A stretch of DNA of 64,000 nt from Candidatus Peribacteria bacterium. GTDB taxonomy: Bacteria > Patescibacteriota > Gracilibacteria > Peribacterales > Peribacteraceae. Both the position numbers and the translations under genes were made by a program. Shown piece after piece: positions 1 to 64,000 of this stretch. The notes beneath the pieces are model-generated. The model had not been told where the DNA came from, did no database searches, and saw only the letters and a list, made by a program, of their open reading frames with translations. The stretch lies in contig JBEPVF010000004.1 of NCBI GenBank assembly GCA_041691135.1, positions 29,833-93,832 of the forward strand. Reading direction: 5' to 3'. Every line of letters begins with the position of its first letter. Positions within the stretch are counted from its first letter, which is position 1.

Positions 1-166
1 CTCAGATGACCGAAGAGCGATTCGTCAGTTTGGGAAGCCGATAAAGAAAGCGGGATAGACACTGGAATAGGATTATAAGCTAGATTGCGGCTGTAGATAG
101 AAGAAAAGCCCTGCATTCACATGGTTATCGGGCAATACAACGACCAGTCAGCTTCCATCGAACTTA

Positions 167-436
167 TCAGTTCGTACCTCCTTTTGTTTCCACATCTAGT
201 GGGACACCGTGTCTAATTGCCCATTTAAGTATTTTTTCGTAGGTATAGTGTCGCAAAGCAGTATTTTCAACGTAGAGGAGAAGCAAGCTTTCTAGTCTCG
301 CCCTAGTCTGAGGAAAATGCCGCATCAATACATCGACTGCAGTACGAAGATGTAGCTCTTCCAGAGAATTCGGGGAATCGGGAAACATTCCTTCAAGCCG
401 ATTGCGTGGAGCATCAGGAGTCATGCGAGGCGGCAT
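167..436 (-). CDS. hypothetical protein (89 aa)
   Basis: Open frame directly downstream of and co-oriented with the IS200/RAYT-like gene. No recognisable motif. Confidence 0.35.
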   Translation of the reverse strand: MPPRMTPDAPRNRLEGMFPDSPNSLEELHLRTAVDVLMRHFPQTRARLESLLLLYVENTALRHYTYEKILKWAIRHGVPLDVETKGGTN

Positions 437-499
437 CCTAACCCTCGATCAACTGACAAGAAAGCAAAAAGTCTTTCTATGAGGAGACTTCCTGACGCA

Positions 500-988
500 T
501 CAGGCTTTTTCTGTCCGTATAAGGGTGGAACGTCCGTACCACCGCGAACTCCACTGCCATTCCTCCGTTTTTCGGACCAAACCAAACCGCAGGGCCGCAT
601 TTTCGATCCTGGAAGCTATATGCTTCTTATTATCGAGTGTAACCCCCTGCACTTCATATTCTTTCTGCCAGCCACGAAAGAGCCGTTTATCGGTCATCAG
701 GAGACCGGCTACCACCTGCGCATCACGGACACTGGCCACCTGAAACATATCGACAAAGCGCTTCACACCGTCTTTTCCCGGCTCAATAAGGAGTTCCATG
801 CGGTCAGGCAGGATACAAAAGGCGCCAATGTGCGCATCTGTCATATAGCGGGCCATCCACAGGTTATCGATGAGCAGAGGCGGTATGCCCTGCAGTGTGC
901 ACCACGGAATGCCACCTTTCGTCTGCAGTATGCAGTAAAGCCATGTATCAGAAGCCATACAGCCAGAATACGACGCAGCATCCTGCAA
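500..988 (-). CDS. IS200/IS605-family (REP-associated tyrosine transposase-like) protein with degenerate catalytic motifs
   Basis: Family-like layout: AFCILPDRMELLIEP sits where the HUH motif (..MPNHxHLLI..) is expected. The LFRGWQKEY...SRIENAALRFGLV...EEWQWSS tail resembles the LFQGRYK...RYIxxNPV...W.WSS block. No terminal inverted repeats or flanking hairpin family were seen. Confidence 0.6.
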   Translation of the reverse strand: MQDAASYSGCMASDTWLYCILQTKGGIPWCTLQGIPPLLIDNLWMARYMTDAHIGAFCILPDRMELLIEPGKDGVKRFVDMFQVASVRDAQVVAGLLMTDKRLFRGWQKEYEVQGVTLDNKKHIASRIENAALRFGLVRKTEEWQWSSRWYGRSTLIRTEKA

Positions 989-1075
989 GAAATAGATTCC
1001 CTATGCGTCTTCCAGAGCGTCATGTATTTTTGCGCACTCCATAGCGTATGTAGACGTTCTTCCCCCTCGTAGAAC

Positions 1076-1333
1076 ATGCCCCTCTTCGCCCGCATCCGAC
1101 TCTTCTTCCACGCCCTCATCGACCCCCGGACGCCGCGCATCGTCAAGATCCTCTCTGCCATCGCCATCCTCTACGTGCTATCGCCCATCGACTTCGTTCC
1201 CGATTTCATTCCAGTGCTCGGGCAAGCTGACGACATTGTCGTCTTCATCATTCTGATCATGCAGGCATACAGCCGTATCCCCGCCGACGAGGAAGCAGAG
1301 CTGATCAAGCGAAAACCGGTGATTGATGTGTGA
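1076..1333 (+). CDS. DUF1232 (YkvA-like) small membrane protein
   Basis: Signature ILYVLSPIDFVPDFIPVLGQADDIVV with flanking hydrophobic helices. Confidence 0.8.
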   Translation: MPLFARIRLFFHALIDPRTPRIVKILSAIAILYVLSPIDFVPDFIPVLGQADDIVVFIILIMQAYSRIPADEEAELIKRKPVIDV

Positions 1334-1720
1334 TTATTTCAGCTGATCGTAACCGTCAGTTCCGGGCAATCGTTCATAGTCTTTGGCTTTCATCCAATCA
1401 TTGCGAGCAGACATCATTGTAACTTCGTAATATATCAAACGTAGTGATCTATTATGAATAATGGACCGGAGACAATGGAGCATCGCTCCATTGCATTCTT
1501 CGGCTGTCAGAATGGTTACGTCTCGCTCGATAACAGTCTGATAGGCAGTGGCAATGCAGCGTTGCCAATATGGCTCAAAATCTGCGTCCAAAATACCTCC
1601 TATTTTCGTCTGCAGATCATGCTTCAATGCTTGTAATTGATTACTGGGAGCCCACTGATGTAACGGAGTAGTGGAAATAGCCGCTCCTTCAGATAATTTC
1701 TGAAAAGAATTCATCATCAA
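1334..1720 (-). CDS. hypothetical protein (128 aa)
   Basis: Clean ORF filling the gap between convergent and divergent neighbours. No motif recognised. Confidence 0.45.
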   Translation of the reverse strand: MMMNSFQKLSEGAAISTTPLHQWAPSNQLQALKHDLQTKIGGILDADFEPYWQRCIATAYQTVIERDVTILTAEECNGAMLHCLRSIIHNRSLRLIYYEVTMMSARNDWMKAKDYERLPGTDGYDQLK

Positions 1721-1824
1721 CTACTTACTGTACGCTCTTAAATTTTCACTTCAATGGTATAAAACTAAAGCATGGTAAAAGACCTTCTGTAAGCCACAAA
1801 TTAACAAAACGCTATACTGATTCC

Positions 1825-2376
1825 ATGCAAAAACTCTCTCGATTCTTTTATGATCGTGACGCCGAAACGGTGGCACGTGAGCTGCTCGGAAAGTATTTGG
1901 TCCACACTACCAATGGGAAGCGCCGAATGGGAAAAATTGTCGAGACGGAAGCATATCTGGGACCACATGATCTGGCAGCGCACTCGGCAAAAGGCCGAAC
2001 CAAACGAACAGAGGTGATGTTCGGACCGCCCGGCCATGCGTATGTATATCTGATTTACGGCATGCACTGGTGTTTCAATGTCGTTACCGAACAAGAAGGG
2101 GCGGCTTCGGCAGTACTGATCCGTGCGCTTGAACCTGTCGAGGGAATCACAGACCGGACGAATGGCCCGGGACTCCTGTGTCGCGCGATGAACATTACCG
2201 GTGCGCAGAACAGTCACGATCTATTGAACGACACGCTGTACATCGCCGACCCCGACGAAACAGAATCCATCACCATCATTGCCAGACCGCGCATCGGCGT
2301 GGATTATGCAGGTGAATGGGCGAAACGTTTATTGCGATTTTATGTAAAAGGAAATCGGTACGTATCTCGTTCGTAA
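1825..2376 (+). CDS. mpg: DNA-3-methyladenine glycosylase (AAG/Mpg family)
   Basis: FYDRDAETVARELLGKYLV, IVETEAYLGPHDLAAHS, GHAYVYLIYGMHWCFNVV and IGVDYAGEW match the Mpg family along its whole length. Confidence 0.9.
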   Translation: MQKLSRFFYDRDAETVARELLGKYLVHTTNGKRRMGKIVETEAYLGPHDLAAHSAKGRTKRTEVMFGPPGHAYVYLIYGMHWCFNVVTEQEGAASAVLIRALEPVEGITDRTNGPGLLCRAMNITGAQNSHDLLNDTLYIADPDETESITIIARPRIGVDYAGEWAKRLLRFYVKGNRYVSRS

Positions 2377-2397
2377 AGACGCCATACTAGGCATCCT

Positions 2398-3225
2398 TTA
2401 TTTCAATTCGTAGGTGATCGACACCTGTACCGTCACATCCTGCTGTCCTGACGGAACATCAATCGACCCGCCGCCTCCCATGCCCGATGCCATGTCTTTG
2501 GCATACATCATCGGTACAGGCGGCATCACCGCCGATCCTTCGTTGAACGAACGGACTTTGCCCAGCGACATCCCCAGTTGTTTGGCCAATGTCTGAGCCT
2601 TCTCTTTTGCCTGTTCGATGGCTTGCTCGCGTGCCTGAGCGCGAAGTGACTCAGGTTGGTCGATGGTGAAATCCACGCCACCCGCCTGATTGGCGCCGGC
2701 ATTGGTTGCCGCCGATAAGATCGTGCCAACTTTGTCCAGATCGTGCACTTTGACCATCAATGACTGTGTCGCTTCGTAGCCACGCAGTGTCTGATTGCCG
2801 TTGCTCCAATCGTACTGTGGACTCAGCGAGAGCTGCTGCGTCGTGATGTCTTTGACATCGATACCAAGTTTTTTCACGGCATCGAGTACGGCATTCATCT
2901 CGGTTGTCAGTTTCTGCATCGCATCTTTGGCCGCCTTCTGCGGGCCGGTCGTGACGCCGAAATTGAGCGTCGCAATCGTCGGTGCACCCTGCACTTTCCC
3001 TTCACCGGTCACTATGATCATTGCCGGATCCTGGTAGCGCGCTTCCATATTTTTTCCCTGCAGATAGAAAAGTCCGCCAATAAAAACTACAATGATGGGA
3101 AGCCAAACGGGTGGACGGATGAAGAGTGTGCGATCGTCAGTCATAGTGATGTCAGTGTACTGCCCTCTGGTCCCGAGACGAGCAATCTTGCTTGCCACGA
3201 CCGACGAATACGATGGATTTGTCAC
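2398..3225 (-). CDS. SIMPL / DUF541 domain protein with N-terminal membrane anchor
   Basis: TM helix (WLPIIVVFIGGLFYL) followed by a typical SIMPL pattern (VTGEGKV...ATLNFGVTT..., QLSLSPQYDW, GYEATQSLMVKV, VSITYEL). Confidence 0.8.
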   Translation of the reverse strand: MTNPSYSSVVASKIARLGTRGQYTDITMTDDRTLFIRPPVWLPIIVVFIGGLFYLQGKNMEARYQDPAMIIVTGEGKVQGAPTIATLNFGVTTGPQKAAKDAMQKLTTEMNAVLDAVKKLGIDVKDITTQQLSLSPQYDWSNGNQTLRGYEATQSLMVKVHDLDKVGTILSAATNAGANQAGGVDFTIDQPESLRAQAREQAIEQAKEKAQTLAKQLGMSLGKVRSFNEGSAVMPPVPMMYAKDMASGMGGGGSIDVPSGQQDVTVQVSITYELK

Positions 3226-4008
3226 TCAAACACTCTCCGTCGAGGCTGTTTCCTTCACGCCGTACTTGGCATAGCCTTCGCGCTCCAACCGGTGCGCCAG
3301 ATCCGCTCCGCCGCTCTCCACGATCTTCCCATTCACCATCACATGAATACGATCGGGATTGATGTACCCCAAAATCCGCGCGTAGTGCGTGACGATGATG
3401 GCTGAAAAATCCGGCGACCGCATGCGGTTTACTCCTTCGGACACAATTTTAAGCGCATCGATATCCAGACCCGAATCCGTTTCGTCGAGCAGAGCCAAAC
3501 GCGGCTTAAGTATGGAGAGTTGCAGTACTTCGGCTTTCTTTTTTTCGCCGCCCGAAAATCCCTGATTGAGCGAGCGATCGGCAAACGACGGATCCATCGA
3601 CAGCTCTTTCATTTTTTCTTCCAGGAATTTTTTGAACTTGATGGGCGAAATTTTCTTCTGACTCGGATCGCGAACACCCATCTGCGCGTTGTACGCGGCG
3701 AACAAAAAACTGCGCAGGCTGACGCCGGCAATTTCTTTGGGATACTGGAACGCCAGAAACAGTCCGAGCCCGGCCCTCTCCCACGGTTCTTTATCGAGCA
3801 GTTCCTCTCCGGCCAATTGAGCGCTGCCGCCTTCGACGGTGTACTTCGGATGTCCCATCAGCGTATTCACGAGGGTGGATTTTCCCGACCCATTTGGCCC
3901 CATGATGGCATGTATTTCGCCCGTTCCGACCTCCAAATCAAGCCCGTGCACGACTTCCGTGCCTTCGACGGCAATTCGTAGATTATGAATGGTAAGGAGT
4001 GAGGACAC
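3226..4008 (-). CDS. sufC: Fe-S cluster assembly ATPase SufC
   Basis: LLTIHNLRIAVEG..., Walker A GPNGSGKST, LNQGFSGGEKKK signature and Walker B LALLDETDSGLD match SufC. A GTG at 4008 gives the canonical SufC N-terminus. The track ORF extends to another GTG at 4074, with 22 extra non-homologous residues. Confidence 0.85.
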   Translation of the reverse strand: MSSLLTIHNLRIAVEGTEVVHGLDLEVGTGEIHAIMGPNGSGKSTLVNTLMGHPKYTVEGGSAQLAGEELLDKEPWERAGLGLFLAFQYPKEIAGVSLRSFLFAAYNAQMGVRDPSQKKISPIKFKKFLEEKMKELSMDPSFADRSLNQGFSGGEKKKAEVLQLSILKPRLALLDETDSGLDIDALKIVSEGVNRMRSPDFSAIIVTHYARILGYINPDRIHVMVNGKIVESGGADLAHRLEREGYAKYGVKETASTESV

Positions 4009-4076
4009 AGGGAAAACGTAGAATGTACAATGAAATAAAATTGTACATTGTACATCGTCGATTGTACATTTCACCC
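4009..4076. promoter_or_regulatory. Divergent sufC / ferredoxin control region with four TGTACA palindromes
   Basis: TGTACA occurs at 4024-4029, 4042-4047, 4049-4054 and 4063-4068. ATTGTACAT occurs three times. This is the whole 68-nt spacer between the two divergent starts. Confidence 0.5.
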
Positions 4077-4361
4077 GTGCCCAGCGTCACTTTTCACTAT
4101 GGCGATCAGATCAAAGTCTTCGAAGCCGAGGACGGTCAGACCATTTTGCAGATCGCGCTGGATAACGATATCCCCATGGAACACGCCTGTGGCGGCAACG
4201 GCTTCTGTACCACCTGCATGTGCAAGATAAAAAACGGCATGGAAAACCTGAGCCCGCGCAACGACCGCGAAGAGAACATGGGCGTAATGGAAGATCCGGA
4301 CCGCCTGAGTTGTCAGTCGCAAATCAGCGGCGATGTGACAGTGGAAGTTATAGAGTATTAA
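4077..4361 (+). CDS. 2Fe-2S ferredoxin (adrenodoxin/plant-type fold)
   Basis: Cys ligand pattern CGGNGFCTTCMC...SCQ (C-x5-C-x2-C...C). A GTG at 4077 gives (M)PSVTFHYGDQ..., typical of short ferredoxins. The upstream ORF extension has no homology. Confidence 0.8.
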   Translation: MPSVTFHYGDQIKVFEAEDGQTILQIALDNDIPMEHACGGNGFCTTCMCKIKNGMENLSPRNDREENMGVMEDPDRLSCQSQISGDVTVEVIEY

Positions 4362-4363
4362 GT

Positions 4364-4786
4364 ATGTCAGAAGGCCCCGCTGATTGCCCATCGAGGAGGG
4401 GCGCAATCAAAACTATTGCAGCCTTGTTTGCAGGCGCGAAGATCTTTCCGGCGTCATCTCAGTCACACCGTTGCAACAGCGATGACGTTCGTTTTCGAGT
4501 AGCGCAGGAGATTGCCAAGTTATCTCATGCCAAATTGGCACAAATGCGCTTAATTGAAGGAGAAGGCAAAACCCTTGTAAAGAACCCACTGTTCGAACGA
4601 TACGTTCAACAGGCAGGCATCGATGACACAGTGGAAGTATTGGAAGGTTTTGACGAGGAAACATTGGACATGCCATTACATCAGAGTGTTCAAAGGGCCG
4701 TGCAAATAATGCAACGCCATCACACGTATTGTGTCACAGCCATATTCAATGCTTATCTGCGGGATGAAGACGGATTTCTTGACTGA
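4364..4786 (+). CDS. hypothetical protein with twin-arginine-like signal peptide (140 aa)
   Basis: ATG lies 2 nt after the ferredoxin stop. The N-terminus SRRGAIKTIAALFAGAKIF resembles an S-R-R-x-F-L-K Tat motif plus h-region. Confidence 0.5.
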   Translation: MSEGPADCPSRRGAIKTIAALFAGAKIFPASSQSHRCNSDDVRFRVAQEIAKLSHAKLAQMRLIEGEGKTLVKNPLFERYVQQAGIDDTVEVLEGFDEETLDMPLHQSVQRAVQIMQRHHTYCVTAIFNAYLRDEDGFLD

Positions 4787-4944
4787 CATCTGGATCAGAA
4801 TACTGTGATCGCATAGGAATACTTGTCACCCGCACCTGCCGCCCCACGATCTGCTGCTGTCAGCAGGGCTGCTGTTGTAGGTAAAAACGATTACATTTCC
4901 TACCAGCCGCCCATGATGAAGCGGTTTTTTATCTGTATTCACGC

Positions 4945-5295
4945 ATGCCTATGACCAATCAACTCTCCACTGCCATCGAAACATTTTTGGAAAGGCATCA
5001 GTCGGATCTTCTGGCGCAAACACAGCGGGACGGCTTACTGGATGAAGTTGCCCATCTGCACGAACAACCGGATAGGAAATCGAAGGTCAGTGGTGCCGAA
5101 CTAGTGGCTATCTGCACACAATTCTCCGGCGTGCTCTACGGACTGCTGCGCAGGCAAGGAGTGAACGGCGAAGCGGAAAAAACAACGATCGCCTTTCGGC
5201 AACAGTTGCTCAACCATCTGCGACACACCCTTATACCCGTGCCAAGTTCAGCAACTTCGCCTTCACCTCTTCATCATACGGCTCTAGACGATTGA
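4945..5295 (+). CDS. hypothetical protein (116 aa)
   Basis: ORF only. Its 3' end overlaps the convergent TPR gene by 65 nt, so the end or the gene itself is doubtful. Confidence 0.3.
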   Translation: MPMTNQLSTAIETFLERHQSDLLAQTQRDGLLDEVAHLHEQPDRKSKVSGAELVAICTQFSGVLYGLLRRQGVNGEAEKTTIAFRQQLLNHLRHTLIPVPSSATSPSPLHHTALDD

Positions 5296-6085
5296 TGCGG
5301 CGATAGACTCCTTCGGCCTTATCGGCATGACCCAATTGCAGATAACACTCGGCAAGCAGGTGAAGCAATTCCGTCGAACGTGACAGGCGGGCACATGCTT
5401 TTTCGAGCAATGGTGCGGCTTCCTCGAAGCGGTGTGCAGCAATACATGCGCGACCAAGAGCCGCCGAGCGTTCGGGCGACTGTGAATCACGATTGAGTGC
5501 TTCCTGATATGCCTGGCATGCCTCGATGTATTTCTCCTGACGGTAGTAGGCCAAACCGAGGTTGGCATGGAACGATACGTCATCGCGATGCTGCAAGAGT
5601 TCCTTGTACATCGCTTCGGCTTTATTTTCGCGACCCGTCGTCAGATAGAGTTTTGCCAGTTGCGCCTGCACATCCCACGCTTGCGGCTGAATGGTGAGCG
5701 CCTGGATGAACAAACGTTCGGCTTCTTCGGATTTGCTCTGCACGAGTGACTTTTCGGCGCTGCGCACGAGCGTCCTTACCTCCTGAAGTTCAATGGCGGA
5801 GAGGCGTGGGCTTTTGCGCGGACGTGAGAGCTTGGTTTCTTCGACCAGCAAGGCGCCACGGTCTTCGACAAACTGAAATCGCTGCTTCACGCTGCGCACG
5901 AAGCGACGGATCCCGCGATTGCGAAGCAGCACACGTGCCCCGAACAGGAAGCAAATGCCGAAAAGCGAGCCGGTAAGAACGAGGAGATACAGCAAGATCT
6001 GTGCCGGAAAACACCGGCATGAAAGGCTAGCACGGCGGGGTAGGAGCGGCAAGCAAACAGCCAATATATGCGCAAAAGAACGCAT
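5231..6085 (-). CDS. membrane-anchored tetratricopeptide (TPR) repeat protein
   Basis: N-terminal TM helix (ILLYLLVLTGSLFGICFLFGA) followed by several 34-residue TPR-like units (AEAMYKELL..., ANLGLAYYRQEKYIEACQAYQEAL, LAECYLQLGHADKAEGVYRR). Confidence 0.75.
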   Translation of the reverse strand: MRSFAHILAVCLPLLPRRASLSCRCFPAQILLYLLVLTGSLFGICFLFGARVLLRNRGIRRFVRSVKQRFQFVEDRGALLVEETKLSRPRKSPRLSAIELQEVRTLVRSAEKSLVQSKSEEAERLFIQALTIQPQAWDVQAQLAKLYLTTGRENKAEAMYKELLQHRDDVSFHANLGLAYYRQEKYIEACQAYQEALNRDSQSPERSAALGRACIAAHRFEEAAPLLEKACARLSRSTELLHLLAECYLQLGHADKAEGVYRRINRLEPYDEEVKAKLLNLARV

Positions 6086-6128
6086 AAGGAAAGAAATTGA
6101 CGCAACTGCCTATTATTTATCTAATCCG

Positions 6129-7136
6129 CTACTTCTCCCCTATTCCCAATACAAACCGCTGCAAAAGAAGCGGCCGCGATGCATTCGACTCCAATCCACG
6201 CAGCAAAACCGCCAATTGCGCTGCATGACGCGGCGATGCAGAAGCGATGTCTCCTTTGAGTGACAAAGATAAATGGAACAACAGGCGTTCGCCCGGCTCA
6301 CCGCGCTTTTCCAGTGGAGCCAACAGTCGCAAGCGTTCGCCGAGTCCTTTACTCTGCCAAAAAGAAACTGCGTGAGCATGCAACGTTTTTTCGGCACGCA
6401 ATACATCTGGATCATCTACTAACCGTCGCGCGACGCCCGGTGCACCCTGGGCGACCATGCGCACAAACCCTGCATCTTCTTCGGGCAGATCCACGAGCAA
6501 TGTCTCAAGTTCACTTGCCGGCAAGCGTTGAAAGGCCAGCACGCGCGCACGCGACACCAGTGTCGGCAACAGCACCGTGGATGATTGCGTAGTAAGGAGA
6601 AAGACCACGCCCGGCGGCGGCTCTTCGACGATTTTCAGGAGCGCATTCACGGCTTCATCCTGCATGCGTTCGACCGATCGGATCAGACAACAGCGATATT
6701 TGCTCATTCCGGTTTCGTAGAGCCGCTCTTGAATTGCGCGCACATCATCGATCGAAATCGTATCCGTTTTTGCCTTGGCCTTGACCCGGTGATTCTGCGG
6801 CACATTGGAATAACGGGACAGCACCTGCCAATCATCCATCGTGTCCTCCATCCATAACCGGTCCAACACCAACAGATCCGGATGGATGAGCTTGCGAACT
6901 TCTTCCTCCACTCGCGTCCGTTCTGTGTCGCCATCGGTACCTGCCAGCGACAGTTGTGTCGCAAACCATTTTGCTACCGTAAATTTGCCAACGTGAGGCG
7001 GCCCCGTAAACAGATAGGCATGAGCGACATTCTCCGTCGCCAGATCATGGGCCAGCAATTCGCGCTGCCGTTCGTGGCCGACGATGATAGGAGGCTTCAC
7101 AACTGGAGTATACTGCCTCGCTGTGATGCAGCACAT
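6129..7136 (-). CDS. holB: DNA polymerase III delta-prime subunit (clamp-loader AAA+)
   Basis: IVGHERQRELL..., AHAYLFTGPPHVGKFTVA (P-loop), LKIVEEPP and TLVSRARV (SRC-like) are typical of HolB. The ATG at 7136 is preceded by GGAG. The track ORF starts at a TTG at 7163. Confidence 0.8.
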   Translation of the reverse strand: MCCITARQYTPVVKPPIIVGHERQRELLAHDLATENVAHAYLFTGPPHVGKFTVAKWFATQLSLAGTDGDTERTRVEEEVRKLIHPDLLVLDRLWMEDTMDDWQVLSRYSNVPQNHRVKAKAKTDTISIDDVRAIQERLYETGMSKYRCCLIRSVERMQDEAVNALLKIVEEPPPGVVFLLTTQSSTVLLPTLVSRARVLAFQRLPASELETLLVDLPEEDAGFVRMVAQGAPGVARRLVDDPDVLRAEKTLHAHAVSFWQSKGLGERLRLLAPLEKRGEPGERLLFHLSLSLKGDIASASPRHAAQLAVLLRGLESNASRPLLLQRFVLGIGEK

Positions 7137-7430
7137 CACTCCACAGGCCAATCCATCGGGCAAAATAGTCGGCCATATCCCCCTATGGCGTGCCGCTTTC
7201 CGCTGTCTCTGCGTCTGCGCGGTAGAGCTGCTCCTCTATGGACTCATTGCCGGACTCGGCGTCGTCTTTCTGACTCGAGTGTCACTGTGATCTGCCTGCC
7301 TCACAGTCGTTCCCTCGTCCTGCTGCTCGCGGGTGGCTGCGCCGGGCAGAATGCCAATACATCTGATCCGCCGATTATTGACTTCTCTTCTGAGATGAAC
7401 AAATAATGCCCTCACTTTCGCCCTAGTCTA

Positions 7431-7682
7431 ATGTCTGAAATTTGGGAAAAAATCGAACAAGAATCATGGGAGGGTGAACCATTGAGCAATCGAATTGAGC
7501 GCACGTTCGAAGCATTGCGTCCGATTTTGATACAAATCGTTGATGAACGTGACTATCGAAGTTGGCAAATGACACCGAATCAGACAATGAGAGGCATGAC
7601 TCCGACCGAAGTTATTGCCTCGAATCAACTAGATATAATCAGAGAAGTGATTGAACGATTGTACAGAGGAGAGTTCTCATAA
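7431..7682 (+). CDS. small protein resembling the DUF2384 (Xre/ParS/MbcA antitoxin C-terminal) domain
   Basis: WQMTPNQTMRGMTPTEVIASNQLDIIREVIERLYRGEF resembles the W..pn..LgG.tP.e.......v...L.r...G pattern. No HTH domain and no adjacent RES or toxin gene. Confidence 0.5.
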   Translation: MSEIWEKIEQESWEGEPLSNRIERTFEALRPILIQIVDERDYRSWQMTPNQTMRGMTPTEVIASNQLDIIREVIERLYRGEFS

Positions 7683-7709
7683 GGTCGTTCTCGAAATTCA
7701 AACGAGCAT

Positions 7710-10478
7710 TCACTCGTCCTTCCCGTGACACTTTTTATACTTCTTTCCCGATCCACACGGACACGGATCGTTGCGTCCCACTTTAGGCAATCCTTTTGCG
7801 ACCTGCTTCTTGGCTGGCCCCGGCGTCACCGATGATGCACCGGGGGCAAAACCGAGTAATGCAGCTGTATCTTCCATAGACGGGGCGGCGCCGTTTGGAC
7901 GGCCAGGCGCCTGAGCAGCAGCTGGCGTGATGCCCGTATGCTCAAGCTCTCCCTCAATCTCGCTCACATTTGTCTGCAACGATGATGCCTCTTCGTCGGC
8001 TTCCTGGGCCATTTGCACAACCAACCGCGGCGTAAAGTCGGCCAGGTTCGCATTGAGCAATGTGCGCACGATGGTGGAATTGATCGTGTTCATCAGCTGA
8101 TGGAAACGGCGGAATCCCTGATCTTGGTATTCGATCAGCGGATCGCGCTGCGCGTAGCCGGCGAATGCCACCTGTTCACGCAGATGCGACATGTCGTCGA
8201 TGTGATCCATCCAGTGCGCATCGATCGCCCGCAGCGTGACCACTTGTTCCGCACGGTTCACCGTATCGGCATCCTGCTCGGCGCACTTGCGCTCGTATTC
8301 GGCGATGAGCTTTTCGGCGACATGTTCGATCAGGAGATCTTTTTCCTGAAATGTTTTGAGCTGCTCGAGTGACAACGCCCCTGCCACTGTCGCCGATAAG
8401 CCGAGCAATCCTTCATGAATGCGCTCATATTCCCAATTGTCCGGATCGGTCGGCTGGGTGTAGGCATTCACCAAGTTCTGAGCCTCAGTGCGAATACCGA
8501 GCAGCACTTCTTCGTGGAGAGGACCGCCCATTTGATCACTCGTCACCTTCTCCGCCTCGGCAATTTTCCCCAGCACTTTCTGACGCCGCTTGTAGACGAT
8601 GTCTCGGTGCTTGTTCATCACGTCGTCGTACTGCAGCACGTGACGACGGATGTCGAAGTTCCGTCCTTCCACTTTCTTCTGTGCGCTCTCGATGGATCGC
8701 GAGACGAGTCCGTTCTCCAGCGGCACATCATCCGGTACCTTCAGCCGTTCCATCATCGCCTTAAGCCGGTCACCGCCGAACAAGCGCATCAGATCATCCT
8801 CCATCGAGACGAAGAACTGACTCTCGCCCGGATCGCCCTGGCGTCCCGATCGTCCGCGTAGCTGGTTGTCGATGCGTCGCGCTTCGTGACGTTCGGTACC
8901 CAGAATGGCCAGACCGCCGAGGGCAGGGACATCATCGCCTAATTTAATATCGGTTCCACGGCCGGCCATGTTCGTCGCAATTGTGACGATGCCTTTTTGC
9001 CCTGCCTGAGCCACGATATCAGCTTCTTTTTCGTGCTGCTTGGCGTTGAGCACTTCGTGCGGAATACGCATTTCCTGGAGCAAAAGGCTCATCACTTCGG
9101 ACTTCTCGATGGACGTCGTACCAATCAGCACTGGCTGGCCTTTGGCATGCTTCTCGGCGGCAATCTTCGCCACCGCCTTGAACTTCGCACTCACCGTGCG
9201 GTAAATCGCATCCGACCGGTCATCACGGATCATCGGTCGGTGCGTGGGGATCACGATCGTGCGCAACTTGTAGATCGACTCGAACTCTTCTTCTTCCGTC
9301 TTTGCCGTGCCGGTCATGCCTGCGAGTTTTTTGAACAGACGGAAATAGTTCTGAAAGGTGATTGTCGCCAGCGTGCGCGATTCGCGCTGCACTTCCACGC
9401 GTTCTTTCGCTTCGATGGCCTGGTGCAAACCATGTCCGTAACGGCGACCCGGCATCAAGCGGCCGGTGAATTCATCGACGATGATGATCTCGCCGTTTTT
9501 GACGACATAGTCGACATCCAATTTATAAATGGCATGCGCGCGCAACGCCTGCTCGATGTGGTGCACTTCTTCGAATCCTTTCTCGGTGTAAATATTATCG
9601 AGTCCAAGCATACCTTCCATCTTCTTGATACCTTCTTCGGTAAGTACGGCCGTGCGCTGTTTTTCGTCTCGGGTGTAGTCTGTAGTTTCGGCCAACTGCG
9701 ACACCAATTGCGCATACTGCAGATACTTGGTCGTCGATTCTTCCGCTGGCTGACTGATGATGAGCGGCGTGCGCGCTTCGTCGACCAGGATGGAGTCCAC
9801 TTCGTCGACGATGGCATAGTTGAGGCCGCGCTGGACTTGCCGTTCAATGTTGCTGGCCATGTTATCGCGCAGATAATCGAAACCGAACTCACTGTTTGTT
9901 CCGTATGTGATGTCGGCCGCGTAGGCGATACGACGATCATTCGTCGACGAACCGTTCACCACCACGCCCACAGTCAAACCCAGTGTCTTATAGAGTAATC
10001 CCATCCACGTCGCATCGCGCTTGGCCAGGTAATCGTTGACCGTGACGATATGCACGCCTTTGGCCTCGAGTGCATTGAGATACGCCGGCATCGTCGATAC
10101 GAGCGTCTTTCCTTCGCCGGTGCGCATTTCGGCGATGTTCCCTTTATGGAGAACCGCACCGCCTAGAATCTGCACATCAAACGGAATCATATTCCAAGTG
10201 AAGGTCTGCTTGCCGATCTGCATTGTCTGACCCTGAAGCAATTCGCATGCGCGGATGTGGACCGCAAATGCCTCCGGCAGAATGTCGTCCAGGCTTGTAT
10301 CGTCGGCTACCTTCTTCTTGAGCTCTTCCGTCTTGGCCGGCAAATCTTCCAGCGTAAGCGCGCGAATATCCGCCTGCTCAGCGCGCGTACGCACTTCCTT
10401 CACCCGCGGCCAGAGCTTTTTCAGCTCTTTTTCGTTTGGGTCACCTAAAAGCCGGTTGAGCGAATCCATCAAAGCCAT
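7710..10478 (-). CDS. secA: preprotein translocase ATPase SecA
   Basis: Full-length Sec[13 protein letters not shown]alker [38 protein letters not shown] and a C-terminal zinc motif [14 protein letters not shown]. The ATG at 10478 ([12 protein letters not shown]) gives the canonical N-terminus and removes the overlap with tsaB. Confidence 0.95.
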
Positions 10479-10561
10479 ATCGAAGTCAGGGTAGCGAAAA
10501 CAGAGGCGGCACGATAGCAGAGGTTGGCCGAAAAAAGGATAGTTTTGCCCCAGAAAGCCAT

Positions 10562-11170
10562 TTACCATCCTCGCCCATACCACGGGTCAATTCGTGTGCG
10601 CTCATACGTTTGCGCTGCCACAAAAGACGGCAGTACATCCGATAATGATTGTGATGCAGCCTCGATCAATCCCAACTGATCAACAGCGGCACGATGCTCC
10701 GGGATCAACTCCCCAATCCATCGGTCCTTTGCAGTCGCATACTGACCGATTGTATCGAGAGAAATGCACTGCGGCTCCGGGAGTGGCTGCGCATGCCGAC
10801 CGAATCCTCGAATGAACAATTCATTCTTCTTCGTCGAATGAAACCATAGAACATCGTCGTCTGCTGACTGTGCATGTTTTAAATCACTTGTGTGGATTCC
10901 TGCTGACGGAACATCGAGCGCATAACTGAGTGCGTTCGCGAAGGCAGCTGCCACGCGTAAGCTCGTGAATCCACCCGGACCGACAACGCACGCAATACGG
11001 TCAATATTAGCCGGTTTCCATTCTGCTTCCTTCAATATTGATTCATAGAATTCGATCAACTCTCGGTCGGATGTTTTGGGATGAATTTCGCGCGATGAAA
11101 CGACTGCATCATCGACCGTACAGGCAATGCAACCGTCATGACTTGCCAAATCCAGGAAGAGAGTACGCAT
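10562..11170 (-). CDS. tsaB: tRNA t6A37 biosynthesis protein TsaB (YeaZ)
   Basis: [10 protein letters not shown]..., [27 protein letters not shown] is the TsaB/YeaZ signature. Size is about 200 aa. Confidence 0.85.
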
Positions 11171-11194
11171 GGAACAGCACAATAACATGAAAGG

Positions 11195-11232
11195 GAAGGG
11201 AGGAGGCTACGACGTCGTAGCCTCCTCCCTTC
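11195..11232. repeat. 38-nt perfect palindrome (19-bp arms)
   Basis: GAAGGGAGGAGGCTACGAC|GTCGTAGCCTCCTCCCTTC read directly. It lies 25 nt upstream of the tsaB start. Confidence 0.85.
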
Positions 11233-11330
11233 GGGGATGGTCGAATGGCGCATGCTTACCATTCGGCCCATTATCGCGGACACAGCAACGTGTCCTCACA
11301 AATGACGATACCCGATGTATAGGCGCCTTC

Positions 11331-11358
11331 ACAAACAAGACCCCCGAAAAATCGGGGG
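11331..11358 (-). terminator. intrinsic terminator after the small membrane-peptide ORF
   Basis: Minus-strand CCCCCGA-TTTT-TCGGGGG stem-loop followed by TCTTGTTTGT, 13 nt after the stop at 11371. Confidence 0.6.
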
Positions 11359-11370
11359 CCGAGGTGCCAA

Positions 11371-11478
11371 TCAACGGAAAAACAAAAGCGAGCCAACGAA
11401 GAGAATGATTGTCATAATCCAGACAATCGCCTCTCCCAGTCCCCATTTATCCCTGAGGAATGTATCGGAGATCCTCAT
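11371..11478 (-). CDS. small hydrophobic peptide (35 aa), not in the ORF track
   Basis: Translates as MRISDTFLRDKWGLGEAIVWIMTIILFVGSLLFFR. The ATG is preceded by AAGGAGAGGG at correct spacing. One TM helix, followed by a terminator. Confidence 0.45.
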   Translation of the reverse strand: MRISDTFLRDKWGLGEAIVWIMTIILFVGSLLFFR

Positions 11479-11622
11479 TGCCCTCTCCTTCGTTTAAACA
11501 AGAATCAGACTGACTTAACTATAATACAATGAATTTAAATTAAAGCAATACACCAATTGCAGCTGCATCAGCCGTTGTAACAATCAATATTCAATCCCCC
11601 GCATTCATCCTACTATCTCCCC

Positions 11623-12507
11623 ATGGCTCCCACACTTTCCATCGTCATTCCCACACACAAACGCGCTGCCATCTTGGAAAAGTGTCTGGAACATATTGAA
11701 GCACAAACGGTACGCGACAGCTTGGAAGTAATCGTAGTGAGCGACGGCCCGGACGAAAAGACACGTCAACTGCTCGAACGAAAAATCGCCGAGACGCCGG
11801 ATACATTCCCGGTAAAGGAATCTATGTACCGGTACATAGAGATTCCCAAATCACATCAGGGGGTGGCCCGCAATCGTGGTGTAGCTGACGCACGAGCATC
11901 CATCGTACTCTTCGCGCAGGATGACATCTTTCTGGCTCCCGATGCCTGTGCGCAGCATATGAGCAGTCATGCACTTCTCAACAAAAAAACACCGGAGCCC
12001 GAAGCAGTGCTGGGATACACGACATGGGATCCTGACTTAATCATTACACCCCTGATGCAATGGCTGGAACGTAGTGGTTGGCAGTTCGGCTACCCGCATA
12101 TTGAGCCATTTGCTGGCTCCCACATCCCCGCCGATCTTCAACATCGTTACACCTACACCTGTCATTTGAGCCTGCCAACGAGTGTGGCAAAAGCGCATCC
12201 GTTCCTCGAAGACATTACGTTATACGGCTGGGAAGACATCGAATGGGGCATGCGTTTGGCACACGCCGGTGTGCGGCTGTTCTACCAAAAGAATGCGCGT
12301 GCATATCACCATCATCCGATGACAATGGAACAGTCGCTGAAACGCATGGAAACTCTTGGCAAGGCAGCGGTGATCATGGAAGAAAAGGTGCCGAATCTGT
12401 CGCTGACGCCAAAAGGCTGGAAGCGTTTGGCCTATCCGCTTATTGCACTCCTGCCAACGATGAAAGGAAAACATACGAAGGCTTTTTTGCGAGGAATGAG
12501 AGTGTGA
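11623..12507 (+). CDS. family 2 glycosyltransferase
   Basis: LSIVIPTHKRAAILEKCLEHI..., VIVVSDG and FAQDD (DxD-like) are a typical GT-A/GT2 N-terminal domain. Confidence 0.85.
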   Translation: MAPTLSIVIPTHKRAAILEKCLEHIEAQTVRDSLEVIVVSDGPDEKTRQLLERKIAETPDTFPVKESMYRYIEIPKSHQGVARNRGVADARASIVLFAQDDIFLAPDACAQHMSSHALLNKKTPEPEAVLGYTTWDPDLIITPLMQWLERSGWQFGYPHIEPFAGSHIPADLQHRYTYTCHLSLPTSVAKAHPFLEDITLYGWEDIEWGMRLAHAGVRLFYQKNARAYHHHPMTMEQSLKRMETLGKAAVIMEEKVPNLSLTPKGWKRLAYPLIALLPTMKGKHTKAFLRGMRV

Positions 12508-12621
12508 GGACTCCGAGGAAACCGACGGCGCCGACGAGTCCGAGGACCCCCTTCACTACACCGAGGCGGCCTTACGCCGCCCAACCTCTTCGCACGTTCG
12601 CTACCCCAGGGAACAGCCCCT

Positions 12622-12758
12622 CCGCCTATGTGGTGGGGATGAGTGGGTACGAATGTCGATGGAGCAAGCCGTAGGCGCTCCATCGACATGAGGTGGGTCA
12701 TAGGCGGTGCGCTTCTTTTTGGTTCTTTTTCTTGTCGCGGGGAGACAAGAAAAAGAAC
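12622..12758. repeat. nested inverted repeats in the non-coding gap upstream of nusA
   Basis: CCGCCTATG (12622-12630) pairs with CATAGGCGG (12699-12707). This encloses a 13-bp hairpin, ATGTCGATGGAGC (12653-12665) with GCTCCATCGACAT (12677-12689). A 15-bp hairpin follows: GTTCTTTTTCTTGTC (12722-12736) with GACAAGAAAAAGAAC (12744-12758). Confidence 0.7.
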
Positions 12759-13034
12759 ACCAGTGGTGATTGGGAAGGTTGGTGCTATGGGAAAGTCTCG
12801 GCCAAACCTGCCCTCCAGAAGAGCCCTTGCAGAGGACATATAGATATATTTTCGCACGGCTAGAGCTTAAATTTCTCAAGAGGAAACCTTGCATAAACCC
12901 CAATTTCGTGTACAATCCATTCGACGATAAGCGTATTCTGACTATTCCAAGAGATTGGAATGGTCCTTTCGCCCAGCAATAGCCGGAAATACAGGCCATC
13001 GTCACTTCATCATTGGTTTCTTCCCCTTCCTGTC

Positions 13035-14306
13035 ATGCGTGCATCATTCCTCGCCGCCATCAATCAAATTTGTTCCGACAAGAATGTCAGTCCCGATCAG
13101 GTGATTGAAGCCGTCAAACAAGCTATCGCTACGGCATACCGCAAAGATTACGGTAATAAAGAACAGGAGATCCGTGTGGATTTCGAAGAAGGCAAAGACA
13201 TGCCCACGATTTTGCTGGTGAAAGAAGTGGTAGAAGAAGTGGAGAACGACAACTTCGAAATCAGCGTGAAAGACGCACGCAAAGTGAAGCCCGACGTGGA
13301 AGTGGGTGACGAAATTGCGATTGATGTGACGCCGATCGAGTACGGCCGCATCGCCACACAGGCTGCTAAGCAAGTGATTCTGCAGAAATTGCAGGAAGCA
13401 GAGAAGCAGAGTTTGTACGAGATGTTCAAGGATCGCGAAGAGGAGTTACTCACCGCAACGGTGACGAAAGTGGATCCCAACTGGGTAACCCTCGAGATCG
13501 AAGGTATGACGGTATCGCTCCCGTGGCGCGAACAGATTCCCGGCGAGCACTACTACACCGGCAAGCGCCTGCGCGTGTACCTGGATACGGTGGAATTGAC
13601 CGGCAAAGGACCGCAGCTGCGCATCTCGCGCACACATCCGAACTTGGTCCGCAAACTGTTGGAACTCGAAATTCCCGAAGTCCGTAACGGCGACGTGGAA
13701 ATTAAAGGCATCGCCCGCGATGCCGGCTTCCGCAGCAAGGTGGCGGTAAAGAGCAACGATCCGCGCATCGATCCGATTGGCGCCTGCGTGGGACAGAAAG
13801 GAGTACGTATTCAGGCAGTGATGGAAGAGATCAACGGCGAACGCGTCGACATGATCGAGTGGAGCGATGATCCCATCAAACTCATCTCGCTTGCACTTCA
13901 ACCGGCTGCCATCTCAGCCGTCATCATTGTGAACGATCAGGAGCGCATCGATGAACAAGGCCGTCGCATCAAGAAACGCGCTGCTGTGTTCGTAGAAGAA
14001 GCGCAACGTCCGATGGCCATCGGTAAAAAGGGTCAGAATATCCGCCTGGCCACCGACCTGACCAGCTATGAACTCGATATGTACAACTACGAGGAACTCC
14101 CGGCTTTCAAAGCCAAGTTGGCACAATTGCGTGGCGAAGAATCGAGTGATGTTTCGGCCCCAGTCACAACAGACGAACAGCCAGCTCCAGTTGATGCCGA
14201 ACCAGTCGGCGTACCACCGCCCGCCGAGAGCACCGGTAATGCTGAGACGAACACCGAAGCAGAAACAGTGGAACAGGCAACGGTACAGGAAGCGGAAGCT
14301 GCATAA
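13035..14306 (+). CDS. nusA: transcription termination/antitermination factor NusA
   Basis: N-terminal domain (FLAAINQICSDKNVSPDQVIEAVKQAI), S1 domain, and two KH domains (GACVGQKGVRIQAVMEEINGERVDMIEW; AIGKKGQNIRLATDLT). Acidic C-terminal tail. The start is taken at ATG 13035 (MRASF...). Confidence 0.9.
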   Translation: MRASFLAAINQICSDKNVSPDQVIEAVKQAIATAYRKDYGNKEQEIRVDFEEGKDMPTILLVKEVVEEVENDNFEISVKDARKVKPDVEVGDEIAIDVTPIEYGRIATQAAKQVILQKLQEAEKQSLYEMFKDREEELLTATVTKVDPNWVTLEIEGMTVSLPWREQIPGEHYYTGKRLRVYLDTVELTGKGPQLRISRTHPNLVRKLLELEIPEVRNGDVEIKGIARDAGFRSKVAVKSNDPRIDPIGACVGQKGVRIQAVMEEINGERVDMIEWSDDPIKLISLALQPAAISAVIIVNDQERIDEQGRRIKKRAAVFVEEAQRPMAIGKKGQNIRLATDLTSYELDMYNYEELPAFKAKLAQLRGEESSDVSAPVTTDEQPAPVDAEPVGVPPPAESTGNAETNTEAETVEQATVQEAEAA

Positions 14307-14324
14307 ATCCAATGAACTCTCAAA

Positions 14325-14352
14325 ACGTCCTTCTGCCGGAGGGACGTTTTTT
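14325..14352 (+). terminator. intrinsic terminator after nusA
   Basis: AACGTCC...GGGACGT stem followed by TTTTTT, 19 nt after the nusA stop. Confidence 0.7.
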
Positions 14353-14492
14353 AAATATTCTTCGGTCACCTCTGTCATTTTAATTCTTAGAGTTGCCACG
14401 CGACAAAATGTGCATCGCTGCCAAGCGCAACTGTTTGGGAAAATAGCGAGAACAGCTTAACATTCATGCATCTATTTCTTGCTGTCCATCGT

Positions 14493-15008
14493 ATGAAGAA
14501 AGCAAATCAGTCCGCGTTTCAACTGCATATTTTTTCGCACCTCGGTCACGGGTTCACCCTCATCGAACTCCTCCTGGTGATCGGCATCATCGCCATCCTC
14601 GCGAGTATCGTCATCGTCGCCATCAACCCCACCAAACAGTTGGGTGATGCACGCAACGCCCAGCGTCGTTCGGATGTGAACACCCTTTTGAATGCAATTT
14701 ATCAATACGAAATCGACCGCAGCGGCGCCCTGCCGAATGCCAACATCCCGACGACCGCAGCGACAGCGAAGACCATCTGTCAGTCGACGACGGATGATGC
14801 CACCTGCGCCGGTGTGTCCATTGGCGGCATCACGCTCCGCTCTCTCACTGGTACATACATTGTGTCTGTCCCGAAGGACCCGTCCCTCACGTCCGCCCAG
14901 ACAGCCACCGGCACTCGCTACAGCATCTGGCGCGATCCGGTGAACAGCCGTCTGACGATCACCGCAACGACAACGGATCGTGCCGTACCAATCAGCGCAT
15001 CACGGTAG
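14493..15008 (+). CDS. type IV pilin (major-pilin-like), copy A
   Basis: Prepilin leader ending [27 protein letters not shown] (class III signal with Glu5). Near-identical to the product of 23265-23759. The track ORF begins 27 nt upstream; the ATG at 14493 gives a 20-aa leader. Confidence 0.85.
   Translation: MKKANQSAFQLHIFSHLGHGFTLIELLLVIGIIAILASIVIVAINPTKQLGDARNAQRRSDVNTLLNAIYQYEIDRSGALPNANIPTTAATAKTICQSTTDDATCAGVSIGGITLRSLTGTYIVSVPKDPSLTSAQTATGTRYSIWRDPVNSRLTITATTTDRAVPISASR
14550..15008. repeat. inverted repeat arm A (pilin paralog), partner at 23265-23723
   Basis: Alignable with the reverse complement of 23265-23723. Block 14723-14950 is identical base for base to the reverse complement of 23323-23550. 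Confidence 0.9.
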
Positions 15009-15070
15009 ACGAAGATTAATTAGTCAGCTGCCTATCATCTTGTAGGATGACCATTGACAATGGATCATGA

Positions 15071-15718
15071 ATGCCTTTTGATAAACATACTATGAGCGAC
15101 TTGGACCGCGAATTGGATTCAGCCAAAAGAATCGCTGAACAGCTGACAGCTGCTTGTATTATTGCAGCAAAAGATGAGAAATCTGAGAGAGCAAAACATA
15201 CTGCTGACGCACTGGCGACGCTCACACACTCCATTCGTTCTGCAGTGGAAGTGGCAACCGCAGCATTGCAATATACCGAACAAAGACAAAATCCACGGCC
15301 AATTCCATCCAGCCTTACTTTCTCTGATCGATCTTCCCTTTTTCAGCAGATTGTAAATGACATCGAAATCAGAAGAGAGAATATGGGCAGAGATAAAAGT
15401 CTGGATACAAAAGCAAAGATATACAAACTGCTGGAATATATCGTCAATCATATGAGCCCGGATGGGTACATCTCACGAGAGGCAATTACGATATTTTTGG
15501 CAGGTTACGAACTGGAAGACACAGATAAGGCTACCACCGCAACCATGAGTAATTTCAAGAATCAGTACTTTGTTAATACACCGTATAGATTCGAACCACA
15601 TAGAGAAGATACAACGGAAAAGGGCCGTATCGTTGGCTATTGGTTGCGACGCGAAGGCAAACCAGTACAGCTCACAACCGAACAAAATGCCGCCGACGAG
15701 CCAGAGAAGTCTTCGTGA
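15071..15718 (+). CDS. hypothetical protein (215 aa)
   Basis: Clean ORF in a visibly AT-richer stretch. No motif recognised. Confidence 0.5.
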   Translation: MPFDKHTMSDLDRELDSAKRIAEQLTAACIIAAKDEKSERAKHTADALATLTHSIRSAVEVATAALQYTEQRQNPRPIPSSLTFSDRSSLFQQIVNDIEIRRENMGRDKSLDTKAKIYKLLEYIVNHMSPDGYISREAITIFLAGYELEDTDKATTATMSNFKNQYFVNTPYRFEPHREDTTEKGRIVGYWLRREGKPVQLTTEQNAADEPEKSS

Positions 15719-15752
15719 CGCCCCTATACAAATCACCTACCCTCACAATCAC

Positions 15753-18086
15753 ATGAAGCTTCCCTCCTTCCCCCTCGTCGTCCTCGATACCGAAACGACA
15801 GGATTTGTGCCGCGTGTGCATAAAGTGATTGAATTTGCCTCAATGCGGCTCGAGAAAGGCAAAGTGGTCGATGAATACGAAGAGCTGCTGTACGCCAAAG
15901 AAGTACCAGCGGTGGTGGAAGTGCTCACGCGCATCAAGACCGCAGATGTCGTAGGGAAACCCCCGTTCGAGGAGCGCCGCGAACGCATCATCGAAGCAAT
16001 CGGCCCGGACACGCTCATTGTGGGACAGAACGTCGGCTTCGATATTGGCATGCTCAAAGGCGAAGGAATTGATCTGAGCGATCGCCCATGGATCGACACC
16101 TCGATGCTCGCATCGCTCGTGTTTCCGGAACTCGAGAGTTACTCACTGGGATATTTGAGTTCCGTTTTAAAGTTGGATCACCATCCCGTGCACCGTGCAC
16201 TGGGTGATGTGCGTGCCACGCTCGAATTGCTCGCCAAATGCTGGGGGCGGTTGCTCGAGTTACCGGAGGATCTTCTCACCCAAGCGAAGAGCATCATGAT
16301 GCAGTCCACGCCAGGCTATCGCGCACTCTTTGACGCACTGCCTCCTGCGACGCACAAAAAACGTCCAGTGTGGCTTGATGAATGGAAGCAAACGACACGT
16401 CACGATGCGGCTACGCTGCATATGACGATTGATATTTCGCCGGCCAACGACGGAACCATCACGCTGCTGGAGGAACCGCTCGATCCGACATTTTTGAAGC
16501 AGGCAATGCATCACATGGGTGAACAAAAAGGAACGACCCACTGGCTCGCCGTCAAAAATATCGAGGCCGCGGCCAGCCGTCTGCACGGAGTGGATGACGC
16601 CATACTGCGCACGGTCTACCCACCTTTCCTCCTTCTCGACCCGACTGCCGCCGAACACCTGCTCTCACAAGAAAATTTTACCGCCGACGAAGCGACATTG
16701 GCCGTCAAGCTCCACTGGTATCAGCCGCGACTGCGCGCTGATTTTCCGCTCCATGGCGGCGAAGAAGCGGTATGGAACGGCAAGGTGACGTGCACGGCGG
16801 ATTCCTCTGAGTATCTGGATCAGTTTACAAATCCTCCGCCCATTCTGCTGCTTGATCATCGTCAACTGCTGCGCATCGTTGCGGATACCGATCGCTCGGC
16901 ATCACTTGCCAAGCCCGAGACGCTGCATATTTTGATCGACGATGCATCAATGCTGGAAGACACTGCTACCCGTGCATTTGGTTGGCTGTGCGCCATCGAC
17001 GATATCCGCGCGGCGGCCGAAGGAAATCCTGTTCTGACCAAGTTCCTCGATGTCTTGCAGCTGTGGATCGAGAAAGTGCGCACAGGCCATGATTTGCATT
17101 ACCTGACCGAACAGAATCTCGGCAGCCCCGATGCACGCGGCCTACGTGAACAACTCGCATCAATCATCGCCGAACAATCGTTCTCGCCACAGATCCATCA
17201 GCACCTCGATTGTCTGGCAAAAGTCCTGGACCCGCACAATCTGCACGGACGCATCGTGTGGATCGAATTACGCCAGAATGGCAGTCAGTTGCTCCATGCC
17301 GCACCCGAACACGTCGGAGCGATGCTCAAGACGGCGCTATTCGACATCTATCGCACGACTCTGCTGATTCCTTCGAATCTGGCAGACACGCTGCAGGAAG
17401 TCCTGCCACCGGCAGCCAAAACCACCATCCGCACGCCAATCTCCAAAACACCCTGCCTGTTAGATATTTCGTTCGTTGCCGAACCTCCACTCGACGCACT
17501 CCTCACCGAACCACCCAGTGGAAAAACCATCATCCTTCTCTCCTCCAAAGGCACTATCGAAAATTTGTACGTAAAATACGCCGAAGAGCTGGAAGAACGT
17601 GGCATTACGCTTATCTGCCAGGGTGTCAGTGGCGGCCAGGGGCGCATGCAGGCCGAGTTCATCGCCGCGCACACGCCGGCAATCTGGTTGCTCACTCCGT
17701 GGACATTCGAAGGCATTGAACTTCCGCCGCACTCCGTCGAACACCTGGTTCTGCACACACTCCCATTCGATCATCCATCGCATCCCGTGCTGAGCAAGCG
17801 TGCGCAGCGCTACAAGAACTCTTTCACTGATTACATGCTTCCACGGCTCACGCAGCGTTTGTTTCGCCTGTTGCGCGCCTATTGCCGCATGCGGACTGCC
17901 GATGGCGACGTGCGTATTCTGGACGAACGACTGCACAGCAAAGCGTATGGCAAGACACTCAAGAAATATCTGAGCTCGTTCACAGCGACAGGAGCGACCG
18001 AAGAGAATCAAACCATTCAAGGGACTCAAAAGAGTCACGAGAAAAAGACAGGCAAGAAAGATGCAGATCAGTTGAAACTATTTTGA
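15753..18086 (+). CDS. dinG: DinG-like protein: DnaQ-type 3'-5' exonuclease fused to a degenerate DinG/XPD helicase scaffold
   Basis: Exo motifs VVLDTETTGF (ExoI), GQNVGFDIGML (ExoII) and HRALGDVRAT (ExoIII). C-terminal Helicase_C_2-like block GKTIILLSSKG...LLTPWTFEGIELP...LPFDHPSHPV. The ATG at 15753 is in frame with the track ORF and follows the stop of the previous gene. Confidence 0.75.
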   Translation: MKLPSFPLVVLDTETTGFVPRVHKVIEFASMRLEKGKVVDEYEELLYAKEVPAVVEVLTRIKTADVVGKPPFEERRERIIEAIGPDTLIVGQNVGFDIGMLKGEGIDLSDRPWIDTSMLASLVFPELESYSLGYLSSVLKLDHHPVHRALGDVRATLELLAKCWGRLLELPEDLLTQAKSIMMQSTPGYRALFDALPPATHKKRPVWLDEWKQTTRHDAATLHMTIDISPANDGTITLLEEPLDPTFLKQAMHHMGEQKGTTHWLAVKNIEAAASRLHGVDDAILRTVYPPFLLLDPTAAEHLLSQENFTADEATLAVKLHWYQPRLRADFPLHGGEEAVWNGKVTCTADSSEYLDQFTNPPPILLLDHRQLLRIVADTDRSASLAKPETLHILIDDASMLEDTATRAFGWLCAIDDIRAAAEGNPVLTKFLDVLQLWIEKVRTGHDLHYLTEQNLGSPDARGLREQLASIIAEQSFSPQIHQHLDCLAKVLDPHNLHGRIVWIELRQNGSQLLHAAPEHVGAMLKTALFDIYRTTLLIPSNLADTLQEVLPPAAKTTIRTPISKTPCLLDISFVAEPPLDALLTEPPSGKTIILLSSKGTIENLYVKYAEELEERGITLICQGVSGGQGRMQAEFIAAHTPAIWLLTPWTFEGIELPPHSVEHLVLHTLPFDHPSHPVLSKRAQRYKNSFTDYMLPRLTQRLFRLLRAYCRMRTADGDVRILDERLHSKAYGKTLKKYLSSFTATGATEENQTIQGTQKSHEKKTGKKDADQLKLF

Positions 18087-18108
18087 ACTCCCACTTCAAA
18101 CCTATTCC

Positions 18109-19503
18109 CTAGTCTGCCCCCTGTCTTCCGATCACCACGAACAACGTCCGCCACAACACCCACAAATCCAATGGAATCGACCACTCTTCGATGTACTGCA
18201 GGTCCAACCGCACTTCGTCTTCGAACTTCAGGTCTGATCGTCCTGCTACTTGAGCGAGCCCGGTAATGCCGGGTTTGACGGCAAATACCCGGCGCTGCTC
18301 CTGGCGATAATATTGCACTTCTTCCAGCAGATGCGGCCGCGGGCCGACCAGCGACATCTGTCCTACGAGAACATTGAAAAGTTGCGGTAACTCGTCGAGC
18401 GACCAGCGTCGCAGCACGCGACCTACGCGCGTCACACGCGGATCGTTCTTAATTTTGAACAACGGCCCGTCCCGCCGATGGTTGAGCTGTGTCAGTTCTT
18501 CTTTGCGTATATCCGCATCGCGCACCATCGACCGGAACTTAATCACACGAACCATACTGCGGCCGTACTGGCCCACCCGGCGCGATTGATAGAAGATCGG
18601 CCAGCCACTATCGATCAGAATGAAGATGGAAATGAGAAGCAGTACCGGCGATAAAATAACCAGCAGAAGAGCGCTCATACACAAATCGAACGTCCGTTTA
18701 AGAATACGTCCCCATCCATCCAGCGGCGTCGGCCGGAACCGCATGAGCGGCAGGAGTCCGAGCCGATCCACCTCGAGCATATGCGGCACATCAGCCAGTA
18801 CCGGTGGCAAAAAACCATAACCGATATGATGATTGCGGCAGTATTCGATGAGCGCAATCGTGCCGTCACTCTGCGGTGTGGGATCCGTTTGCAGAACCAG
18901 ATCCAGTTCACGCTGCAGCGCCATGCGTTGCAATCCGGCCAGATCACTCACGTGCCCCAGATACGCATAATGATAATCCATCGTGAGCGTCTCGCGGGCC
19001 AGGCCCTGCAGCGGTTTCGCTCCCACCGAGAGAACCGTGACGCGCCCGATGCCCAGCGTGAGCAGGGAACGTTGCAGAAGTAACAGTGACGCGCGGGCCA
19101 GACCGACGAAGAGAATGATGAACACCGTGCCGTGCATGAGCAGGACACGCGAGAAAAAGAGCTGTTTGAGCACCAGGAAGTACCATGCAATCACCAGCCC
19201 CACCCAGAACAGCGCCGCCACCATGATGCGCCCGGCCTCGGCCCACGCGCCGAATGTCGTGCGCAGTGTGTAGAGCCCAAGAAAAGCGGACAAGATGAGA
19301 TACGTCAGCATTCCTGGAATGACAAACGTCGACAGATAATAGCTGATCGGCGGAAGCGAGTGAGCCGGATCGAGCAACTGGATGCCGGGCACCAAATCGA
19401 CATTGGCCTCGCGCAACCGATAGCTGAGCAGGAGCGATGCGGCCACCGCCAACGCATCCACGGGCAACCGGACCACCCCGAAGACTGCTTCGGATTTCTT
19501 CAT
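18109..19503 (-). CDS. undecaprenyl-phosphate sugar phosphotransferase (WbaP/EpsB-type 'bacterial sugar transferase')
   Basis: Multi-TM N-terminus followed by KRTFDLCMSALLLVILSPVLL...PIFYQSRRVGQYG..IKFRSM...DELPQLFNVLVGQMSLVGPRP. Confidence 0.85.
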   Translation of the reverse strand: MKKSEAVFGVVRLPVDALAVAASLLLSYRLREANVDLVPGIQLLDPAHSLPPISYYLSTFVIPGMLTYLILSAFLGLYTLRTTFGAWAEAGRIMVAALFWVGLVIAWYFLVLKQLFFSRVLLMHGTVFIILFVGLARASLLLLQRSLLTLGIGRVTVLSVGAKPLQGLARETLTMDYHYAYLGHVSDLAGLQRMALQRELDLVLQTDPTPQSDGTIALIEYCRNHHIGYGFLPPVLADVPHMLEVDRLGLLPLMRFRPTPLDGWGRILKRTFDLCMSALLLVILSPVLLLISIFILIDSGWPIFYQSRRVGQYGRSMVRVIKFRSMVRDADIRKEELTQLNHRRDGPLFKIKNDPRVTRVGRVLRRWSLDELPQLFNVLVGQMSLVGPRPHLLEEVQYYRQEQRRVFAVKPGITGLAQVAGRSDLKFEDEVRLDLQYIEEWSIPLDLWVLWRTLFVVIGRQGAD

Positions 19504-19576
19504 GCGGGTAGTGTACTACGGGAAATGGCGAAAGACCGCATGGGAATGGCAATTGACCGGCTGTCGCCAAAAATTC

Positions 19577-19945
19577 CTACAGATACTCCATTACTTTATC
19601 CGCCACCTCCTCAATTCCCATCAAATTCTTGATCAAATACTCTTTAACGCCCGCTTCCATACACCGCGCACGGAATTCGTCATTCTGGTAGTGCGTAAGA
19701 ACGAGAACTGGAAATTCATATTTTTGGACGCGCAAATGCTCAAGAACACCAAAGCCATCCTCTTTCGGCATGCGCAGATCGAGAACCATGATGTGCGGCT
19801 GTTCACGATCGATGATCTGCATTGCATCTTGGCCGTCTTCCGCAATCAGCAATTCGACATTGTCGTGATTTCTCCGCTCAAATTCAAATGCCAGTAACTT
19901 CTGGAACACGATGTCGTCATCAGCAATCAGGATGCGTTTGCGCAT
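19577..19945 (-). CDS. single-domain response regulator (CheY-like receiver)
   Basis: MRKRILIADDD..., phospho-acceptor context IMVLDLRMPKEDGF, VLVLTHY and the conserved Lys region. The longer track ORF would run through the tRNA gene, so the ATG at 19945 is used. Confidence 0.85.
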   Translation of the reverse strand: MRKRILIADDDIVFQKLLAFEFERRNHDNVELLIAEDGQDAMQIIDREQPHIMVLDLRMPKEDGFGVLEHLRVQKYEFPVLVLTHYQNDEFRARCMEAGVKEYLIKNLMGIEEVADKVMEYL

Positions 19946-20036
19946 AAATGAACGGGGACAGGTAAGCCTCCAGTATAGCAAAAATAGGAGAATGCTCAAC
20001 CACGTACTGTGGTGACTGCACCACAGACGCTTTACA

Positions 20037-20111
20037 TGGAGCCGCTTCGGGGACTTGAACCCCGGACCCACCGCTTACAAGGCGGTTGCTCTACCACTGA
20101 GCTAAAGCGGC
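20037..20111 (-). tRNA. tRNA-Thr (anticodon UGU), CCA encoded
   Basis: Reverse complement folds as a cloverleaf: GCCGCTT/AAGCGGC acceptor, GCTC-AGTGGTA-GAGC D arm, ACCGC-CTTGTAA-GCGGT anticodon arm (TGT) and CGGGG-TTCAAGT-CCCCG T arm, followed by TCCA. Confidence 0.9.
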
Positions 20112-20273
20112 ATAAGACCTATTTACTATGCTCTGCCACTGTCTGTCCACCGGAGCCAAGCGGCGAAGGTGGAAGCTAAAGCGGCAGACGGTATGTCTGC
20201 TATCAATTCTGACTGAAGTATCAATTATCGATTCTCAATTATCAATTCAAAAGCCCTCAAGTCCTCATATTGC

Positions 20274-20301
20274 TTGATAGCATTACAATTCGGCCTATAC
20301 T
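20274..20301 (+). promoter_or_regulatory. sigma70-type promoter of rnpB
   Basis: TTGATA (20274-20279), a 16-nt spacer, then TATACT (20296-20301), placed 5-6 nt before the predicted P1 5' strand. Confidence 0.6.
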
Positions 20302-20302
20302 C

Positions 20303-20705
20303 CCTTTCCTGCTCTTTCGATGATCGCCCTTTAGCGACGCTTGCGTCTGCTACGGGGAGGAACGTCCGGGCACTACTGGAACGCCCTATGGGTAACACCC
20401 ATCCACGTGTCATATATCAAGTAAAGGCGCGTGAGGACCAGTGCCACAGAGACGAGTCCCTTCAGTGGGAAGTGAAACGCCTCGGAGTACCGAGGATTGC
20501 GGCTTGCCGCGATAGGTAAACTCTGGGTAGTGCAAGGAGGAATTGGGCGGAAGGACCCGATGATGGTTCCGTCATCCCGTCCGCGCCTCCGCATTGAGGT
20601 GATGAGCAATCATTGCCCCAGAGAGATGATCATCCATCATGCAGAACACGCTGACGCGTGAACTACGTGACCGACAGAACCCGGCGTATGAAAGGGCAGG
20701 ACAAA
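20303..20705 (+). ncRNA. rnpB: RNase P RNA, bacterial type A
   Basis: Conserved blocks: GGGAGGAACGTCCGGGCAC (P4 5' strand), GTGCCACAGAGACGAG, GGTAAACTCTGGGTAGTGCAAGG and GACAGAACCCGGCGTATG (P4 3' strand). P1 pairing is TCCTGCTCTTTC (20307-20318) with GAAAGGGCAGGA (20690-20701). Ends are approximate. Confidence 0.9.
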
Positions 20706-20707
20706 GA

Positions 20708-20732
20708 ACAGGAATACGATTTCCTGTTTTTT
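20708..20732 (+). terminator. intrinsic terminator after rnpB
   Basis: ACAGGAA-TACGAT-TTCCTGT followed by TTTTT. It faces the 3' end of the convergent histidine kinase gene. Confidence 0.7.
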
Positions 20733-20745
20733 AGTACCTTCAAAT

Positions 20746-23049
20746 TTACTTCTGGCCACCTTGTCCTGGGTCTGTCGAAGGACTGGCCATTGTCTTCTGG
20801 TCACTCGTCAACGGTAGTGTGACTGTGAACACCGTTCCCTTCCCTTCGGTACTGACGAAGGAAATCGTTCCGCCGAGGCTCTCGATAGTCCGCTTGGCGA
20901 TGTAGAGACCCAAACCGGTCCCATCCGTATCTTTTTGGCGAATATTATGTGCACGGAAGAAACGTTCGAATATGCGCTTCTGTTCGCTGGCAGGAATGCC
21001 CATGCCATGGTCTTCCACGGTGATGGCAAGTCCCGTCGGATTGACTGCCAAGGAGACATGGATCTCGCTGCCTGCATTGGAGTACTTTACGGCGTTGGCA
21101 ACCAGATTCTGCAGCACGACTTCCAACAGAACCGGATCCGTCGACAAGGGGGTCGGTTGTTCCGGCAAAGACATAGTAAGGCGAATAGTCGCCGCTTGTG
21201 CCATCGATTCGTTATCGTGCACGATACGCGTGAGGAACGCATTTACATCGATTTGCTGCGCTTCGCCTGCGGCATAATTCCCTTCTTCCAAACGTGCCGC
21301 CCGCAGCAATCCGTCAAGAACGCTAGCCATACGGGCCGAGGAAGCGGAGATCTCTTTGATGAATGCCTTTTGTTCCTCGGAGAGTGCGCCGTTCTCTTCG
21401 CCCATCAGCTCCAGGTTCCACCGCACGGCCGACAGCGGTGTGCGCAGTTGATGCGATGCGAGCGTGATGAATTCCGACTTCATGTAATCAATCTGACGAT
21501 CCTCGGTCATATCCTGGAACATGACGATGGCTCCCAATAGCTTCTGATCCATCAACAGCGGCGTGACGGTCAGTACAACCGGCAACAGCGTCTGATCTTT
21601 CTTGAGCAGACTGAGATGCATGAACGAATTGCTGTGATAGCTCTTCTGGTTGGCAAGCGCTACGGTGACCGGATGAGTGGCCGGTGCTTCTTCGACGTGA
21701 CGCTGAGAGATATGCAACATATCGGTTGCAGCCTTGCCATGGAACTCCTCAGCGCTGAAGCCAAGCAGTTTTAACGCAGCTGGATTTGTATCGGTGATGA
21801 TGCCCTGCGTATCGATCGTCAACACGCCCGACTCGATACTGTCGAGAATGGCGCGATCAAGTGCCGATTCTTTCTCCAGATCCGCCGTGCGCTCGGCCAC
21901 AAGTTCTTCCAGGTGATCGTAGGTTTTTTTGAGACGCGATGTGAGATCGGCAATGACGCGATCGAGTACTTCGACTTCATCGCCCGTATGCACCGAACGA
22001 CCGAACGACCAGTGGCCGGGTTTGAGCAGATGCAATCGGGATGACACCCGCAGCAGAGGAGCAGTGAGGGACGTGGCCAGAAAGAATCCGATAATACCGG
22101 CGCAGATCATGAGCAGAATGCTGATCACGAACAGCTGTGTGGCGAACGTACTCACGCCGACCAGCGCCGTTTCACGGTCAATGGCGACTACCATGCCCCA
22201 TCCCAACGACGGGATGAAACGGTAAGCTGTCAGAACCGATGTTCCTGCCGAATTGATGATCTTCTGCTGACCTTCGTTGCCGGCAATGGCACGATTGAGC
22301 AGAGTGGCTTCGGCCGATTTCTGATTCGGCGCACCGAGCGAAAAAGAATGCAGATTGTCTTTCTCCAGCGAATGATGCAGGAGAGAAACATCTCCCATTA
22401 CGATGCGGCCGAGTACGATCTCGGTTCCATCATCGATTCCCATTGTACCAAACACATGCGTCAGCAACGGCGTGGCATCGTAGCGAAGCGCCAGCGTACC
22501 GATATCATTATGTGCATTGTCGTGAATCGATGCATATACATCATATCCACGCCATGTCCCAATATCGTCGACAAACGGCACCAACGTAGTTGCGCCAACG
22601 ACCGAAGGCACCGCACTGGTGAGTCCGACACTGGTGAGCAGGTGTTGATGGGTATCGAATACACTGATGCCAAGCAATGGTATGCCGTTTGCGCGTTGCT
22701 GTTCCAAAATGCGCGCTGCATCGGACTGACCCGCTGTTTGCATTAAGGCACGCACCTCCGGCCGATCAGCCAAAAACGCACTGCGCTCACGATCGTATTG
22801 CAGATTGGATTCCAAAATATCCTTACGCGCACTTGCCATCGCCGAAATTTGTTCAAGCATTCGGTCGGCAAGCAATGTTCGCGCCACCAAAATTGATAAA
22901 AGTGAGATAACGGCAATCGCCAGTGCCGCTACCAGCATGGATTCACGGACAATGCGGAAACGGAGCGACTTCCGAGGCGAGAAGCCCGTCGCATTGGCAC
23001 CGGTCACGCGTTTATGAGCGGGAGGATGTTTCATGTCTGTTTTGTACAA
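20746..23049 (-). CDS. sensor histidine kinase (TM - extracytoplasmic sensor - TM - HAMP - PAS - HisKA - HATPase_c)
   Basis: Two TM segments flank a ~270-aa outside domain. H-box FITLASHQLRTPLSAV, N-box NLVANAVKYS, G-boxes EDHGMGIP and GTGLGLYI. Confidence 0.85.
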   Translation of the reverse strand: MYKTDMKHPPAHKRVTGANATGFSPRKSLRFRIVRESMLVAALAIAVISLLSILVARTLLADRMLEQISAMASARKDILESNLQYDRERSAFLADRPEVRALMQTAGQSDAARILEQQRANGIPLLGISVFDTHQHLLTSVGLTSAVPSVVGATTLVPFVDDIGTWRGYDVYASIHDNAHNDIGTLALRYDATPLLTHVFGTMGIDDGTEIVLGRIVMGDVSLLHHSLEKDNLHSFSLGAPNQKSAEATLLNRAIAGNEGQQKIINSAGTSVLTAYRFIPSLGWGMVVAIDRETALVGVSTFATQLFVISILLMICAGIIGFFLATSLTAPLLRVSSRLHLLKPGHWSFGRSVHTGDEVEVLDRVIADLTSRLKKTYDHLEELVAERTADLEKESALDRAILDSIESGVLTIDTQGIITDTNPAALKLLGFSAEEFHGKAATDMLHISQRHVEEAPATHPVTVALANQKSYHSNSFMHLSLLKKDQTLLPVVLTVTPLLMDQKLLGAIVMFQDMTEDRQIDYMKSEFITLASHQLRTPLSAVRWNLELMGEENGALSEEQKAFIKEISASSARMASVLDGLLRAARLEEGNYAAGEAQQIDVNAFLTRIVHDNESMAQAATIRLTMSLPEQPTPLSTDPVLLEVVLQNLVANAVKYSNAGSEIHVSLAVNPTGLAITVEDHGMGIPASEQKRIFERFFRAHNIRQKDTDGTGLGLYIAKRTIESLGGTISFVSTEGKGTVFTVTLPLTSDQKTMASPSTDPGQGGQK

Positions 23050-23216
23050 GAATTATAGCACAAACAGGCAAAAAGGACCAGATGACAGGAGTGGTAAAGG
23101 AAACAGGGTACTCGGCAGCTAGAATTGCCAATAAGCTCTCTATTTTTAGTAGGAAAGCTAATTTACTGATACATGCATTTTGTAGCTTATTTTTGGCATT
23201 GATTCCCGCACTACGG

Positions 23217-23243
23217 AAAAAGCCTCCCTTTGCAGAGAGGCTT
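23217..23243 (-). terminator. intrinsic terminator ending the pilus operon
   Basis: Minus-strand AAGCCTC...GAGGCTT stem followed by TTTTCC, 22 nt after the pilin B stop. Confidence 0.65.
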
Positions 23244-23264
23244 CTTCGTTATCCTTGGGTTCTC

Positions 23265-23723
23265 TTAGCGTGATGCACTGATTGCAACACCACGGTCGCT
23301 CGTTGTAGCCGTGATGGTGATGCGGCTGTTCACCGGATCGCGCCAGATGCTGTAGCGAGTGCCGGTGGCTGTCTGGGCGGACGTGAGGGACGGGTCCTTC
23401 GGGACAGACACAATGTATGTACCAGTGAGAGAGCGGAGCGTGATGCCGCCAATGGACACACCGGCGCAGGTGGCATCATCCGTCGTCGACTGACAGATGG
23501 TCTTCGCTGTCGCTGCGGTCGTCGGGATGTTGGCATTCGGCAGGGCGCCGTTGTTATCGATTGCGTATTGATACACCGCGTTCAGGATGGTGTTCACGTC
23601 CGAACGACGCTGGGCGTTGCGTGCATCACCCAACTGCTTGGTGGGGTTGATGGCGACGATGACGATACTCGCGAGAATGGCGATGATGCCGATCACGAGG
23701 AGGAGTTCGATAAGGGTGAACCC
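23265..23723. repeat. inverted repeat arm B (pilin paralog), partner at 14550-15008
   Basis: See arm A. The identical core is at 23323-23550. Confidence 0.9.
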
Positions 23724-23759
23724 TTGCGTCGACCTCCGCGATAGAAAGCGGGACTTCAT
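23265..23759 (-). CDS. type IV pilin (major-pilin-like), copy B
   Basis: Leader [39 protein letters not shown]. The mature part is about 90% identical to copy A, including an identical 76-residue core. Confidence 0.85.
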   Translation of the reverse strand: MKSRFLSRRSTQGFTLIELLLVIGIIAILASIVIVAINPTKQLGDARNAQRRSDVNTILNAVYQYAIDNNGALPNANIPTTAATAKTICQSTTDDATCAGVSIGGITLRSLTGTYIVSVPKDPSLTSAQTATGTRYSIWRDPVNSRITITATTSDRGVAISASR

Positions 23760-23990
23760 AAGATAAAAGGGAAAAGAGGAATGAGAAAGAGAACCAAAGG
23801 GGATCTGGTTGGAAAGTATAGCAACACTCCGCGTGTACAGGAGCCGCTTTCGCTTGACGGTAATGTGAACGAAGTACGAAGTGTGAAGTGCGAGAATCGG
23901 AACGAATGAGAAAATAAAATAAAAATCACGGCCATTAATCCGTCTGTCGTTCCAACTTTTGCATTCATCAATCGCACATCATGTCCTTGA

Positions 23991-24623
23991 TCATGGCTTG
24001 CACGTGAGCGCCGCCGTACTTGTTCCGCATGCTCCGCTCGTGCAAGGATGCCATGTAAATGTGTCGGTTGTCGTACAGGCCGGAACCGCGCATCCGCACA
24101 GTCCTCCCTGCGGATCATCGTTGGGAAACAAGGTGAATGTCGTTTGGAACGTGCGCACATCGGTGGTGGATTCCAGCAATTGCACGCGCCGAGAGATCGT
24201 GAAGGTAATCGATGCACTCTGTCTTGTTGCGGATGCCGATGTATTGCGAGCGATGAGTTTGCTGACAATGACATCCGGCGTACTGATTATTTTTTCAGTC
24301 GTATGATTCACGATCACAATTTGTCCATCGCGCACCCCGATGATCGTAGGGTTGACGTCATCGGCGGAGCGCTGCAATGCAAGCACCGTTCCCGTTCCAC
24401 CGATCGACGGAGTCAGAACACGTTCGGCATCTTTGATCTGCTGCCCAAACACCTGCAATACATAATCGCCATTCCGTTGCACCGTAAAATCCGACTGTTG
24501 CCGCACCATGCTTTCGCCGGTGAACACCATGAACGGCACCAACAATCCGGCAACCAAGCCGAATACGACGATGAAGATCAGAAGTTCGATAAGTGTGACG
24601 CCACGCCTGTTGGTGGAGAGCAT
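23991..24623 (-). CDS. minor pseudopilin with Cys-rich C-terminal tail
   Basis: MLSTNRRG|VTLIELLIFIVVFGLVAGL prepilin-type N-terminus (ATG at 24623). The C-terminus CGCAVPACTTTDTFTWHPCTSGACGTSTAALTC carries 6 Cys. Confidence 0.7.
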   Translation of the reverse strand: MLSTNRRGVTLIELLIFIVVFGLVAGLLVPFMVFTGESMVRQQSDFTVQRNGDYVLQVFGQQIKDAERVLTPSIGGTGTVLALQRSADDVNPTIIGVRDGQIVIVNHTTEKIISTPDVIVSKLIARNTSASATRQSASITFTISRRVQLLESTTDVRTFQTTFTLFPNDDPQGGLCGCAVPACTTTDTFTWHPCTSGACGTSTAALTCKP

Positions 24624-24851
24624 GGATGGGATGGTAGCAGAGGGAATGTTAGAGAGGAAACTGACGTAACCGAAGTAACCGATGAGACCGAGGATTTTTA
24701 AAAAAAACGAACATAGGAAATAGCAGAGTGACCAAAAGTCATTCCGTATCAATTATTAAAAAATTTATATAGCCCTGAGACCCCCGCGTGCGATTTGCAT
24801 CGCGGCGGGGATCTCGGTAGGCAGGGACGTTTTGATGACGCCATCCTTGGC

Positions 24852-25811
24852 TTAGTATGAGTCACTGCTGATGACCTCCGCTCCGTTTCGTGTAGCCAAA
24901 GCCCACCACGCCTGGGGGCTGACCGAGTCTTTGATAAAACGAACTGAGCCGTCGACGACCAACACGTTGACTCCACCAGAGTGATTGGCGCTAGGCCCGT
25001 CGAACTCTTCCATGATATTCCATTGTGCTCCGTTGTTGACACAGCCCGGCTCGTCGGAGTTGGGCGTCCGGACAAAGTTGACAAGCAAATTGTTATAATT
25101 GCCCGTCAACTGGATCCCCTGGAGGATCGTGCTTGACGAATTCTTGCAAGCGACCCCTGCTGCAAACGTGCCCATTGGCACGGTCACTTGGACGGTCTTG
25201 CCTTTCTTGCTGCCGCCTGGGCCCATCAACCTCTCACTGAACATTGCTGTATTACTACTTCCGTCGGTGATGTCGGCGAGCCGAACGGTGAATCCATGGC
25301 CGAACATTCCATTGGGAATTCGGCCATCGTTCTCGAAGACGCTCTCAAACGGGCCGGAGCCCGTAATTCCACGGTAGCTGTTGATGCCTTGTGTGTATCC
25401 ATCCGAAGGACACACGAAGACATTCAGTTTCGTGTGACGGACGGTGGCATTGCCGTCGGGGGCGCCGTTGCACCCACCTTGTATCTCGAAAGTCGGCAAG
25501 CTGAAGTTCCAAGCGTTCATAAGATTAATTTGCTCCAGATGAGCCAGCATCAGTGCATGCTGATGCGCAATCTGGTAGCCAGGGGCCGTGCCGCACCTCA
25601 TGTCGATGCTCCCGCTTGGGATGCATCCAATAGTGTCGTGGTAGCCTTGGAGTGCAAGGCCGATTTGCTTGAGATTGTTAGTGCACTGGATCCGCCGTGC
25701 CGCCTCTCTGGCAGCTTGGACCGCAGGCAAGAGCAGCGCGATCAAGACCGCAATGATTGCGATCACGACCAACAGCTCAATGAGTGTGAAACCTCTGCGG
25801 AGGGCATTCAT
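24852..25811 (-). CDS. DUF1559 (H-X9-DG) pilin-like protein with prepilin N-terminus
   Basis: [54 protein letters not shown] plus a C-terminal [17 protein letters not shown] (H-x9-DG). Confidence 0.85.
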
Positions 25812-26024
25812 CGACTCACCTCACTTGTAAAAGCCAGCAAACGATCAAATTTTGTCCGTCGACTAACGGGGGACGAGGGCGAACTTCCTTTACTAGCCAA
25901 GATGGTGTAAATGAGCATCCTTGCCCGTACGTACGTCTATATTCCTTGACAAAGATGACGGACGAGTAAAGTTTACTTTACTGAATTTCCTTAAAAAAGC
26001 AATGAAAAATCATTTTAGGAGATA

Positions 26025-26585
26025 TTAACCAATATTGCCTCCCATACCACCCCCAACTGACGAACTCTGACTACTATTCGAGCTGCTCTGCGAGCTACTA
26101 CTGCTTGAGCTCGATGAATTACTCGAACTCGACGAACCGCAATTTGGCGCCAATGCGCCTCCGGCCGTGCAGCACTGCACTTCGTCCCACGTGCTGATTG
26201 ATGTTTTGGGGAACACGCGCGATAGATACACCTGTTGCAAACGCTGACTGCCGTTACGACTGAAGCCCTGAACACAGATGGTGCGGTCGAAGTTGCTGCC
26301 GACCGTGCCGCCGACGTTGTAGATTTTGCAGGTGCCGAATGGTTGGGTATCGGAGATTGTTTCGTTGCCGGCGTACGACAAATCCAATTGCAACTTGTGC
26401 ACGGCCCGCTCCACGCAAGTGCTGGCCAGTTCCCCCGACTGTGCGCTCTGCACATGCAACTCGCCATTCTGCTCCGCCGTCCAACCCAATAAAAGAAGCG
26501 TCACCGATGCGGCGGCAGCGATTGTCCCGATCACCAGCATGCTGACCAGAAAGACGTAGCCGTTGCGGAGAGCGAAGCGAAGCAT
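26025..26585 (-). CDS. PilX/GspK-like minor pseudopilin lacking Glu5, with poly-Ser tail
   Basis: N-terminal RNGYVFLVSMLVIGTIAAAAS helix and a small globular part with Cys pairs. The C-terminus is SSSSSNSSSSSSSSSQSSSNSSQSSS. The gene abuts the next gene with a 2-nt gap. Confidence 0.55.
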   Translation of the reverse strand: MLRFALRNGYVFLVSMLVIGTIAAAASVTLLLLGWTAEQNGELHVQSAQSGELASTCVERAVHKLQLDLSYAGNETISDTQPFGTCKIYNVGGTVGSNFDRTICVQGFSRNGSQRLQQVYLSRVFPKTSISTWDEVQCCTAGGALAPNCGSSSSSNSSSSSSSSSQSSSNSSQSSSVGGGMGGNIG

Positions 26586-26587
26586 GG

Positions 26588-28510
26588 TTAGAGAGTACAG
26601 GCATCGGAACCGCCGCCGGAGTGAATGACGACGACATTGGTGCTGGTGACTGCGAGTATGTTGTCGTGAAGCGGATCGTACTGCATCGAGATAAGGGGAG
26701 CGCCGGCGTTCAATGTGCCGTGCACGGTAAGAGTCGATGTGCCGGCATCAATCAGCTGAAGTTGTTGATTGGCTTTATCGGTGCCGATCGCCGGATAACA
26801 TCCGACAACGTTGTTGATGGTATTCACCACTCCTGCGATATCACGGCTTCTGAGGAACGAACTGTCGGGTGGTACCAGACCACCGCTGGTATCAATCTCC
26901 CACAGTTCATCGTACGAACCGCCTTGTACGAGCCCGACGAATACAGAGTTGCCGAATGTTGTAATCGATTTGGCGGTGCCGGGCAGAGGCCAACCCGCTT
27001 GAGGCGACTGGAAGCGCGGCGCCGAATCGTCATCGAAATTGAGAACTGCGTACTGGCCGTTGACCGTATCGCCTGAAGCGATCAGCACATTATTGTCGGA
27101 CAGAACCATATCGTTCACATCGCCGAACATCTGGGTGCCACTGACGAGAGCACCGTTCCGCACAAACCATACTTCGTACGGATCAGGCGGCGGCGTACCG
27201 TCGACGAGTTCGCAACGATGGGGCTGAAGCGAAAGATCGCAAATGACGCCGGAGCAGCAGTCCGCATCCGTCAGACAGAAGAAGCCTGCTTGGGCACAGC
27301 TGCTGATGGCGGAAGATGATGACGAACTGGCCACACTGCTGGAAGCGGGTGATGAACTATTGGATGAACTGCTGGATGATGATGAAGGTGAAGAAGAGGA
27401 AGAAGAAGTCGACGAAGGGCTGGAGAAGGCCGACGCCAACGACATCAGTGACATCGAGGAAGTGGAAGAGTACGGCAACGCCATTGATAGCGACGAAGAG
27501 GAAGTCGATGGCATGCTGAACTGGGCTTCCGCCTGTGGCACCAAAAGTGACATTAAATCCCAGCGTGTCGGCGCTGAACTCATGATTGATCCCTCGAATG
27601 CCAGCGGCTGGAGCGGCGATACAGCCGCAATGTAGTTGATGCGGTATGTTGAACCGATAATGACCGTATCCGCACCCACGCCGTTCTCCTGCACGACAAT
27701 CGAGATTGCATGAACACCATTGCCGCTGAAATCATAGTACGTCGAGCAGGAGACGCCGGCCGACGGATTGCTGATATCACACTGCAGGATGGTTGATTTG
27801 CCGGTCGCTGCTGCGTTGCCCACGACATACAATTTGTTATTGCTTCCCAACGCCATTGCCCCGCCGACCAATCCGCCGGGCAGCGCCGGGGAAGCCACCA
27901 ATGTAGGGGGCGTCGTGGTGATGTTCAGTACATACAGACCGGGACCACCTCCGGAGGTAACATACGCATTGTTGCCAGAGACAACCACATCCTGCAACGG
28001 ACCGGTAAGAGACAGCGCATTGGGAATGACGGCCGGCGACGCCCAGTTGCCAAAACTGGTCGCCTGCTCCCAGTCGGTAAACTCTGTCATAACCTGCACT
28101 TGCTCGGCACGATCCACGCCGTGATGCCATTTAGTGGTGGCAGTAACACGAACACGATCGGAAGCAATCGTTCGGTCGATGAACACATTGGTCGTGTAAC
28201 CCTCGGCATCAGCTGCAATCGTGGAACTCAGTGCCCATGTCTTCGTCGCCGGATTGATCTCCACGGCCCACGTCCCTTGCGTCAAAGCTGCTGTACCTGA
28301 TGCATCACGGATGCTGCGGACACGCTCAATGGCCTCACCCGCCAAATAACTGGCGTGCGTGCGATCACTGCCTTCTACCGTACTCTTCTGTCCGTTGATG
28401 AGGACGTAGCTGACACTGCCGAGAAAAATTGCCATCACCATCACACCCACCAGAATTTCCAGCAGGAGGAATCCGTTGCGTTGCCGTAGAGTAAAGCGGG
28501 GGGCTGGCAC
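26588..28510 (-). CDS. large (640 aa) pseudopilin fused to LVIVD-like beta-propeller repeats, a Ser-rich linker and a Cys-knot module
   Basis: N-terminus RNG|FLLLEILVGVMVMAIFLG (prepilin-like with Glu5). Repeats of the type VVVSGNNAYVTSGGGPGLYVLNITTTPP. A ~65-aa Ser tract, then CAQAGFFCLTDADCCSGVICDLSLQPHRC. Confidence 0.7.
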   Translation of the reverse strand: MPAPRFTLRQRNGFLLLEILVGVMVMAIFLGSVSYVLINGQKSTVEGSDRTHASYLAGEAIERVRSIRDASGTAALTQGTWAVEINPATKTWALSSTIAADAEGYTTNVFIDRTIASDRVRVTATTKWHHGVDRAEQVQVMTEFTDWEQATSFGNWASPAVIPNALSLTGPLQDVVVSGNNAYVTSGGGPGLYVLNITTTPPTLVASPALPGGLVGGAMALGSNNKLYVVGNAAATGKSTILQCDISNPSAGVSCSTYYDFSGNGVHAISIVVQENGVGADTVIIGSTYRINYIAAVSPLQPLAFEGSIMSSAPTRWDLMSLLVPQAEAQFSMPSTSSSSLSMALPYSSTSSMSLMSLASAFSSPSSTSSSSSSPSSSSSSSSNSSSPASSSVASSSSSSAISSCAQAGFFCLTDADCCSGVICDLSLQPHRCELVDGTPPPDPYEVWFVRNGALVSGTQMFGDVNDMVLSDNNVLIASGDTVNGQYAVLNFDDDSAPRFQSPQAGWPLPGTAKSITTFGNSVFVGLVQGGSYDELWEIDTSGGLVPPDSSFLRSRDIAGVVNTINNVVGCYPAIGTDKANQQLQLIDAGTSTLTVHGTLNAGAPLISMQYDPLHDNILAVTSTNVVVIHSGGGSDACTL

Positions 28511-28640
28511 TCAGTCGGAGAGTATCGACGTGTTCGCCGCGGAAAGGGATTGATTTTCAATGCATCAATTGCCTAGTGTACTTGTGATACACACAAAATA
28601 AAAAAGCCGCAACAGTCCAGACTTCATCTGTTTCGCACGC

Positions 28641-29051
28641 TCAGTAGTTCTGGGCAATCGTGACGTGCGCCGATCGGTCGTATGTGGTGAATATCATATC
28701 GCCGGTCACGCTCGGTTGGCCGGTGATCCGGTCAAACACGACCACCTGGATGCCGCTGGCCTGAATCGTATCGGGCATGTGGTATAACTCGTCAAAGTAC
28801 GGATTACGGGCATTGTAAGATGTACCGCGGAACAGCACGCCACTGGCCGAGAATCCCCACGCATCCGCATTCTGCCCGGACTGCGCCAACAGCCGCGCCC
28901 GCTCAATGCCCTGGCTGGCCAATTGCACGGCATTCGCCAAGTCCGACCGCAAAAGATACTGCGTATAAATAGGGACCGACATCGTCACGAGAATAACGAG
29001 AATCGCCACAATGATCAGAATTTCCAAAAGTGTGAAACCACGACGGTGCAT
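28641..29051 (-). CDS. GspH/FimT-like minor pseudopilin
   Basis: MHRRG|FTLLEILIIVAILVILVTMSVPIY..LRSDLANAVQLASQGIERAR is typical of the GspH/FimT family. ATG at 29051; the track ORF adds 32 residues. Confidence 0.7.
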   Translation of the reverse strand: MHRRGFTLLEILIIVAILVILVTMSVPIYTQYLLRSDLANAVQLASQGIERARLLAQSGQNADAWGFSASGVLFRGTSYNARNPYFDELYHMPDTIQASGIQVVVFDRITGQPSVTGDMIFTTYDRSAHVTIAQNY

Positions 29052-29147
29052 GGAAGGCAGTGTATCAAGAGAAGAAGAGCGAAGCGAATGAGAGAAAATT
29101 CCCACTGCCACAGTGGTTTCTGATAGTTGGCTTCTGGTTTTTTTCAA

Positions 29148-32100
29148 CTAGGTTTTCCCCACTGATCCGACCACGCTGTAGATCGGCACGATGATGGCGA
29201 TGGCGATAGTTCCGACGAGTCCGCCGATGAACAATAGAAGCATCGGCTCCAGAATCACCGGCAGCTTTTGTGCCGTGTCATTGGCTTTCTTCTGATAAAT
29301 ATCGGCGATTTTGAGCATGATCTTCGAGAGAGATCCCGATTTTTCGCCGGTCATCACCAGCTGCTGCACCGAGATAGGCAGTAGTCCGTTACTGCCGTGG
29401 ATGAGCTCGAAACTCTTGCCGAACGAATCACCCTGGTTGAGATGCTCGAGCAGACGGAAGTAGAAATTCCGATACGCAACGATGGGCGTCACTTCGGCCA
29501 GTGAGTTCACCGCTTCGATCAAGGGCACGCCCGCTTCGAGCAGACTGCCCAATATCACACCGAAACGAGCAATCGTCGCCTCGCGGGCCAGACGGCCGAT
29601 ACCCGGAACTCGGAATTCCATCCACTGGAATACTACTTTGAGCGGTGTAAATTTGGCCAGGATAACGATCAAAATCGCGCCTCCAATGGTACCCGGCACT
29701 ACAATAGCCGCGTACTGTGTAAATCCATTGGTAAAGGCAACCAGAAGACGTGTGACTAGCGGCAATTTCACATTGAGTGAGAACAGCACACCAATGAGGT
29801 TTGGCAGCACGAACAGACCCAGACCCATCACGATAATGAACATGAGGACGATAACGATGGCTGGATAGATCATCGCCATTTTGATTTTGCCTTTCAGGTC
29901 ATTGTCTTTCTCTTCCTGGTCGGCAAGATGTTCCATGTTTTGGGCCAGGTTACCGGCTTCCTCTCCGATGCGGATGAGCGATATGGCCTGCGGCGAAAAG
30001 AAGTGCTGCGCCTGGAGAGCCCGCCACAATGCACTGCCGCTCTCCACAGCTTCGACGACATTCTGAAGCATTTTCTTGAGCGGCCGCGGACGCGTTTCGC
30101 GCTGCAGCGTATGCAACGCATCGATCAGCGTCAGGCCGGCATTGAGCATGGTCGACAGGTTCTGAATCAGGTTGGTCCGCTCTTTGCCGAGTCCCAGGAA
30201 TTTGATGGCACCCATCAAATCGCGCAGACCTCCTTCTTTGACATGCAGAATGTCGAGGCGCTTCTTCACATTCTGTGTAATCTTCTGCGACTCAGGCGCC
30301 ACTGGCGCCTTCACCTCCGTCGATGCTTTGCGAAGATTACTCGTCGGTTGCTGCATCGCCTGCATGGCGGCTTTCTGCTCGTCCATCACTTCTTCGAGAG
30401 CCGTGGGATTGCGGATACTTTCGAGGTGCGAACTCGTCGAGAGGATTTTGCCGGGACTTTCAGCCGGTGCATCGGTCCCTGCGGCAGATTGTTCTGCGGT
30501 CCCCTGATCGGCCTGAGGTTGTGGCAATTCCGATGTCATCACAATCTGTCCCGGCTCCTGCGCGAAAGCCGAGCGGCTTCCGGCACTCGCCGTCTGCTGC
30601 TGAGGAGCTTGGCCCGAAGGAAAGAAGGTGGGGAAATTGCTGTTGAGGAACGAATGTAGCCGCATGCGAGCAGAACGCGTTTTGAGCTGACGCAACAGTT
30701 CCATGCTCAGTTCATCATCCGCTATATCCGCATCGGCAGCACCAGTGGATGCCGATTTTTTGCCTGGGAACAGTGTCGGAAGATATTTATGTAGCGCCGA
30801 ACGTGCACTGGCGGCACTTTGCCGGGACGCCGCGGGCTGCGATTCTTTTTTCTCGATCGAGCGAACGCGCGTCAGGTTGCTTGTGGCAGGGGTCGATAAT
30901 TCCTGTTGCACAGCGGATTTCTTCCGGAATAGGCGCTGCATGAAGCCCCGTTTTTCGATACCTTCTGGCGTCTTGTTTGCTGCGAATGGCGAGTCGGCGT
31001 CGAAGAACTTCGGTGCCTCTTGTGATGGCACCGTCTGCTCATTTGCAGACATTGGTTCGGTGGTTTTCGGCTGTGCCACGGGCGTCAGGTTCGACGTCAT
31101 CGACATGGCGGGACCGTTCGCTTCTGTTTGTGAATCACTCGCGGCGACCGAACTATGCGAGCGATGCAACAGTGATCGCAATCGACCGAACATTCCGGCG
31201 GACGGGGCGGGCGGAGCCTGTGTTCTAACGAGTGCCGATGCGGGGACCAGCGGTGCGTTCGCAAGCGGTGCATCACCGCGCGAAGGCATGGGAGCCGAAG
31301 CAGCAGGAGTCGTGCCAATCGGCATATCATCCTCCAGCGTTTCTTTGTCTACGTCGGACGAAAAGGTTGGTGCATTCGACGAAGCCGGTTCGGGCGGGGC
31401 CTGATCAGTGGACGAGAGCACAATAAAGTTACTTTCAAGATTCGGCGGAGCACCTACCGCCAGATCGTTTTGGGTGACCGGTGTCGGCGTCTCATTCTTC
31501 TGCTTTTTTGCGAAAAAATGAGCAAACAATCCCGGCTTCGGGAGAGACGGTACGGCAGTTGGTGCGACGGCCCGAGGGATGCGTGGCGACAAACGCGACA
31601 GAAGTCCGCCGAAAAGCGATGCGCGCTTGACGGGAGCGGACGGAATCGACGCTTCGACTTCAGTCTGAATCGCTTCGGCCAGCGCGGAATCCGACGCCAT
31701 AGTAGGTTCTTGCGCTACGGGTACAGAAACTGATCGGTTCTTATGTGATTTCACCGCAGCGGGAGCAGCTGCCGGAGATACCGGCTCTTCGGCCAATACC
31801 GACGGCGGAGCAGCTACTACCGGCGAGGTATCCTGACCGATTTCAACCGGAACAGATGTCCTGGCGGCAGGCACTTCGGGCCGAGCGCGTGATAGACCCA
31901 ACAGGCGAAGCAAACCGCTTTTGCGTTTTTGATGAGCAGAGGATGCGTGCGTCGTCAGTGTCTCTAATTTTCCCTTTTCTTTCACGGTCAGTGATCGGTG
32001 AAGTTCCTGAAGAAACTGTGATACTTCCGGATCGAGATTTTTGAGTGGCGCGGAAGCGTTTGCATCATGCGAAGAACGTCGTTCGGCATGACCGTGACGG

Positions 32101-32192
32101 CTCGTCTGATCCTGGTGTTGGGACGAAATATCCGCGCGGTTGCGCGGCCTCTGATGGTGCCTGCTGTTGAAAGGTTTATTTTTTCTGGCCAT
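29148..32192 (-). CDS. pilC: type IV pilus platform protein PilC/GspF with ~610-aa low-complexity N-terminal extension
   Basis: Residues ~615-1014 contain two T2SSF repeats with three TM helices (NLSTMLNAGLTLIDAL..., FGVILGSLLEAGVPLIEAV..., LEPMLLLFIGGLVGTIAIAIIVPIY). The upstream 610 codons are open, S/P/A/T/Q-rich, and start at an ATG overlapping the pilB stop. Confidence 0.8.
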   Translation of the reverse strand: MARKNKPFNSRHHQRPRNRADISSQHQDQTSRHGHAERRSSHDANASAPLKNLDPEVSQFLQELHRSLTVKEKGKLETLTTHASSAHQKRKSGLLRLLGLSRARPEVPAARTSVPVEIGQDTSPVVAAPPSVLAEEPVSPAAAPAAVKSHKNRSVSVPVAQEPTMASDSALAEAIQTEVEASIPSAPVKRASLFGGLLSRLSPRIPRAVAPTAVPSLPKPGLFAHFFAKKQKNETPTPVTQNDLAVGAPPNLESNFIVLSSTDQAPPEPASSNAPTFSSDVDKETLEDDMPIGTTPAASAPMPSRGDAPLANAPLVPASALVRTQAPPAPSAGMFGRLRSLLHRSHSSVAASDSQTEANGPAMSMTSNLTPVAQPKTTEPMSANEQTVPSQEAPKFFDADSPFAANKTPEGIEKRGFMQRLFRKKSAVQQELSTPATSNLTRVRSIEKKESQPAASRQSAASARSALHKYLPTLFPGKKSASTGAADADIADDELSMELLRQLKTRSARMRLHSFLNSNFPTFFPSGQAPQQQTASAGSRSAFAQEPGQIVMTSELPQPQADQGTAEQSAAGTDAPAESPGKILSTSSHLESIRNPTALEEVMDEQKAAMQAMQQPTSNLRKASTEVKAPVAPESQKITQNVKKRLDILHVKEGGLRDLMGAIKFLGLGKERTNLIQNLSTMLNAGLTLIDALHTLQRETRPRPLKKMLQNVVEAVESGSALWRALQAQHFFSPQAISLIRIGEEAGNLAQNMEHLADQEEKDNDLKGKIKMAMIYPAIVIVLMFIIVMGLGLFVLPNLIGVLFSLNVKLPLVTRLLVAFTNGFTQYAAIVVPGTIGGAILIVILAKFTPLKVVFQWMEFRVPGIGRLAREATIARFGVILGSLLEAGVPLIEAVNSLAEVTPIVAYRNFYFRLLEHLNQGDSFGKSFELIHGSNGLLPISVQQLVMTGEKSGSLSKIMLKIADIYQKKANDTAQKLPVILEPMLLLFIGGLVGTIAIAIIVPIYSVVGSVGKT

Positions 32193-33981
32193 GGGTCATG
32201 GTGACAAGAAGTTCGGGTGGAGCAGCGACACGCATGAGCTCCTCAATGGTGGTCATGCCTGACTTCACTTTATCGAATCCATCGTCGAACAGGTTCTTGA
32301 GTCCCTGCTTGCGGGCGAGGTTGTTCAAATCGGTTGCCGACGCTCGGGAAATGATGAGCTGTTCCATTTCGGGCGTAATGACGAGCAGTTCGTAGATACC
32401 GACGCGTCCGCGATAGCCGGTGCCTCCGCATGAATCACATCCCTTTCCTCTGTACAAACGTACCGTATCTTTTTCAGTGAAATATGCATCCGCACCCGGG
32501 AAGAGTTTGTGAGCATCGGCAACCGAAATCGAGTAACTGAAGCGACACTGCGAACAGATGCGGCGGATCAGACGTTGGCCGATCACCACTTCCAGTGTGG
32601 AGGCAAGCAGGAACGGTTCGACCCCCATTTCGAGCAAGCGCGGCACGGCGGTGGCCGCGTCGTTGGCATGGAGCGTGGAGAACAGAAGGTGTCCGGTGAG
32701 CGCGGCGTTCACTGAAATGGCTGCCGTTTCTCCGTCACGAATTTCTCCGACCAGAATGATGTTCGGGTCTTGGCGCACCAGAGCGCGCAAACCTTTGGCG
32801 AATGTGAGGTCGGTATCGGGATTCACTTGGATATGGTTGATACCGGGAATTTTGTATTCCACCGGATCTTCGATGGTGGAAATATTTACATCGGGGTGAT
32901 TGCGCATTTTGAGCAGCGCATACAAAGTCGTCGATTTTCCAGAACCGGTTGGTCCGGTCGTCAGGATCATGCCGAACGGCTTGTGAGCGACACGCTCCAG
33001 CACAGCCCGGTATTCCTCAGAGAAGCCCAAATCCTGCAACGTGAGCGTACGTACGTATTCTGACAAAAGACGAAGCACAATTTTCTCGCCGTCCACGACC
33101 GGCACGATCGAGACACGGATGTCCATCGTATTGCCGTTCGGGGTTTCGTAACGAATGGCACCGTCTTGTGCAGCATAATGCTCGTCGATCTTCATGTTGC
33201 CAGCGATCTTGATGCGGTTGACGACTCCTTCGTAGTACTCCTTTGGAATGCGTCCCGCTTCGTGCATCACGCCGTCCACGCGGAAGCGGACGATGATGAT
33301 TTTCTCCTGCGGTTCGAAGTGGATGTCTGATGCGCGCAATTCGATGGCGTCATTGAAAATTTCTTCGATGATTTCGGGCGCCACTTTGCGCTGCTGATCG
33401 ATGATCGCCTGGAAACGTGTGGCGAGCGGTTTGCGGTAGTGCACGAACAGTGAGTCGACGACGTTCTTCGGCGCATAGATGAACTGAATGGCGCCCATCC
33501 ACTTGGCACGCTCCTGCTTTTTGGCAGTCGAGAACGAGAACGATGATTTTTCTTTCTTCGTATCCTTCTTGCGCTTCGCCTCTTCTTCTTCAGCCGGATA
33601 CTCAGGCAACGTCTGATCGACATTCAGACGCATCGCTTCCTCAAGCAACGGATTTCCCGGATCGGCCGTGGCGATGGAGATCTGATCCGGTGACGGACGA
33701 GCGACAATGATGGCGCTGTACGCACGTGCAATTTCTTCGGGCATCATTCCCACCAGTTCCGATGACGGCGGCGTGGAGTGGATGTTGAAGAACGGCAGAC
33801 CGTAGTATTCGGCCAGCGCGCTTTCGAACAGTTCCTGCGACAGCAAGCCCTGTTCCAGCAGCACGTTCTTCAGCGGCACTTTGCGTTCCTGCGCTTGCTC
33901 ATTGGCATGCTGAAATTCCTCTTCGCTCAGGTAACTTTGTTCGACGAGTATTTTGCCGAGTTCGGTATCCTGGAGTGACAT
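32176..33981 (-). CDS. pilB: type IV pilus assembly ATPase PilB/GspE
   Basis: T2SSE_N domain, Walker A GPTGSGKST, Walker B ILVGEIRD, His box TGHLLFSTLHAND and tetracysteine CSQC...CDSCGGTGYRGR. Confidence 0.95.
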   Translation of the reverse strand: MSLQDTELGKILVEQSYLSEEEFQHANEQAQERKVPLKNVLLEQGLLSQELFESALAEYYGLPFFNIHSTPPSSELVGMMPEEIARAYSAIIVARPSPDQISIATADPGNPLLEEAMRLNVDQTLPEYPAEEEEAKRKKDTKKEKSSFSFSTAKKQERAKWMGAIQFIYAPKNVVDSLFVHYRKPLATRFQAIIDQQRKVAPEIIEEIFNDAIELRASDIHFEPQEKIIIVRFRVDGVMHEAGRIPKEYYEGVVNRIKIAGNMKIDEHYAAQDGAIRYETPNGNTMDIRVSIVPVVDGEKIVLRLLSEYVRTLTLQDLGFSEEYRAVLERVAHKPFGMILTTGPTGSGKSTTLYALLKMRNHPDVNISTIEDPVEYKIPGINHIQVNPDTDLTFAKGLRALVRQDPNIILVGEIRDGETAAISVNAALTGHLLFSTLHANDAATAVPRLLEMGVEPFLLASTLEVVIGQRLIRRICSQCRFSYSISVADAHKLFPGADAYFTEKDTVRLYRGKGCDSCGGTGYRGRVGIYELLVITPEMEQLIISRASATDLNNLARKQGLKNLFDDGFDKVKSGMTTIEELMRVAAPPELLVTMTHGQKK

Positions 33982-34055
33982 GTGAGTGTGTGTATTAAGG
34001 AGGGAATTCCGTTTTAGCCCTGGTGTGGTAATTGGTTTTTAAGTTTTGGTAATTC

Positions 34056-34553
34056 TTAAATCATAACTTCTTTCATCCGCCGGACAATTTCCAGAATCGG
34101 CGTGTTGGCTTTGACGAAGTAATCGACAGCACCGAGTGTTTTGGCTCGCAGTTTGTCTTCCTCCTGACCCAGATTGCTCAGCACGATCACCGGCGAACGG
34201 ATGCTCTGTTCCTGCAAACGTTCGAGCAACGTGAAGCCATCGAGCTCCGGCATAATCAGATCGAGAAGAATAACACTGTACTGTCCGGAGAGTGCTTCGC
34301 GGAGACCTTCGGCTCCCGTCAACGATACCTCCGTCTCGTAACCTTCGTGGTTGATTTTGAGTTCCAATGCATGTGCCAGCGGCCGCTCGTCTTCAATGAT
34401 CAGTACGCGCTTCTTTCCCGACACATCGGGTACAGCGGATACGGTCGGAGTGGGAGACGGTGAAGGCACCGGCGCGGGAGCGGGAGTCGGATTAGGTGTA
34501 GCTGCCGGAGCCGGAGAGGGTGTTACGGGAATCGAAGTATCATCCATAAGCAA
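34056..34553 (-). CDS. single-domain response regulator with Pro/Thr/Ala-rich N-terminal extension
   Basis: A 45-aa P-rich leader, then the receiver: KRVLIIEDE..., VILLDLIMPELDGF, VIVLSNLG and KTLGAVDYFVK. It is the first gene of the pilus operon. Confidence 0.85.
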   Translation of the reverse strand: MLMDDTSIPVTPSPAPAATPNPTPAPAPVPSPSPTPTVSAVPDVSGKKRVLIIEDERPLAHALELKINHEGYETEVSLTGAEGLREALSGQYSVILLDLIMPELDGFTLLERLQEQSIRSPVIVLSNLGQEEDKLRAKTLGAVDYFVKANTPILEIVRRMKEVMI

Positions 34554-34659
34554 CTATTGAGAATTCATCTTATTGTAGCAGAATAGACGGATTCGTGCAA
34601 GAATGTTCCGTCTTCCCGCATACCGGCCCCAGCCGGTATGACCCGCCTCCCATCAGCCT

Positions 34660-36174
34660 ATGCCAAAACGCGCCCTGTTATCCGTTTCGGACAAAAATGG
34701 ACTCATCGAACTGGCTCAGCGCCTGCAAGCAGCCGGCTTTGAGCTGATTGCCACCGGCGGGACCGAGAAAGCCCTCCGTGAGGCGAAAATTGCCGTCACG
34801 GGCGTGGAGACCATTACCGAATTCCCAGAATGTTTCTCCGGGCGCGTCAAGACAATGCATCCGAAGATCATGGGCGGCGTTCTGTTTCGCCGTAACGACC
34901 AGGTCCATGAACAAGAAGCACAGAAACTCGGTATTCAACCGATCGATCTGGTGATCGTGAACCTCTATCCTTTCGCCGCCACCATGCGCGACACGACGAA
35001 ATCGCGCGACGACGTGATCGAGCAGATCGATATTGGTGGTCCGACGCTCCTGCGCAGCGCGGCGAAAAATCACGCCAGCGTCACCGTCATTTGCGATCCC
35101 AACGATTACGCGCCGCTCTTGGAACAGATAGAAAACAATGGCGACACGACCATCGAATTTCGTCAGCAGTGCGCCGCAAAAGTCTTTCAGCATACCGCCG
35201 CGTACGACGCTCTTATCACACAGTATCTGACTGATGGGCGCACGACTGACATTCTGCTGACGGACGGGAAAAAATTGCGGTACGGCGAGAACCCGCATCA
35301 GACAGGAATGTATTACAAAACAGACACGGGAGGTTCATGGAAACAATTGCAGGGAAAAGAGCTCTCGTATCTCAACATTCTCGACGCTGACGGCGCGTGG
35401 ACCACCGTTCAGGATTTTTCGGAACCGACCGTCGTGATGGTGAAGCATGCGAACCCGTGCGGCATCGCATCGGATGCATCGATCGACAATGCATTCCAGC
35501 GCGCATACGACGCCGACCGACTGTCGGCCTTCGGCGTGATCATCGCGTTCAACCGCCCGTGCACCGCCGCGATTGCGAAGAATATTCTGGATCAGAAGAT
35601 GTTCGTCGAAGTGATCATCGCACCGGCCTATGATAAAGAGTGTCTGGAATTACTGTCACAGAAGCAGAATTTACGGCTTATTGAAGCCAAAAAACAGGAA
35701 AAGAAAGACAGGCCGCAGACACTGGTCTATCGTTCGGCGCTCGGCGGCATGCTGGTGCAAGATGAAGATCATCGCACTGTGACCGAAGCGGATCTGACAT
35801 GCGTGACCACGAAAAAACCGACACCGCAGCAGATACAAGACTTGCTCTTCGCATGGGCCTGCGTGAAGCACGCCAAGAGCAACGCCATCGTCTTCGTGAA
35901 AGACAAAACGACCGTCGGCATCGGTGCCGGTCAGACGAGCCGCGTGGATGCGACGTGGATCGCCGCCAGGCGCGCCGGCGAAAAGGCGCAGGGTGCGGTG
36001 ATGGCCAGCGACGCCTTCTTCCCGTTCTCGGACTCCGTGGAAGAAGCCGCCAAGCACGGCATTGTCGCCGTCATCCAGCCGGGCGGATCCGTGCGTGACG
36101 CCGAAGTGTTCGCCAAGGCCGAAGAATTGGGACTGGTGATGGTCACCACGAGCGTGCGGGCGTTTTGGCACTGA
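34660..36174 (+). CDS. purH: bifunctional AICAR transformylase / IMP cyclohydrolase PurH
   Basis: Full-length match: KRALLSVSDKNGLIELAQ (MGS-like), GRVKTMHPKI, IDIGGPTLLRSAAKNH, YGENPHQ and GGSVRD. Confidence 0.95.
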   Translation: MPKRALLSVSDKNGLIELAQRLQAAGFELIATGGTEKALREAKIAVTGVETITEFPECFSGRVKTMHPKIMGGVLFRRNDQVHEQEAQKLGIQPIDLVIVNLYPFAATMRDTTKSRDDVIEQIDIGGPTLLRSAAKNHASVTVICDPNDYAPLLEQIENNGDTTIEFRQQCAAKVFQHTAAYDALITQYLTDGRTTDILLTDGKKLRYGENPHQTGMYYKTDTGGSWKQLQGKELSYLNILDADGAWTTVQDFSEPTVVMVKHANPCGIASDASIDNAFQRAYDADRLSAFGVIIAFNRPCTAAIAKNILDQKMFVEVIIAPAYDKECLELLSQKQNLRLIEAKKQEKKDRPQTLVYRSALGGMLVQDEDHRTVTEADLTCVTTKKPTPQQIQDLLFAWACVKHAKSNAIVFVKDKTTVGIGAGQTSRVDATWIAARRAGEKAQGAVMASDAFFPFSDSVEEAAKHGIVAVIQPGGSVRDAEVFAKAEELGLVMVTTSVRAFWH

Positions 36175-36267
36175 ATAAGCCTCATTAGAACAGCACATAT
36201 AAAAATTTTCTCTTGTGGAAGCCAATTTATTCCATCATTCCCTCAATTTGATTGAATTTAGTTTTTA

Positions 36268-36528
36268 TTGTATAATAATATATACATTATGACAAACCGC
36301 CTTGAGTTCACCGCCAAAAAAACCAGTGAATTAAAGCAAGAAGCAATAGCAGGATTACCCAAGGCCGACTTCAAGAAACTATCTGCCGTTGAACAGCTCA
36401 AAGCTCTCTTGCGAGAAAAGGGCGTGATGAACGCAGAAGGAGAATTCGATACGAAAAGAATTATCGACGATTTTGAAGCCGGCAAAACAGCTGAGCTAGA
36501 TCAAGCAGAAGCAGCCAACCAGAAGTAG
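36268..36528 (+). CDS. hypothetical protein (79-86 aa)
   Basis: ORF in an AT-rich spacer. Charged, helical-looking. Alternative start at 36289 (MTNRLEF). Confidence 0.4.
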   Translation: MYNNIYIMTNRLEFTAKKTSELKQEAIAGLPKADFKKLSAVEQLKALLREKGVMNAEGEFDTKRIIDDFEAGKTAELDQAEAANQK

Positions 36529-36535
36529 TGATTTA

Positions 36536-37135
36536 TCAGGAAAGACTGCGCCGCCCCGCGATTGCTTCGCGCAAGGTGGTTTGATCGGCGAATTCGATGT
36601 CGGCGCCCATCGGCAATCCGTGCGCAAGACGCGTGATTTTTGGAACGTACTGCTGCAATTGATTTCGCAAATATGTCGCCGTCGCCTCGCCTTCGATATC
36701 CGGATTCGTCGCAATGATGATCTCGTCGGCACCGCCATCCTTTACGCGCTGCACCAGTTCACGCAATTTGAGCTGTTCTGGCCCCATACCGTCGATAGGT
36801 GAGAGAACACCGTGAAGCACGTGGTACACGCCTTTATAGCCCGACTTTTCGAATGCCAGTACATCGAGTGGATCTTCGACCACCAGAATCATCTTGTGGT
36901 CCCGACCGCCGTTGCGACAGATATCGCACATCTCTTCGGTCGTCACCATCTGGCAATTGCTGCAGTAGTGCAATTGTTCCTTGAGCGTCAGGAGCGCGCG
37001 GCCAAGCCCTTCGGGCGATGCTTTGGAACTGCGCAGTAGATGGAACGTTAAGCGTTCGGCCGATTTCGATCCGATGCCGGGAAGTTTGGAAAACTCTTCG
37101 ATCGTTTTCTGAATTTGAGGAGGCAGGAGTGACAT
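36536..37135 (-). CDS. recR: recombination protein RecR
   Basis: HhH (LPGIGSKSAERL), C4 zinc finger (CSNCQMVTTEEMCDIC) and a Toprim domain (ILVVEDPLDVLAFEKSG). Confidence 0.95.
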   Translation of the reverse strand: MSLLPPQIQKTIEEFSKLPGIGSKSAERLTFHLLRSSKASPEGLGRALLTLKEQLHYCSNCQMVTTEEMCDICRNGGRDHKMILVVEDPLDVLAFEKSGYKGVYHVLHGVLSPIDGMGPEQLKLRELVQRVKDGGADEIIIATNPDIEGEATATYLRNQLQQYVPKITRLAHGLPMGADIEFADQTTLREAIAGRRSLS

Positions 37136-37246
37136 GAAACGAATTGAAAATGAGGAATGGAGAATTGAAAATGCCTGACGATATTTCTGAACAGAGATAG
37201 ATCTTTACAATTCTCATTCATCAATCGTGAATTATCAATTCAAAGA

Positions 37247-37687
37247 TCAAACATCTTTGCCTTCGCGCAGCCGTCTGCCTGTTTCCCGTTCTTTGATTCT
37301 CTGCCGCTTGTCGATTGTCTTGCGCCCGCGTCCCACTGCCAGGATCAATTTGATGTACTTTCCGGCCTTCATCTCCAAGGGCACCACCGTCACTCCTTTT
37401 TCGGCCAACATCGACTGCATGCGATCCGCCTCCACTTTCTTGAGCAGGAGAACTCGATCGCGTCCCGGTTGATAATCCGGATCCTGCACAGCAAACGCGT
37501 ACTGCGCGATGCTGGCGTTCTTCAAGATCGGCTTGCCGCCGAGGAACGATAAATACGAACCGGCCAACTGCACGTTGCCGAGTCGTGCCGATTTCACTTC
37601 GGGACCCGTAAGGATGATCCCCGCTTCGATTGTATCCGTAATGGCATAATCGAAACGGGCACGCCGATTTTGGGCCACAGTCTTCAT
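37247..37687 (-). CDS. smpB: SsrA-binding protein SmpB
   Basis: VAQNRRARFDYAITDTIEAGIILTGPEVKS, RDRVLLLKK and a basic C-terminal tail. Confidence 0.95.
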   Translation of the reverse strand: MKTVAQNRRARFDYAITDTIEAGIILTGPEVKSARLGNVQLAGSYLSFLGGKPILKNASIAQYAFAVQDPDYQPGRDRVLLLKKVEADRMQSMLAEKGVTVVPLEMKAGKYIKLILAVGRGRKTIDKRQRIKERETGRRLREGKDV

Positions 37688-37954
37688 ACAGGCAGTATGC
37701 GCGGCTTAACGGATCCTGAAAATGGCTTCTGATAGAGCCCTCTGTGAACCCCAAACATGTACAAAATTGTTGACAAATTCAACAAATACACTAGGATATT
37801 CCTGTCCTTTGTCAATTCTATTGTTTTCTTGGGGTTCGCCCCAAGGCGAACACCCGTTTTCGGGCCTCATATAATCAAAGGATATTTGAGGGCTTCACCT
37901 CTTTAAGGACGAAGTCCTCTTCTCCATACTCTAAAACCTGGACTGCAGTGATAT

Positions 37955-38734
37955 TTAAAACGAGAGCAGTCCATACACATGTTCACCGGCTATCAAAGCG
38001 AGGTAGGCACCGATGACCAAAAAGGGACCGAACGGCAGCGCCTGCTGCAGTGTTTTTCGACGTGTCGTGAGCAAAAAAGTCGCCACTGCCGCACCGATGA
38101 CGTAGGCGAAGAACAACAACGCCAACGCCGGGCGCCAGTTGGCGAGCAGCAACCCGATACCGGCTCCCAATAGAATATCACCGCTGCCCACCCAGCGTCC
38201 GCGACTGATGAGCCATTGAACAGCAAAGAATCCGCCGCCGATAAAGAGTCCGCTGACATCAATCGTATGAGTGCTCAGCCACTGGAAGAGGAGCGCGAGA
38301 CCAATGATCGGCACACTGAGTGCATCTGGTATGAGCGACGTGCGTGCGTCGATGACTGCAATCAGAAAGAGCAGCCACAGAATCAGTGCCAGAAGCAACC
38401 CCGGCAAAATCGCGTACTGCACATGCCACAGCGCGAAGAGGAAGAGCAACGCACTCACGAATTCAACGAGCGGATACTGTAGTGCAATGGGCTTGTGACA
38501 ACCTGAGCAGCGACCACGCAGCGCAACGAAACTCAGAATGGGAATGAGCTCGAGTACATGCAGCAATTTGCCGCACTGCGGACAGTGCGAGCGACCGCCT
38601 ATCGATTGCTGTTCCGGCAGCCGGTAAATGAGCACATTGCCGAAACTGCCAAACACCGCTCCCAGGACACCGAAGAAACTCAGGAGCATACCCGGTGAAA
38701 AATGCGCCGCGCCCATGACGGCAGCATAGAGCAA
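37955..38734 (-). CDS. pilD: prepilin peptidase (A24 family) PilD
   Basis: Zinc motif CPQCGKLL...GRCSGCHKPI. Catalytic Asp contexts IDARTSLIPD and GSGDILLGAGIG. Polytopic membrane protein. Confidence 0.9.
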   Translation of the reverse strand: MLYAAVMGAAHFSPGMLLSFFGVLGAVFGSFGNVLIYRLPEQQSIGGRSHCPQCGKLLHVLELIPILSFVALRGRCSGCHKPIALQYPLVEFVSALLFLFALWHVQYAILPGLLLALILWLLFLIAVIDARTSLIPDALSVPIIGLALLFQWLSTHTIDVSGLFIGGGFFAVQWLISRGRWVGSGDILLGAGIGLLLANWRPALALLFFAYVIGAAVATFLLTTRRKTLQQALPFGPFLVIGAYLALIAGEHVYGLLSF

Positions 38735-38748
38735 ACGAAGAGTCAGAG

Positions 38749-39084
38749 CTATTGGCCGTCGACGTTCGTCGTATCAACATCAGATTGCTTGGCCATCATC
38801 GCCCGTGCCAATGATCCGATGTGATCCATCGTGCTCTGCTGCGTCGCCGCATGATCCATCGGCGCACTCGCATGGATGCCGACCGGTATGAGCTGCACCA
38901 AGCCGTAGATGGCGAGCGCAACGGCAGCCCCGCCTATGCCGCCCAATAATTGGCGCAGCCAGGGCGAGGAAGGGAGGCGAAACGGAAGGAGGGGAATGTG
39001 CATGTGGGTATCAAAGTAGTATAGCAAAATTTGAGGATAAGGGATAGACGAAGGGAGTGTCGGCAAATATGACCTGCGGGACAT
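38749..39084 (-). CDS. hypothetical membrane protein
   Basis: The ATG lies 3 nt after the stop of the upstream gene. One TM helix (LLGGIGGAAVALAIYGLVQLI). No homology recognised. Confidence 0.4.
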   Translation of the reverse strand: MSRRSYLPTLPSSIPYPQILLYYFDTHMHIPLLPFRLPSSPWLRQLLGGIGGAAVALAIYGLVQLIPVGIHASAPMDHAATQQSTMDHIGSLARAMMAKQSDVDTTNVDGQ

Positions 39085-39087
39085 TCC

Positions 39088-39471
39088 TCAGGCTTTGCGT
39101 CGCAGACTGCTCTTGTATTTTTCCGGTTCGAACGGTCCCAATCGCTCCACTGCTACGGGCAAATCCGCTTCTGTCACACCGGGCGGAAGTGCCTGATCGT
39201 AGCCCAGTAAAATGATGTCCGGCTGCACTGCACGAACCGGCACCAGGAAATCATCGGCATCACCCAGCAAAACATGCGCCTGCGGATACGCCGACTGTAC
39301 GCCGGCCATGCGCTGCTCTTCTCCCTGATCCGGCGGCCGCCCTTTGATGCGCTCGACATTGCGATCACGCGCCACCACCACATGGAGTTCGCCGCGCCGG
39401 GCCGCCTGCTCTAGTACAAACTGGTGTCCCAGATGCAGATGATCGAAGGTACCGAAGACGAGGACGCGCAT
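39088..39471 (-). CDS. cytidylyltransferase-family nucleotidyltransferase (RibL/CoaD-like)
   Basis: MRVLVFGTFDHLHLGHQFVL carries the G-x-F-D-x-x-H-x-G-H motif of the cytidylyltransferase-like superfamily. Substrate not assignable. Confidence 0.7.
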   Translation of the reverse strand: MRVLVFGTFDHLHLGHQFVLEQAARRGELHVVVARDRNVERIKGRPPDQGEEQRMAGVQSAYPQAHVLLGDADDFLVPVRAVQPDIILLGYDQALPPGVTEADLPVAVERLGPFEPEKYKSSLRRKA

Positions 39472-39599
39472 AGAGAAGTAAAGTACCAAAGGCGAGACTA
39501 AAAGCCAGATACGAAAACCAATGAATTACTCATCACTCACGATCAGGACCAGTCTATCGCCTTGATTTTGGCTTCTGATCTGTGAGCTTTGATTTTTTG

Positions 39600-41603
39600 C
39601 TACTGCGCTTTCAGATCAATGCTATACACATGCTTCTCGTCGAGCAGGAATAGATGTGTTTCATCCGAATCGACGTATAGATCCTGCAGCTTACCTACTG
39701 TCTCGCTCTCCAGAACATACTGGCGCAAATACTGCGCTTCACCGGTCTGGCCACCACCACTTACCACGACGACGCGGTGATTGGTGGGGTCAAGGAAGTA
39801 GAAATTGCCGTCGACCACCTTAAACATCTTCGTCGCTGTCTGCAGCAGGCCTTTGGGCATCTGGCGGATGACGAAATTCTGCGATTCACCGCGCAACAGC
39901 TTAAGAACGACACCGCCTTGTTTGAGCACGTACACGCTCGCATCAATAGACATGTCGAGCGCACCGGTCAGATCGCCGTTGACGTTGTAATTCACTGGCG
40001 TGCCATACCGGTTGGCCAGTCGTTCGTATTTGTAAATCTGTTTGGCATCGGGTGCGAGCAGATACAGGAAACGGCCATAGGTTTCGATATCCGTCCCGGT
40101 CAGCCAACCTTGGGGATCTTCGGTCTTCATTGTCGTCACCTGATTATCCGCCAGCTCCATCAAGCTGTTGCCAGTCGTCAAAAATACTTCGCTCTTGGAA
40201 CGGTCGAAATACGTGCCATCGACGATCAGGTCATCATTGCTGATGTGCCGTGGGTCATCCATCGATGACGATATGATGCGATAGCTGGCCTGTTTATCGA
40301 ACACGTACAGTTCGCTTCCCGAGATACCGATGATTCCCTGCGCCGCGATATCGGCATTCTTCGTCGCCAGATTCGCCACCAAATGCGGCTCGGTAATGCG
40401 TGTGATATTGCTGATCTGCTCGCGCTTGGCACGAACACGAGCCAGCAGATCAACTGCCTGACTGCGATAGAAGTGACTTTCGTTGTCGATCACCTGCTTG
40501 GCCTGCGATTCGGCGCGCTCCAGAATCGCATTGGCCGCATCGGGATCACCGGCCAGACGGCGCGTCTCGGCGGTCTGCAATTCGGCCGTAATCTGATCGA
40601 TGAGCGCAGCGAGCTCCTGACGAGTTTTGCTCCGCTGGCTCTCGGTCGACAGACGGATGATCATCCAGATGATCAAAAAGACGGCCAGCGCCCCGGCGAG
40701 AAGAAGAAGGTGGGCGCGCCGCTTGCGCTGTGGGTCGCGTAGGTCCGAAACGAACGTGGCAAATCCCCCGCGCAGCCGTGCCATGGTCCCACCCATCCCT
40801 CCGCCGGCACTGCGCACGCGAGCCGTGCTGCGGGACGCGACACGACTGAGGAGCGGCATCACCGTTTCTTTTGCGCGCTGCAGGTACGGCATCACCATTG
40901 CAAATTTGCTGCCCGATTGTTGGCGCGAACGACGATTGGGGAGTGCCGTCCGGCGAGCCGGACGCTGCGGCTCTTCTTGGTCGCTTGGACCGCTGCCACC
41001 TTCTACCTGGAGCGCACCCAGTGCCGCTACTTCTTTCTCCGCCTGCAGACGCAGTTTCAAATCATCAATGATTCCATCGCCCATACCGGCAAGCCGCGAC
41101 AGTTGCGCCGGCGTGACGGCACGCATCAGACGCTGCGTCGAAAAAATAACGACATCTCCCGGTTCGAGCTGCCCGCTGGAAATGTGAATGAAGTTTGGAA
41201 TGGGTTTCCCGCGGCTGAATTCGGTGATTTGGCTGGCCGCACCAGCGCGGAGCAGCCACCCTTCGCCGCGTCCGGCATGCGACACATGCAACATGCCGTT
41301 CTTTTCGATCAGCGCGATGATCGCATGCACGTCGTCGATGTTGTCGCCCACAAGCAGACCTTTGAAGAGGCCATTCATTTCTTTGAGCGTGCCATCCAGG
41401 CGCGTCCATGCCTCGCCTTCCGTATCCAGCAGCGCATGTTCAACGATTCCACGGCACTCGTGTTCCAACGCCTGCGCATCGCGCGCAGACGAGCGCACCT
41501 GCAGCAGCAGGCACACATGTTCGCCGTGGGACTGGAATGTACGCGAAACGAGAACTGTGCCATTTCCCGATGTCGTCGTCCCTGTTTGGAGCGCGAGGTC
41601 CAT
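39600..41603 (-). CDS. membrane protein: PP2C/SpoIIE-like N-terminal domain - TM - beta-propeller-like C-terminal domain
   Basis: The N-terminal ~200 aa have a PPM-like layout (HVSHAGRGEGWLLR, GDVVIFSTQRLMRAV). TM helix LLLLAGALAVFLIIWMIIRL. The C-terminal ~300 aa are repeat-rich. The functional call is tentative. Confidence 0.55.
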   Translation of the reverse strand: MDLALQTGTTTSGNGTVLVSRTFQSHGEHVCLLLQVRSSARDAQALEHECRGIVEHALLDTEGEAWTRLDGTLKEMNGLFKGLLVGDNIDDVHAIIALIEKNGMLHVSHAGRGEGWLLRAGAASQITEFSRGKPIPNFIHISSGQLEPGDVVIFSTQRLMRAVTPAQLSRLAGMGDGIIDDLKLRLQAEKEVAALGALQVEGGSGPSDQEEPQRPARRTALPNRRSRQQSGSKFAMVMPYLQRAKETVMPLLSRVASRSTARVRSAGGGMGGTMARLRGGFATFVSDLRDPQRKRRAHLLLLAGALAVFLIIWMIIRLSTESQRSKTRQELAALIDQITAELQTAETRRLAGDPDAANAILERAESQAKQVIDNESHFYRSQAVDLLARVRAKREQISNITRITEPHLVANLATKNADIAAQGIIGISGSELYVFDKQASYRIISSSMDDPRHISNDDLIVDGTYFDRSKSEVFLTTGNSLMELADNQVTTMKTEDPQGWLTGTDIETYGRFLYLLAPDAKQIYKYERLANRYGTPVNYNVNGDLTGALDMSIDASVYVLKQGGVVLKLLRGESQNFVIRQMPKGLLQTATKMFKVVDGNFYFLDPTNHRVVVVSGGGQTGEAQYLRQYVLESETVGKLQDLYVDSDETHLFLLDEKHVYSIDLKAQ

Positions 41604-41897
41604 CGGTTGAAGAGGCTACCGGGCCGCTCCCCGTGGGGCAAGGCGGTGTACCTGACGAACAATCGAAATCGTTGAAGAAACAATCATTGTCCTGAGTCGT
41701 CTACATGGCGCTTTCCGGGTCGCAACAGACAAAACTGGAGGGCGAAGCGGGAGAAACCCCTGATAAATTACAAATTAATCAATCAATAATTTGTTATATA
41801 TAAGCCATAAAAAAGGCATACCGACAAAGAGCCCTATTGCTATTGGTCTCCAAGAGGAGTACAGTGATGGCAGTTATATTTCTTTCAAACGACAAGA

Positions 41898-43769
41898 ATG
41901 TCAGATGGAACAACGTGGACGCCGCCTGCGGGTGGCCAACCACAACAGAAAAGGAATCCGAAATATTTTCGACGATTCCACCGCGGACGCCGACCAGGCC
42001 CCGCACAAAACAACCCCCCTGCGAAAGCAGTAGTCCCCAGCGGACCGATCGGTGCGGTAGACAAACCGCAACCACAGACAACTATTATTGATGCCAGCGG
42101 CAAAGCACGTGTACGCGTGTATGCGCTCGGCGGCTTCGAGCAAGTCGGCCGCAACTCCTTCGTGGTCGAAGTGGATGACGACATCTACATCATTGACCTC
42201 GGCTTGCAGTTTCCTGACGAAGACATGCTGGGCATCGATTACCTGATCCCCGATATCTCGGCCCTCAAAGGTCGCGAGAACAAGATCAAAGCCATCCTCT
42301 TCACGCACGGTCACCTCGACCACATCGGCGCCGCACAGCATTTGCTGCCAGCGCTGCACTATCCGCCGTGTTACGGCACACGCCTCACCATGGCTATGCT
42401 TAACAAGCGCCTGGAGGAAGATCATGTCGCGTCTCGCGTGCAGCTGAACACCGTCGATTTTCGTCAGAAGATCCGCCTCGGCAAGATCGAAGTGGAATTC
42501 CTGCGCGTCACACACTCGATTCCCGACTCAGCCGCCATCGCACTGCATACGCCGGCCGGTACGATCATTCACACCGGTGACTTCAAATTCGACCTCACGC
42601 CGATGAACGAAGATCCGGCGGACTTCCACCGCCTGGCCCAGTTGGGTGATGCCGGCGTCCTCGCCATCATTGCCGACTCGACCAACGCGACAAAGCCGGG
42701 CAACTCGAAGAGCGAGCGCGAAATTTCCCAGACGCTTCGCGGACTCATCCGCGATGCCAAAGGTCGCGTCATCATCTCGACTTTCTCGAGCCTGCTCAAC
42801 CGCATCGAACAAGTCGTAGAACATGCGCGCGAATTCGACCGCAAAGTGTTCGTCTCCGGACGCAGCATGGAAGCGAACATCGAAATCGCCCAGAACCTCG
42901 GCCACATCAAAGCGCCGCGCGGTCTCATCCGCAAAGCCGGCCCAGGCATGGAAAAATTGCCGGACCGCGAAGTGCTGATCCTTACCACCGGATCACAGGG
43001 CGAAGAGACAGCCGGACTCGCCCGCATGGGCCTCGGCTCTCATCGCAACGTAGTGGTAAAGAAGGGTGACACCGTCATCCTCAGCTCCAATCCCATCTTG
43101 GGAAACGAGCGCGCGGTGGCCAAAGTAATCAACAATCTGCATCTCAAAGGTGCGCACGTGAAGACCAACGCCGAACTGGCGCTGCACACCACCGGACACG
43201 GCTATCAGAACGATATTCTGCTGATGCACCGATTGGTGCGTGCCAAGCACGTGATTCCCGAACACGGTGAACCGCACATGAAAGCGGCGCACGGCGACCT
43301 GGCCCGTTCGATCGGCTACCAGGACAATCAGATTCATTTGCTGCTCAACGGCGAAATCCTCGAATTCGAAGCCGATGGATCGGCCCGCAAGAGCAAGCAG
43401 AAACACACGTGCAACGACGTGATCATCGACGGACGCGGTGCCGCCGGCGAAGGCCAGCGCATCCTCAACGACCGAAAAATCATGAGCTCGAGCGGCATGA
43501 TCATCGTGCTGTTCCGCGTGTACAGCGAGAGCAAGCGCCTGCTCGCCGACCCCGATGTCATCAGCCGCGGACTCATCTACGGCTCGGAATTCCAGACGAT
43601 CACCAAAGACGTCACCATGGCCGCCCGCAAAGCGTACGAAGAAACAGTGCAACGCGGAGAAACCGACCGCAAAGCGATCAAATCAGCCGTCATCGGTGCT
43701 TTGTACCGCTACTTCGACCGACAACTTGACCGTGAGCCGATGGTAGTGCCGATCATTGTGGAAGTCTGA
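41898..43769 (+). CDS. rnj: ribonuclease J with ~70-aa basic Pro/Gly/Gln-rich N-terminal extension
   Basis: RVYALGGFEQVGRNSFVVEV, FTHGHLDHIGA (metallo-beta-lactamase), a beta-CASP region and TGHGYQND. Confidence 0.9.
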   Translation: MSDGTTWTPPAGGQPQQKRNPKYFRRFHRGRRPGPAQNNPPAKAVVPSGPIGAVDKPQPQTTIIDASGKARVRVYALGGFEQVGRNSFVVEVDDDIYIIDLGLQFPDEDMLGIDYLIPDISALKGRENKIKAILFTHGHLDHIGAAQHLLPALHYPPCYGTRLTMAMLNKRLEEDHVASRVQLNTVDFRQKIRLGKIEVEFLRVTHSIPDSAAIALHTPAGTIIHTGDFKFDLTPMNEDPADFHRLAQLGDAGVLAIIADSTNATKPGNSKSEREISQTLRGLIRDAKGRVIISTFSSLLNRIEQVVEHAREFDRKVFVSGRSMEANIEIAQNLGHIKAPRGLIRKAGPGMEKLPDREVLILTTGSQGEETAGLARMGLGSHRNVVVKKGDTVILSSNPILGNERAVAKVINNLHLKGAHVKTNAELALHTTGHGYQNDILLMHRLVRAKHVIPEHGEPHMKAAHGDLARSIGYQDNQIHLLLNGEILEFEADGSARKSKQKHTCNDVIIDGRGAAGEGQRILNDRKIMSSSGMIIVLFRVYSESKRLLADPDVISRGLIYGSEFQTITKDVTMAARKAYEETVQRGETDRKAIKSAVIGALYRYFDRQLDREPMVVPIIVEV

Positions 43770-43793
43770 TCATCAGCTAAGAAACGAACGACC

Positions 43794-43826
43794 GGAGGCA
43801 GAAGTATCTTCTCCCTCCTGTTTTTT
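43794..43826 (+). terminator. intrinsic terminator after rnj
   Basis: GGAGGCAGAAG-tat-CTTCTCCCTCC (one mismatch) followed by TGTTTTTT. Confidence 0.6.
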
Positions 43827-43863
43827 ATTCTGCTTTCGACGAACAAGCGATCAGCGGTAAGCT

Positions 43864-44748
43864 ATGAGTATGCAAAGGTGTCGTCACTATTCGCTGCTGG
43901 TCATCGCCCTCAGTACTATTGCATTGCACGCATGTGGTCCCTCTACGCACGAGGTGCGCAGCGATGAGCTTGGCATCCGCCTGACCGTTCCATCGACGCT
44001 CGTAATGGGCGGCATGACTGATAAGACGCTCACCGATAACGACCAGGCCATTGCCATCCATCAACTGCGCATCTACCAGCCAAATGGTTCGTTTATTCTG
44101 GTGCTGCAATCGCAGGATCCTCAGTTCGCGCAAATCGTCTTACGGTACGTTCAGCAACAAGACACTCGTGTTCGCGGCAAAACATACACCCGCTACACCC
44201 TCGACAGCGCCTGTCATCCCGAAGGATTCGTGACGAAAGAAGGTGACAATTACTACGCCATTGAATTCGACTGCTTTAGCGACAGCAACGTGATCACGCG
44301 AGTAATGGATTCCGTCGCGTTCTCCGCGCCCACGGCCGCCGGCACAGTACTCCTGATACCACACAAGCTTCAGAGCCGGCAGATGCCCATCGCCCTTACC
44401 GCCCCGGCCGGATTCCAGAGCATGAGCGACGCACCGGTTGTTATCACTGTGGGAAAAGATCGAATTTCCTCACAACAATGGACCCTGGCCCTCGGGAATA
44501 AATCGATCGACATTCTGGCCAGCCATGATGTTCGCGCTGCCCAAAGCCCACAATTCGGTGCCAAACGCGAACGTGCTTTCAGCGGCACATCATTTGTTGA
44601 ATGGACGGAAAGCAAAGATCCCGAGCATCCGATCATCTTCACTGCTCTGCATCAGGGTATCGCTTATGTGTTCACCTTCCGTCACTTTACTTCGGAAGCA
44701 GACATCGATGCGGTGATGCGCTCTCTACAATTCACCGACGCTCAGTAG
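43864..44748 (+). CDS. hypothetical secreted/lipoprotein-like protein
   Basis: The signal-like N-terminus LLVIALSTIALHAC|G is a marginal lipobox. No domain recognised. Confidence 0.55.
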   Translation: MSMQRCRHYSLLVIALSTIALHACGPSTHEVRSDELGIRLTVPSTLVMGGMTDKTLTDNDQAIAIHQLRIYQPNGSFILVLQSQDPQFAQIVLRYVQQQDTRVRGKTYTRYTLDSACHPEGFVTKEGDNYYAIEFDCFSDSNVITRVMDSVAFSAPTAAGTVLLIPHKLQSRQMPIALTAPAGFQSMSDAPVVITVGKDRISSQQWTLALGNKSIDILASHDVRAAQSPQFGAKRERAFSGTSFVEWTESKDPEHPIIFTALHQGIAYVFTFRHFTSEADIDAVMRSLQFTDAQ

Positions 44749-45386
44749 TGGCACCGTATTCAGCCATCCTCTTCGACCTCGACGGCACGCTCGTCTCGAC
44801 CATCGATGTGTACTGCCACGCAGTGACGGCATCATTTAAAGAGATCGGAATTAACGTGACGCAGAAGCAATTCAACGAATGGTATAAACGTCCCATTCAT
44901 CTGGAAGGCATGCTGGAACTTCACGGACTGACCGAAGAAGATGTGCCCGAGGTGCGCGGCATCCGCGACCGGTTGTATATCGACAAACTGCGCACCGACA
45001 CGACGTGGATCGACGGTGCGGAAGATGTACTCACGGAAGTGAAAAAGAAGTATCCGGTCGCCGTCGTCACCGGTTCGCATATGAGTTACGTGGACGCCAT
45101 TGATGAATGTTTGGGCATCAAGCGCTACGTACAGCACTACATCACCGCCGACGAGGTGGGGAAGTTCATGAAACCACATCCTCACGGCCTGCTGTTGGCT
45201 GCCGATTTGCTCAAGGTCGATCCAAAGGAGTGCCTGTATATCGGCGACCAGACCTTCGACATGACCGCCGCCAGGGCCTGCGGCATGACCAACTGCCTGG
45301 TGCCATTCGTCTACACGGCGGCTGATGCAAAAGAAGAAGCGGATATCGTATGCAAGACCCTGGAAGATGTACTGAAAATATTGTGA
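44748..45386 (+). CDS. HAD-superfamily hydrolase (phosphoglycolate phosphatase-like)
   Basis: Motif I ILFDLDGTLV, motif II VVTGS, and motifs III/IV K...IGDQTFDM. The GTG start overlaps the previous TAG (TAGTG). Confidence 0.8.
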   Translation: MAPYSAILFDLDGTLVSTIDVYCHAVTASFKEIGINVTQKQFNEWYKRPIHLEGMLELHGLTEEDVPEVRGIRDRLYIDKLRTDTTWIDGAEDVLTEVKKKYPVAVVTGSHMSYVDAIDECLGIKRYVQHYITADEVGKFMKPHPHGLLLAADLLKVDPKECLYIGDQTFDMTAARACGMTNCLVPFVYTAADAKEEADIVCKTLEDVLKIL

Positions 45387-45414
45387 ACATTGTTCATCTC
45401 TTTACCGTTTTCGT

Positions 45415-46521
45415 ATGGATACTCGTCCCACTCAGCTCGCCACCGTTCTGCTCGACCACTCACTCAAGATCCAATCGGGTGAAAAGCTCTTGATCTGCAC
45501 ATCCGATTTTTCACCGCTGCCGCTGCTCCAGGAAACGTATCGCCTCGGCATCGAACGCGGCGCGCACGTGGAGCTGGATGTGCTCGGCATACAAATGCAA
45601 CGCGGTCGGGCCGACTTCGGCGGGTTCGCCCACACCTTGCTTTCCACAGGCAGCGACGAGCAGTTACGGTACGTCTCGGACATTCTCAATACCAAATTCG
45701 ACTGGGCCGACGCTTTTCTATTTATCGGTGCCCTCGAAGACGATCTGTTTCTGAGCGATATCGATACCGAAAAATTCTCGCTATGGAGCAGGTCGAAGTT
45801 TGCACTGAATGAGAAATTATTTGAGAAACGTTGGGTTCTGACCCAGTGGCCGACGAACGGATTTGCCGAAAAATGTGATCTCGCGCCGCAGGAAGCCATC
45901 GACTTTTACTACCAAGCTTGCCTGGTTGATTATGCGGCTGAATCAGCCCGTATTAAGCAGCTGCAGGACATTTTGGACGAAGGGAAAACCGTCCGCATCA
46001 TAGGATCGAACACGGATCTGACGCTCGGCATCGAGGGGCGGCTGGCAGCGGGTGCCAACACCGGACGCCGCAATATTCCCGATGGCGAATGTTTTTTGGG
46101 ACCGGTCGAAGATCAGACCGAGGGCACCATCACATTTGAACTGCCGCAGGTGCGTTCGGGCCACGAAGTCCGGGGCATCAAACTGGAATTCCGCAACGGA
46201 AAAATCGAGCGGGCAACGGCTGAACACGGCGAAGCACTCCTCTTGCGTACGCTCGAGGAGGATCCGGGAAACCGCCGTCTCGGAGAACTGGGCATCGGGA
46301 TGAACCGGTTCATCACCAACTATCTAAAGCAAACCCTGTTCGACGAGAAGATTGCGGGGACCGTGCACGTGGCCCTTGGCCGATCGTACGATGAACAGCG
46401 GGGTGGAGGCAAGAACAGAGGGTCGATACATTGGGATCTGGTAAAGGATCTTAGGCATTCGGGAACGAGCGTGACGGTGGATGACCGGGTGATTATGAAA
46501 GACGGGAAACTTCACCTGTGA
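45415..46521 (+). CDS. M29-family aminopeptidase (AmpS/PepS-like)
   Basis: Length and blocks (LLDHSLKIQSGEKLLI, NIPDGECF, GTVHVALG..., IHWDLV) fit the thermophilic metalloprotease M29 family. Confidence 0.75.
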   Translation: MDTRPTQLATVLLDHSLKIQSGEKLLICTSDFSPLPLLQETYRLGIERGAHVELDVLGIQMQRGRADFGGFAHTLLSTGSDEQLRYVSDILNTKFDWADAFLFIGALEDDLFLSDIDTEKFSLWSRSKFALNEKLFEKRWVLTQWPTNGFAEKCDLAPQEAIDFYYQACLVDYAAESARIKQLQDILDEGKTVRIIGSNTDLTLGIEGRLAAGANTGRRNIPDGECFLGPVEDQTEGTITFELPQVRSGHEVRGIKLEFRNGKIERATAEHGEALLLRTLEEDPGNRRLGELGIGMNRFITNYLKQTLFDEKIAGTVHVALGRSYDEQRGGGKNRGSIHWDLVKDLRHSGTSVTVDDRVIMKDGKLHL

Positions 46522-46627
46522 TACATCGCTTCGTAGTGAAGCAGTATGAAATTTTGCAGCATGGCGCTGTCGCTTTCTTCGCAGATTCGCGGGAGTCATC
46601 CGATTCATCGTGCGCGGGTTCCATCGC

Positions 46628-47989
46628 TTATTGCACTACGCGCACCACTCTTCCCCTCACTTTCCATCCTTCGTAGGGCGTCCAATGACATTTGCTGTGC
46701 AGATTTTTTGCCTCAATCGTCCACTCGGCTTCCGGGTCGACCAGGATCATATCCGCCTTGGCACCCTCGACGACTCCTTTTTTCCCAAGCGAGTAGATGT
46801 CATTCGGATGTTCGAATAACAAATTATAAATGTCTGTCATCCGCACTGCATACTTAATCACTCTTTTCTTCGGCTCACTTGTTCCACCCGACGCCATCGA
46901 TAGAAGTAACGGCAGCATCGTCTCGACGCCGGGAACGCCGCTCGGCGCCTTAAGCGGTTCATTATCGGTTTTTTCTTCGAGCGTATGCGGCGCATGGTCC
47001 GTTGCAATGCAGTCGACGGTCCCATCCTTGATTCCCGCCCACAGAGCATTGCGATGCTCCACCGTTCGAACGGGCGGATTCATTTTTGCCAGCGTGCCCA
47101 GTTGTTTGTAATCATCAGTTGTCAGAAACAAGTGATGCGGCGCGACTTCACAGGTCATCGCCACGCCTTCTTTCTTCGCCTGACGCACAAGATCGACACC
47201 TTGCTTCGTCGAAAGATGTGCCACGTGGAACTTCGTACCGTATTTCTTCGCCAGACTGATGGCGTAGGCAATGGCCTTTGCCTCGGATTCCGGCGGCCGC
47301 ATGAGGGAATGACGCGCAACAGTGGGATGAACCGATTCATCATTCGCATACTTCGCCGCCGCCTCGGCATTCATTGCCGGATCTTCGCAGTGACACACTA
47401 GGGGAATGCGCTGCTCGGCACATGCCTTGAATATATCGTCCAAGATCGACACATCGATGCCCTGATTGCCCGTCGAATGATCGAAGAAGACTTTCACGCC
47501 GCAGCAATGTGCCTTCAGGCGATCCAGCTCGGCATTGCCACCATCCCACAACTCGCGGAGCACGGCCAAGTGAATATCCTGCGTCACGCCAAAGAAAAAG
47601 TGAATATCGCAATCGGTGATCTCTTCCGCGCGCCGCACTTTATCGGCCAACGCGCTGACGGTGTTCGTCGGTGGAATCGTATTCGGCATTTCGCATACTG
47701 TCGTGACGCCGCCAGCCAATGCCGCACGCGATTCGGTCTGCATCGTTGCCTTGTGTTCCAATCCCGGTTCACGGAAATGCACATGACAATCGATGAGTCC
47801 GGGCAAGAGAACCAAGCCGTTCGCCTCGATCACTTCGTGCACCGGATCGTCCTGCACTGATGGCAACGCATAGGTCGGTGAATCATGGAAAGCGATCTGT
47901 TCAATAACTCCATCGCGCACCAGTAGATCGGCAATAAGCTGATCAGTCACCGTTACCAGATGCGCGTCCTTGATCAGGAGACTGCTCAT
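46628..47989 (-). CDS. pyrC: dihydroorotase
   Basis: LPGLIDCHVHFREPG, GGVTTVCEMPNT, HCED and ATDHAPH. Overlaps pyrB by 4 nt (ATGA). Confidence 0.9.
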   Translation of the reverse strand: MSSLLIKDAHLVTVTDQLIADLLVRDGVIEQIAFHDSPTYALPSVQDDPVHEVIEANGLVLLPGLIDCHVHFREPGLEHKATMQTESRAALAGGVTTVCEMPNTIPPTNTVSALADKVRRAEEITDCDIHFFFGVTQDIHLAVLRELWDGGNAELDRLKAHCCGVKVFFDHSTGNQGIDVSILDDIFKACAEQRIPLVCHCEDPAMNAEAAAKYANDESVHPTVARHSLMRPPESEAKAIAYAISLAKKYGTKFHVAHLSTKQGVDLVRQAKKEGVAMTCEVAPHHLFLTTDDYKQLGTLAKMNPPVRTVEHRNALWAGIKDGTVDCIATDHAPHTLEEKTDNEPLKAPSGVPGVETMLPLLLSMASGGTSEPKKRVIKYAVRMTDIYNLLFEHPNDIYSLGKKGVVEGAKADMILVDPEAEWTIEAKNLHSKCHWTPYEGWKVRGRVVRVVQ

Positions 47990-48903
47990 GCATCGGCCAG
48001 AAGAAGTGACAGAAGAGCCATCCGCACCGGTACGGCATTCCCAGCCTGGCGAAAATAGGCCGCGTGCTTGTACTCGTCCACCTCCGGCGCGATTTCCTGG
48101 AGCCGTGGCAACGGACTGATGATCGTCGATTCGGTGCGTTCCATGTGCTTGCCCGTGAGCTGGTACACATCGCGCAGTTTTTCGTATTCAGCGCGGCTCT
48201 CGTAGCGCTCTTCCTGAATGCGCGTCATGTCGATGACATCGCATTCCAATGCATCGTCGAACGATGTCGATTCGCGAAAATCCACACCGTGTTCGGTGAG
48301 ATACTCTTTGATTTCATCCGGCATCACCAGTTCGGCAGGCGAGACGAAGAGCAGGCGATTGTCGGGGAAGAGACTGAGCAGGTAGCACAGCGAATGCACC
48401 GTGCGCGAGAAGCGCAGATCGCCGACCATCGCAATGGAGAGGCCTTCGGTTGTGCCGCGCTCTTTTTTGATCGTGTACAAATCGAGCAGTGCCTGCGTCG
48501 GATGTTCGCCCGGCCCGTCGCCCGCACTCAAGAACGGCGGAACACTCACGCTAGCCGCGCGGGCCGCTGCACCGGCTTCGAAGTGGCGCATCACGATGAT
48601 GTCCGCATAATTGTTCACCATGCGGATTGTATCTTCCAGCGTCTCACCTTTTTTGAGCGACGTGTTCTCGATGCCATTCACGGTAATCACCTGTCCGCCC
48701 AGCCGCAACATGGCCGATTCAAAACTCAATCGCGTCCGCGTGCTGGGCTCGTAGAAGAGGCTCGCCAGAATTTTTCCTTTCAGACGATCGTCACCGCCCT
48801 TGGCACGCACCTTCTCCATTTTTTCAGTCGCCTTCAAAATCAACTCCACATCGTCGCGCGTGAGCGCTGTCGTGGAAATGAGGTATCGGAAGCTAAGCGG
48901 CAT
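47986..48903 (-). CDS. pyrB: aspartate carbamoyltransferase catalytic subunit
   Basis: STRTRLSFE, HPTQALLD, GDLRFSRT and PLPR motifs. Confidence 0.95.
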   Translation of the reverse strand: MPLSFRYLISTTALTRDDVELILKATEKMEKVRAKGGDDRLKGKILASLFYEPSTRTRLSFESAMLRLGGQVITVNGIENTSLKKGETLEDTIRMVNNYADIIVMRHFEAGAAARAASVSVPPFLSAGDGPGEHPTQALLDLYTIKKERGTTEGLSIAMVGDLRFSRTVHSLCYLLSLFPDNRLLFVSPAELVMPDEIKEYLTEHGVDFRESTSFDDALECDVIDMTRIQEERYESRAEYEKLRDVYQLTGKHMERTESTIISPLPRLQEIAPEVDEYKHAAYFRQAGNAVPVRMALLSLLLADA

Positions 48904-48950
48904 GCTGAATGCACTGTACGTAAAAAATTACATATTGTCGATATTCAACT

Positions 48951-49403
48951 TTACATTAAAGAACTCTCCGCCTGAAGAAGTTGGCTGAACTGTACCCAGA
49001 ATGCCGCGTCGTGTATGGAGCGTATCTGCACCGGATCACCATCCAGGTCCCACTCCTGGCCATCGAAAGTCAGTGTGGCAACGCGTTCACTTTCGCTTGG
49101 CAGATTAAGGTAAACACCAAATGTGTGCACGCCTGCTTCTGCATCGGCTGGCAGAAGTTTTGCATGACACACGTCTAAATCATATTGTGTTCTAAGCCAG
49201 TCACTCGCTTGCCGCTGAAACGCGAGTTGTTCAGATGAAAGTGTTGGTCGCTCAGGCCCAGTAACACATCCCTCCAGTCTTTCTCTGACCCATTGACCAG
49301 CGGCGGTTAATCTTTTTTTTACATGCCCTATGATGGACGTTTGCTCGACAGGCTCAGAAACGCCATGTTCTACGTCCTGCCGATGAGACATCATGATACC
49401 CAT
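48951..49403 (-). CDS. hypothetical protein (~150 aa)
   Basis: ORF only. The start is placed at MGIMMSH (49403) to leave a divergent promoter spacer before the flippase gene. Confidence 0.4.
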   Translation of the reverse strand: MGIMMSHRQDVEHGVSEPVEQTSIIGHVKKRLTAAGQWVRERLEGCVTGPERPTLSSEQLAFQRQASDWLRTQYDLDVCHAKLLPADAEAGVHTFGVYLNLPSESERVATLTFDGQEWDLDGDPVQIRSIHDAAFWVQFSQLLQAESSLM

Positions 49404-49499
49404 AACAAGGCATTTTTCTCCTCGATTCGAAAAACACAAGCATTCGGACAACGAAAAGACAATTTGCGCTTTGGTATGCCGAGCAGTCACACTGTGATC

Positions 49500-50960
49500 A
49501 TGTCCACCCGCGCCATCGCCACGTCCACACTCTGGCAGATCGCGAGCCAGGTCGTCATGGCTGCGCTCAGTATCGTGACGATCAAATTCGTCACGATTGG
49601 ACTGAGCAAAGAACTAGCCGGCATCTACAATTCCGCCTACGGATTTCTCCAGCTCTTCGGTGTGCTGGCCGACTTTGGACTGTACGCCATTGCAGTGCGT
49701 GAGGTGAGCAAAGCTGAAAACAAAACCGATGTCTTGGGCACGCTGATGGCACTGCGCATTTTGATTCTCTGTTTTTCTCTGGGAACAGCCCTGCTCATCG
49801 TCTGGATTCTGCCGGCGTGGCACAACACTCCATTGCCGATGAGCGCCACCATCGCCGCGCTCGTTCCCTTCTTCACGCTCCTCGCCGGCATGCAGCGCAC
49901 GATTTTTCAGGTCCACTACCGCTTGCAGTACGTATTCATTGCCGAGGTGTTGCAGCGGATCATCACTACGGGGCTCATTGCCACCGTCGTGCTGATGGGC
50001 ATCCGCGGCAGCACGGATGTCCACACCGAAGAATTATTTCTCTTCATTGGAGGTATCGGTGCAATGGCATTGTTCGCCACGCAGTTGTACTTCGGCCGTA
50101 GGTTTCTGCCGTTTACCCTGCATTGGAATTGGACAGTGATCCGACACGTATTCTGGATGGCCGCGCCGTACGGTCTCGCATATCTGTGCATGGCGCTGTA
50201 TCGCCAGCTTGATGTGCCGTTGATCACATTGCTCCGGCCTCACGACTTCGACCTGCAGAACGCCTACTACGGCTTCGTGATGCGCATGGCCGACATGGGA
50301 TTCATCATCCCCACCTTCCTGCTCAATTCGGTGCTCCCCATTATGAGCGACCGCGACAGCAAAGGCGTGGATACGCGACATCTCCTCGGCAAAACACTTT
50401 TCATCCTACTGCTGCTCGGCTCAACTGCGTTCCTCTTCGCGCAACTTTGGTCGGTGCCGCTGATTCATCTGCTCACTACCAAGGCCTACGTATCGACACC
50501 GGGACATCCGGGTTCCGATGCTGCACTGCGCCTGATCAGCATTCCGATGCTTATGAACGGCATGATTCTGTACAGCTTCTATGTCCTGCTGAACCGCAAC
50601 GCCTGGCGCCGGCTGGTGGCCACGTTGCTGTGCGGCGTCGTCATTGCTCTCGCCTGCAATCTCCTGCTGATTCCCGGCCTCGGCTTTATCGGCGCCAGCT
50701 ACACCTCCATCATCGTCCACGTCTTCATCGCAGCGGCGCTTCTGCCGCAGGCCCTGCGCGTGATGCCGGCTGCGATCAGTCGCCACCAACTCTGGCAATG
50801 GCTGCTCTTCACGCTTCTCTTGGCCGCACCGCTATATCTGCTTGCTCCGTTTTTGCCGAACGACCTGATCACCGTATCGGCGCTCGTCGGAATAATCGTC
50901 TGGATAATAGGAATTGCCGAAGCGACAGGAATTCGTCGGAGCTTAAGCGAAGCCATATAA
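49500..50960 (+). CDS. MOP-superfamily polysaccharide/lipid-linked oligosaccharide flippase (Wzx/MurJ-like)
   Basis: About 14 predicted TM helices. The N-terminal pattern LWQIASQVVMAALSIVTIKFVTIGLSKELAGIYNSAY is typical of the polysaccharide biosynthesis protein family. ATG at 49500. Confidence 0.75.
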   Translation: MSTRAIATSTLWQIASQVVMAALSIVTIKFVTIGLSKELAGIYNSAYGFLQLFGVLADFGLYAIAVREVSKAENKTDVLGTLMALRILILCFSLGTALLIVWILPAWHNTPLPMSATIAALVPFFTLLAGMQRTIFQVHYRLQYVFIAEVLQRIITTGLIATVVLMGIRGSTDVHTEELFLFIGGIGAMALFATQLYFGRRFLPFTLHWNWTVIRHVFWMAAPYGLAYLCMALYRQLDVPLITLLRPHDFDLQNAYYGFVMRMADMGFIIPTFLLNSVLPIMSDRDSKGVDTRHLLGKTLFILLLLGSTAFLFAQLWSVPLIHLLTTKAYVSTPGHPGSDAALRLISIPMLMNGMILYSFYVLLNRNAWRRLVATLLCGVVIALACNLLLIPGLGFIGASYTSIIVHVFIAAALLPQALRVMPAAISRHQLWQWLLFTLLLAAPLYLLAPFLPNDLITVSALVGIIVWIIGIAEATGIRRSLSEAI

Positions 50961-51122
50961 GGGACAAAGCACCGGTAATTTTCGTAACAGCGCCTGGCTC
51001 TGCCACTACGATTTATGGCAAATACATGCAGTAAACGACGTTCTATGAACGAATAGAACACTACGCGAACCTTCCTATTATGGTAAGAATCTGGTATAAT
51101 TATCAGATTCCTCAACACACAC

Positions 51123-52289
51123 ATGACACATCTCCGCCTCATTATCTTGGGTAGCATGATGGCTCTGTGGCCATCGTTCGCCCTAGCCGCTGTTCCGGCC
51201 GTGACCGGTATCGTCGCATCGTACGAGAACGGACAAATCCATGTGTCGTGGACCGCACCATCCGAGCCCGCACAATCGTTCCGCATTTACTACAGCCGCG
51301 AATCAATCCTGCAGAATAACGGCCGCTACGATGATTTCGAAACCACAAGCGGCAACCGCACCGAATATTTTTTGACGAACTTCCCCACCGCCAGCCATCT
51401 CTACATTTCTGTTCTCGCCGTCGCCATGTCGGGCGAGGAAGGGAAGACGTTTACGACGGAGACAACCGTGGATCTACCATCCGCAGGAACAGCGACATCC
51501 ACCATGACGCCGCCTTCGTCGTTCGGCGCCACATCATCCACTACGACGGCAGCGACACTCCAACTGCTTTCCGCTCTTCCCATCTCATCGACAGGCGTCA
51601 CACTCACCTTTAACGCGCCGATCGAGTTGGCAGATACTGATGGACCATCCGCATTCGTCATACAAGACGGCTCAGGCCATCAGCTCTCTATGCGAAAGCT
51701 CGTGATCATGGGCGCTCAAATCATGATCGTCACGGACCAGCAGCAGGCAGGCACAGTCTATAACTTGCAAGTGAACGACGTCGTCAAAGGCCAAGGAATG
51801 ACGACGAGTCTTCCGCTCGATCCCTTTCAGCGCAATGCCCAGTTCACGGCATGGGATGCGCTCACCGATACCCCGTCTATGCCGACCGAAACGCCCGCGT
51901 CGATTGTCGGCCTCACATTGAACGGACAAGTACAGAGCAATGGTCGCTACACGGTAACCGCCCACTGGGGACTCTCGGCGCCAGCCGCAGTCGTACAATC
52001 TTTTGAACTGATGCAGAGCCGTGATGGCGGCAAAAAATTCAGCGCTGTCCAAACCATTGCCGGCGATACGCAGGCCGTCACCTTTCACGATGTGCCATTC
52101 GGCGCGTTCGGTGTCTCGATTCGCGCAGTGATGCCGAGCGGGCAACGAGGCCCGGATGTATTCTCGTCTATTGATCTGCCAAAGCCACAAACGAACTTGC
52201 CGAGCAGCGGCCCGGGCGTTCTGCTCCTGATGGGAACGGCGGGCGCCGTAGCCGGTTGGCGAAAAATGCGTCTGCAGCTGGCAAAATAA
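51123..52289 (+). CDS. secreted fibronectin-III/Ig-like repeat surface protein with LPSSG sorting-signal-like C-terminus
   Basis: Signal peptide LWPSFALA|A. FN3-like unit (VSWTAPSEPAQSFRIYYS). The C-terminus is LPSSG, a hydrophobic stretch (PGVLLLMGTAGAVAGW), then the basic tail RKMR. Confidence 0.7.
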   Translation: MTHLRLIILGSMMALWPSFALAAVPAVTGIVASYENGQIHVSWTAPSEPAQSFRIYYSRESILQNNGRYDDFETTSGNRTEYFLTNFPTASHLYISVLAVAMSGEEGKTFTTETTVDLPSAGTATSTMTPPSSFGATSSTTTAATLQLLSALPISSTGVTLTFNAPIELADTDGPSAFVIQDGSGHQLSMRKLVIMGAQIMIVTDQQQAGTVYNLQVNDVVKGQGMTTSLPLDPFQRNAQFTAWDALTDTPSMPTETPASIVGLTLNGQVQSNGRYTVTAHWGLSAPAAVVQSFELMQSRDGGKKFSAVQTIAGDTQAVTFHDVPFGAFGVSIRAVMPSGQRGPDVFSSIDLPKPQTNLPSSGPGVLLLMGTAGAVAGWRKMRLQLAK

Positions 52290-52328
52290 TTTCGACTGCA
52301 CCACAGTCGACGGGCGGACATTTACGCT

Positions 52329-53174
52329 TTGAGCGTGCACAAGATCCCCGCTCGTCATTGGGTGAAACTCTGCGCAGGCCTCTGTGTGCTGCTTGCATTG
52401 TGTGCCCGCGAGTGGCTGCTGCTTCCGGATGGACGGGCACACCTCTCGATTTTGAACATCGGTCAGGGCGACAGCATTTTGCTCACGACACCGCAAGGCC
52501 ATCGGATACTAATCGATGGCGGCCCGGACCTGACGACACTGGAAGAGCTGGGCCGCCATCTGCCGTTCTTCGATCGCCATATTGATCTGCTCGTTCTGTC
52601 GCATCCGCACATCGATCACATCGCGAGTTTTCCACCCATTCTTGAGCGCTACCAGGTCGATGCGGTACTGATGAACAACACGCAGTACGGCTCGCCGCGC
52701 TACCAACATTTTCTGTCATTGTTGCGCACGGAACATATTCCGGTGATGGAACCGGACACACACGGCGCCATCGTATTCGATGACGGATTTATCCTAGAAC
52801 GTCTATGGCCGCCGCACGGCTGGTTCGGTGCTGCACCCAAGAATGTACACGATGCGATGGTCGTTCTGCGGGCGCACTACAAGAATCATACGGCATTGCT
52901 CACTGGCGATCTGGAAGCAAAGTATGAGGCAGCTATTCTGAAACTGGGGACCGATGTGCATGCCGATATTCTCAAGATCGGCCATCACGGCAGTCTCACG
53001 TCTACATCCACCGGCTTCCTCGTGGCAGTGCATCCGTCTCTCGCCGTTATTTCGGCCGGCAAAGACAATCCATTCGGCCATCCGCGGCCCCAGACTCTTA
53101 CGCGCCTGGCGCACTTTCACATCCCGATCAAGCGGACAGACCGCGACGGAACGATTGAGATCGTCTGGGAGTGA
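52329..53174 (+). CDS. ComEC/Rec2-related metallo-beta-lactamase domain protein (stand-alone, TM-anchored)
   Basis: ILNIGQGDSILL, LVLSHPHIDHI, LKIGHHGSLTSTS and VISAGKDNPFGHP match the ComEC C-terminal MBL domain. The channel domain is absent. Confidence 0.8.
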   Translation: MSVHKIPARHWVKLCAGLCVLLALCAREWLLLPDGRAHLSILNIGQGDSILLTTPQGHRILIDGGPDLTTLEELGRHLPFFDRHIDLLVLSHPHIDHIASFPPILERYQVDAVLMNNTQYGSPRYQHFLSLLRTEHIPVMEPDTHGAIVFDDGFILERLWPPHGWFGAAPKNVHDAMVVLRAHYKNHTALLTGDLEAKYEAAILKLGTDVHADILKIGHHGSLTSTSTGFLVAVHPSLAVISAGKDNPFGHPRPQTLTRLAHFHIPIKRTDRDGTIEIVWE

Positions 53175-53253
53175 TAAGGGCTATTCTTTCAAATTTTCTC
53201 GCGTATAACGATTTCTTCGCTGTAGCTAGATAGAAAAGTAGGCTCTTAGACCC

Positions 53254-53282
53254 TTGACTTTTTTGATCATTTGCTGTATACA
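53254..53282 (+). promoter_or_regulatory. candidate sigma70-type promoter
   Basis: TTGACT (53254-53259), a 17-nt spacer, then TATACA (53277-53282). It lies 210 nt upstream of ORF 53493. Confidence 0.45.
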
Positions 53283-53492
53283 CAAGCGTCCATCGCTTGT
53301 CGGTGGGCGCGTATTTTTGATATGCGCGAAAAGAGCAGCGGGAAGACATAAATTGCCTGTTGCGCACTGATCATTCACAGGACAGCACCGTTAATCCCAG
53401 CGAATGCACTCACAGAGTCTATGCGCTGGGATTAACAATTCAGGGCAGGTCCACGTCGGGCCCGCCATCAGTCGTTTTCGGAGGCCTGTCAG

Positions 53493-53852
53493 ATGTTGAG
53501 AGCCCGTAAAAAGATGCCGAAGGTGAGGGTCGTGCTCACGGCAGAGCAGGAGAAGGCGGCAGGAGCCGCCTTCGAGCGCAATATGGGCATCGCCGTGGTT
53601 GTGCTGATGGTGATTTTTGGGGGGCTTGGCCTCCCCACCATCTTCAGCGAACACGGTAAGGAAAAGGCCGGCGAGCACGTCTCGCCGCGAACCACAGTTT
53701 CCGCGCCAACTGAGCCAGTGGCCCTCCCGATCGAGGAGCAAGTGGCAGAGGCTATCCGCAAGGAAAAGCCTCAACCACCGTTCACGATCCATGTGGCCAC
53801 CGACGGCCATATCGAAATTAACCCTACCACGCAGGTCGGGTTCCGACCCTGA
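53493..53852 (+). CDS. hypothetical single-pass membrane protein (119 aa)
   Basis: ORF with one TM helix (MGIAVVVLMVIFGGLGLPTIF). No homology recognised. Confidence 0.4.
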   Translation: MLRARKKMPKVRVVLTAEQEKAAGAAFERNMGIAVVVLMVIFGGLGLPTIFSEHGKEKAGEHVSPRTTVSAPTEPVALPIEEQVAEAIRKEKPQPPFTIHVATDGHIEINPTTQVGFRP

Positions 53853-54216
53853 AAGCTGTTTCCCGGTCTGACGCCTGTCGTCAGACTTACCGGCTCTCTC
53901 CCTTCGTGGAGAGCAGCCGGTTTTAAAAAACTGCCCATCTTATTCACCACGATAAATAGGGTTCGTAACCACAATCGCCTGACATGATTAACCGGCCTGA
54001 TCGCAAAACAGACCCCATTGCAGTTCTGCCGCCACGCAGCTCGATGTATCAACCACATAGGCGCGATACAAAAAAACACTGAGGCCCAGCAGAAGAATAC
54101 CGAGGGTGGAGGCGAGAGCGCGCTCACTCTTCTTCATGGTTCCCTATCATAGAGGATTGGAATATGGATGCAATTGGACTACAGGATCCGCTCTTTACCC
54201 TGTATCCTAGGCGCAC

Positions 54217-55515
54217 ATGAAGGTTCTTCTGATCCTCGCCGGTCGTTCGCGCCGCTTTTGGCCTCTGAGCGAGAAGTCGCTCTTTCCGATCTGCGGGAAG
54301 CCTCTTCTCGGCCACCAACTGACCCGTCTGCGGGAAGCAGGTTTCGATGACATCACGCTGGTTGGCGGATCGCACAATTTACCCGCCATCTCGGCCATGT
54401 TCCCCGATCTGCCGACTATTGAGCAGGAAAAACTAGACCTGGGTATGCAGGGGGCATTTTTGAGTGGCCTGCCCAGCATGGGCAATGGGCCGGTACTCGT
54501 CGTCGGTTCAAATGACATTATTGAAACATCAGCATTTGAGGAACTGCGCAAAGCGGCAAGCGAACGTGGCGTCGCCGGCGCGCTGCTGGCCCAGCGTGTG
54601 CAACGGTACTTCCCGGGCGGCTATCTGAAGGTAATCGATGGTAGCATCCAGTCAATTGTAGAAAAACCAGGTGAAGGAAATGAGCCGAGCGACCTCGTGA
54701 ACATTGTCGCGCACATCCACAATAAGCCGGCGGAACTTTTGGAAGAACTGCGCAAAGTACATAGCGATCGCGACGACGGCTACGAACAGGCGCTTGCTAA
54801 GCTCTTCCCACACCACGTCTACCGCGCGGTCCCCTACGAAGGGGATTGGCAAGCCGTAAAGTATAGCTGGCATCTGTTGCATTTATTGCCGCTCTTACTC
54901 AAAGATGTAAAATCCTCCATCCATCCGACCGCACAGATCCACCCAACTGCCGTGATTGATGGACAAGTGATCATCGAAGAAGGAACGCGCGTTCTGCCCC
55001 ACGCCACCATCGTCGGCCCGAGTTACATCGGCCGCGGCACAACGATCGGCAACAACGCACTGGTCCGTGGCTCATCGATCGGCAACCACTGTGTGATCGG
55101 TTACAACACGGAGGTGAAGGGCAGCGTACTCGCCAACCATATTTGGACGCACAGTACATATCTCGGCGACAGTGTGGTGGCAGACAACGTCGCCTTCGGC
55201 GGCGGTTGCATCGCCGGGAATATGCGTCTGGACGAAGAAGAGATCCATTCGCTGTGGGACGGCTCGCAACTGCCGAGCGGACTCACTAAGTTTGGCGCGA
55301 TTATCGGCGAGAACTCCCGACTGGGGATCCAGGTTGGCATGAACCCCGGCATTAAAATCGGCGCCGGCACGTTTGTCGCCGGTGGCACCTACGTGACTCA
55401 AGATGTAGAAGATCACTCATTTGTGTATACAAAAGACGGCAAACTGACGATCAAACCCAATGAATCGCAGGCGCCGATTCCCGCCGCCCGGGACAAGTAT
55501 CGTAAGACGATTTAA
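54217..55515 (+). CDS. GlmU-like sugar-1-phosphate nucleotidyltransferase with C-terminal left-handed beta-helix (hexapeptide) domain
   Basis: N-terminus KVLLILAGRSRRFWPLS (NTP_transferase G-rich loop). The C-terminal half carries hexapeptide repeats (IHPTAVIDGQVIIEEGTRVLPHATIVGPSYIGRGTTIGNNALVRGSSIGNHCVIG). Substrate not assignable. Confidence 0.75.
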   Translation: MKVLLILAGRSRRFWPLSEKSLFPICGKPLLGHQLTRLREAGFDDITLVGGSHNLPAISAMFPDLPTIEQEKLDLGMQGAFLSGLPSMGNGPVLVVGSNDIIETSAFEELRKAASERGVAGALLAQRVQRYFPGGYLKVIDGSIQSIVEKPGEGNEPSDLVNIVAHIHNKPAELLEELRKVHSDRDDGYEQALAKLFPHHVYRAVPYEGDWQAVKYSWHLLHLLPLLLKDVKSSIHPTAQIHPTAVIDGQVIIEEGTRVLPHATIVGPSYIGRGTTIGNNALVRGSSIGNHCVIGYNTEVKGSVLANHIWTHSTYLGDSVVADNVAFGGGCIAGNMRLDEEEIHSLWDGSQLPSGLTKFGAIIGENSRLGIQVGMNPGIKIGAGTFVAGGTYVTQDVEDHSFVYTKDGKLTIKPNESQAPIPAARDKYRKTI

Positions 55516-55560
55516 ACCCTATAAAATAGGCGTATTAGGCTGTAGGATACTTTTCGTCTG

Positions 55561-55940
55561 TTTTCCACATAGTTATCCACACCCTGTGGATAACCAAGAC
55601 TTCTCCACTTATCCACAGGCACTGTGGATAACTTTTTTACACAGGCCTGCTTCGCCAGCAGGGGTTGTCCACATAAAAATAGACTTTTTGTTATCTGGAA
55701 GCCAAAACAGTAATTTTGAATCCAGCACTCATCTTTGGATTTTCATTTCGATACTTATCCACATGCCTCCCACACAACTCTTGTATACAACCTATGCGAA
55801 CTTTCTCTTCTGTAAGACAAATGTAAAAAATCTTTACAAGCACTTTCCACAGAATACACTCTGATTATCGGTGGTTGGGAAGAGGTCATGATTACTACTA
55901 ATTCAATATATTAAATTATCTATTTATATAATAAGGATTT
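55561..55940. other. oriC-like region: DnaA-box cluster plus AT-rich unwinding element upstream of dnaN
   Basis: Five perfect TTATCCACA boxes: 55573-55581 (+), 55585-55593 (-), 55609-55617 (+), 55623-55631 (-) and 55755-55763 (+). Near-boxes at 55561-55569, 55665-55673 and 55843-55851. A stretch of ~80% A+T at 55891-55940 ends at the dnaN ATG. Confidence 0.8.
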
Positions 55941-57098
55941 ATGAAATTTTCCTGCAACACACCGGATCTTCTGAACGCGTTGCACTTGGTACATCGTGCA
56001 ATTGGAAATCAACAAGCACTTCCTATTCTTGGAAATGTACTTTTAGAAGTGCAGGGAAATGTCTGCACACTCAGTGCAACGGATTTGGAACTAAGTATTA
56101 TCACAAAATTTCCAGCCACCATTGAATCAGAAGGACGCATTACAATTCCCGCCAAGGCAATAGTGAACTTTGCACAATACAATACAGATCCAGAGGTCAC
56201 TATTGAGGTGGTAAATGAATCACAGGTGCGTTGTGTTTCAAAGCATGCCAAAACAGTCATTGGGGGTGAATCGGCGAGTGATTACCCAACCATTACAGCA
56301 ATGGAGAAACAACAGTCATTCACATTGGAAATTGATTCCTTCCTACATGCTCTACATCTGGTGACATTCGCCTCGGCAAAAACCAGCCTGCGACCGGTTC
56401 TCTCGGGTGTGTATTTGAAGGGCGAGGGCGACAAGGTGGTGATGGTGGCGACGGACAGTTACCGGTTATCAGAGTGCAGGATTCCCGCCAGTGGCATAGC
56501 GGCCGAGCTGACTTGTATTATTCCCACGAAGATTTTGGATGAGGTGAAGGTAATTCTCAGTTCAGCCAAAGGGGATAAGAAAAAAGAGAAGGGCGAGGAG
56601 AAGCCAGTAGAGAATCCAGTGGTGACGACGGAGGTCATTCTCAGTCGCCAGCAGGTGGAGTTTCAAATAGGAAATACGCGCCTTTTGTCGCGCCTTATTG
56701 ACGGCAAGTTTCCGGATTATCATCAGATCATCCCCAAGGAATACCAGACGACCGTTGAATTCTCGGTGGCCGAACTGCTGCCGACCGTGCGGCGTATGCA
56801 CTACTTTGCCAAGGAAATTAACAATAACCTCACATTTAGCCTGGAAAAGGAGCAGGTAAAGATAGCGACCCCACAGACCCAAATAGGCAAAGATGAAGCA
56901 TATTTGGCTGCGACCATCGAAGGAGGCGAGAATAAGATTGCGCTTAGCTCCTCCTATCTATTAGACTTCCTGGGACACATCGATGCGGAAAAGGTAGTCA
57001 TGCAGATGAGTGATAGTCAGCGTCCGGCCATCTTCCGTTTGCCGGACGAAAGTGATTTTCTTCACCTCATCATGCCACTGCGAATGCAGGAATCGTAA
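55941..57098 (+). CDS. dnaN: DNA polymerase III beta sliding clamp
   Basis: MKFSCNTPDLLNALHLVHRAIG...LPILGNVLLEV, three-domain length (385 aa) and a C-terminal LIMPLRM. Confidence 0.95.
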   Translation: MKFSCNTPDLLNALHLVHRAIGNQQALPILGNVLLEVQGNVCTLSATDLELSIITKFPATIESEGRITIPAKAIVNFAQYNTDPEVTIEVVNESQVRCVSKHAKTVIGGESASDYPTITAMEKQQSFTLEIDSFLHALHLVTFASAKTSLRPVLSGVYLKGEGDKVVMVATDSYRLSECRIPASGIAAELTCIIPTKILDEVKVILSSAKGDKKKEKGEEKPVENPVVTTEVILSRQQVEFQIGNTRLLSRLIDGKFPDYHQIIPKEYQTTVEFSVAELLPTVRRMHYFAKEINNNLTFSLEKEQVKIATPQTQIGKDEAYLAATIEGGENKIALSSSYLLDFLGHIDAEKVVMQMSDSQRPAIFRLPDESDFLHLIMPLRMQES

Positions 57099-57197
57099 AT
57101 CGTGTCTTCTTTTCATTCTTCGTATAGAAAGTACTTCATTGCGCGCTAGAAATAGAGAATTGGCGGCAATGGAGCAGAGTCATCATTTTTTTTGGTC

Positions 57198-60100
57198 ATG
57201 AAGTCTTCTCTCCTTCTCGGGAAGGATACACATCGGGAATTGAGCGACCTGCTCCGGTCTGATCGGAAGCTGGTGATTTCGGGTGCGTCCAACGAGACGG
57301 CCAAGGCCCTTCTACTCTCGCATCTTTTGGGGTTCCATAATCAGCCCTGTTTACTCGTCACGCAGAACGAAGCCGGGCGCGAAGCGCTCCAGCACTGGTT
57401 ACACTTTTTTGAGTGTGAGGCGCATGTTCTGTCGCCGGTGCAGGATGCCGAGGACCGGGTGATCCCCGCCCACCTGCAGATGTATATGTTCCTGATGCAG
57501 GGAAATGGAATGCAGGGCGATAAGCATCCGATTTTTATTATCACGCGCGATGAATGGGGGGTGGAATTTCCGTTGTTCACCGAGATGCAGCAGCGCAGTA
57601 TCAGCCTCAAGCAAGGCGAGCCCATGAACTTCACCGCTCTTTTTGAATCATTCATTGATCGTGGTTACCGCCATGGTGATGACTTATATCTGAGTCCCGG
57701 CGAGTACCGTCGTATAGGCGACACGCTTGATATCTTTCCCATTCAATCGGCGGCGCCATACCGTGTCACGTTTGATTTCGACAAGGTCGACAAAATCCTG
57801 CAGGTGGATATGACGGACTACTCGAAAACCACGGATGTGGGAACGACGCTGATGATCGCACCGGTTGTGTACAGCACTACAAAGCTTCTTGAGCATCAGT
57901 TGCCCAAACAAGTGCTGCTGGTCCTGGATGATCAGGATGAGGTACCGGCACCGGCCGGAGCGGAGACGCTGCGTTTCACATCCTTTCCTGAATCACAGGA
58001 TCATCACGCGCACTTGCGCTATCTGTCGGTCCTGAAATTCTACACCCTCACTGACTTCTTGAATGACGTCCGTGACAAGCTCCAGCAGAACTGGCGGCTG
58101 ATTGTCGTCACCAAGCGGAGCGACGAGCTACAGGGCATCCTGAAGGAAGAGAAGGTGCCATTTTCGCTGGAAGACGAATCGCGGCAGGGGGCGATGACGC
58201 TCATTCATGCCAAAGAGGACGATCTGCTCCCCCACTCGCTGCAGAATCCGGATCTCCAATGCGCACTTCTCACCGACCGCGAGATTTTCTCGCTCAAGAA
58301 AGCGGGCAAGCAGCGCAGTGTGCAGAAACTGGCGCTCGACTTCATCACGTCACTTCAGGCCGGAGACTATGTGGTGCATATGGACCACGGTATCGGGCAC
58401 TTCGAAGGCATGACGCAGAAGACGGTGGATGAGGTGACGCGCGAATACCTGGAACTCAGTTACGCCGGCGGCGATAAATTGTTTATTCCGGTGGACCAGG
58501 CCGACAAGCTGAGCAAGTTCGTCCATGAAGAAGGTGAAGAGCCGGTGCTCACGCGGCTCGGAACGATTGAATGGAAGAAGGTGTCTGAAAAGATGCGTCA
58601 GGAGACGAAAGAAATTGCGAAAGAATTGCTGAATTTGTACGCCCAGCGGGCAAAGGCGAAGGGGCATAGTTATCCAGAGGATTCGGATATGCTGCGTAAA
58701 TTCGAGGCCAATTTCCCATATCAGGAAACACCTGGTCAGATGAAAGCGATTCAGGACATCAAGGCTGACATGGAGAGCGAGCACCCGATGGACCGTCTCG
58801 TCTGCGGCGATGTGGGATTTGGAAAAACGGAAGTCGCGATGCGTGCCGCGTTCAAGGCCGCCGCGTCGGGCAAGCAGGTCGCGGTGATCGCGCCGATCAC
58901 CATCTTGGCCGACCAACATTACCGAAACTTCGAAGACCGTATGAAGGGTTTCCCGCTCAAGGTGGAAATGCTCAGCCGCTTCCGCAGTGCCGCGCAGCAG
59001 AAAGTGATTCTGGAAAAATTGCGCAAAGGCGATGTCGATATTGTTATTGGCACGCATCGGTTGCTGCAGGACGATGTGAAATTCTTGAATCTGGGACTGG
59101 TGATCATCGATGAAGAGCAGCGCTTCGGCGTGAAGCAGAAGGAAAAATTCAAAGAAATGCGCTCATCAGTTGATATTCTCACGCTCACGGCAACACCCAT
59201 TCCGCGCACGCTGAATTTGGGTCTGCACAAATTGCGCGACATCACGACGATCACGACGCCACCACCCGGACGCCTGCCGATCATCACCGAAGTGCGAAAA
59301 TATTCCGATGAACTCGTGCGCCAGGCGATCCTGGCCGAGGTCAAACGCGACGGACAGTGTTTCGTTCTCCATAACCGCGTCGAGACGATCGATGCATTCG
59401 CCGACAAGCTGCGCGCCCTCATTCCTGAAGCGACATTCATCGTCGGACACGGGCAACTGAAGCCGGAACAGTTGGAAGAACGCATCGTGGCGTTCAAGGC
59501 GGGCAAGTACAACGTCCTTGTCAGTTCCACCATCATCGAGAACGGCATCGACTTGCCGCGCGCCAATACGCTGATTGTAAATGAGGCGGAGCGGTTTGGA
59601 CTGAGCCAGTTGTACCAGCTGCGTGGCCGTGTGGGCCGTGGGAAGGTCCAGGCGTACGCGTACTTCCTCTACCATACCCAGCGCCTCAAAGACGACGCCA
59701 AGAAGCGTCTGCGCGCGATTGTGGAGGCATGTGAACTCGGGTCGGGATTCCAAGTGGCGATGCGCGACCTGGAGATCCGCGGCGCCGGCGAAATTCTGGG
59801 CGCGAGTCAGTCGGGTACGATGCAGACGGTGGGAGTGAGTCACTACCTGCGCATGCTCAAGCAGGCGGTGGAAGAACTGAAAGGCGGCAAGCGCGACGAA
59901 GTGGAAGCCGAAGTGGAAGTGGAGATCCAACTTCCGGTCGAGGCATTCATTCCATCATTCTATGTGCCGGATGATCAGGAAAAAATTTCGGTGTACCAAA
60001 AGCTGGCTGGCTCAGAAGACGAAGCGATTCTTTCCGAATTCGATGCCGACCTTCGCGACGAGTACGGCGAACCGCCCGAGCAGGTGAAGGATCTGTTCCG

Positions 60101-60404
60101 CATCCTGCGACTCAAGATGGCCGCCCGGCGGGCCGGTGTGCAGCGCATCAAGATGGAAGACCGCAGTGCAGGCGGCGACATTGTCCTCACGCTGAGTCCT
60201 CATGTGACGGCCGCCGAGATCATGCAGCTTCTGCGCGTCAACTCACTCTGGAAGATCAGCGGCACCACACTCCGCATCGGTTTCCAGACCATGCAGAACA
60301 AAGCTAAAGGAAAGCATTGGTTGGAGGAATTATCTGAAGAAATCACATTATTGCGGAAGGAGAAGAAGCCAAAAAAAGAGAAGAAAGAAGAAGTGGAGGC
60401 ATAA
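57198..60404 (+). CDS. mfd: transcription-repair coupling factor Mfd
   Basis: CarD/RID block GDYVVHMDHGIGHF, Walker A GDVGFGKTEVA, DEEQRFGV, helicase C (GRVGRG) and a TRCF C-terminal domain. ATG at 57198; the track starts at a TTG at 57192. Confidence 0.95.
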   Translation: MKSSLLLGKDTHRELSDLLRSDRKLVISGASNETAKALLLSHLLGFHNQPCLLVTQNEAGREALQHWLHFFECEAHVLSPVQDAEDRVIPAHLQMYMFLMQGNGMQGDKHPIFIITRDEWGVEFPLFTEMQQRSISLKQGEPMNFTALFESFIDRGYRHGDDLYLSPGEYRRIGDTLDIFPIQSAAPYRVTFDFDKVDKILQVDMTDYSKTTDVGTTLMIAPVVYSTTKLLEHQLPKQVLLVLDDQDEVPAPAGAETLRFTSFPESQDHHAHLRYLSVLKFYTLTDFLNDVRDKLQQNWRLIVVTKRSDELQGILKEEKVPFSLEDESRQGAMTLIHAKEDDLLPHSLQNPDLQCALLTDREIFSLKKAGKQRSVQKLALDFITSLQAGDYVVHMDHGIGHFEGMTQKTVDEVTREYLELSYAGGDKLFIPVDQADKLSKFVHEEGEEPVLTRLGTIEWKKVSEKMRQETKEIAKELLNLYAQRAKAKGHSYPEDSDMLRKFEANFPYQETPGQMKAIQDIKADMESEHPMDRLVCGDVGFGKTEVAMRAAFKAAASGKQVAVIAPITILADQHYRNFEDRMKGFPLKVEMLSRFRSAAQQKVILEKLRKGDVDIVIGTHRLLQDDVKFLNLGLVIIDEEQRFGVKQKEKFKEMRSSVDILTLTATPIPRTLNLGLHKLRDITTITTPPPGRLPIITEVRKYSDELVRQAILAEVKRDGQCFVLHNRVETIDAFADKLRALIPEATFIVGHGQLKPEQLEERIVAFKAGKYNVLVSSTIIENGIDLPRANTLIVNEAERFGLSQLYQLRGRVGRGKVQAYAYFLYHTQRLKDDAKKRLRAIVEACELGSGFQVAMRDLEIRGAGEILGASQSGTMQTVGVSHYLRMLKQAVEELKGGKRDEVEAEVEVEIQLPVEAFIPSFYVPDDQEKISVYQKLAGSEDEAILSEFDADLRDEYGEPPEQVKDLFRILRLKMAARRAGVQRIKMEDRSAGGDIVLTLSPHVTAAEIMQLLRVNSLWKISGTTLRIGFQTMQNKAKGKHWLEELSEEITLLRKEKKPKKEKKEEVEA

Positions 60405-60434
60405 AGATCGCCTCTCCTCGCACTCTCTGCATGC

Positions 60435-60465
60435 TTTTGCTCGCCATTGAGCAAAATCCTATTTT
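60435..60465 (+). terminator. possible intrinsic terminator after mfd
   Basis: TTTTGCTC-gccatt-GAGCAAAA stem followed by TCCTATTTT. The U-tract is interrupted. Confidence 0.45.
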
Positions 60466-60485
60466 CGGCTATACTATAAAGAAAC

Positions 60486-60818
60486 ATGACAAAAACAGAC
60501 CCGCCACGTATTCCAACCGGCCAAGAGCTCTTCGATTCGATCATGGAGCACATTGAGCCCGAGCTCACATCACAAGGTGTGAAGAAATTGGCAGAAACAT
60601 ATAAAAATGAAACACCTGCTGATCAGGCTACGCGAAAGCAGCGCTACGAGCTGGCGTTCGAACGGTATGAGCAGGCATATCAGGGATACTTGGATACGTT
60701 GCAGGCACAAGTTGAGCGCTACCGGCATGAATCATTCCGACAAGTGGAACTGGAAGATCAAAATAAGGAGCAGAGTGTCATGCAACGGTTACAGCAATCT
60801 ATTTTTCAAATCGCCTAA
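60486..60818 (+). CDS. hypothetical protein (110 aa, helical/charged)
   Basis: Clean ORF. Its stop overlaps the next start (TAATG). Confidence 0.5.
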   Translation: MTKTDPPRIPTGQELFDSIMEHIEPELTSQGVKKLAETYKNETPADQATRKQRYELAFERYEQAYQGYLDTLQAQVERYRHESFRQVELEDQNKEQSVMQRLQQSIFQIA

Positions 60819-61327
60819 TGCCTTTTTCTTCTCATCCAGATTGGCACGAGCGTCGCACTCTCCGGTTTGGACCGGCATTCGGACCTGAGCAAGCTGATAG
60901 GGATATTAAAAAAATGGAAACGCAAGACACACCCGAAGCAGCTGATGCTCAGTCCAGGGAAAAGAAGGAAGACCCGGAGACAATGGACTCGTTGATGAAG
61001 AAGCGGGAGGAAAAAGTTGCAGCGCTTGATCGAAAACTCGAAGCGACGCGATCAAGGGCTGAATCGACTCCTAGCGAAGCCAAAACACTAACTGAGAGAA
61101 ATGCCAAGAACCAGGCACTTGAAACCGATCTGAATGCCGGCAAAGATGCCACACTTGTTGGATTAGCGATGCCAGACTCCCATGCTCCTGAGGCATATCC
61201 GGATCCACAGCAGGGCAAGGTGCTCACCGCCAAGGTGGAAGCCGATGTGGCGGTAGAAGGCGCGAACAAGGCGGATGATGCCAAGAAAACAGAACAGCCT
61301 AAGGGCCCGGAAACGCTGACAGCGTAA
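60818..61327 (+). CDS. hypothetical acidic coiled-coil-like protein (169 aa)
   Basis: ORF translationally coupled to the previous one. K/E/A/D-rich. Confidence 0.5.
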   Translation: MPFSSHPDWHERRTLRFGPAFGPEQADRDIKKMETQDTPEAADAQSREKKEDPETMDSLMKKREEKVAALDRKLEATRSRAESTPSEAKTLTERNAKNQALETDLNAGKDATLVGLAMPDSHAPEAYPDPQQGKVLTAKVEADVAVEGANKADDAKKTEQPKGPETLTA

Positions 61328-61393
61328 GGTGTCTGATCTCGATGCGTCACAACATGTATGGTTGAGCAGCCCGTGCGTGCACAGGTAAATCAT

Positions 61394-61669
61394 ATGAAGA
61401 CATTTTTCTGGCACCTGTTTATTTTTCTCGGAGGGATCGTCATTCTCTTAATTCTGAATACGCTCACCGGTTTTGATCTGCTGTGGTTTTTATGGCCGGC
61501 AGGAGTCTGGAGCGTATTGATACTTTTGCATGCGACGTATGCTTTCGTATTTACCCGGGCATTCGTAACCGAGCGGCAGGAAGAAAAATCCACGCAGGTG
61601 CTGGCGCAGGAAACGAATGTGGTGGAGGCGGCCAAAGAAACAGTCGCACCGGAGCTGGCGAGCAAATGA
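61394..61669 (+). CDS. 2TM-domain small membrane protein
   Basis: MKTFFWHLFIFLGGIVILLILN...LWFLWPAGVWSVLILLHATYAF has two TM helices with the 2TM-family look. Alternative ATG at 61358. Confidence 0.55.
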   Translation: MKTFFWHLFIFLGGIVILLILNTLTGFDLLWFLWPAGVWSVLILLHATYAFVFTRAFVTERQEEKSTQVLAQETNVVEAAKETVAPELASK

Positions 61670-61695
61670 CGGGTGCTGAACGGAGAGGGGGCAGA

Positions 61696-62436
61696 CTACT
61701 TTTCGTCCAGCCAGGTATAAACCAAATCGGTCGTCGATGCCGGAAGAGTGCCATCCCACTTGTCGCCCGTTGCAACAGTCGTGTCTTTGGGCGCGATGGT
61801 TTTGATGAAGTCATACTTCAGCTGTAGCGCCTTACTTTTCTTTGCACGCTCTTCGAAGGCGTCGTGGGCCAGCAGGTAGTATGCGAACGATTCGGCGAAG
61901 TCCTCGATGGGATTGGTCATCGCGTAATCGGTGACAAAGTCGCGCGTCTTGGCGTCCGGCTTCATTCTTGTCGAATCAGTCCACGAAATCGTGTAGAACG
62001 TGTAGCTCGGGTCATCACGGAATGTCGGCAGGGTGCGGAAGGTGAAGGCGGTGGATTTGCCGCGCGGATTGCCGGTGAGCGCACGAAAATCCAAAATGTG
62101 ACCGTATTCATGAATGATCGTCGCGCGCTTGGCATTCTGTTCGGCCGTCCCATCAATCCACATATCACCGTAGGTGCTGGTGAAGCCGCTCAGCTGATTG
62201 GCGTTGGTCGTGTCGTAATGGAAGTTGATCGAACGCACGTACTGTTTGGCGTTCGGTGCGATTGTACGAAAGGTGCTGAGGGCGAGGGCGCAATCGGCAG
62301 GTTCACCAGCACAGGGAATCTCGGGTGCCGGGAGTTCGGCTTGCCGTCGCAGCCGGTCGCCAATGCTGAGAGCCAGCAAAATGCCGCCAAGAAGAATTGC
62401 GGCAAAAGCCAGCCAGAAGAAACGGGAGCGACGCAT
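61696..62436 (-). CDS. membrane-anchored putative zinc metallopeptidase (HExxH)
   Basis: N-terminal TM helix, IIHEYGHILDF (HExxH), and a downstream EDFAESFAYY block typical of small Zn-peptidase-like families. Confidence 0.6.
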   Translation of the reverse strand: MRRSRFFWLAFAAILLGGILLALSIGDRLRRQAELPAPEIPCAGEPADCALALSTFRTIAPNAKQYVRSINFHYDTTNANQLSGFTSTYGDMWIDGTAEQNAKRATIIHEYGHILDFRALTGNPRGKSTAFTFRTLPTFRDDPSYTFYTISWTDSTRMKPDAKTRDFVTDYAMTNPIEDFAESFAYYLLAHDAFEERAKKSKALQLKYDFIKTIAPKDTTVATGDKWDGTLPASTTDLVYTWLDEK

Positions 62437-62532
62437 GGGGGTGAGCTGATGGTAGCGAGAGACGGGCGAAAGTCGAAGGGCGTTCGTCCGTCAGGGCTAC
62501 TCACACGCTTTTTCTGCAGGTATTCTCGTCCT

Positions 62533-64000
62533 ATGTTAAAACGTTTCGCCGATCGGCTGGCCTGGTGGCACATTGCCCTGTTCATTGTGGCGGTGTGTGC
62601 CCTGCTGTACGGACCCTCGGTGACCGATAAATTTGTGAGCCTAGACGACGGACTGCTCATCACCGACAACCCTGCGATACAAGAGCTGTCGCCTGCCACG
62701 CTCAAGCGCGTCTTCACCACGTACGATCCCGAGCTTTACGATCCGCTCACGCTAATGACATACCAGGTTGAGCATGCACTATTCGGATTTCGTCCGGGCG
62801 TATTCCATTTGGATAACCTGATCCTCCACACGCTCAATGCACTGCTGGTCTTTGCTGTGATGCTGCAGCTCTTCCGCCGCAAGGGCGTGGCGGCAGCAAC
62901 AGCTCTTCTGTTCGCCGTGCATCCGTTGCAGACCGAAGCGGTGCTATGGGCGGCGGCGCGCAAAGACCTCCTCTCGACATTTTTCTTTCTCTCGTCCCTC
63001 GGTTCGTATCTCCTCTGGCGCGAACGCGAGGAGAAGTGGTTTTCCTTTTTCAGTGTTGCACTCTTTGTGCTTGGCCTGTTCGCCAAAGTCACAGTCATCA
63101 CGCTGCCGATCGTGTTGCTTCTCATCGATTGGAAACGGCATCGGTCCTTGCCGCGTGCCGTTGCCGAAAAGTGGCCGTACTGGCTGGCTGCCATCATTTT
63201 TGGCATCGTGGCCATCTTTGGAAAACGCGAAGTGCTCGCCGATTCCGGATTGTGGAGCAATTTCCTGCTGGCCTGCAAGAGCGCCGTCTTCTATCTGTGG
63301 CATTTACTGATACCGACCGGATTCACGATCATCTATCCGCAGCACACACCCGTCACGCTTGCAGCACCGGAATTTCTCGTGCCCGTTCTCATTGTTCTTG
63401 CACTCGTGGCAGTCATCATCGCATCACTGCGTAGGTTCCCTGTCGTTTCCTTTGCCCTCGCATTCTACTTGGTCACACTCGTGCCGAACTTCACCAACTT
63501 CGTCAAAGACGGTGTCACCTATTTTGCCTCTGATCGTTACGCCTACATTCCGAGTATCGGTATCTTCCTGCTGGTGGCATTGGCAGTCGCGTGGTTGTAC
63601 GAGCATAAACCATTCGGCAAATGGGGCGCCCGCGCGATAGATGCCGTCGTCATTTGCGTCTTTGTGGGACTCATCGGTCTGGCACGCGTGCAGGCCGACA
63701 CATGGATCGATAGCGAGACGCTGTACACGCAGGCGTTGTCGATTGCACCATCCACGTTGGCATACAACAACCTCGGCGATTTCTATATGAAGAATAACCG
63801 TCCCGAACTCGCCAAAGATCAGTTTATCGCAGCCATCTCACTGGATCCCACCTACGAGCGTGCCTATAACAATCTCGGCAACTACTACCGTGACCAGGGC
63901 GATTACGAGGAGGCGATGCGTGTGTATCGTCAGGCCATCAAGTCGCTGGGTGCTGGCCCCATCACCAGCATTGAGTACTTGGCGCCGTACTATTACTTGG
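62533..64000 (+). CDS. GT-C fold (PMT/TMTC-like) membrane glycosyltransferase with C-terminal TPR repeats, 3'-truncated by the window end
   Basis: Not in the ORF track because it has no stop before the window end. ATG at 62533. Loop-1 motif FVSLDDGLLITDNP, then FRPGVFHLDNLILHTLNALLVFA, about 9 or more TM helices, then TPR units (AYNNLGDFYMKNNRPELAKDQFIAAISLDP, AYNNLGNYYRDQGDYEEAMRVYRQAI). Confidence 0.75.
   Translation, partial: MLKRFADRLAWWHIALFIVAVCALLYGPSVTDKFVSLDDGLLITDNPAIQELSPATLKRVFTTYDPELYDPLTLMTYQVEHALFGFRPGVFHLDNLILHTLNALLVFAVMLQLFRRKGVAAATALLFAVHPLQTEAVLWAAARKDLLSTFFFLSSLGSYLLWREREEKWFSFFSVALFVLGLFAKVTVITLPIVLLLIDWKRHRSLPRAVAEKWPYWLAAIIFGIVAIFGKREVLADSGLWSNFLLACKSAVFYLWHLLIPTGFTIIYPQHTPVTLAAPEFLVPVLIVLALVAVIIASLRRFPVVSFALAFYLVTLVPNFTNFVKDGVTYFASDRYAYIPSIGIFLLVALAVAWLYEHKPFGKWGARAIDAVVICVFVGLIGLARVQADTWIDSETLYTQALSIAPSTLAYNNLGDFYMKNNRPELAKDQFIAAISLDPTYERAYNNLGNYYRDQGDYEEAMRVYRQAIKSLGAGPITSIEYLAPYYYL

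Follow-up and report, generated by a model that had tools for sequence, protein, structure and literature searches.

Mosaic identity between two oppositely oriented type IV pilin genes of an uncultured Candidatus Peribacteria bacterium is consistent with gene conversion

Introduction

RecA-type non-reciprocal recombination can keep dispersed paralogs, often in inverted orientation, identical along stretches of a few hundred bases, as in tufA/tufB of Salmonella and in rRNA operons. Concerted evolution of the tufA/tufB type leaves abrupt tract ends and diverged flanks, and occasionally, as a side effect, a crossover inverts the DNA that separates the copies. In Moraxella bovis and M. lacunata, an invertible segment at tfpQ/tfpI swaps pilin 3' parts onto a fixed 5' part. 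The Moraxella system is site-specific, spans about 2 kb, has a single promoter and a single expressed gene, and depends on the Piv invertase, which is encoded nearby. The sap system of Campylobacter fetus has a single promoter inside the invertible segment, and inversion changes which gene is expressed. The pilE/pilS system of Neisseria relies on many promoterless, 5'-truncated silent cassettes that differ in the variable region, and conversion creates diversity. In Neisseria, pilin loci can also recombine with each other and so rearrange the chromosome (PMC3454330).

Type IV pili are considered central to host attachment and DNA uptake in CPR bacteria (PMC6744442). Here, we describe two oppositely oriented type IV pilin genes, A and B, in the genome of an uncultured member of Candidatus Peribacteria (CPR). 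The window, that is, the whole stretch of DNA analysed, comprises 64 kb of a single assembled contig of the metagenome type. No DNA or contigs of the same species were found in the public metagenomes searched, and the closest relatives (L001 and L002) are 4–5 kb contigs from fragmented MAGs. The two genes are probably old paralogs partly homogenised by gene conversion, with an older N-terminal tract and a recent tract of 228 nt. The pattern is one of ordinary concerted evolution, and a DNA-flipping switch is unsupported.

The two pilin genes and their surroundings

Pilin B (23265–23759, minus strand, 164 aa; Pfam N_methyl, E = 1.8e-7) occupies the syntenic position in a conserved pilus cluster and is its ancestral major type IV pilin. 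The order of minor pilin, pilin, and histidine kinase at this gene is the same in L001, L002, and dozens of Peribacteria loci, and the leader with about 100 nt upstream is 77–79% conserved with L001 and L002. Directly upstream lies pilX253 (23991–24752, minus strand), a minor-pilin-like gene recognized by its N_methyl match and synteny, which is a conserved neighbour of the major pilin across Peribacteria. Further genes on the same strand, all assigned with Pfam, encode a minor pilin (28641–29147), a PilC-like T2SSF protein (29148–32192), a PilB-like T2SSE ATPase (32176–33981), and the Peptidase_A24 prepilin peptidase PilD (37955–38734). The window itself therefore encodes the peptidase, assembly ATPase, and platform protein that mark a type IV pilin system. 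It also encodes RecR (36536–37135, minus strand; Pfam RecR domains), a component of RecFOR homologous recombination that could carry out the conversion.

Pilin A (14493–15008, plus strand; Pfam N_methyl, E = 1.3e-5) is a dispersed, lineage-specific paralog of 171 aa if translation starts with the ATG at 14493. The public prediction uses the ATG at 14466 instead and gives 180 aa, and this longer form is present in the protein collection. The gene sits in a low-GC insertion (about 14307–15750) between nusA and a dinG-like gene, and its flanks match nothing. It adjoins the ORFan hyp215 (15071–15718, plus strand, GC 0.44), which lies in the same insertion and has no Pfam match, no homolog among 5.8 billion proteins, and no similarity in related loci. 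A terminator-like hairpin followed by a T run (14328–14352, plus strand), found by a terminator scan and visible in the sequence, lies just after nusA, so pilin A presumably has its own promoter in the AT-rich interval 14353–14492 (GC 0.43). No sigma-70 consensus promoter for pilin A was found on the plus strand. Among the relatives that span the interval between nusA and the dinG-like gene, none carries a pilin there.

A class III signal consists of a short basic leader that ends in Gly, followed by Phe at +1, Glu at +5, and a hydrophobic helix of about 20 residues. Such a signal is present in both genes, with the leader MKKANQSAFQLHIFSHLGHG in pilin A and MKSRFLSRRSTQG in pilin B. Both proteins contain the N_methyl motif and exceed the PF07963 cut-off. 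The lollipop fold of type IV pilins places a long N-terminal alpha helix against a small beta sheet. An AF2 pilin model (pLDDT 81) comprises a helix at residues 16–68 and then four short strands. The best Foldseek matches in the PDB are the monoderm pilins PilA1 of C. difficile and PilE1 of S. sanguinis, but they are weak (E at least 0.75). A profile search of PDB sequences gave pilin matches in the N-terminal helix, with E values of 1.6e-7 to 5e-5.

Between the two pilins lies a segment of 8.3 kb (15009–23264) that runs from hyp215 to the histidine kinase. The genes originally predicted for it were all recovered by Pfam and RNA detection: the dinG-like exonuclease-helicase with RNase_T and Helicase_C_2 domains (about 15753–18086, plus strand), a Bac_transf sugar transferase (18109–19503, minus strand), a receiver-only response regulator (about 19577–19945, minus strand), tRNA-Thr(TGT) (20037–20111, minus strand), rnpB for class A RNase P RNA (20308–20704, plus strand), and the PAS/HisKA/HATPase histidine kinase (20746–23049, minus strand). 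Gene order and orientation match those of every related Peribacteria locus that spans the segment, including the more distant relatives. In every related locus that reaches that far, nusA is directly beside the dinG-like gene, in 32 cases across gaps of 70–1055 nt that contain no pilin. An opposite-strand pilin, or an inverted pilin pair, was found in none of 163 related loci. Separately, L085, a short contig of another lineage, has a pilin directly after nusA.

A mosaic of identical and diverged blocks

A repeat search identified an inverted repeat with arms of 461 nt (14547–15007 and 23266–23726) that are 92% complementary and 8258 nt apart. Base-by-base comparison of the arms gave 35 mismatches, which fall into four blocks. 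There are 6 in 14547–14684, 12 in 14685–14722, none in 14723–14950, and 17 in 14951–15007, and similarity is absent upstream of 14547 and downstream of 15007. These results reproduce what had been claimed for the pair, namely an alignment of about 459 nt between inverted copies, a core that matches base for base, diverged patches 5' and 3' of it, and unrelated leaders and upstream regions.

The N-terminal block (14547–14684, with its partner at 23589–23726) encodes helix alpha1-N and the start of alpha1-C. It is 96.3% identical between A and B compared with 86–89% to orthologs, and all five codon differences are synonymous. Diverged patch 1 (14685–14722, partner 23551–23588; 12 of 38 nt differ) encodes the end of helix alpha1 and reads LLNAIYQYEIDRS in pilin A and ILNAVYQYAIDNN in pilin B. 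The family consensus is the B version; the block is 94% conserved over 38 homologs, and pilin A deviates at five residues. The identical core (14723–14950) is the reverse complement of 23323–23550 without a single mismatch, and is exactly 228 nt long since mismatches flank it at 14722 and 14951. It covers the alpha-beta loop, the Cys-Cys loop, and the central strands, and is the most variable block of the pilin family (mean family conservation 0.62). The diverged 3' tail (14951–15007, partner 23266–23322) encodes the last two strands and carries 17 differences in 57 nt and four amino-acid differences. Synonymous codon differences between A and B number four in patch 1 and ten in the tail, and the mature pilins differ at 9 of 152 residues.

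The mismatch positions were shuffled 100,000 times to obtain the expected length of identical runs. A run of at least 228 nt never occurred; the longest run averaged 52 nt and reached at most 160 nt. With third codon positions alone, the observed run of 77 codons likewise exceeded the permutation maximum of 66. The core thus stands out by a GENECONV-type comparison, and about 70 of its sites differ from each ortholog.

Comparison with related pilin loci

The distances to the orthologs of pilin B in L001 and L002 differ strongly between the blocks. A and B share 69% identity in patch 1 and 70% in the tail, compared with 64–67% and 72%, respectively, between A and the B orthologs. Over the two patches, B is 77–82% identical to its orthologs, and at synonymous sites B carries the ortholog-like versions of both. 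Pilin A is thus an old paralog, since its patch 1 and tail are no closer to B than to the orthologs of B. In the core, A–B identity is 100%, and either copy shares about 69% with the orthologs, which differ from each other in the length and sequence of the Cys-Cys loop. The flanks of the core are as diverged as orthologs from other genomes, which makes the paralogs older than the tract. At the protein level, the tail of A, TTTDRAVPISASR, resembles that of L002 more than the tail of B does, whereas synonymous sites point the opposite way, a conflict that 57 nt are too short to resolve. Because the MAGs of L001 and L002 are fragmented, these genomes may still contain an A-type copy.

Two control pairs of paralogs (L006/L007 and L014/L016) share the same N-terminal protein sequence and have evenly scattered synonymous mismatches, so protein constraint alone does not yield nucleotide identity. 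Tandem paralogs in other relatives (for example, L028, L003, L145, L093, and L060) have 5' blocks of roughly 165–345 nt that are 100% identical and end abruptly. The dispersed pair L011/L015 shares a perfect tract of 374 nt, with different leaders and a diverged tail. The pair in the window resembles these paralogs in having perfect tracts with abrupt ends in the same gene family. In most relatives, however, it is the 5' constant region that is identical, next to variable domains that are not, whereas the pair in the window combines an identical variable domain with differences in a short part of a helix that is normally invariant. Pilin paralogs of Peribacteria, dispersed copies included, thus evolve in concert via gene conversion.

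Origin of the mosaic

The original prediction favoured recent gene conversion over a recent whole-gene duplication, and this choice is well supported: the patches of A are 64–72% identical to B and to the orthologs alike, and the core is 100% identical to B compared with about 69% to the orthologs. Pilin A would be an old paralog of B that in this lineage sits in the opposite orientation, within the low-GC insertion and with its own leader. Non-reciprocal homologous recombination, probably by a RecA/RecFOR-type pathway, would then have overwritten parts of one copy with the other at least twice; neither the direction of transfer nor the number of events can be read from two sequences. The older tract would be the N-terminal helix (14547–14684), 96% identical today, and the very recent one the variable globular domain within the 228-nt core. 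Both tracts would end at patch 1 and the 3' tail, where divergence may be too great for strand exchange. The outcome would be a pair of separate transcription units whose mature pilins are nearly the same, with both copies presumably expressed.

Alternatively, pilin A could be a recent duplicate of the mature-coding part of B, with patch 1 and the tail altered later by import of foreign DNA, for instance by transformation, or by locally accelerated evolution. The homology of A and B does start exactly at the mature N-terminus and stop at the stop codon, two blocks are 96% and 100% identical, and the L011/L015 pair reaches 98% identity across that extent. However, such limits match the constrained mature region and are expected of old paralogs whose flanks have decayed. 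Divergence in the patches is about 30%, including the many synonymous sites counted above, and no donor with the patch 1 of A was found in a genome scan and a metagenome scan that used the peptide NAIYQYEI. Two short imports precisely flanking a perfect block are also less parsimonious than tracts bounded by old divergence, and we consider this origin improbable. An assembly artefact, in which short-read collapse or a chimeric join created the identity or the segment orientation, is highly unlikely. In its favour, a repeat of 228 nt exceeds typical k-mer sizes, an inverted repeat in a metagenome-type contig can be traversed either way, and the assemblies of relatives break near the pilin, as in L001 and L002. 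However, the adjacent N-terminal block keeps isolated single-base differences between A and B, which argues against a simple collapse of near-identical copies by the assembler. Moreover, the assembled orientation agrees with the synteny of relatives, the ortholog-like patch 1 and tail are as expected of a non-chimeric B, and similar tracts occur in independent assemblies.

It had further been proposed that a crossover would flip the segment and could so serve to vary the pilin. The geometry is correct, as the genes converge and share a perfect inverted repeat of 228 bp. Programmed or recurrent inversion of the 8.3-kb segment would join the pilin 5' modules and promoters to other 3' tails and downstream operons, with conversion as a by-product. 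Homogenised inverted paralogs drive flip/flop polymorphism in yeast (PMC9731477), pilin loci of Neisseria rearrange chromosomes (PMC3454330), and the pilin after nusA in L085 is compatible with such movement. Synteny, the recombinase scan, and the alleles nevertheless do not support a switch. The segment has a single orientation in all relatives that span it, no inverted pair occurs in the 163 related loci, and the 90% protein cluster contains only the two parental alleles and no chimera. Pfam scans of about 40 ORFs across the window, which took in all sizeable ORFs of the segment and its surroundings, revealed no recombinase, invertase, integrase, or transposase. Four mature pilins would be possible, differing at no more than 9 of 152 residues, none of them in the hypervariable Cys-Cys loop; inversion would have a small payoff because the identical core contains this loop. 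The upstream region of each gene is outside the segment, so inversion would switch nothing on or off. Such an inversion system is quite improbable. A recombinase-independent flip-flop in a CPR episymbiont is very unlikely. In such a system, RecA-mediated crossovers in the homogenised core would recurrently invert the block, the two pilin modules of promoter, leader, and helix would exchange their downstream partners (the histidine kinase/response regulator unit and the ORFan/dinG-like unit), and conversion would keep renewing the substrate for recombination. On that reading, the position of pilin A could be a relic of a tandem pair that was inverted and then re-inverted. Occasional RecA-type inversion across the perfect repeat may nevertheless occur.

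Relation to described systems

Our literature search yielded no description of gene conversion among CPR pilins, and the probable gene conversion between pilins A and B is a small, undocumented addition to known biology that reveals no new mechanism. Concerted evolution of pilins matters for the reading of pilin diversity, for pilin phylogenies, and for the assembly of MAGs, since contigs often end, or may be joined wrongly, at pilin repeats.

Like C. fetus sap and the FF region of yeast (PMC9731477), the locus has inverted paralogs with homogenised blocks, between which homologous recombination can flip the intervening DNA. In contrast to C. fetus, both upstream regions are outside the segment and the alternative orientation was not observed. 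Compared to Moraxella, both genes are complete, the segment is 8.3 kb long and contains housekeeping genes, and no recombinase was found among the major ORFs. As in Neisseria pilE/pilS, variable-region sequence is transferred non-reciprocally between copies of a type IV pilin gene. Here, however, there are two full-length genes with identical variable regions, and conversion removed diversity from these regions; a sensitive blastn search with both pilins detected no further pilin fragments or silent cassettes in the 64-kb window. Compared to tufA/tufB, the leaders are unrelated and homogenisation has affected a fast-evolving part of the protein, the variable domain of a CPR surface-filament subunit.

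Identical core in two inverted, diverged pilin genes

Two type IV pilin genes in opposite orientation, with open reading frames at 14493-15008 (+, pilin A) and 23265-23759 (-, pilin B), were recovered where the original prediction had placed them. A repeat search of the region returned a single long inverted repeat, 14547-15007 against 23266-23726, which spans 461 nt with 92% complementarity and a spacing of 8258 nt. Base-by-base comparison of the two arms gave 35 mismatches in total: 6 in the N-terminal block (14547-14684), 12 of 38 positions in a first patch (14685-14722, patch 1), none of 228 in the core (14723-14950, paired with 23323-23550), and 17 of 57 in the tail (14951-15007). Mismatches at 14722 and 14951 directly flank the perfect block. 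Beyond 14547-15007, similarity between the two genes is absent and the leader peptides are unrelated, which bears out what had been claimed for the leaders and upstream regions. An identical run of at least 228 nt was not reached in any of 100,000 shuffles of the mismatch positions (mean 52, maximum 160), and third codon positions alone led to the same outcome. The mosaic with its identical core is a real and statistically solid feature. In the pairwise alignment, mismatches are clustered outside the core and none is spread through it, and the base-for-base identity proposed for these otherwise diverged paralogs is exact.

Gene conversion between old paralogs

A codon alignment of pilin A, pilin B, and two orthologs of pilin B (contigs L001 and L002) was used for a block-wise analysis. 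Identity in patch 1 is 69% between A and B, 64-67% between A and the orthologs, and 80-82% between B and the orthologs; the respective values for the tail are 70%, 72%, and 77-79%. As A resembles B no more than it resembles the orthologs of B in these two blocks, the duplication is old. The core is 100% identical between A and B, versus approximately 69% between either copy and the orthologs. Across 38 homologs, patch 1 is among the most conserved blocks (0.94), and there B matches the consensus and A departs from it at five residues. Conservation is lowest in the core (0.62), and the length of its Cys-Cys loop differs even between the two orthologs. Since the core identity includes all synonymous sites in this fastest-evolving part of the gene, it does not come from protein selection and requires recent copying; purifying selection for an identical core was rejected on the same two grounds. 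The first half of the original prediction, recent gene conversion rather than recent duplication of the whole gene, is correct.

In the N-terminal block, A and B are 96% identical, more alike than either is to the orthologs (87-89% for A, 86-88% for B), and every difference is synonymous. In two control paralog pairs, L006/L007 and L014/L016, in which this invariant protein sequence is the same, synonymous mismatches are evenly scattered. Taken together, these two observations suggest that the N-terminal block most likely reflects an older conversion. Strand exchange in homologous recombination needs near-identity. That the tracts break off sharply at the diverged patches would fit such a requirement.

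Conversion-like tracts in related Peribacteria

Several of 59 paralog pairs in related loci have long perfect tracts in common. Tandem major-pilin paralogs at loci L003, L145, L093, and L060 carry 5' blocks with 100% identity, roughly 165-345 nt long, that stop abruptly at the variable domain, and a near-complete mosaic between paralogs is found at L028. A constant-5', variable-3' architecture is seen in the tandem paralogs of many Peribacteria (L003, L028, L060, L093, L145, and L148), and it is kept up by recombination. The window's pattern recurs in an independent genome, in a dispersed pair on two contigs of one MAG (CAYRGC; L011 10001-10438 and L015 10001-10435). This pair has a 374-nt perfect tract from the mature N-terminus; its leaders differ, and its mismatches are concentrated in the final 60 nt. 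Its second copy has Ala rather than Gly at leader position -1 (RSRSA|FTLIELL), and an OmpR-type response regulator/histidine kinase pair lies just upstream of it. A direct demonstration of conversion was sought by asking whether the dispersed loci L015 and L016 are orthologous and only one of the two pairs is homogenised; it failed, as the two loci have no flanking similarity in common. Given these tracts in relatives, conversion between pilin paralogs looks like a general feature of this Peribacteria pilin family. Only two things set the window apart: its copies lie 8.3 kb from each other in inverted orientation, and the homogenised part is the variable domain.

The pilus locus

Both pilins have the prepilin N-terminal methylation motif (Pfam). 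Their family is large, its named members are annotated as Candidatus Peribacteria/Peribacteraceae "type II secretion system protein / PilA", and nearly all related genome loci are from Peribacteria MAGs. In an AlphaFold model (pLDDT 81), a long helix (residues 16-68) is followed by a small sheet. Monoderm type IV pilins ranked first when this model was compared with the PDB using Foldseek, with no significant match, and a PDB sequence profile search matched the N-terminal helix to solved pilins. The window also encodes the remaining parts of a type IV pilus system, namely a T2SSE ATPase (Pfam), a prepilin peptidase (Peptidase_A24), three further prepilin-type genes, and a PilC-like T2SSF platform protein (Pfam; 29148-32192, -). 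The latter is unusually long (1014 aa), with C-terminal T2SSF domains and an N-terminal region of approximately 650 residues that has no Pfam match.

A prepilin-type gene of the DUF1559 family (PF07596; 24852-25811, -) lies within the pilus cluster, between g640 and the minor-pilin-like gene pilX253 (23991-24752, -). No homolog was found in the 163 related Peribacteria loci. Its closest named relatives, at 40-46% identity, are from Isosphaeraceae, Paludisphaera, Singulisphaera, and Tundrisphaera (Planctomycetota), and its best match (P0122) is on a 10-kb contig that also encodes a subtilase and a PALP enzyme, not in a Peribacteria pilus context. It looks like a planctomycete pseudopilin that was horizontally transferred into a CPR pilus locus.

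All genes that had been listed between the copies are present, as determined by Pfam, tRNA, and RNase P RNA searches. They include the dinG-like gene (RNase_T/Helicase_C_2), the sugar transferase (Bac_transf), a receiver-only response regulator, and the PAS/HisKA histidine kinase that follows the major pilin. The tRNA-Thr(TGT) and class A RNase P RNA genes (20037-20704) lie between the latter two, and DNA similarity to this region is also present downstream of the kinase in both L001 and L002. Two mechanically called reading frames, 19577-20071 (-) and 15570-18086 (+), extend too far in the 5' direction. The former, the response regulator, overlaps the tRNA, and the ATG near 19945 is likely its true start (122 aa, matching L002). 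For the dinG-like gene, the probable start is near 15753 (MKLPSFPLVVLDTETTG), which avoids overlap with hyp215, a putative gene with an intact 215-codon reading frame beside pilin A (15071-15718, +; GC 0.44).

Origin of the two copies

Sixteen window proteins were mapped onto the 163 related loci. The conserved order is a PilB-like ATPase, minor pilins, pilX253, one to three tandem major pilins, the histidine kinase, and the sugar transferase, followed on the opposite strand by the dinG-like gene and nusA. Gene order and relative orientations in the window are the same; pilin B is therefore the ancestral major pilin, pilin A is a lineage-specific addition, and the 8.3-kb segment (15009-23264) is in its ancestral orientation. 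P0002 and P0003, the closest homologs of pilin B, have the same position, and conservation with them is 77-79% over its leader and approximately 100 nt of upstream DNA. The two MAGs closest to the window are GCA_964618035.1 and GCA_964632375.1. None of the 32 loci that reach far enough has a pilin between nusA and the dinG-like gene (gap, 70-1055 nt), and no opposite-strand pilin occurs among the 163 loci. A 1.6-kb rhizosphere metagenome contig from another Peribacteria lineage (L085 1-1610, Ga0068855_100356714) carries, 143 nt after nusA, a canonical major pilin oriented as pilin A, and ends 90 nt past it, too early to be of use on whether the cluster is inverted or rearranged in that lineage.

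The DNA around pilin A has no match in any of the related loci and is low in GC (0.43-0.44 versus 0.54), and a terminator-like hairpin follows nusA. Searches with hyp215, made to explain the position of pilin A, gave no Pfam match and no homolog among 5.8 billion proteins. A sigma-70 promoter scan upstream of both pilins had no matches on the relevant strands.

Inversion of the segment

The original prediction also held that a crossover would flip the segment and could serve pilin variation. Its geometry is right: because the genes are convergent, crossing over within the core would flip 15009-23264 along with both 3' tails. A dedicated variation mechanism is disfavoured by the ancestral orientation of the segment and by Pfam scans of approximately 40 ORFs across the window, including all sizeable ones in and around the segment, in which no recombinase was found; a site-specific invertase system was rejected on this basis. 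A silent-cassette system was likewise rejected, as further pilin fragments are absent from the window.

A flip/flop polymorphism can persist between homogenised inverted paralogs, as in the yeast FF region (PMC9731477), and by analogy the two pilins might sustain one. We consider this very improbable, and the following points also weigh against a dedicated mechanism. Only the two parental proteins are in the 90% protein cluster. The mature pilins are distinguished by just nine residues, five of them in patch 1 and four in the tail; as the hypervariable loop contains none of these, recombinants would look almost alike. The regions upstream of both genes are outside the segment, so that inversion would turn neither on nor off. 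To test for alternative orientations or chimeric alleles, same-species DNA was sought: exact look-ups of both pilins returned no contig, a 26-mer of the core had no match in metagenome contigs, and protein-based scans reached at best 81% (genome contigs) and 63% (metagenome contigs) amino-acid identity. On general grounds, a perfect inverted repeat of 228 bp could plausibly lead to inversion now and then, as a by-product that is roughly neutral.

Comparison with known systems

Pilins of CPR bacteria are abundant and probably important for host interaction (PMC6744442), and our literature search found no paper that ties CPR pili to gene conversion. In Neisseria, recombination between pilin loci rearranges chromosomes (PMC3454330). 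Conversion at pilE/pilS creates variable-region diversity, whereas in the window it removes such diversity, and silent cassettes are lacking. Unlike the Moraxella Piv switch, the window has two complete genes and no invertase, and unlike C. fetus sap, its segment contains no promoter. The nearest known process is the concerted evolution of dispersed bacterial paralogs by gene conversion.

Follow-up and report, generated by a model that had tools for sequence, protein, structure and literature searches.

Is the oversized N-terminus of a pilus platform protein in Candidatus Peribacteria really translated and, if so, what might it do? Of the core components of type IV filament machines, PilC/GspF is, to our knowledge, the one understood least, and all the models we know of take PilC as a compact protein of ~400 aa, with small cytoplasmic domains that couple the ATPase to pilin insertion. 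CPR bacteria are thought to rely on their pili both to attach and to take up DNA. In the 64 000-nt stretch of DNA from an uncultured Peribacteria (CPR) bacterium analysed here (the window, to which all positions refer), a complete pilC ORF of 1014 aa plus stop (29148..32192, minus strand) starts with an ATG and contains two T2SSF stretches. An earlier note on this DNA had claimed that 30351-32192 is a translated PilC arm with neither membrane segment nor domain, rather than a gap, and every test it named that was run agrees.

The pilC locus and its platform module

pilB (32176..33981, minus strand) lies directly upstream of pilC and encodes a 601-aa T2SSE ATPase with an MshEN domain. As had been claimed, the start of pilC overlaps the stop region of pilB by 17 nt (32176..32192, minus strand), with the ATG at 32190-32192 within the last pilB codons. 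An overlap of 14-17 nt is kept in the relatives L002, L003 and L004, and the start junction (ACC-ATG; GTG in L004) is conserved. No Shine-Dalgarno sequence was found before the ATG at 32192; its placement in the pilB stop region suggests translational coupling. On an identical Logan contig, pilC was called full-length. A prepilin gene follows at 28641-29147, with further N_methyl genes and pilD close by; pilC thus adjoins an assembly ATPase gene and pilins, as in PilC/GspF platform loci. pilM/N/O and pilT were absent from the 64-kb window.

Residues 637-1014 (29151..30284, minus strand) make up the canonical PilC/GspF platform module, as judged from T2SSF, NCBIfam, 3jc8 and AF2. T2SSF was the sole Pfam match in the protein, in two stretches (E 2.3e-49, 167 bits; cut-off 25.2), the first at residues 676-797. 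Residues 77-416 of M. xanthus PilC (3jc8, 417 aa) matched residues 669-1011 (E 5.6e-34), which would place a canonical N-terminus near residue 593. The NCBIfam GspF/PilC/ComGB profiles (332-419 positions) matched from residues 644-671 onward, with positions 63-397 of the 401 in TIGR02120 GspF covered at E 1e-64. All the curated NCBIfam equivalog cut-offs were missed (GspF, 219 versus 424 bits; HofC, 202 versus 401; PilC-Thermus, 181 versus 700; PilC-Myxococcus, 149 versus 700; ComGB, 135 versus 240), so this is a divergent family member and the scores cannot separate T4P, T2SS and competence roles.

The core has 66 windows of 19 residues with a Kyte-Doolittle hydropathy >1.6, as for polytopic membrane helices, and AF2 modelled it with pLDDT 70-94 and long helices at residues 734-805, 812-848 and 955-1012. 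It is 76-87% identical to its counterparts in L002-L004. The block conserved across Peribacteria begins at residue 637 (KITQNVKKRLD); the double T2SSF module of the earlier note therefore stands, but not its boundary at ~615. Set beside PilC/GspF/ComGB proteins (PF00482; 3jc8, T. thermophilus 2whn, V. cholerae EpsF 2vma/3c1q and Klebsiella PulF), residues 637-1014 are an ordinary member. Whereas the references have 332-419 residues, however, this PilC has 1014, and its ~590-636 extra N-terminal residues have no counterpart among solved structures or curated families. The oversized N-terminus is a variant feature, and membership of the core family is unaffected.

Coding status of the N-terminal arm

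The arm (residues 1-636; 30285..32192, minus strand) has no stop in its frame, whereas the other five frames have 11-19 each; shuffled sequences are expected to have 14-21, and the probability of none is ~1e-6 to 1e-9. When codons were scored in 300-nt windows, the ORF frame came out top of the six in every window, although weakly, with a codon-usage signal of 0.06 bits/codon in the arm versus 0.44 in the core. In the closest sister pair, L002 and L003, a frame-blind alignment of the arms gave 12 indels, all multiples of 3, and mismatch rates of 0.24, 0.24 and 0.42 at the three codon positions, the third being the highest. For the same pair the arm had a dN/dS of 0.31 and the core one of 0.053. 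Arm dN is ~15 times core dN. The window differs from L002, L003 or L004 by 26-27 indel events, yet the frame is still intact, and no stops or frameshifts were found in the orthologous arms. Five independent Peribacteria genomes have a colinear arm of 608-775 codons, arms colinear with that of the window being present in L002, L003, L004 and L005, and at 72 of 78 related loci the interval from pilB to the core is one ORF in the core frame, whatever the length of the spacer. The selection and homologous-extension checks that had been proposed thus both came out in favour of translation, and 30285-32192 is, on the evidence of these alignments, almost certainly coding and translated as part of PilC.

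We weighed this reading against two others. The interval might be a non-coding spacer that GC-rich, stop-poor composition keeps open, with PilC starting internally, at M603 or at a GTG at codon 631, as a protein of ~400 aa. The weak codon-usage score would fit this, as would the absence of a Shine-Dalgarno sequence at 32192, a GGAGG 4 nt upstream of the codon-631 GTG and the long ORFs (233-243 aa) on the antisense strand here. The opposite-strand frames are nonetheless fragmentary, with 11-16 stops each and negative coding scores, and the internal start that had been envisaged near MDEQKAAMQ fails, M603 being Leu in L002 and L003 (LQEQAAAA), where the context of codon 631 is likewise not conserved. 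Together with the open frame and its persistence in five genomes and in the 72 of 78, the indel and third-position patterns, the dN/dS and the conserved peptide islands from residue 1 on, this makes a spacer extremely improbable, and we regard it as effectively refuted already. That both a full-length and a canonical-length PilC are made, the latter by internal initiation and the long form being regulatory or minor, is somewhat less far-fetched, yet still very unlikely. Shine-Dalgarno-like sequences do occur at internal ATG/GTG codons 290 and 631, and gene callers place the starts of these pilC genes inconsistently, some of them internally in relatives (P0122 is the L003 protein with its start placed at MDPEV). 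It is, however, the start overlapping pilB that is conserved, whereas L002 and L003 do not share the internal start contexts.

Disorder, distribution and conserved motifs

The composition of the arm is much as had been described, basic at its start and then rich in S/P/A/T/Q. The basic N-terminus, MARKNKPFNSRHHQRPRNR (residues 1-19; 32136..32192, minus strand), aligns with MSKNKSNRRARG in L002, MPRNRSDRRAQ in L003 and MVKKNNPS in L004. Residues 1-40 have a net charge of +7; over 640 residues the window arm is nearly neutral (+9), with basic and acidic blocks alternating. A, S, P, T and Q make up 49% of the arm, which is without Cys and Trp. The highest 19-residue Kyte-Doolittle hydropathy was 0.86, versus 3.18 in the core, so a TM segment is lacking, and neither Pfam nor NCBIfam matched a domain in the arm (residues 1-640 being unmatched by the NCBIfam platform profiles). 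The term 'low-complexity' was an overstatement: the mean entropy of 40-residue windows was 3.51 bits, versus 3.61 for the core, and the DNA of the arm has neither tandem repeats nor any meaningful direct ones. AF2 gave pLDDT <50 across residues 1-650, except for helices at 55-67, the sole confident helix in the arm, and 602-610. In the PilC/GspF family the N-terminus is cytoplasmic, and the arm must therefore be so too; from model, composition, hydropathy and topology combined, it is very probably both disordered and cytoplasmic.

What the earlier note overlooked is that such arms, of very variable length, occur clade-wide in Peribacteria PilC, and that the one in the window is no singleton. 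Its length across Peribacteria ranges from 18 to 1388 codons: basal lineages have 18-160 extra codons (near-canonical), most have 240-440, the sub-clade of the window 608-775 and one genome 1388. The sub-clade with long arms is monophyletic; arm length itself is labile, with apparent secondary shortening in some lineages, and variation this extreme would fit an arm of which much is weakly constrained. The linkers have diverged too far to align, while short islands keep their order. Arm-only searches found no homologues outside the sub-clade among 5.8 billion or 1.84 billion sequences, which makes the trait invisible to homology-based annotation, and full-text literature searches gave no description of a long disordered PilC arm, in line with the claim that it is undescribed. 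Judged by the sequences compared, arms of this kind are a trait of the Candidatus Peribacteria lineage (Peregrinibacteria, CPR).

Nor is the arm featureless: it has conserved short linear motifs, which the earlier note missed. Colinear and conserved along it are an acidic 'FLxELHRSL' helix, five basic-hydrophobic 'GΦΦxxΦΦx+' motifs and two 'ΦPTΦF' motifs (all positions that follow are on the minus strand). The acidic, or class-B, helix LDPEVSQFLQELHRSLTVKEKG (residues 53-74; 31971..32036) is near-identical in L002-L005 and contains the AF2 helix at 55-67. The basic-hydrophobic motifs are KSGLLRLLGLSRAR (residues 91-104; 31881..31922), with positional counterparts KIGVLLRFFGRIMA in L002 and TGRLRRFFRRFW in L003; KRASLFGGLLSRLSPRIPR (189-207; 31572..31628), a regex match, with RRNSLWRSLFSRRR in L002 and L003; KPGLFAHFFAKKQK (219-232; 31497..31538), with RPGFLRRLFARKKE in L002 and RPRFLRRLFAGK in L003; SAGMFGRLRSLLHRS (331-345; 31158..31202), with EQGFFHQLTSFFGG in L002 and KKGFFGQLTRFFGA in L003; and KRGFMQRLFRKKS (414-426; 30915..30953), with KRAGLLSTFLRRGRK in L002 and L003 and RPGIFRQIGLAF in L004. 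Between the last two lies the island KFFDADSPFA (395-404; 30981..31010), which is FFGDAESPF in L002 and L003 and FFGADSPF in L004. A clade motif found by HMM, ΦxxΦΦP[FT]ΦF followed by a basic stretch, is represented by SALHKYLPTLFPGKKS (465-480; 30753..30800). In the alignment, the most conserved arm block, DDELSMELLRQLKTRSARMRLHSFLNSNFPTFFPSG (492-527; 30612..30719), carries the second ΦPTFF motif; it is followed by the conserved islands RSAFAQEPGQIVMTSE (540-555; 30528..30575) and TSSHLESIRNPTALEEV (586-602; 30387..30437), the latter lying roughly where, by the 3jc8 alignment, a canonical PilC would begin.

The clade motif of the window scored 16.0 bits against the HMM, a score reached by none of 500 shuffles. 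In the six-frame translated 64-kb window the HMM matched once (15.3 bits; next best, 2.9), and in 894 kb of Peribacteria loci all 18 matches of at least 10 bits fell inside pilC arms, a specificity test that is partly circular as the HMM was built from 43 instances in other Peribacteria PilCs, relatives of the same loci. The Pro and Phe of the motif are invariant in 37 aligned homologues, and in a typical homologue AF2 modelled it as a helix (pLDDT ~72). With regexes that were both defined after inspection of the data, ΦΦxxΦΦ plus basic (hydrophobic at i, i+1, i+4 and i+5) was found 35 times in 59 arms versus 6.7 expected, including 3 strict matches in the window arm versus 0.19, and the class [DE]x[FW][LM]x[KRE]Φ, to which the acidic helix belongs, 30 times in 39 arms versus 0.5. 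Two of the motif classes are thus repeated among the PilC arms of Peribacteria, and neither was found elsewhere in the 894 kb of flanking DNA. The hydrophobic moments (μH) of the motifs were 0.50-0.82, versus 0.45 for the MinD MTS, the number of peaks not differing from that in shuffles, and AF2 did not fold the five basic-hydrophobic motifs in the window protein. From their conservation and recurrence, the arm motifs are probably functional binding sites.

Possible roles and likeness to known systems

Our best reading, which we hold to be reasonably likely, is that the arm is a fast-evolving, disordered cytoplasmic tether with repeated motifs that bind the membrane and/or motor partners. Flexible and multivalent, it would surround the base of the pilus; since PilC forms oligomers in known systems, 2-3 arms would be displayed per machine, each with ~8 motifs and an estimated random-coil radius of ~9 nm. 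The degenerate GΦΦxxΦΦ-then-K/R motifs would most likely attach to the anionic inner leaflet by weak, additive binding, in the manner of MinD, MinE and FtsA, while ΦΦP[FT]ΦF and the acidic FLxELHRSL helix would most likely dock motor proteins (PilB, PilT or PilM). Such docking would raise the partner concentration at the platform, and linker length itself would probably be little constrained. This specific assignment of motifs to membrane and partners, made by analogy, is tentative. A bolder version has the arm as a new motor module: a membrane-hugging, multivalent disordered scaffold in which Pro-Phe peptides and acidic FL helices capture PilB/PilT (or PilM) and basic amphipathic motifs pin it to the inner leaflet. 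The resulting dynamic collar or condensate around each platform would add to the PilM-PilN-PilO alignment ring, or take its place, and would govern motor occupancy in ultra-small cells. We consider this distinctly unlikely.

Two alternatives accept that the arm is translated. It could be a functionless appendix that grows and shrinks neutrally, its motifs being remnants or serving only against aggregation or proteolysis. The span of 18 to 1388 codons with apparent shortening inside long-arm clades, the ~15-fold higher dN and the empty searches among billions of sequences are what such an appendix would leave, and basal Peribacteria and all characterised bacteria do with a PilC of ~400 aa. Yet a dN/dS of 0.31 is clearly below 1, islands are near-identical amid scrambled linkers, two motif classes recur across unalignable arms at 5 and 60 times the expected number, all 37 aligned homologues keep the Pro-Phe pair unchanged, and small CPR genomes carry 1.8-4.2 kb of arm sequence in many lineages; we therefore think this unlikely. 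The arm could instead act as a polyelectrolyte, binding nucleic acid or the nucleoid (holding incoming DNA, as a basic tail at the foot of a competence-type pilus) or forming an entropic bristle that excludes ribosomes and the nucleoid from the motor in a very small cell. K and R are abundant in many homologous arms (up to 23% K+R, net +0.05 to +0.10 per residue), which also have AKK/PKK runs like those of histone H1, a 640-residue chain has an estimated contour length near the cell diameter, and a role in DNA uptake has been proposed for CPR type IV pili (PMC6744442). The window arm, however, is nearly neutral, conservation sits in hydrophobic motifs rather than charge runs, and no known nucleic-acid-binding domain was matched in Pfam or NCBIfam, which makes this reading quite improbable.

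As a class, Peribacteria extend the cytoplasmic face of PilC by 0.3-1.4 thousand predicted disordered residues with conserved docking-type motifs. Should these motifs bind the membrane or the motor ATPases, the arms would represent a first IDR/SLiM-based recruitment layer in a pilus machine, and their 18 to 1388 codons would provide a natural length series for tether evolution.

Long Pro/Gln/Ala/Ser-rich disordered cytoplasmic segments, poorly conserved and of species-variable length, occur in the FtsK linker and the P/Q-rich linker of ZipA. The arm is alike in being a disordered cytoplasmic segment on a membrane-anchored machine part, but those linkers connect two folded domains, whereas the tip of the PilC arm is free and basic and has no folded domain. 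A second likeness is to FtsZ, in that the arm is disordered and variable in length and sequence and includes a short peptide that is highly conserved; with K/R after it, ΦΦP[FT]ΦF is similar to the FtsZ peptide D-I-P-x-F-L-R-K, a resemblance to be read as a lead only. In FtsZ, a variable disordered linker is combined with a conserved partner-binding peptide of ~14 residues (PMC12607630). These lie C-terminal to a polymerising GTPase and comprise one peptide, whereas the arm sits at the N-terminal end of a membrane protein and has several motifs per chain. MTS helices bind weakly and depend on multivalency: that of MinD binds membrane only at a valency of at least 2, and that of MinE consists of hydrophobic residues and an R/K/K cluster (PMC6803595). 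The hydrophobic and basic segments of the arm (GFMQRLFRKK, GLFAHFFAKKQK), five copies per chain, resemble the MTS helices of MinD, MinE and FtsA; the latter, however, lie at the termini of soluble ATPases, whereas the arm segments are internal and disordered, and belong to a membrane-embedded protein.

Coding potential of the pilC arm region

The pilC ORF comprises 1014 codons (29148-32192, minus strand) and, from its ATG on, overlaps the 3' end of pilB (32176-33981) by 17 nt; pilB ends ...ATG ACC CAT GGC CAG AAA AAA TAA and pilC starts ATG GCC AGA..., an arrangement that suggests coupling of the pilC start to pilB. In a public assembly, a contig of identical sequence carries the same full-length gene call. 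Pfam matches in the product are limited to two T2SSF repeats, of which the first covers residues 676-797. Alignments to the NCBIfam GspF, HofC, PilC and ComGB profiles (332-419 positions) begin at residues 644-671 and run to the C-terminus; residues 1-640 have no match to any of them. Residues 77-416 of M. xanthus PilC (3jc8, 417 aa) align with residues 669-1011 of the window protein, an offset from which a canonical PilC start would be expected near residue 593. The core (residues 637-1014) falls under every NCBIfam equivalog cut-off and, judged by its sequence, is an ordinary but divergent T2SSF platform protein.

The earlier note had proposed that 30351-32192 is a translated arm of PilC rather than a gap in the operon. 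Over this region the ORF frame has no stop codons, versus 11-19 in each of the other five frames; 14-21 are expected in shuffled sequence, and the chance of none is ~1e-6 to 1e-9. With codon-usage log-odds trained on 24 other window genes and scored per 300-nt window, the ORF frame ranked first of six in each arm window, though the score is low (0.06 bits/codon versus 0.44 in the core). The decisive evidence is comparative rather than internal to the window. In a nucleotide alignment, blind to frame, of the arms of L002 and L003 (the pilC loci of a sister pair of related genomes), 12 of 12 indels are multiples of 3, and mismatches are commonest at the third codon position (rates of 0.24, 0.24 and 0.42 for positions 1 to 3). 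The Nei-Gojobori dN/dS for this pair is 0.31 in the arm (602 codons, 63% identity) versus 0.053 in the core; it is the sole informative pair, since arm dS is saturated between the window and its relatives and dN/dS there is unusable.

Internal starts and antisense genes were also considered. The earlier note had named a conserved internal start near MDEQKAAMQ as part of what would speak against the arm; its Met, M603, is Leu in both L002 and L003, and neither of the SD-like internal starts (codons 290 and 631) is conserved. That pilC yields dual isoforms, for which such starts are the candidates, is therefore improbable. The antisense ORFs (233-243 aa) are fragmentary, with 11-16 stops per frame and negative codon-usage scores, and their positions differ in L002 and L003, so that we read them as an artefact of composition. 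A non-coding spacer, for which the low codon-usage score would speak, has next to no probability given the absence of stops, the in-frame indels, the third-position bias, the dN/dS, the open frame in related loci, the unconserved internal starts and the fragmentary antisense ORFs. By the same evidence the arm is almost certainly translated as part of PilC, as originally proposed.

Composition and conserved elements of the arm

The arm (residues 1-636) has a basic tip, A, S, P, T and Q make up 49% of it, and Cys and Trp are absent. Its maximum 19-residue hydropathy is 0.86, versus 3.18 in the core. The earlier note was thus right about the ORF, the 17-nt overlap with pilB, the basic start, the compositional bias and the lack of TM segments. 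Its term 'low complexity' does not hold: sequence entropy is nearly equal in arm and core (3.51 versus 3.61 bits), and a search of the arm DNA for tandem and direct repeats found none that were meaningful, making 'compositionally biased' the apt term. The absence of such repeats also rules out recent repeat expansion as the origin of the arm.

AlphaFold2, with a 43-row alignment whose arm rows are effectively single-sequence, gave pLDDT <50 throughout residues 1-650 apart from two helices (55-67 and 602-610), a result which alone is therefore weak evidence of disorder; the core scored 70-94. The low arm values are consistent with the composition, the divergence rate and the absence of domains, and agree with the disorder that had been anticipated. 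Together, these data show that the arm is a long, flexible, non-membrane N-terminal extension of PilC. The established N-in topology of PilC/GspF proteins, with a cytoplasmic N-terminus, places the arm in the cytoplasm, beside the domains contacted by the PilB hexamer. In the main Peribacteria group, where arms are ~300 residues, a long helix is predicted at the arm end, just before the core (alignment A3); in the homologue P0028 it covers residues 262-314 (pLDDT 71-79; consensus KGRILSAADLxKE...EKEVKEIKxEM). At the matching place the window PilC has a short helix alone (602-610).

A four-way arm alignment revealed fixed islands between scrambled linkers. Beyond the basic tip (residues 1-19), the islands are LDPEVSQFLQELHRSLTVKEKG (53-74), KFFDADSPFA (395-404), SALHKYLPTLFPGKKS (465-480), DDELSMELLRQLKTRSARMRLHSFLNSNFPTFFPSG (492-527), RSAFAQEPGQIVMTSE (540-555) and TSSHLESIRNPTALEEV (586-602). 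Five basic-hydrophobic segments, KSGLLRLLGLSRAR (91-104), KRASLFGGLLSRLSPRIPR (189-207), KPGLFAHFFAKKQK (219-232), SAGMFGRLRSLLHRS (331-345) and KRGFMQRLFRKKS (414-426), keep their position and character while their sequence drifts. The picture of a featureless arm survives for Pfam and NCBIfam domains and TM segments, of which there are none, but not for these islands or for the motif classes described below.

Two motif classes tie the window arm to Peribacteria arms that are otherwise unalignable. In class A, the pattern ΦxxΦΦP[FT]ΦF (Φ, hydrophobic) precedes K/R, as in VLEKVVPFLFRKKKK; 43 instances were gathered near homologue N-termini, and all sequences in an alignment of 37 share its Pro and Phe. 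With a class A HMM, residues 465-481 of the window PilC scored 16 bits, a value reached by 0 of 500 shuffles (maximum 8.4). A six-frame search of the 64-kb window gave this as the single match (15.3 bits; runner-up 2.9), and in 894 kb of Peribacteria loci, which overlap the HMM's own sources, the 18 matches scoring 10 bits or more all lie within pilC arms. AlphaFold2 predicts a helix (pLDDT ~72) for the motif of a typical 689-aa homologue. Class B, [DE]x[FW][LM]x[KRE]Φ (e.g. EEGFMQKVK, DSFLQRVQKK), takes in the window helix at residues 55-67 and was observed 30 times versus 0.5 expected in the 39 arms that are 200 or more residues long; a looser ΦΦxxΦΦ+basic pattern was observed 35 times versus 6.7 expected, with 3-4 copies per genome in the window's sub-clade. 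These two regexes were composed after inspection of the data, and with the overlap between HMM and loci this makes the enrichments indicative rather than formal tests. A helical hydrophobic-moment scan, run as a check for amphipathic helices in the arm motifs, showed no difference from shuffles and is not used as support.

Distribution of arms among Peribacteria

Relatives were reached via the core, since arm-only searches yielded almost nothing: 5.8 billion clusters returned the window's own protein alone, and 1.84 billion representatives the L003 orthologue alone. The arm thus matches no known domain and diverges too quickly to be traced by sequence searches; by sequence similarity, among the 5.8 billion and 1.84 billion entries searched, window-homologous arms are confined to the window's sub-clade. 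The core search gave 738 relatives; among the best 120 of the 738, most are 600-750 aa and the sole source-named relative is Candidatus Peribacteraceae. A locus scan with one genome per species gave 80 loci; the titles of nearly all name Candidatus Peribacteria, Peribacteraceae, Peribacter or Peregrinibacteria, and those of a few just Patescibacteria group, 'bacterium' or Kiritimatiellales. pilB was identified in 78 loci, and in 72 of these the core frame is open back to or past the pilB stop; the pilB-to-core interval is anywhere between 18 and 1388 codons long.

Homologous extensions of the kind the earlier note had envisaged, colinear with the window's from end to end, are present in four genomes: L002 (core identity 84%, arm 631 codons), L003 (83%, 615), L004 (73%, 775) and L005 (69%, 608). 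In L002-L004, pilC overlaps pilB by 14-17 nt. In a neighbour-joining tree of PilC cores, these four and the window form one clade (arms of 608-775 codons); basal lineages have short arms (18-160 codons), most derived lineages 240-440 codons, and a few derived lineages short arms again. L020, whose neighbouring relatives carry 320-389 codons, is an independent expansion and the most extreme case found (CALREJ010000006.1, pilC ORF 1822-7143). Its 1388-codon arm contains six copies of a class A variant, RTFLGVxIPFTG, three GWMxKV copies and an Ala/Lys-rich repeat, KKQAAEEHRxAxKAE.

Gene neighbourhood and possible roles of the arm

The pilus genes within the window are pilB, pilC, several prepilin genes and pilD. 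Downstream of pilC, a 640-aa protein (26588-28510, minus) has a prepilin-like GFLLLEILVG at its start, a ~70-residue near-pure Ser tract, a weak LVIVD match and a Cys-rich knot-like segment, CAQAGFFCLTDADCCSGVICDLSLQPHRCE, with a weak UPF0506 match; these features suggest a giant minor pilin or a tip adhesin. A prepilin-type protein in the pilus cluster of this CPR bacterium (24852-25811, minus) combines an N_methyl motif with full-length DUF1559 (SBP_bac_10; E 1e-48), a domain mostly associated with Planctomycetes. Prepilin genes 14466-15008 (plus) and 23265-23759 (minus) have in common an 81-nt segment (14547-14627 and 23646-23726, 95% identity) spanning the N-terminal methylation/TM region. 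A 667-aa ORF (39600-41603, minus) lies ~0.9 kb from pilD (37955-38734), which is also on the minus strand; its product has a single hydrophobic segment, in the middle, and no Pfam match. Directly upstream of pilB, a receiver-only response regulator (34056-34553, minus) has a ~45-residue Pro/Thr/Ala-rich N-terminal extension and is thus, after PilC, another T4P-linked protein whose N-terminus is disordered.

In the arm, the islands probably serve as binding sites, with the linkers as spacers between them. Among the motifs, the degenerate basic-hydrophobic segments resemble membrane-targeting helices of the MinD/MinE/FtsA type, which bind anionic membranes weakly and require multivalency (PMC6803595); five segments per chain on an oligomeric platform would suit such binding. 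Class A, with its invariant Pro-Phe, and the conserved acidic helix look more like protein-docking peptides, for which PilB, PilT and PilM would be candidate partners. A Lys/Glu-rich low-complexity insert in PilB, EEEEAKRKKDTKKEKSSFSFSTAKKQERAKW (residues ~128-165, between MshEN and the ATPase), is kept in L002 and L004 and could be a counterpart surface for the arm. CPR pilus systems generally hold PilB, PilT, PilC, PilM, PilN, PilO and PilD (PMC6744442). As a test of the arm replacing the alignment complex, pilM, pilN, pilO and pilT were sought and none was found within the 64-kb window, the part of the genome that the search covered. That the arm is a largely neutral appendix, against which the fixed islands speak, we consider unlikely; a polyelectrolyte, DNA-binding or spacer role is more doubtful still.

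The arm has no counterpart among solved structures or curated families. A full-text literature search found no description of an extended or disordered PilC, and to that extent the arm can be called undescribed; the Peribacteria genome paper reports the presence of type IV pilus genes and nothing more about pili (PMC4736985). Arms with putative docking or membrane-binding elements deserve attention, being clade-wide, motif-conserved and directly testable, in organisms that are uncultured. The ΦPxFΦ+K/R element of the arm may be akin to the FtsZ peptide. In FtsZ, a variable disordered linker is combined with a conserved ~14-residue peptide, and the architecture of the arm is parallel to this (PMC12607630).
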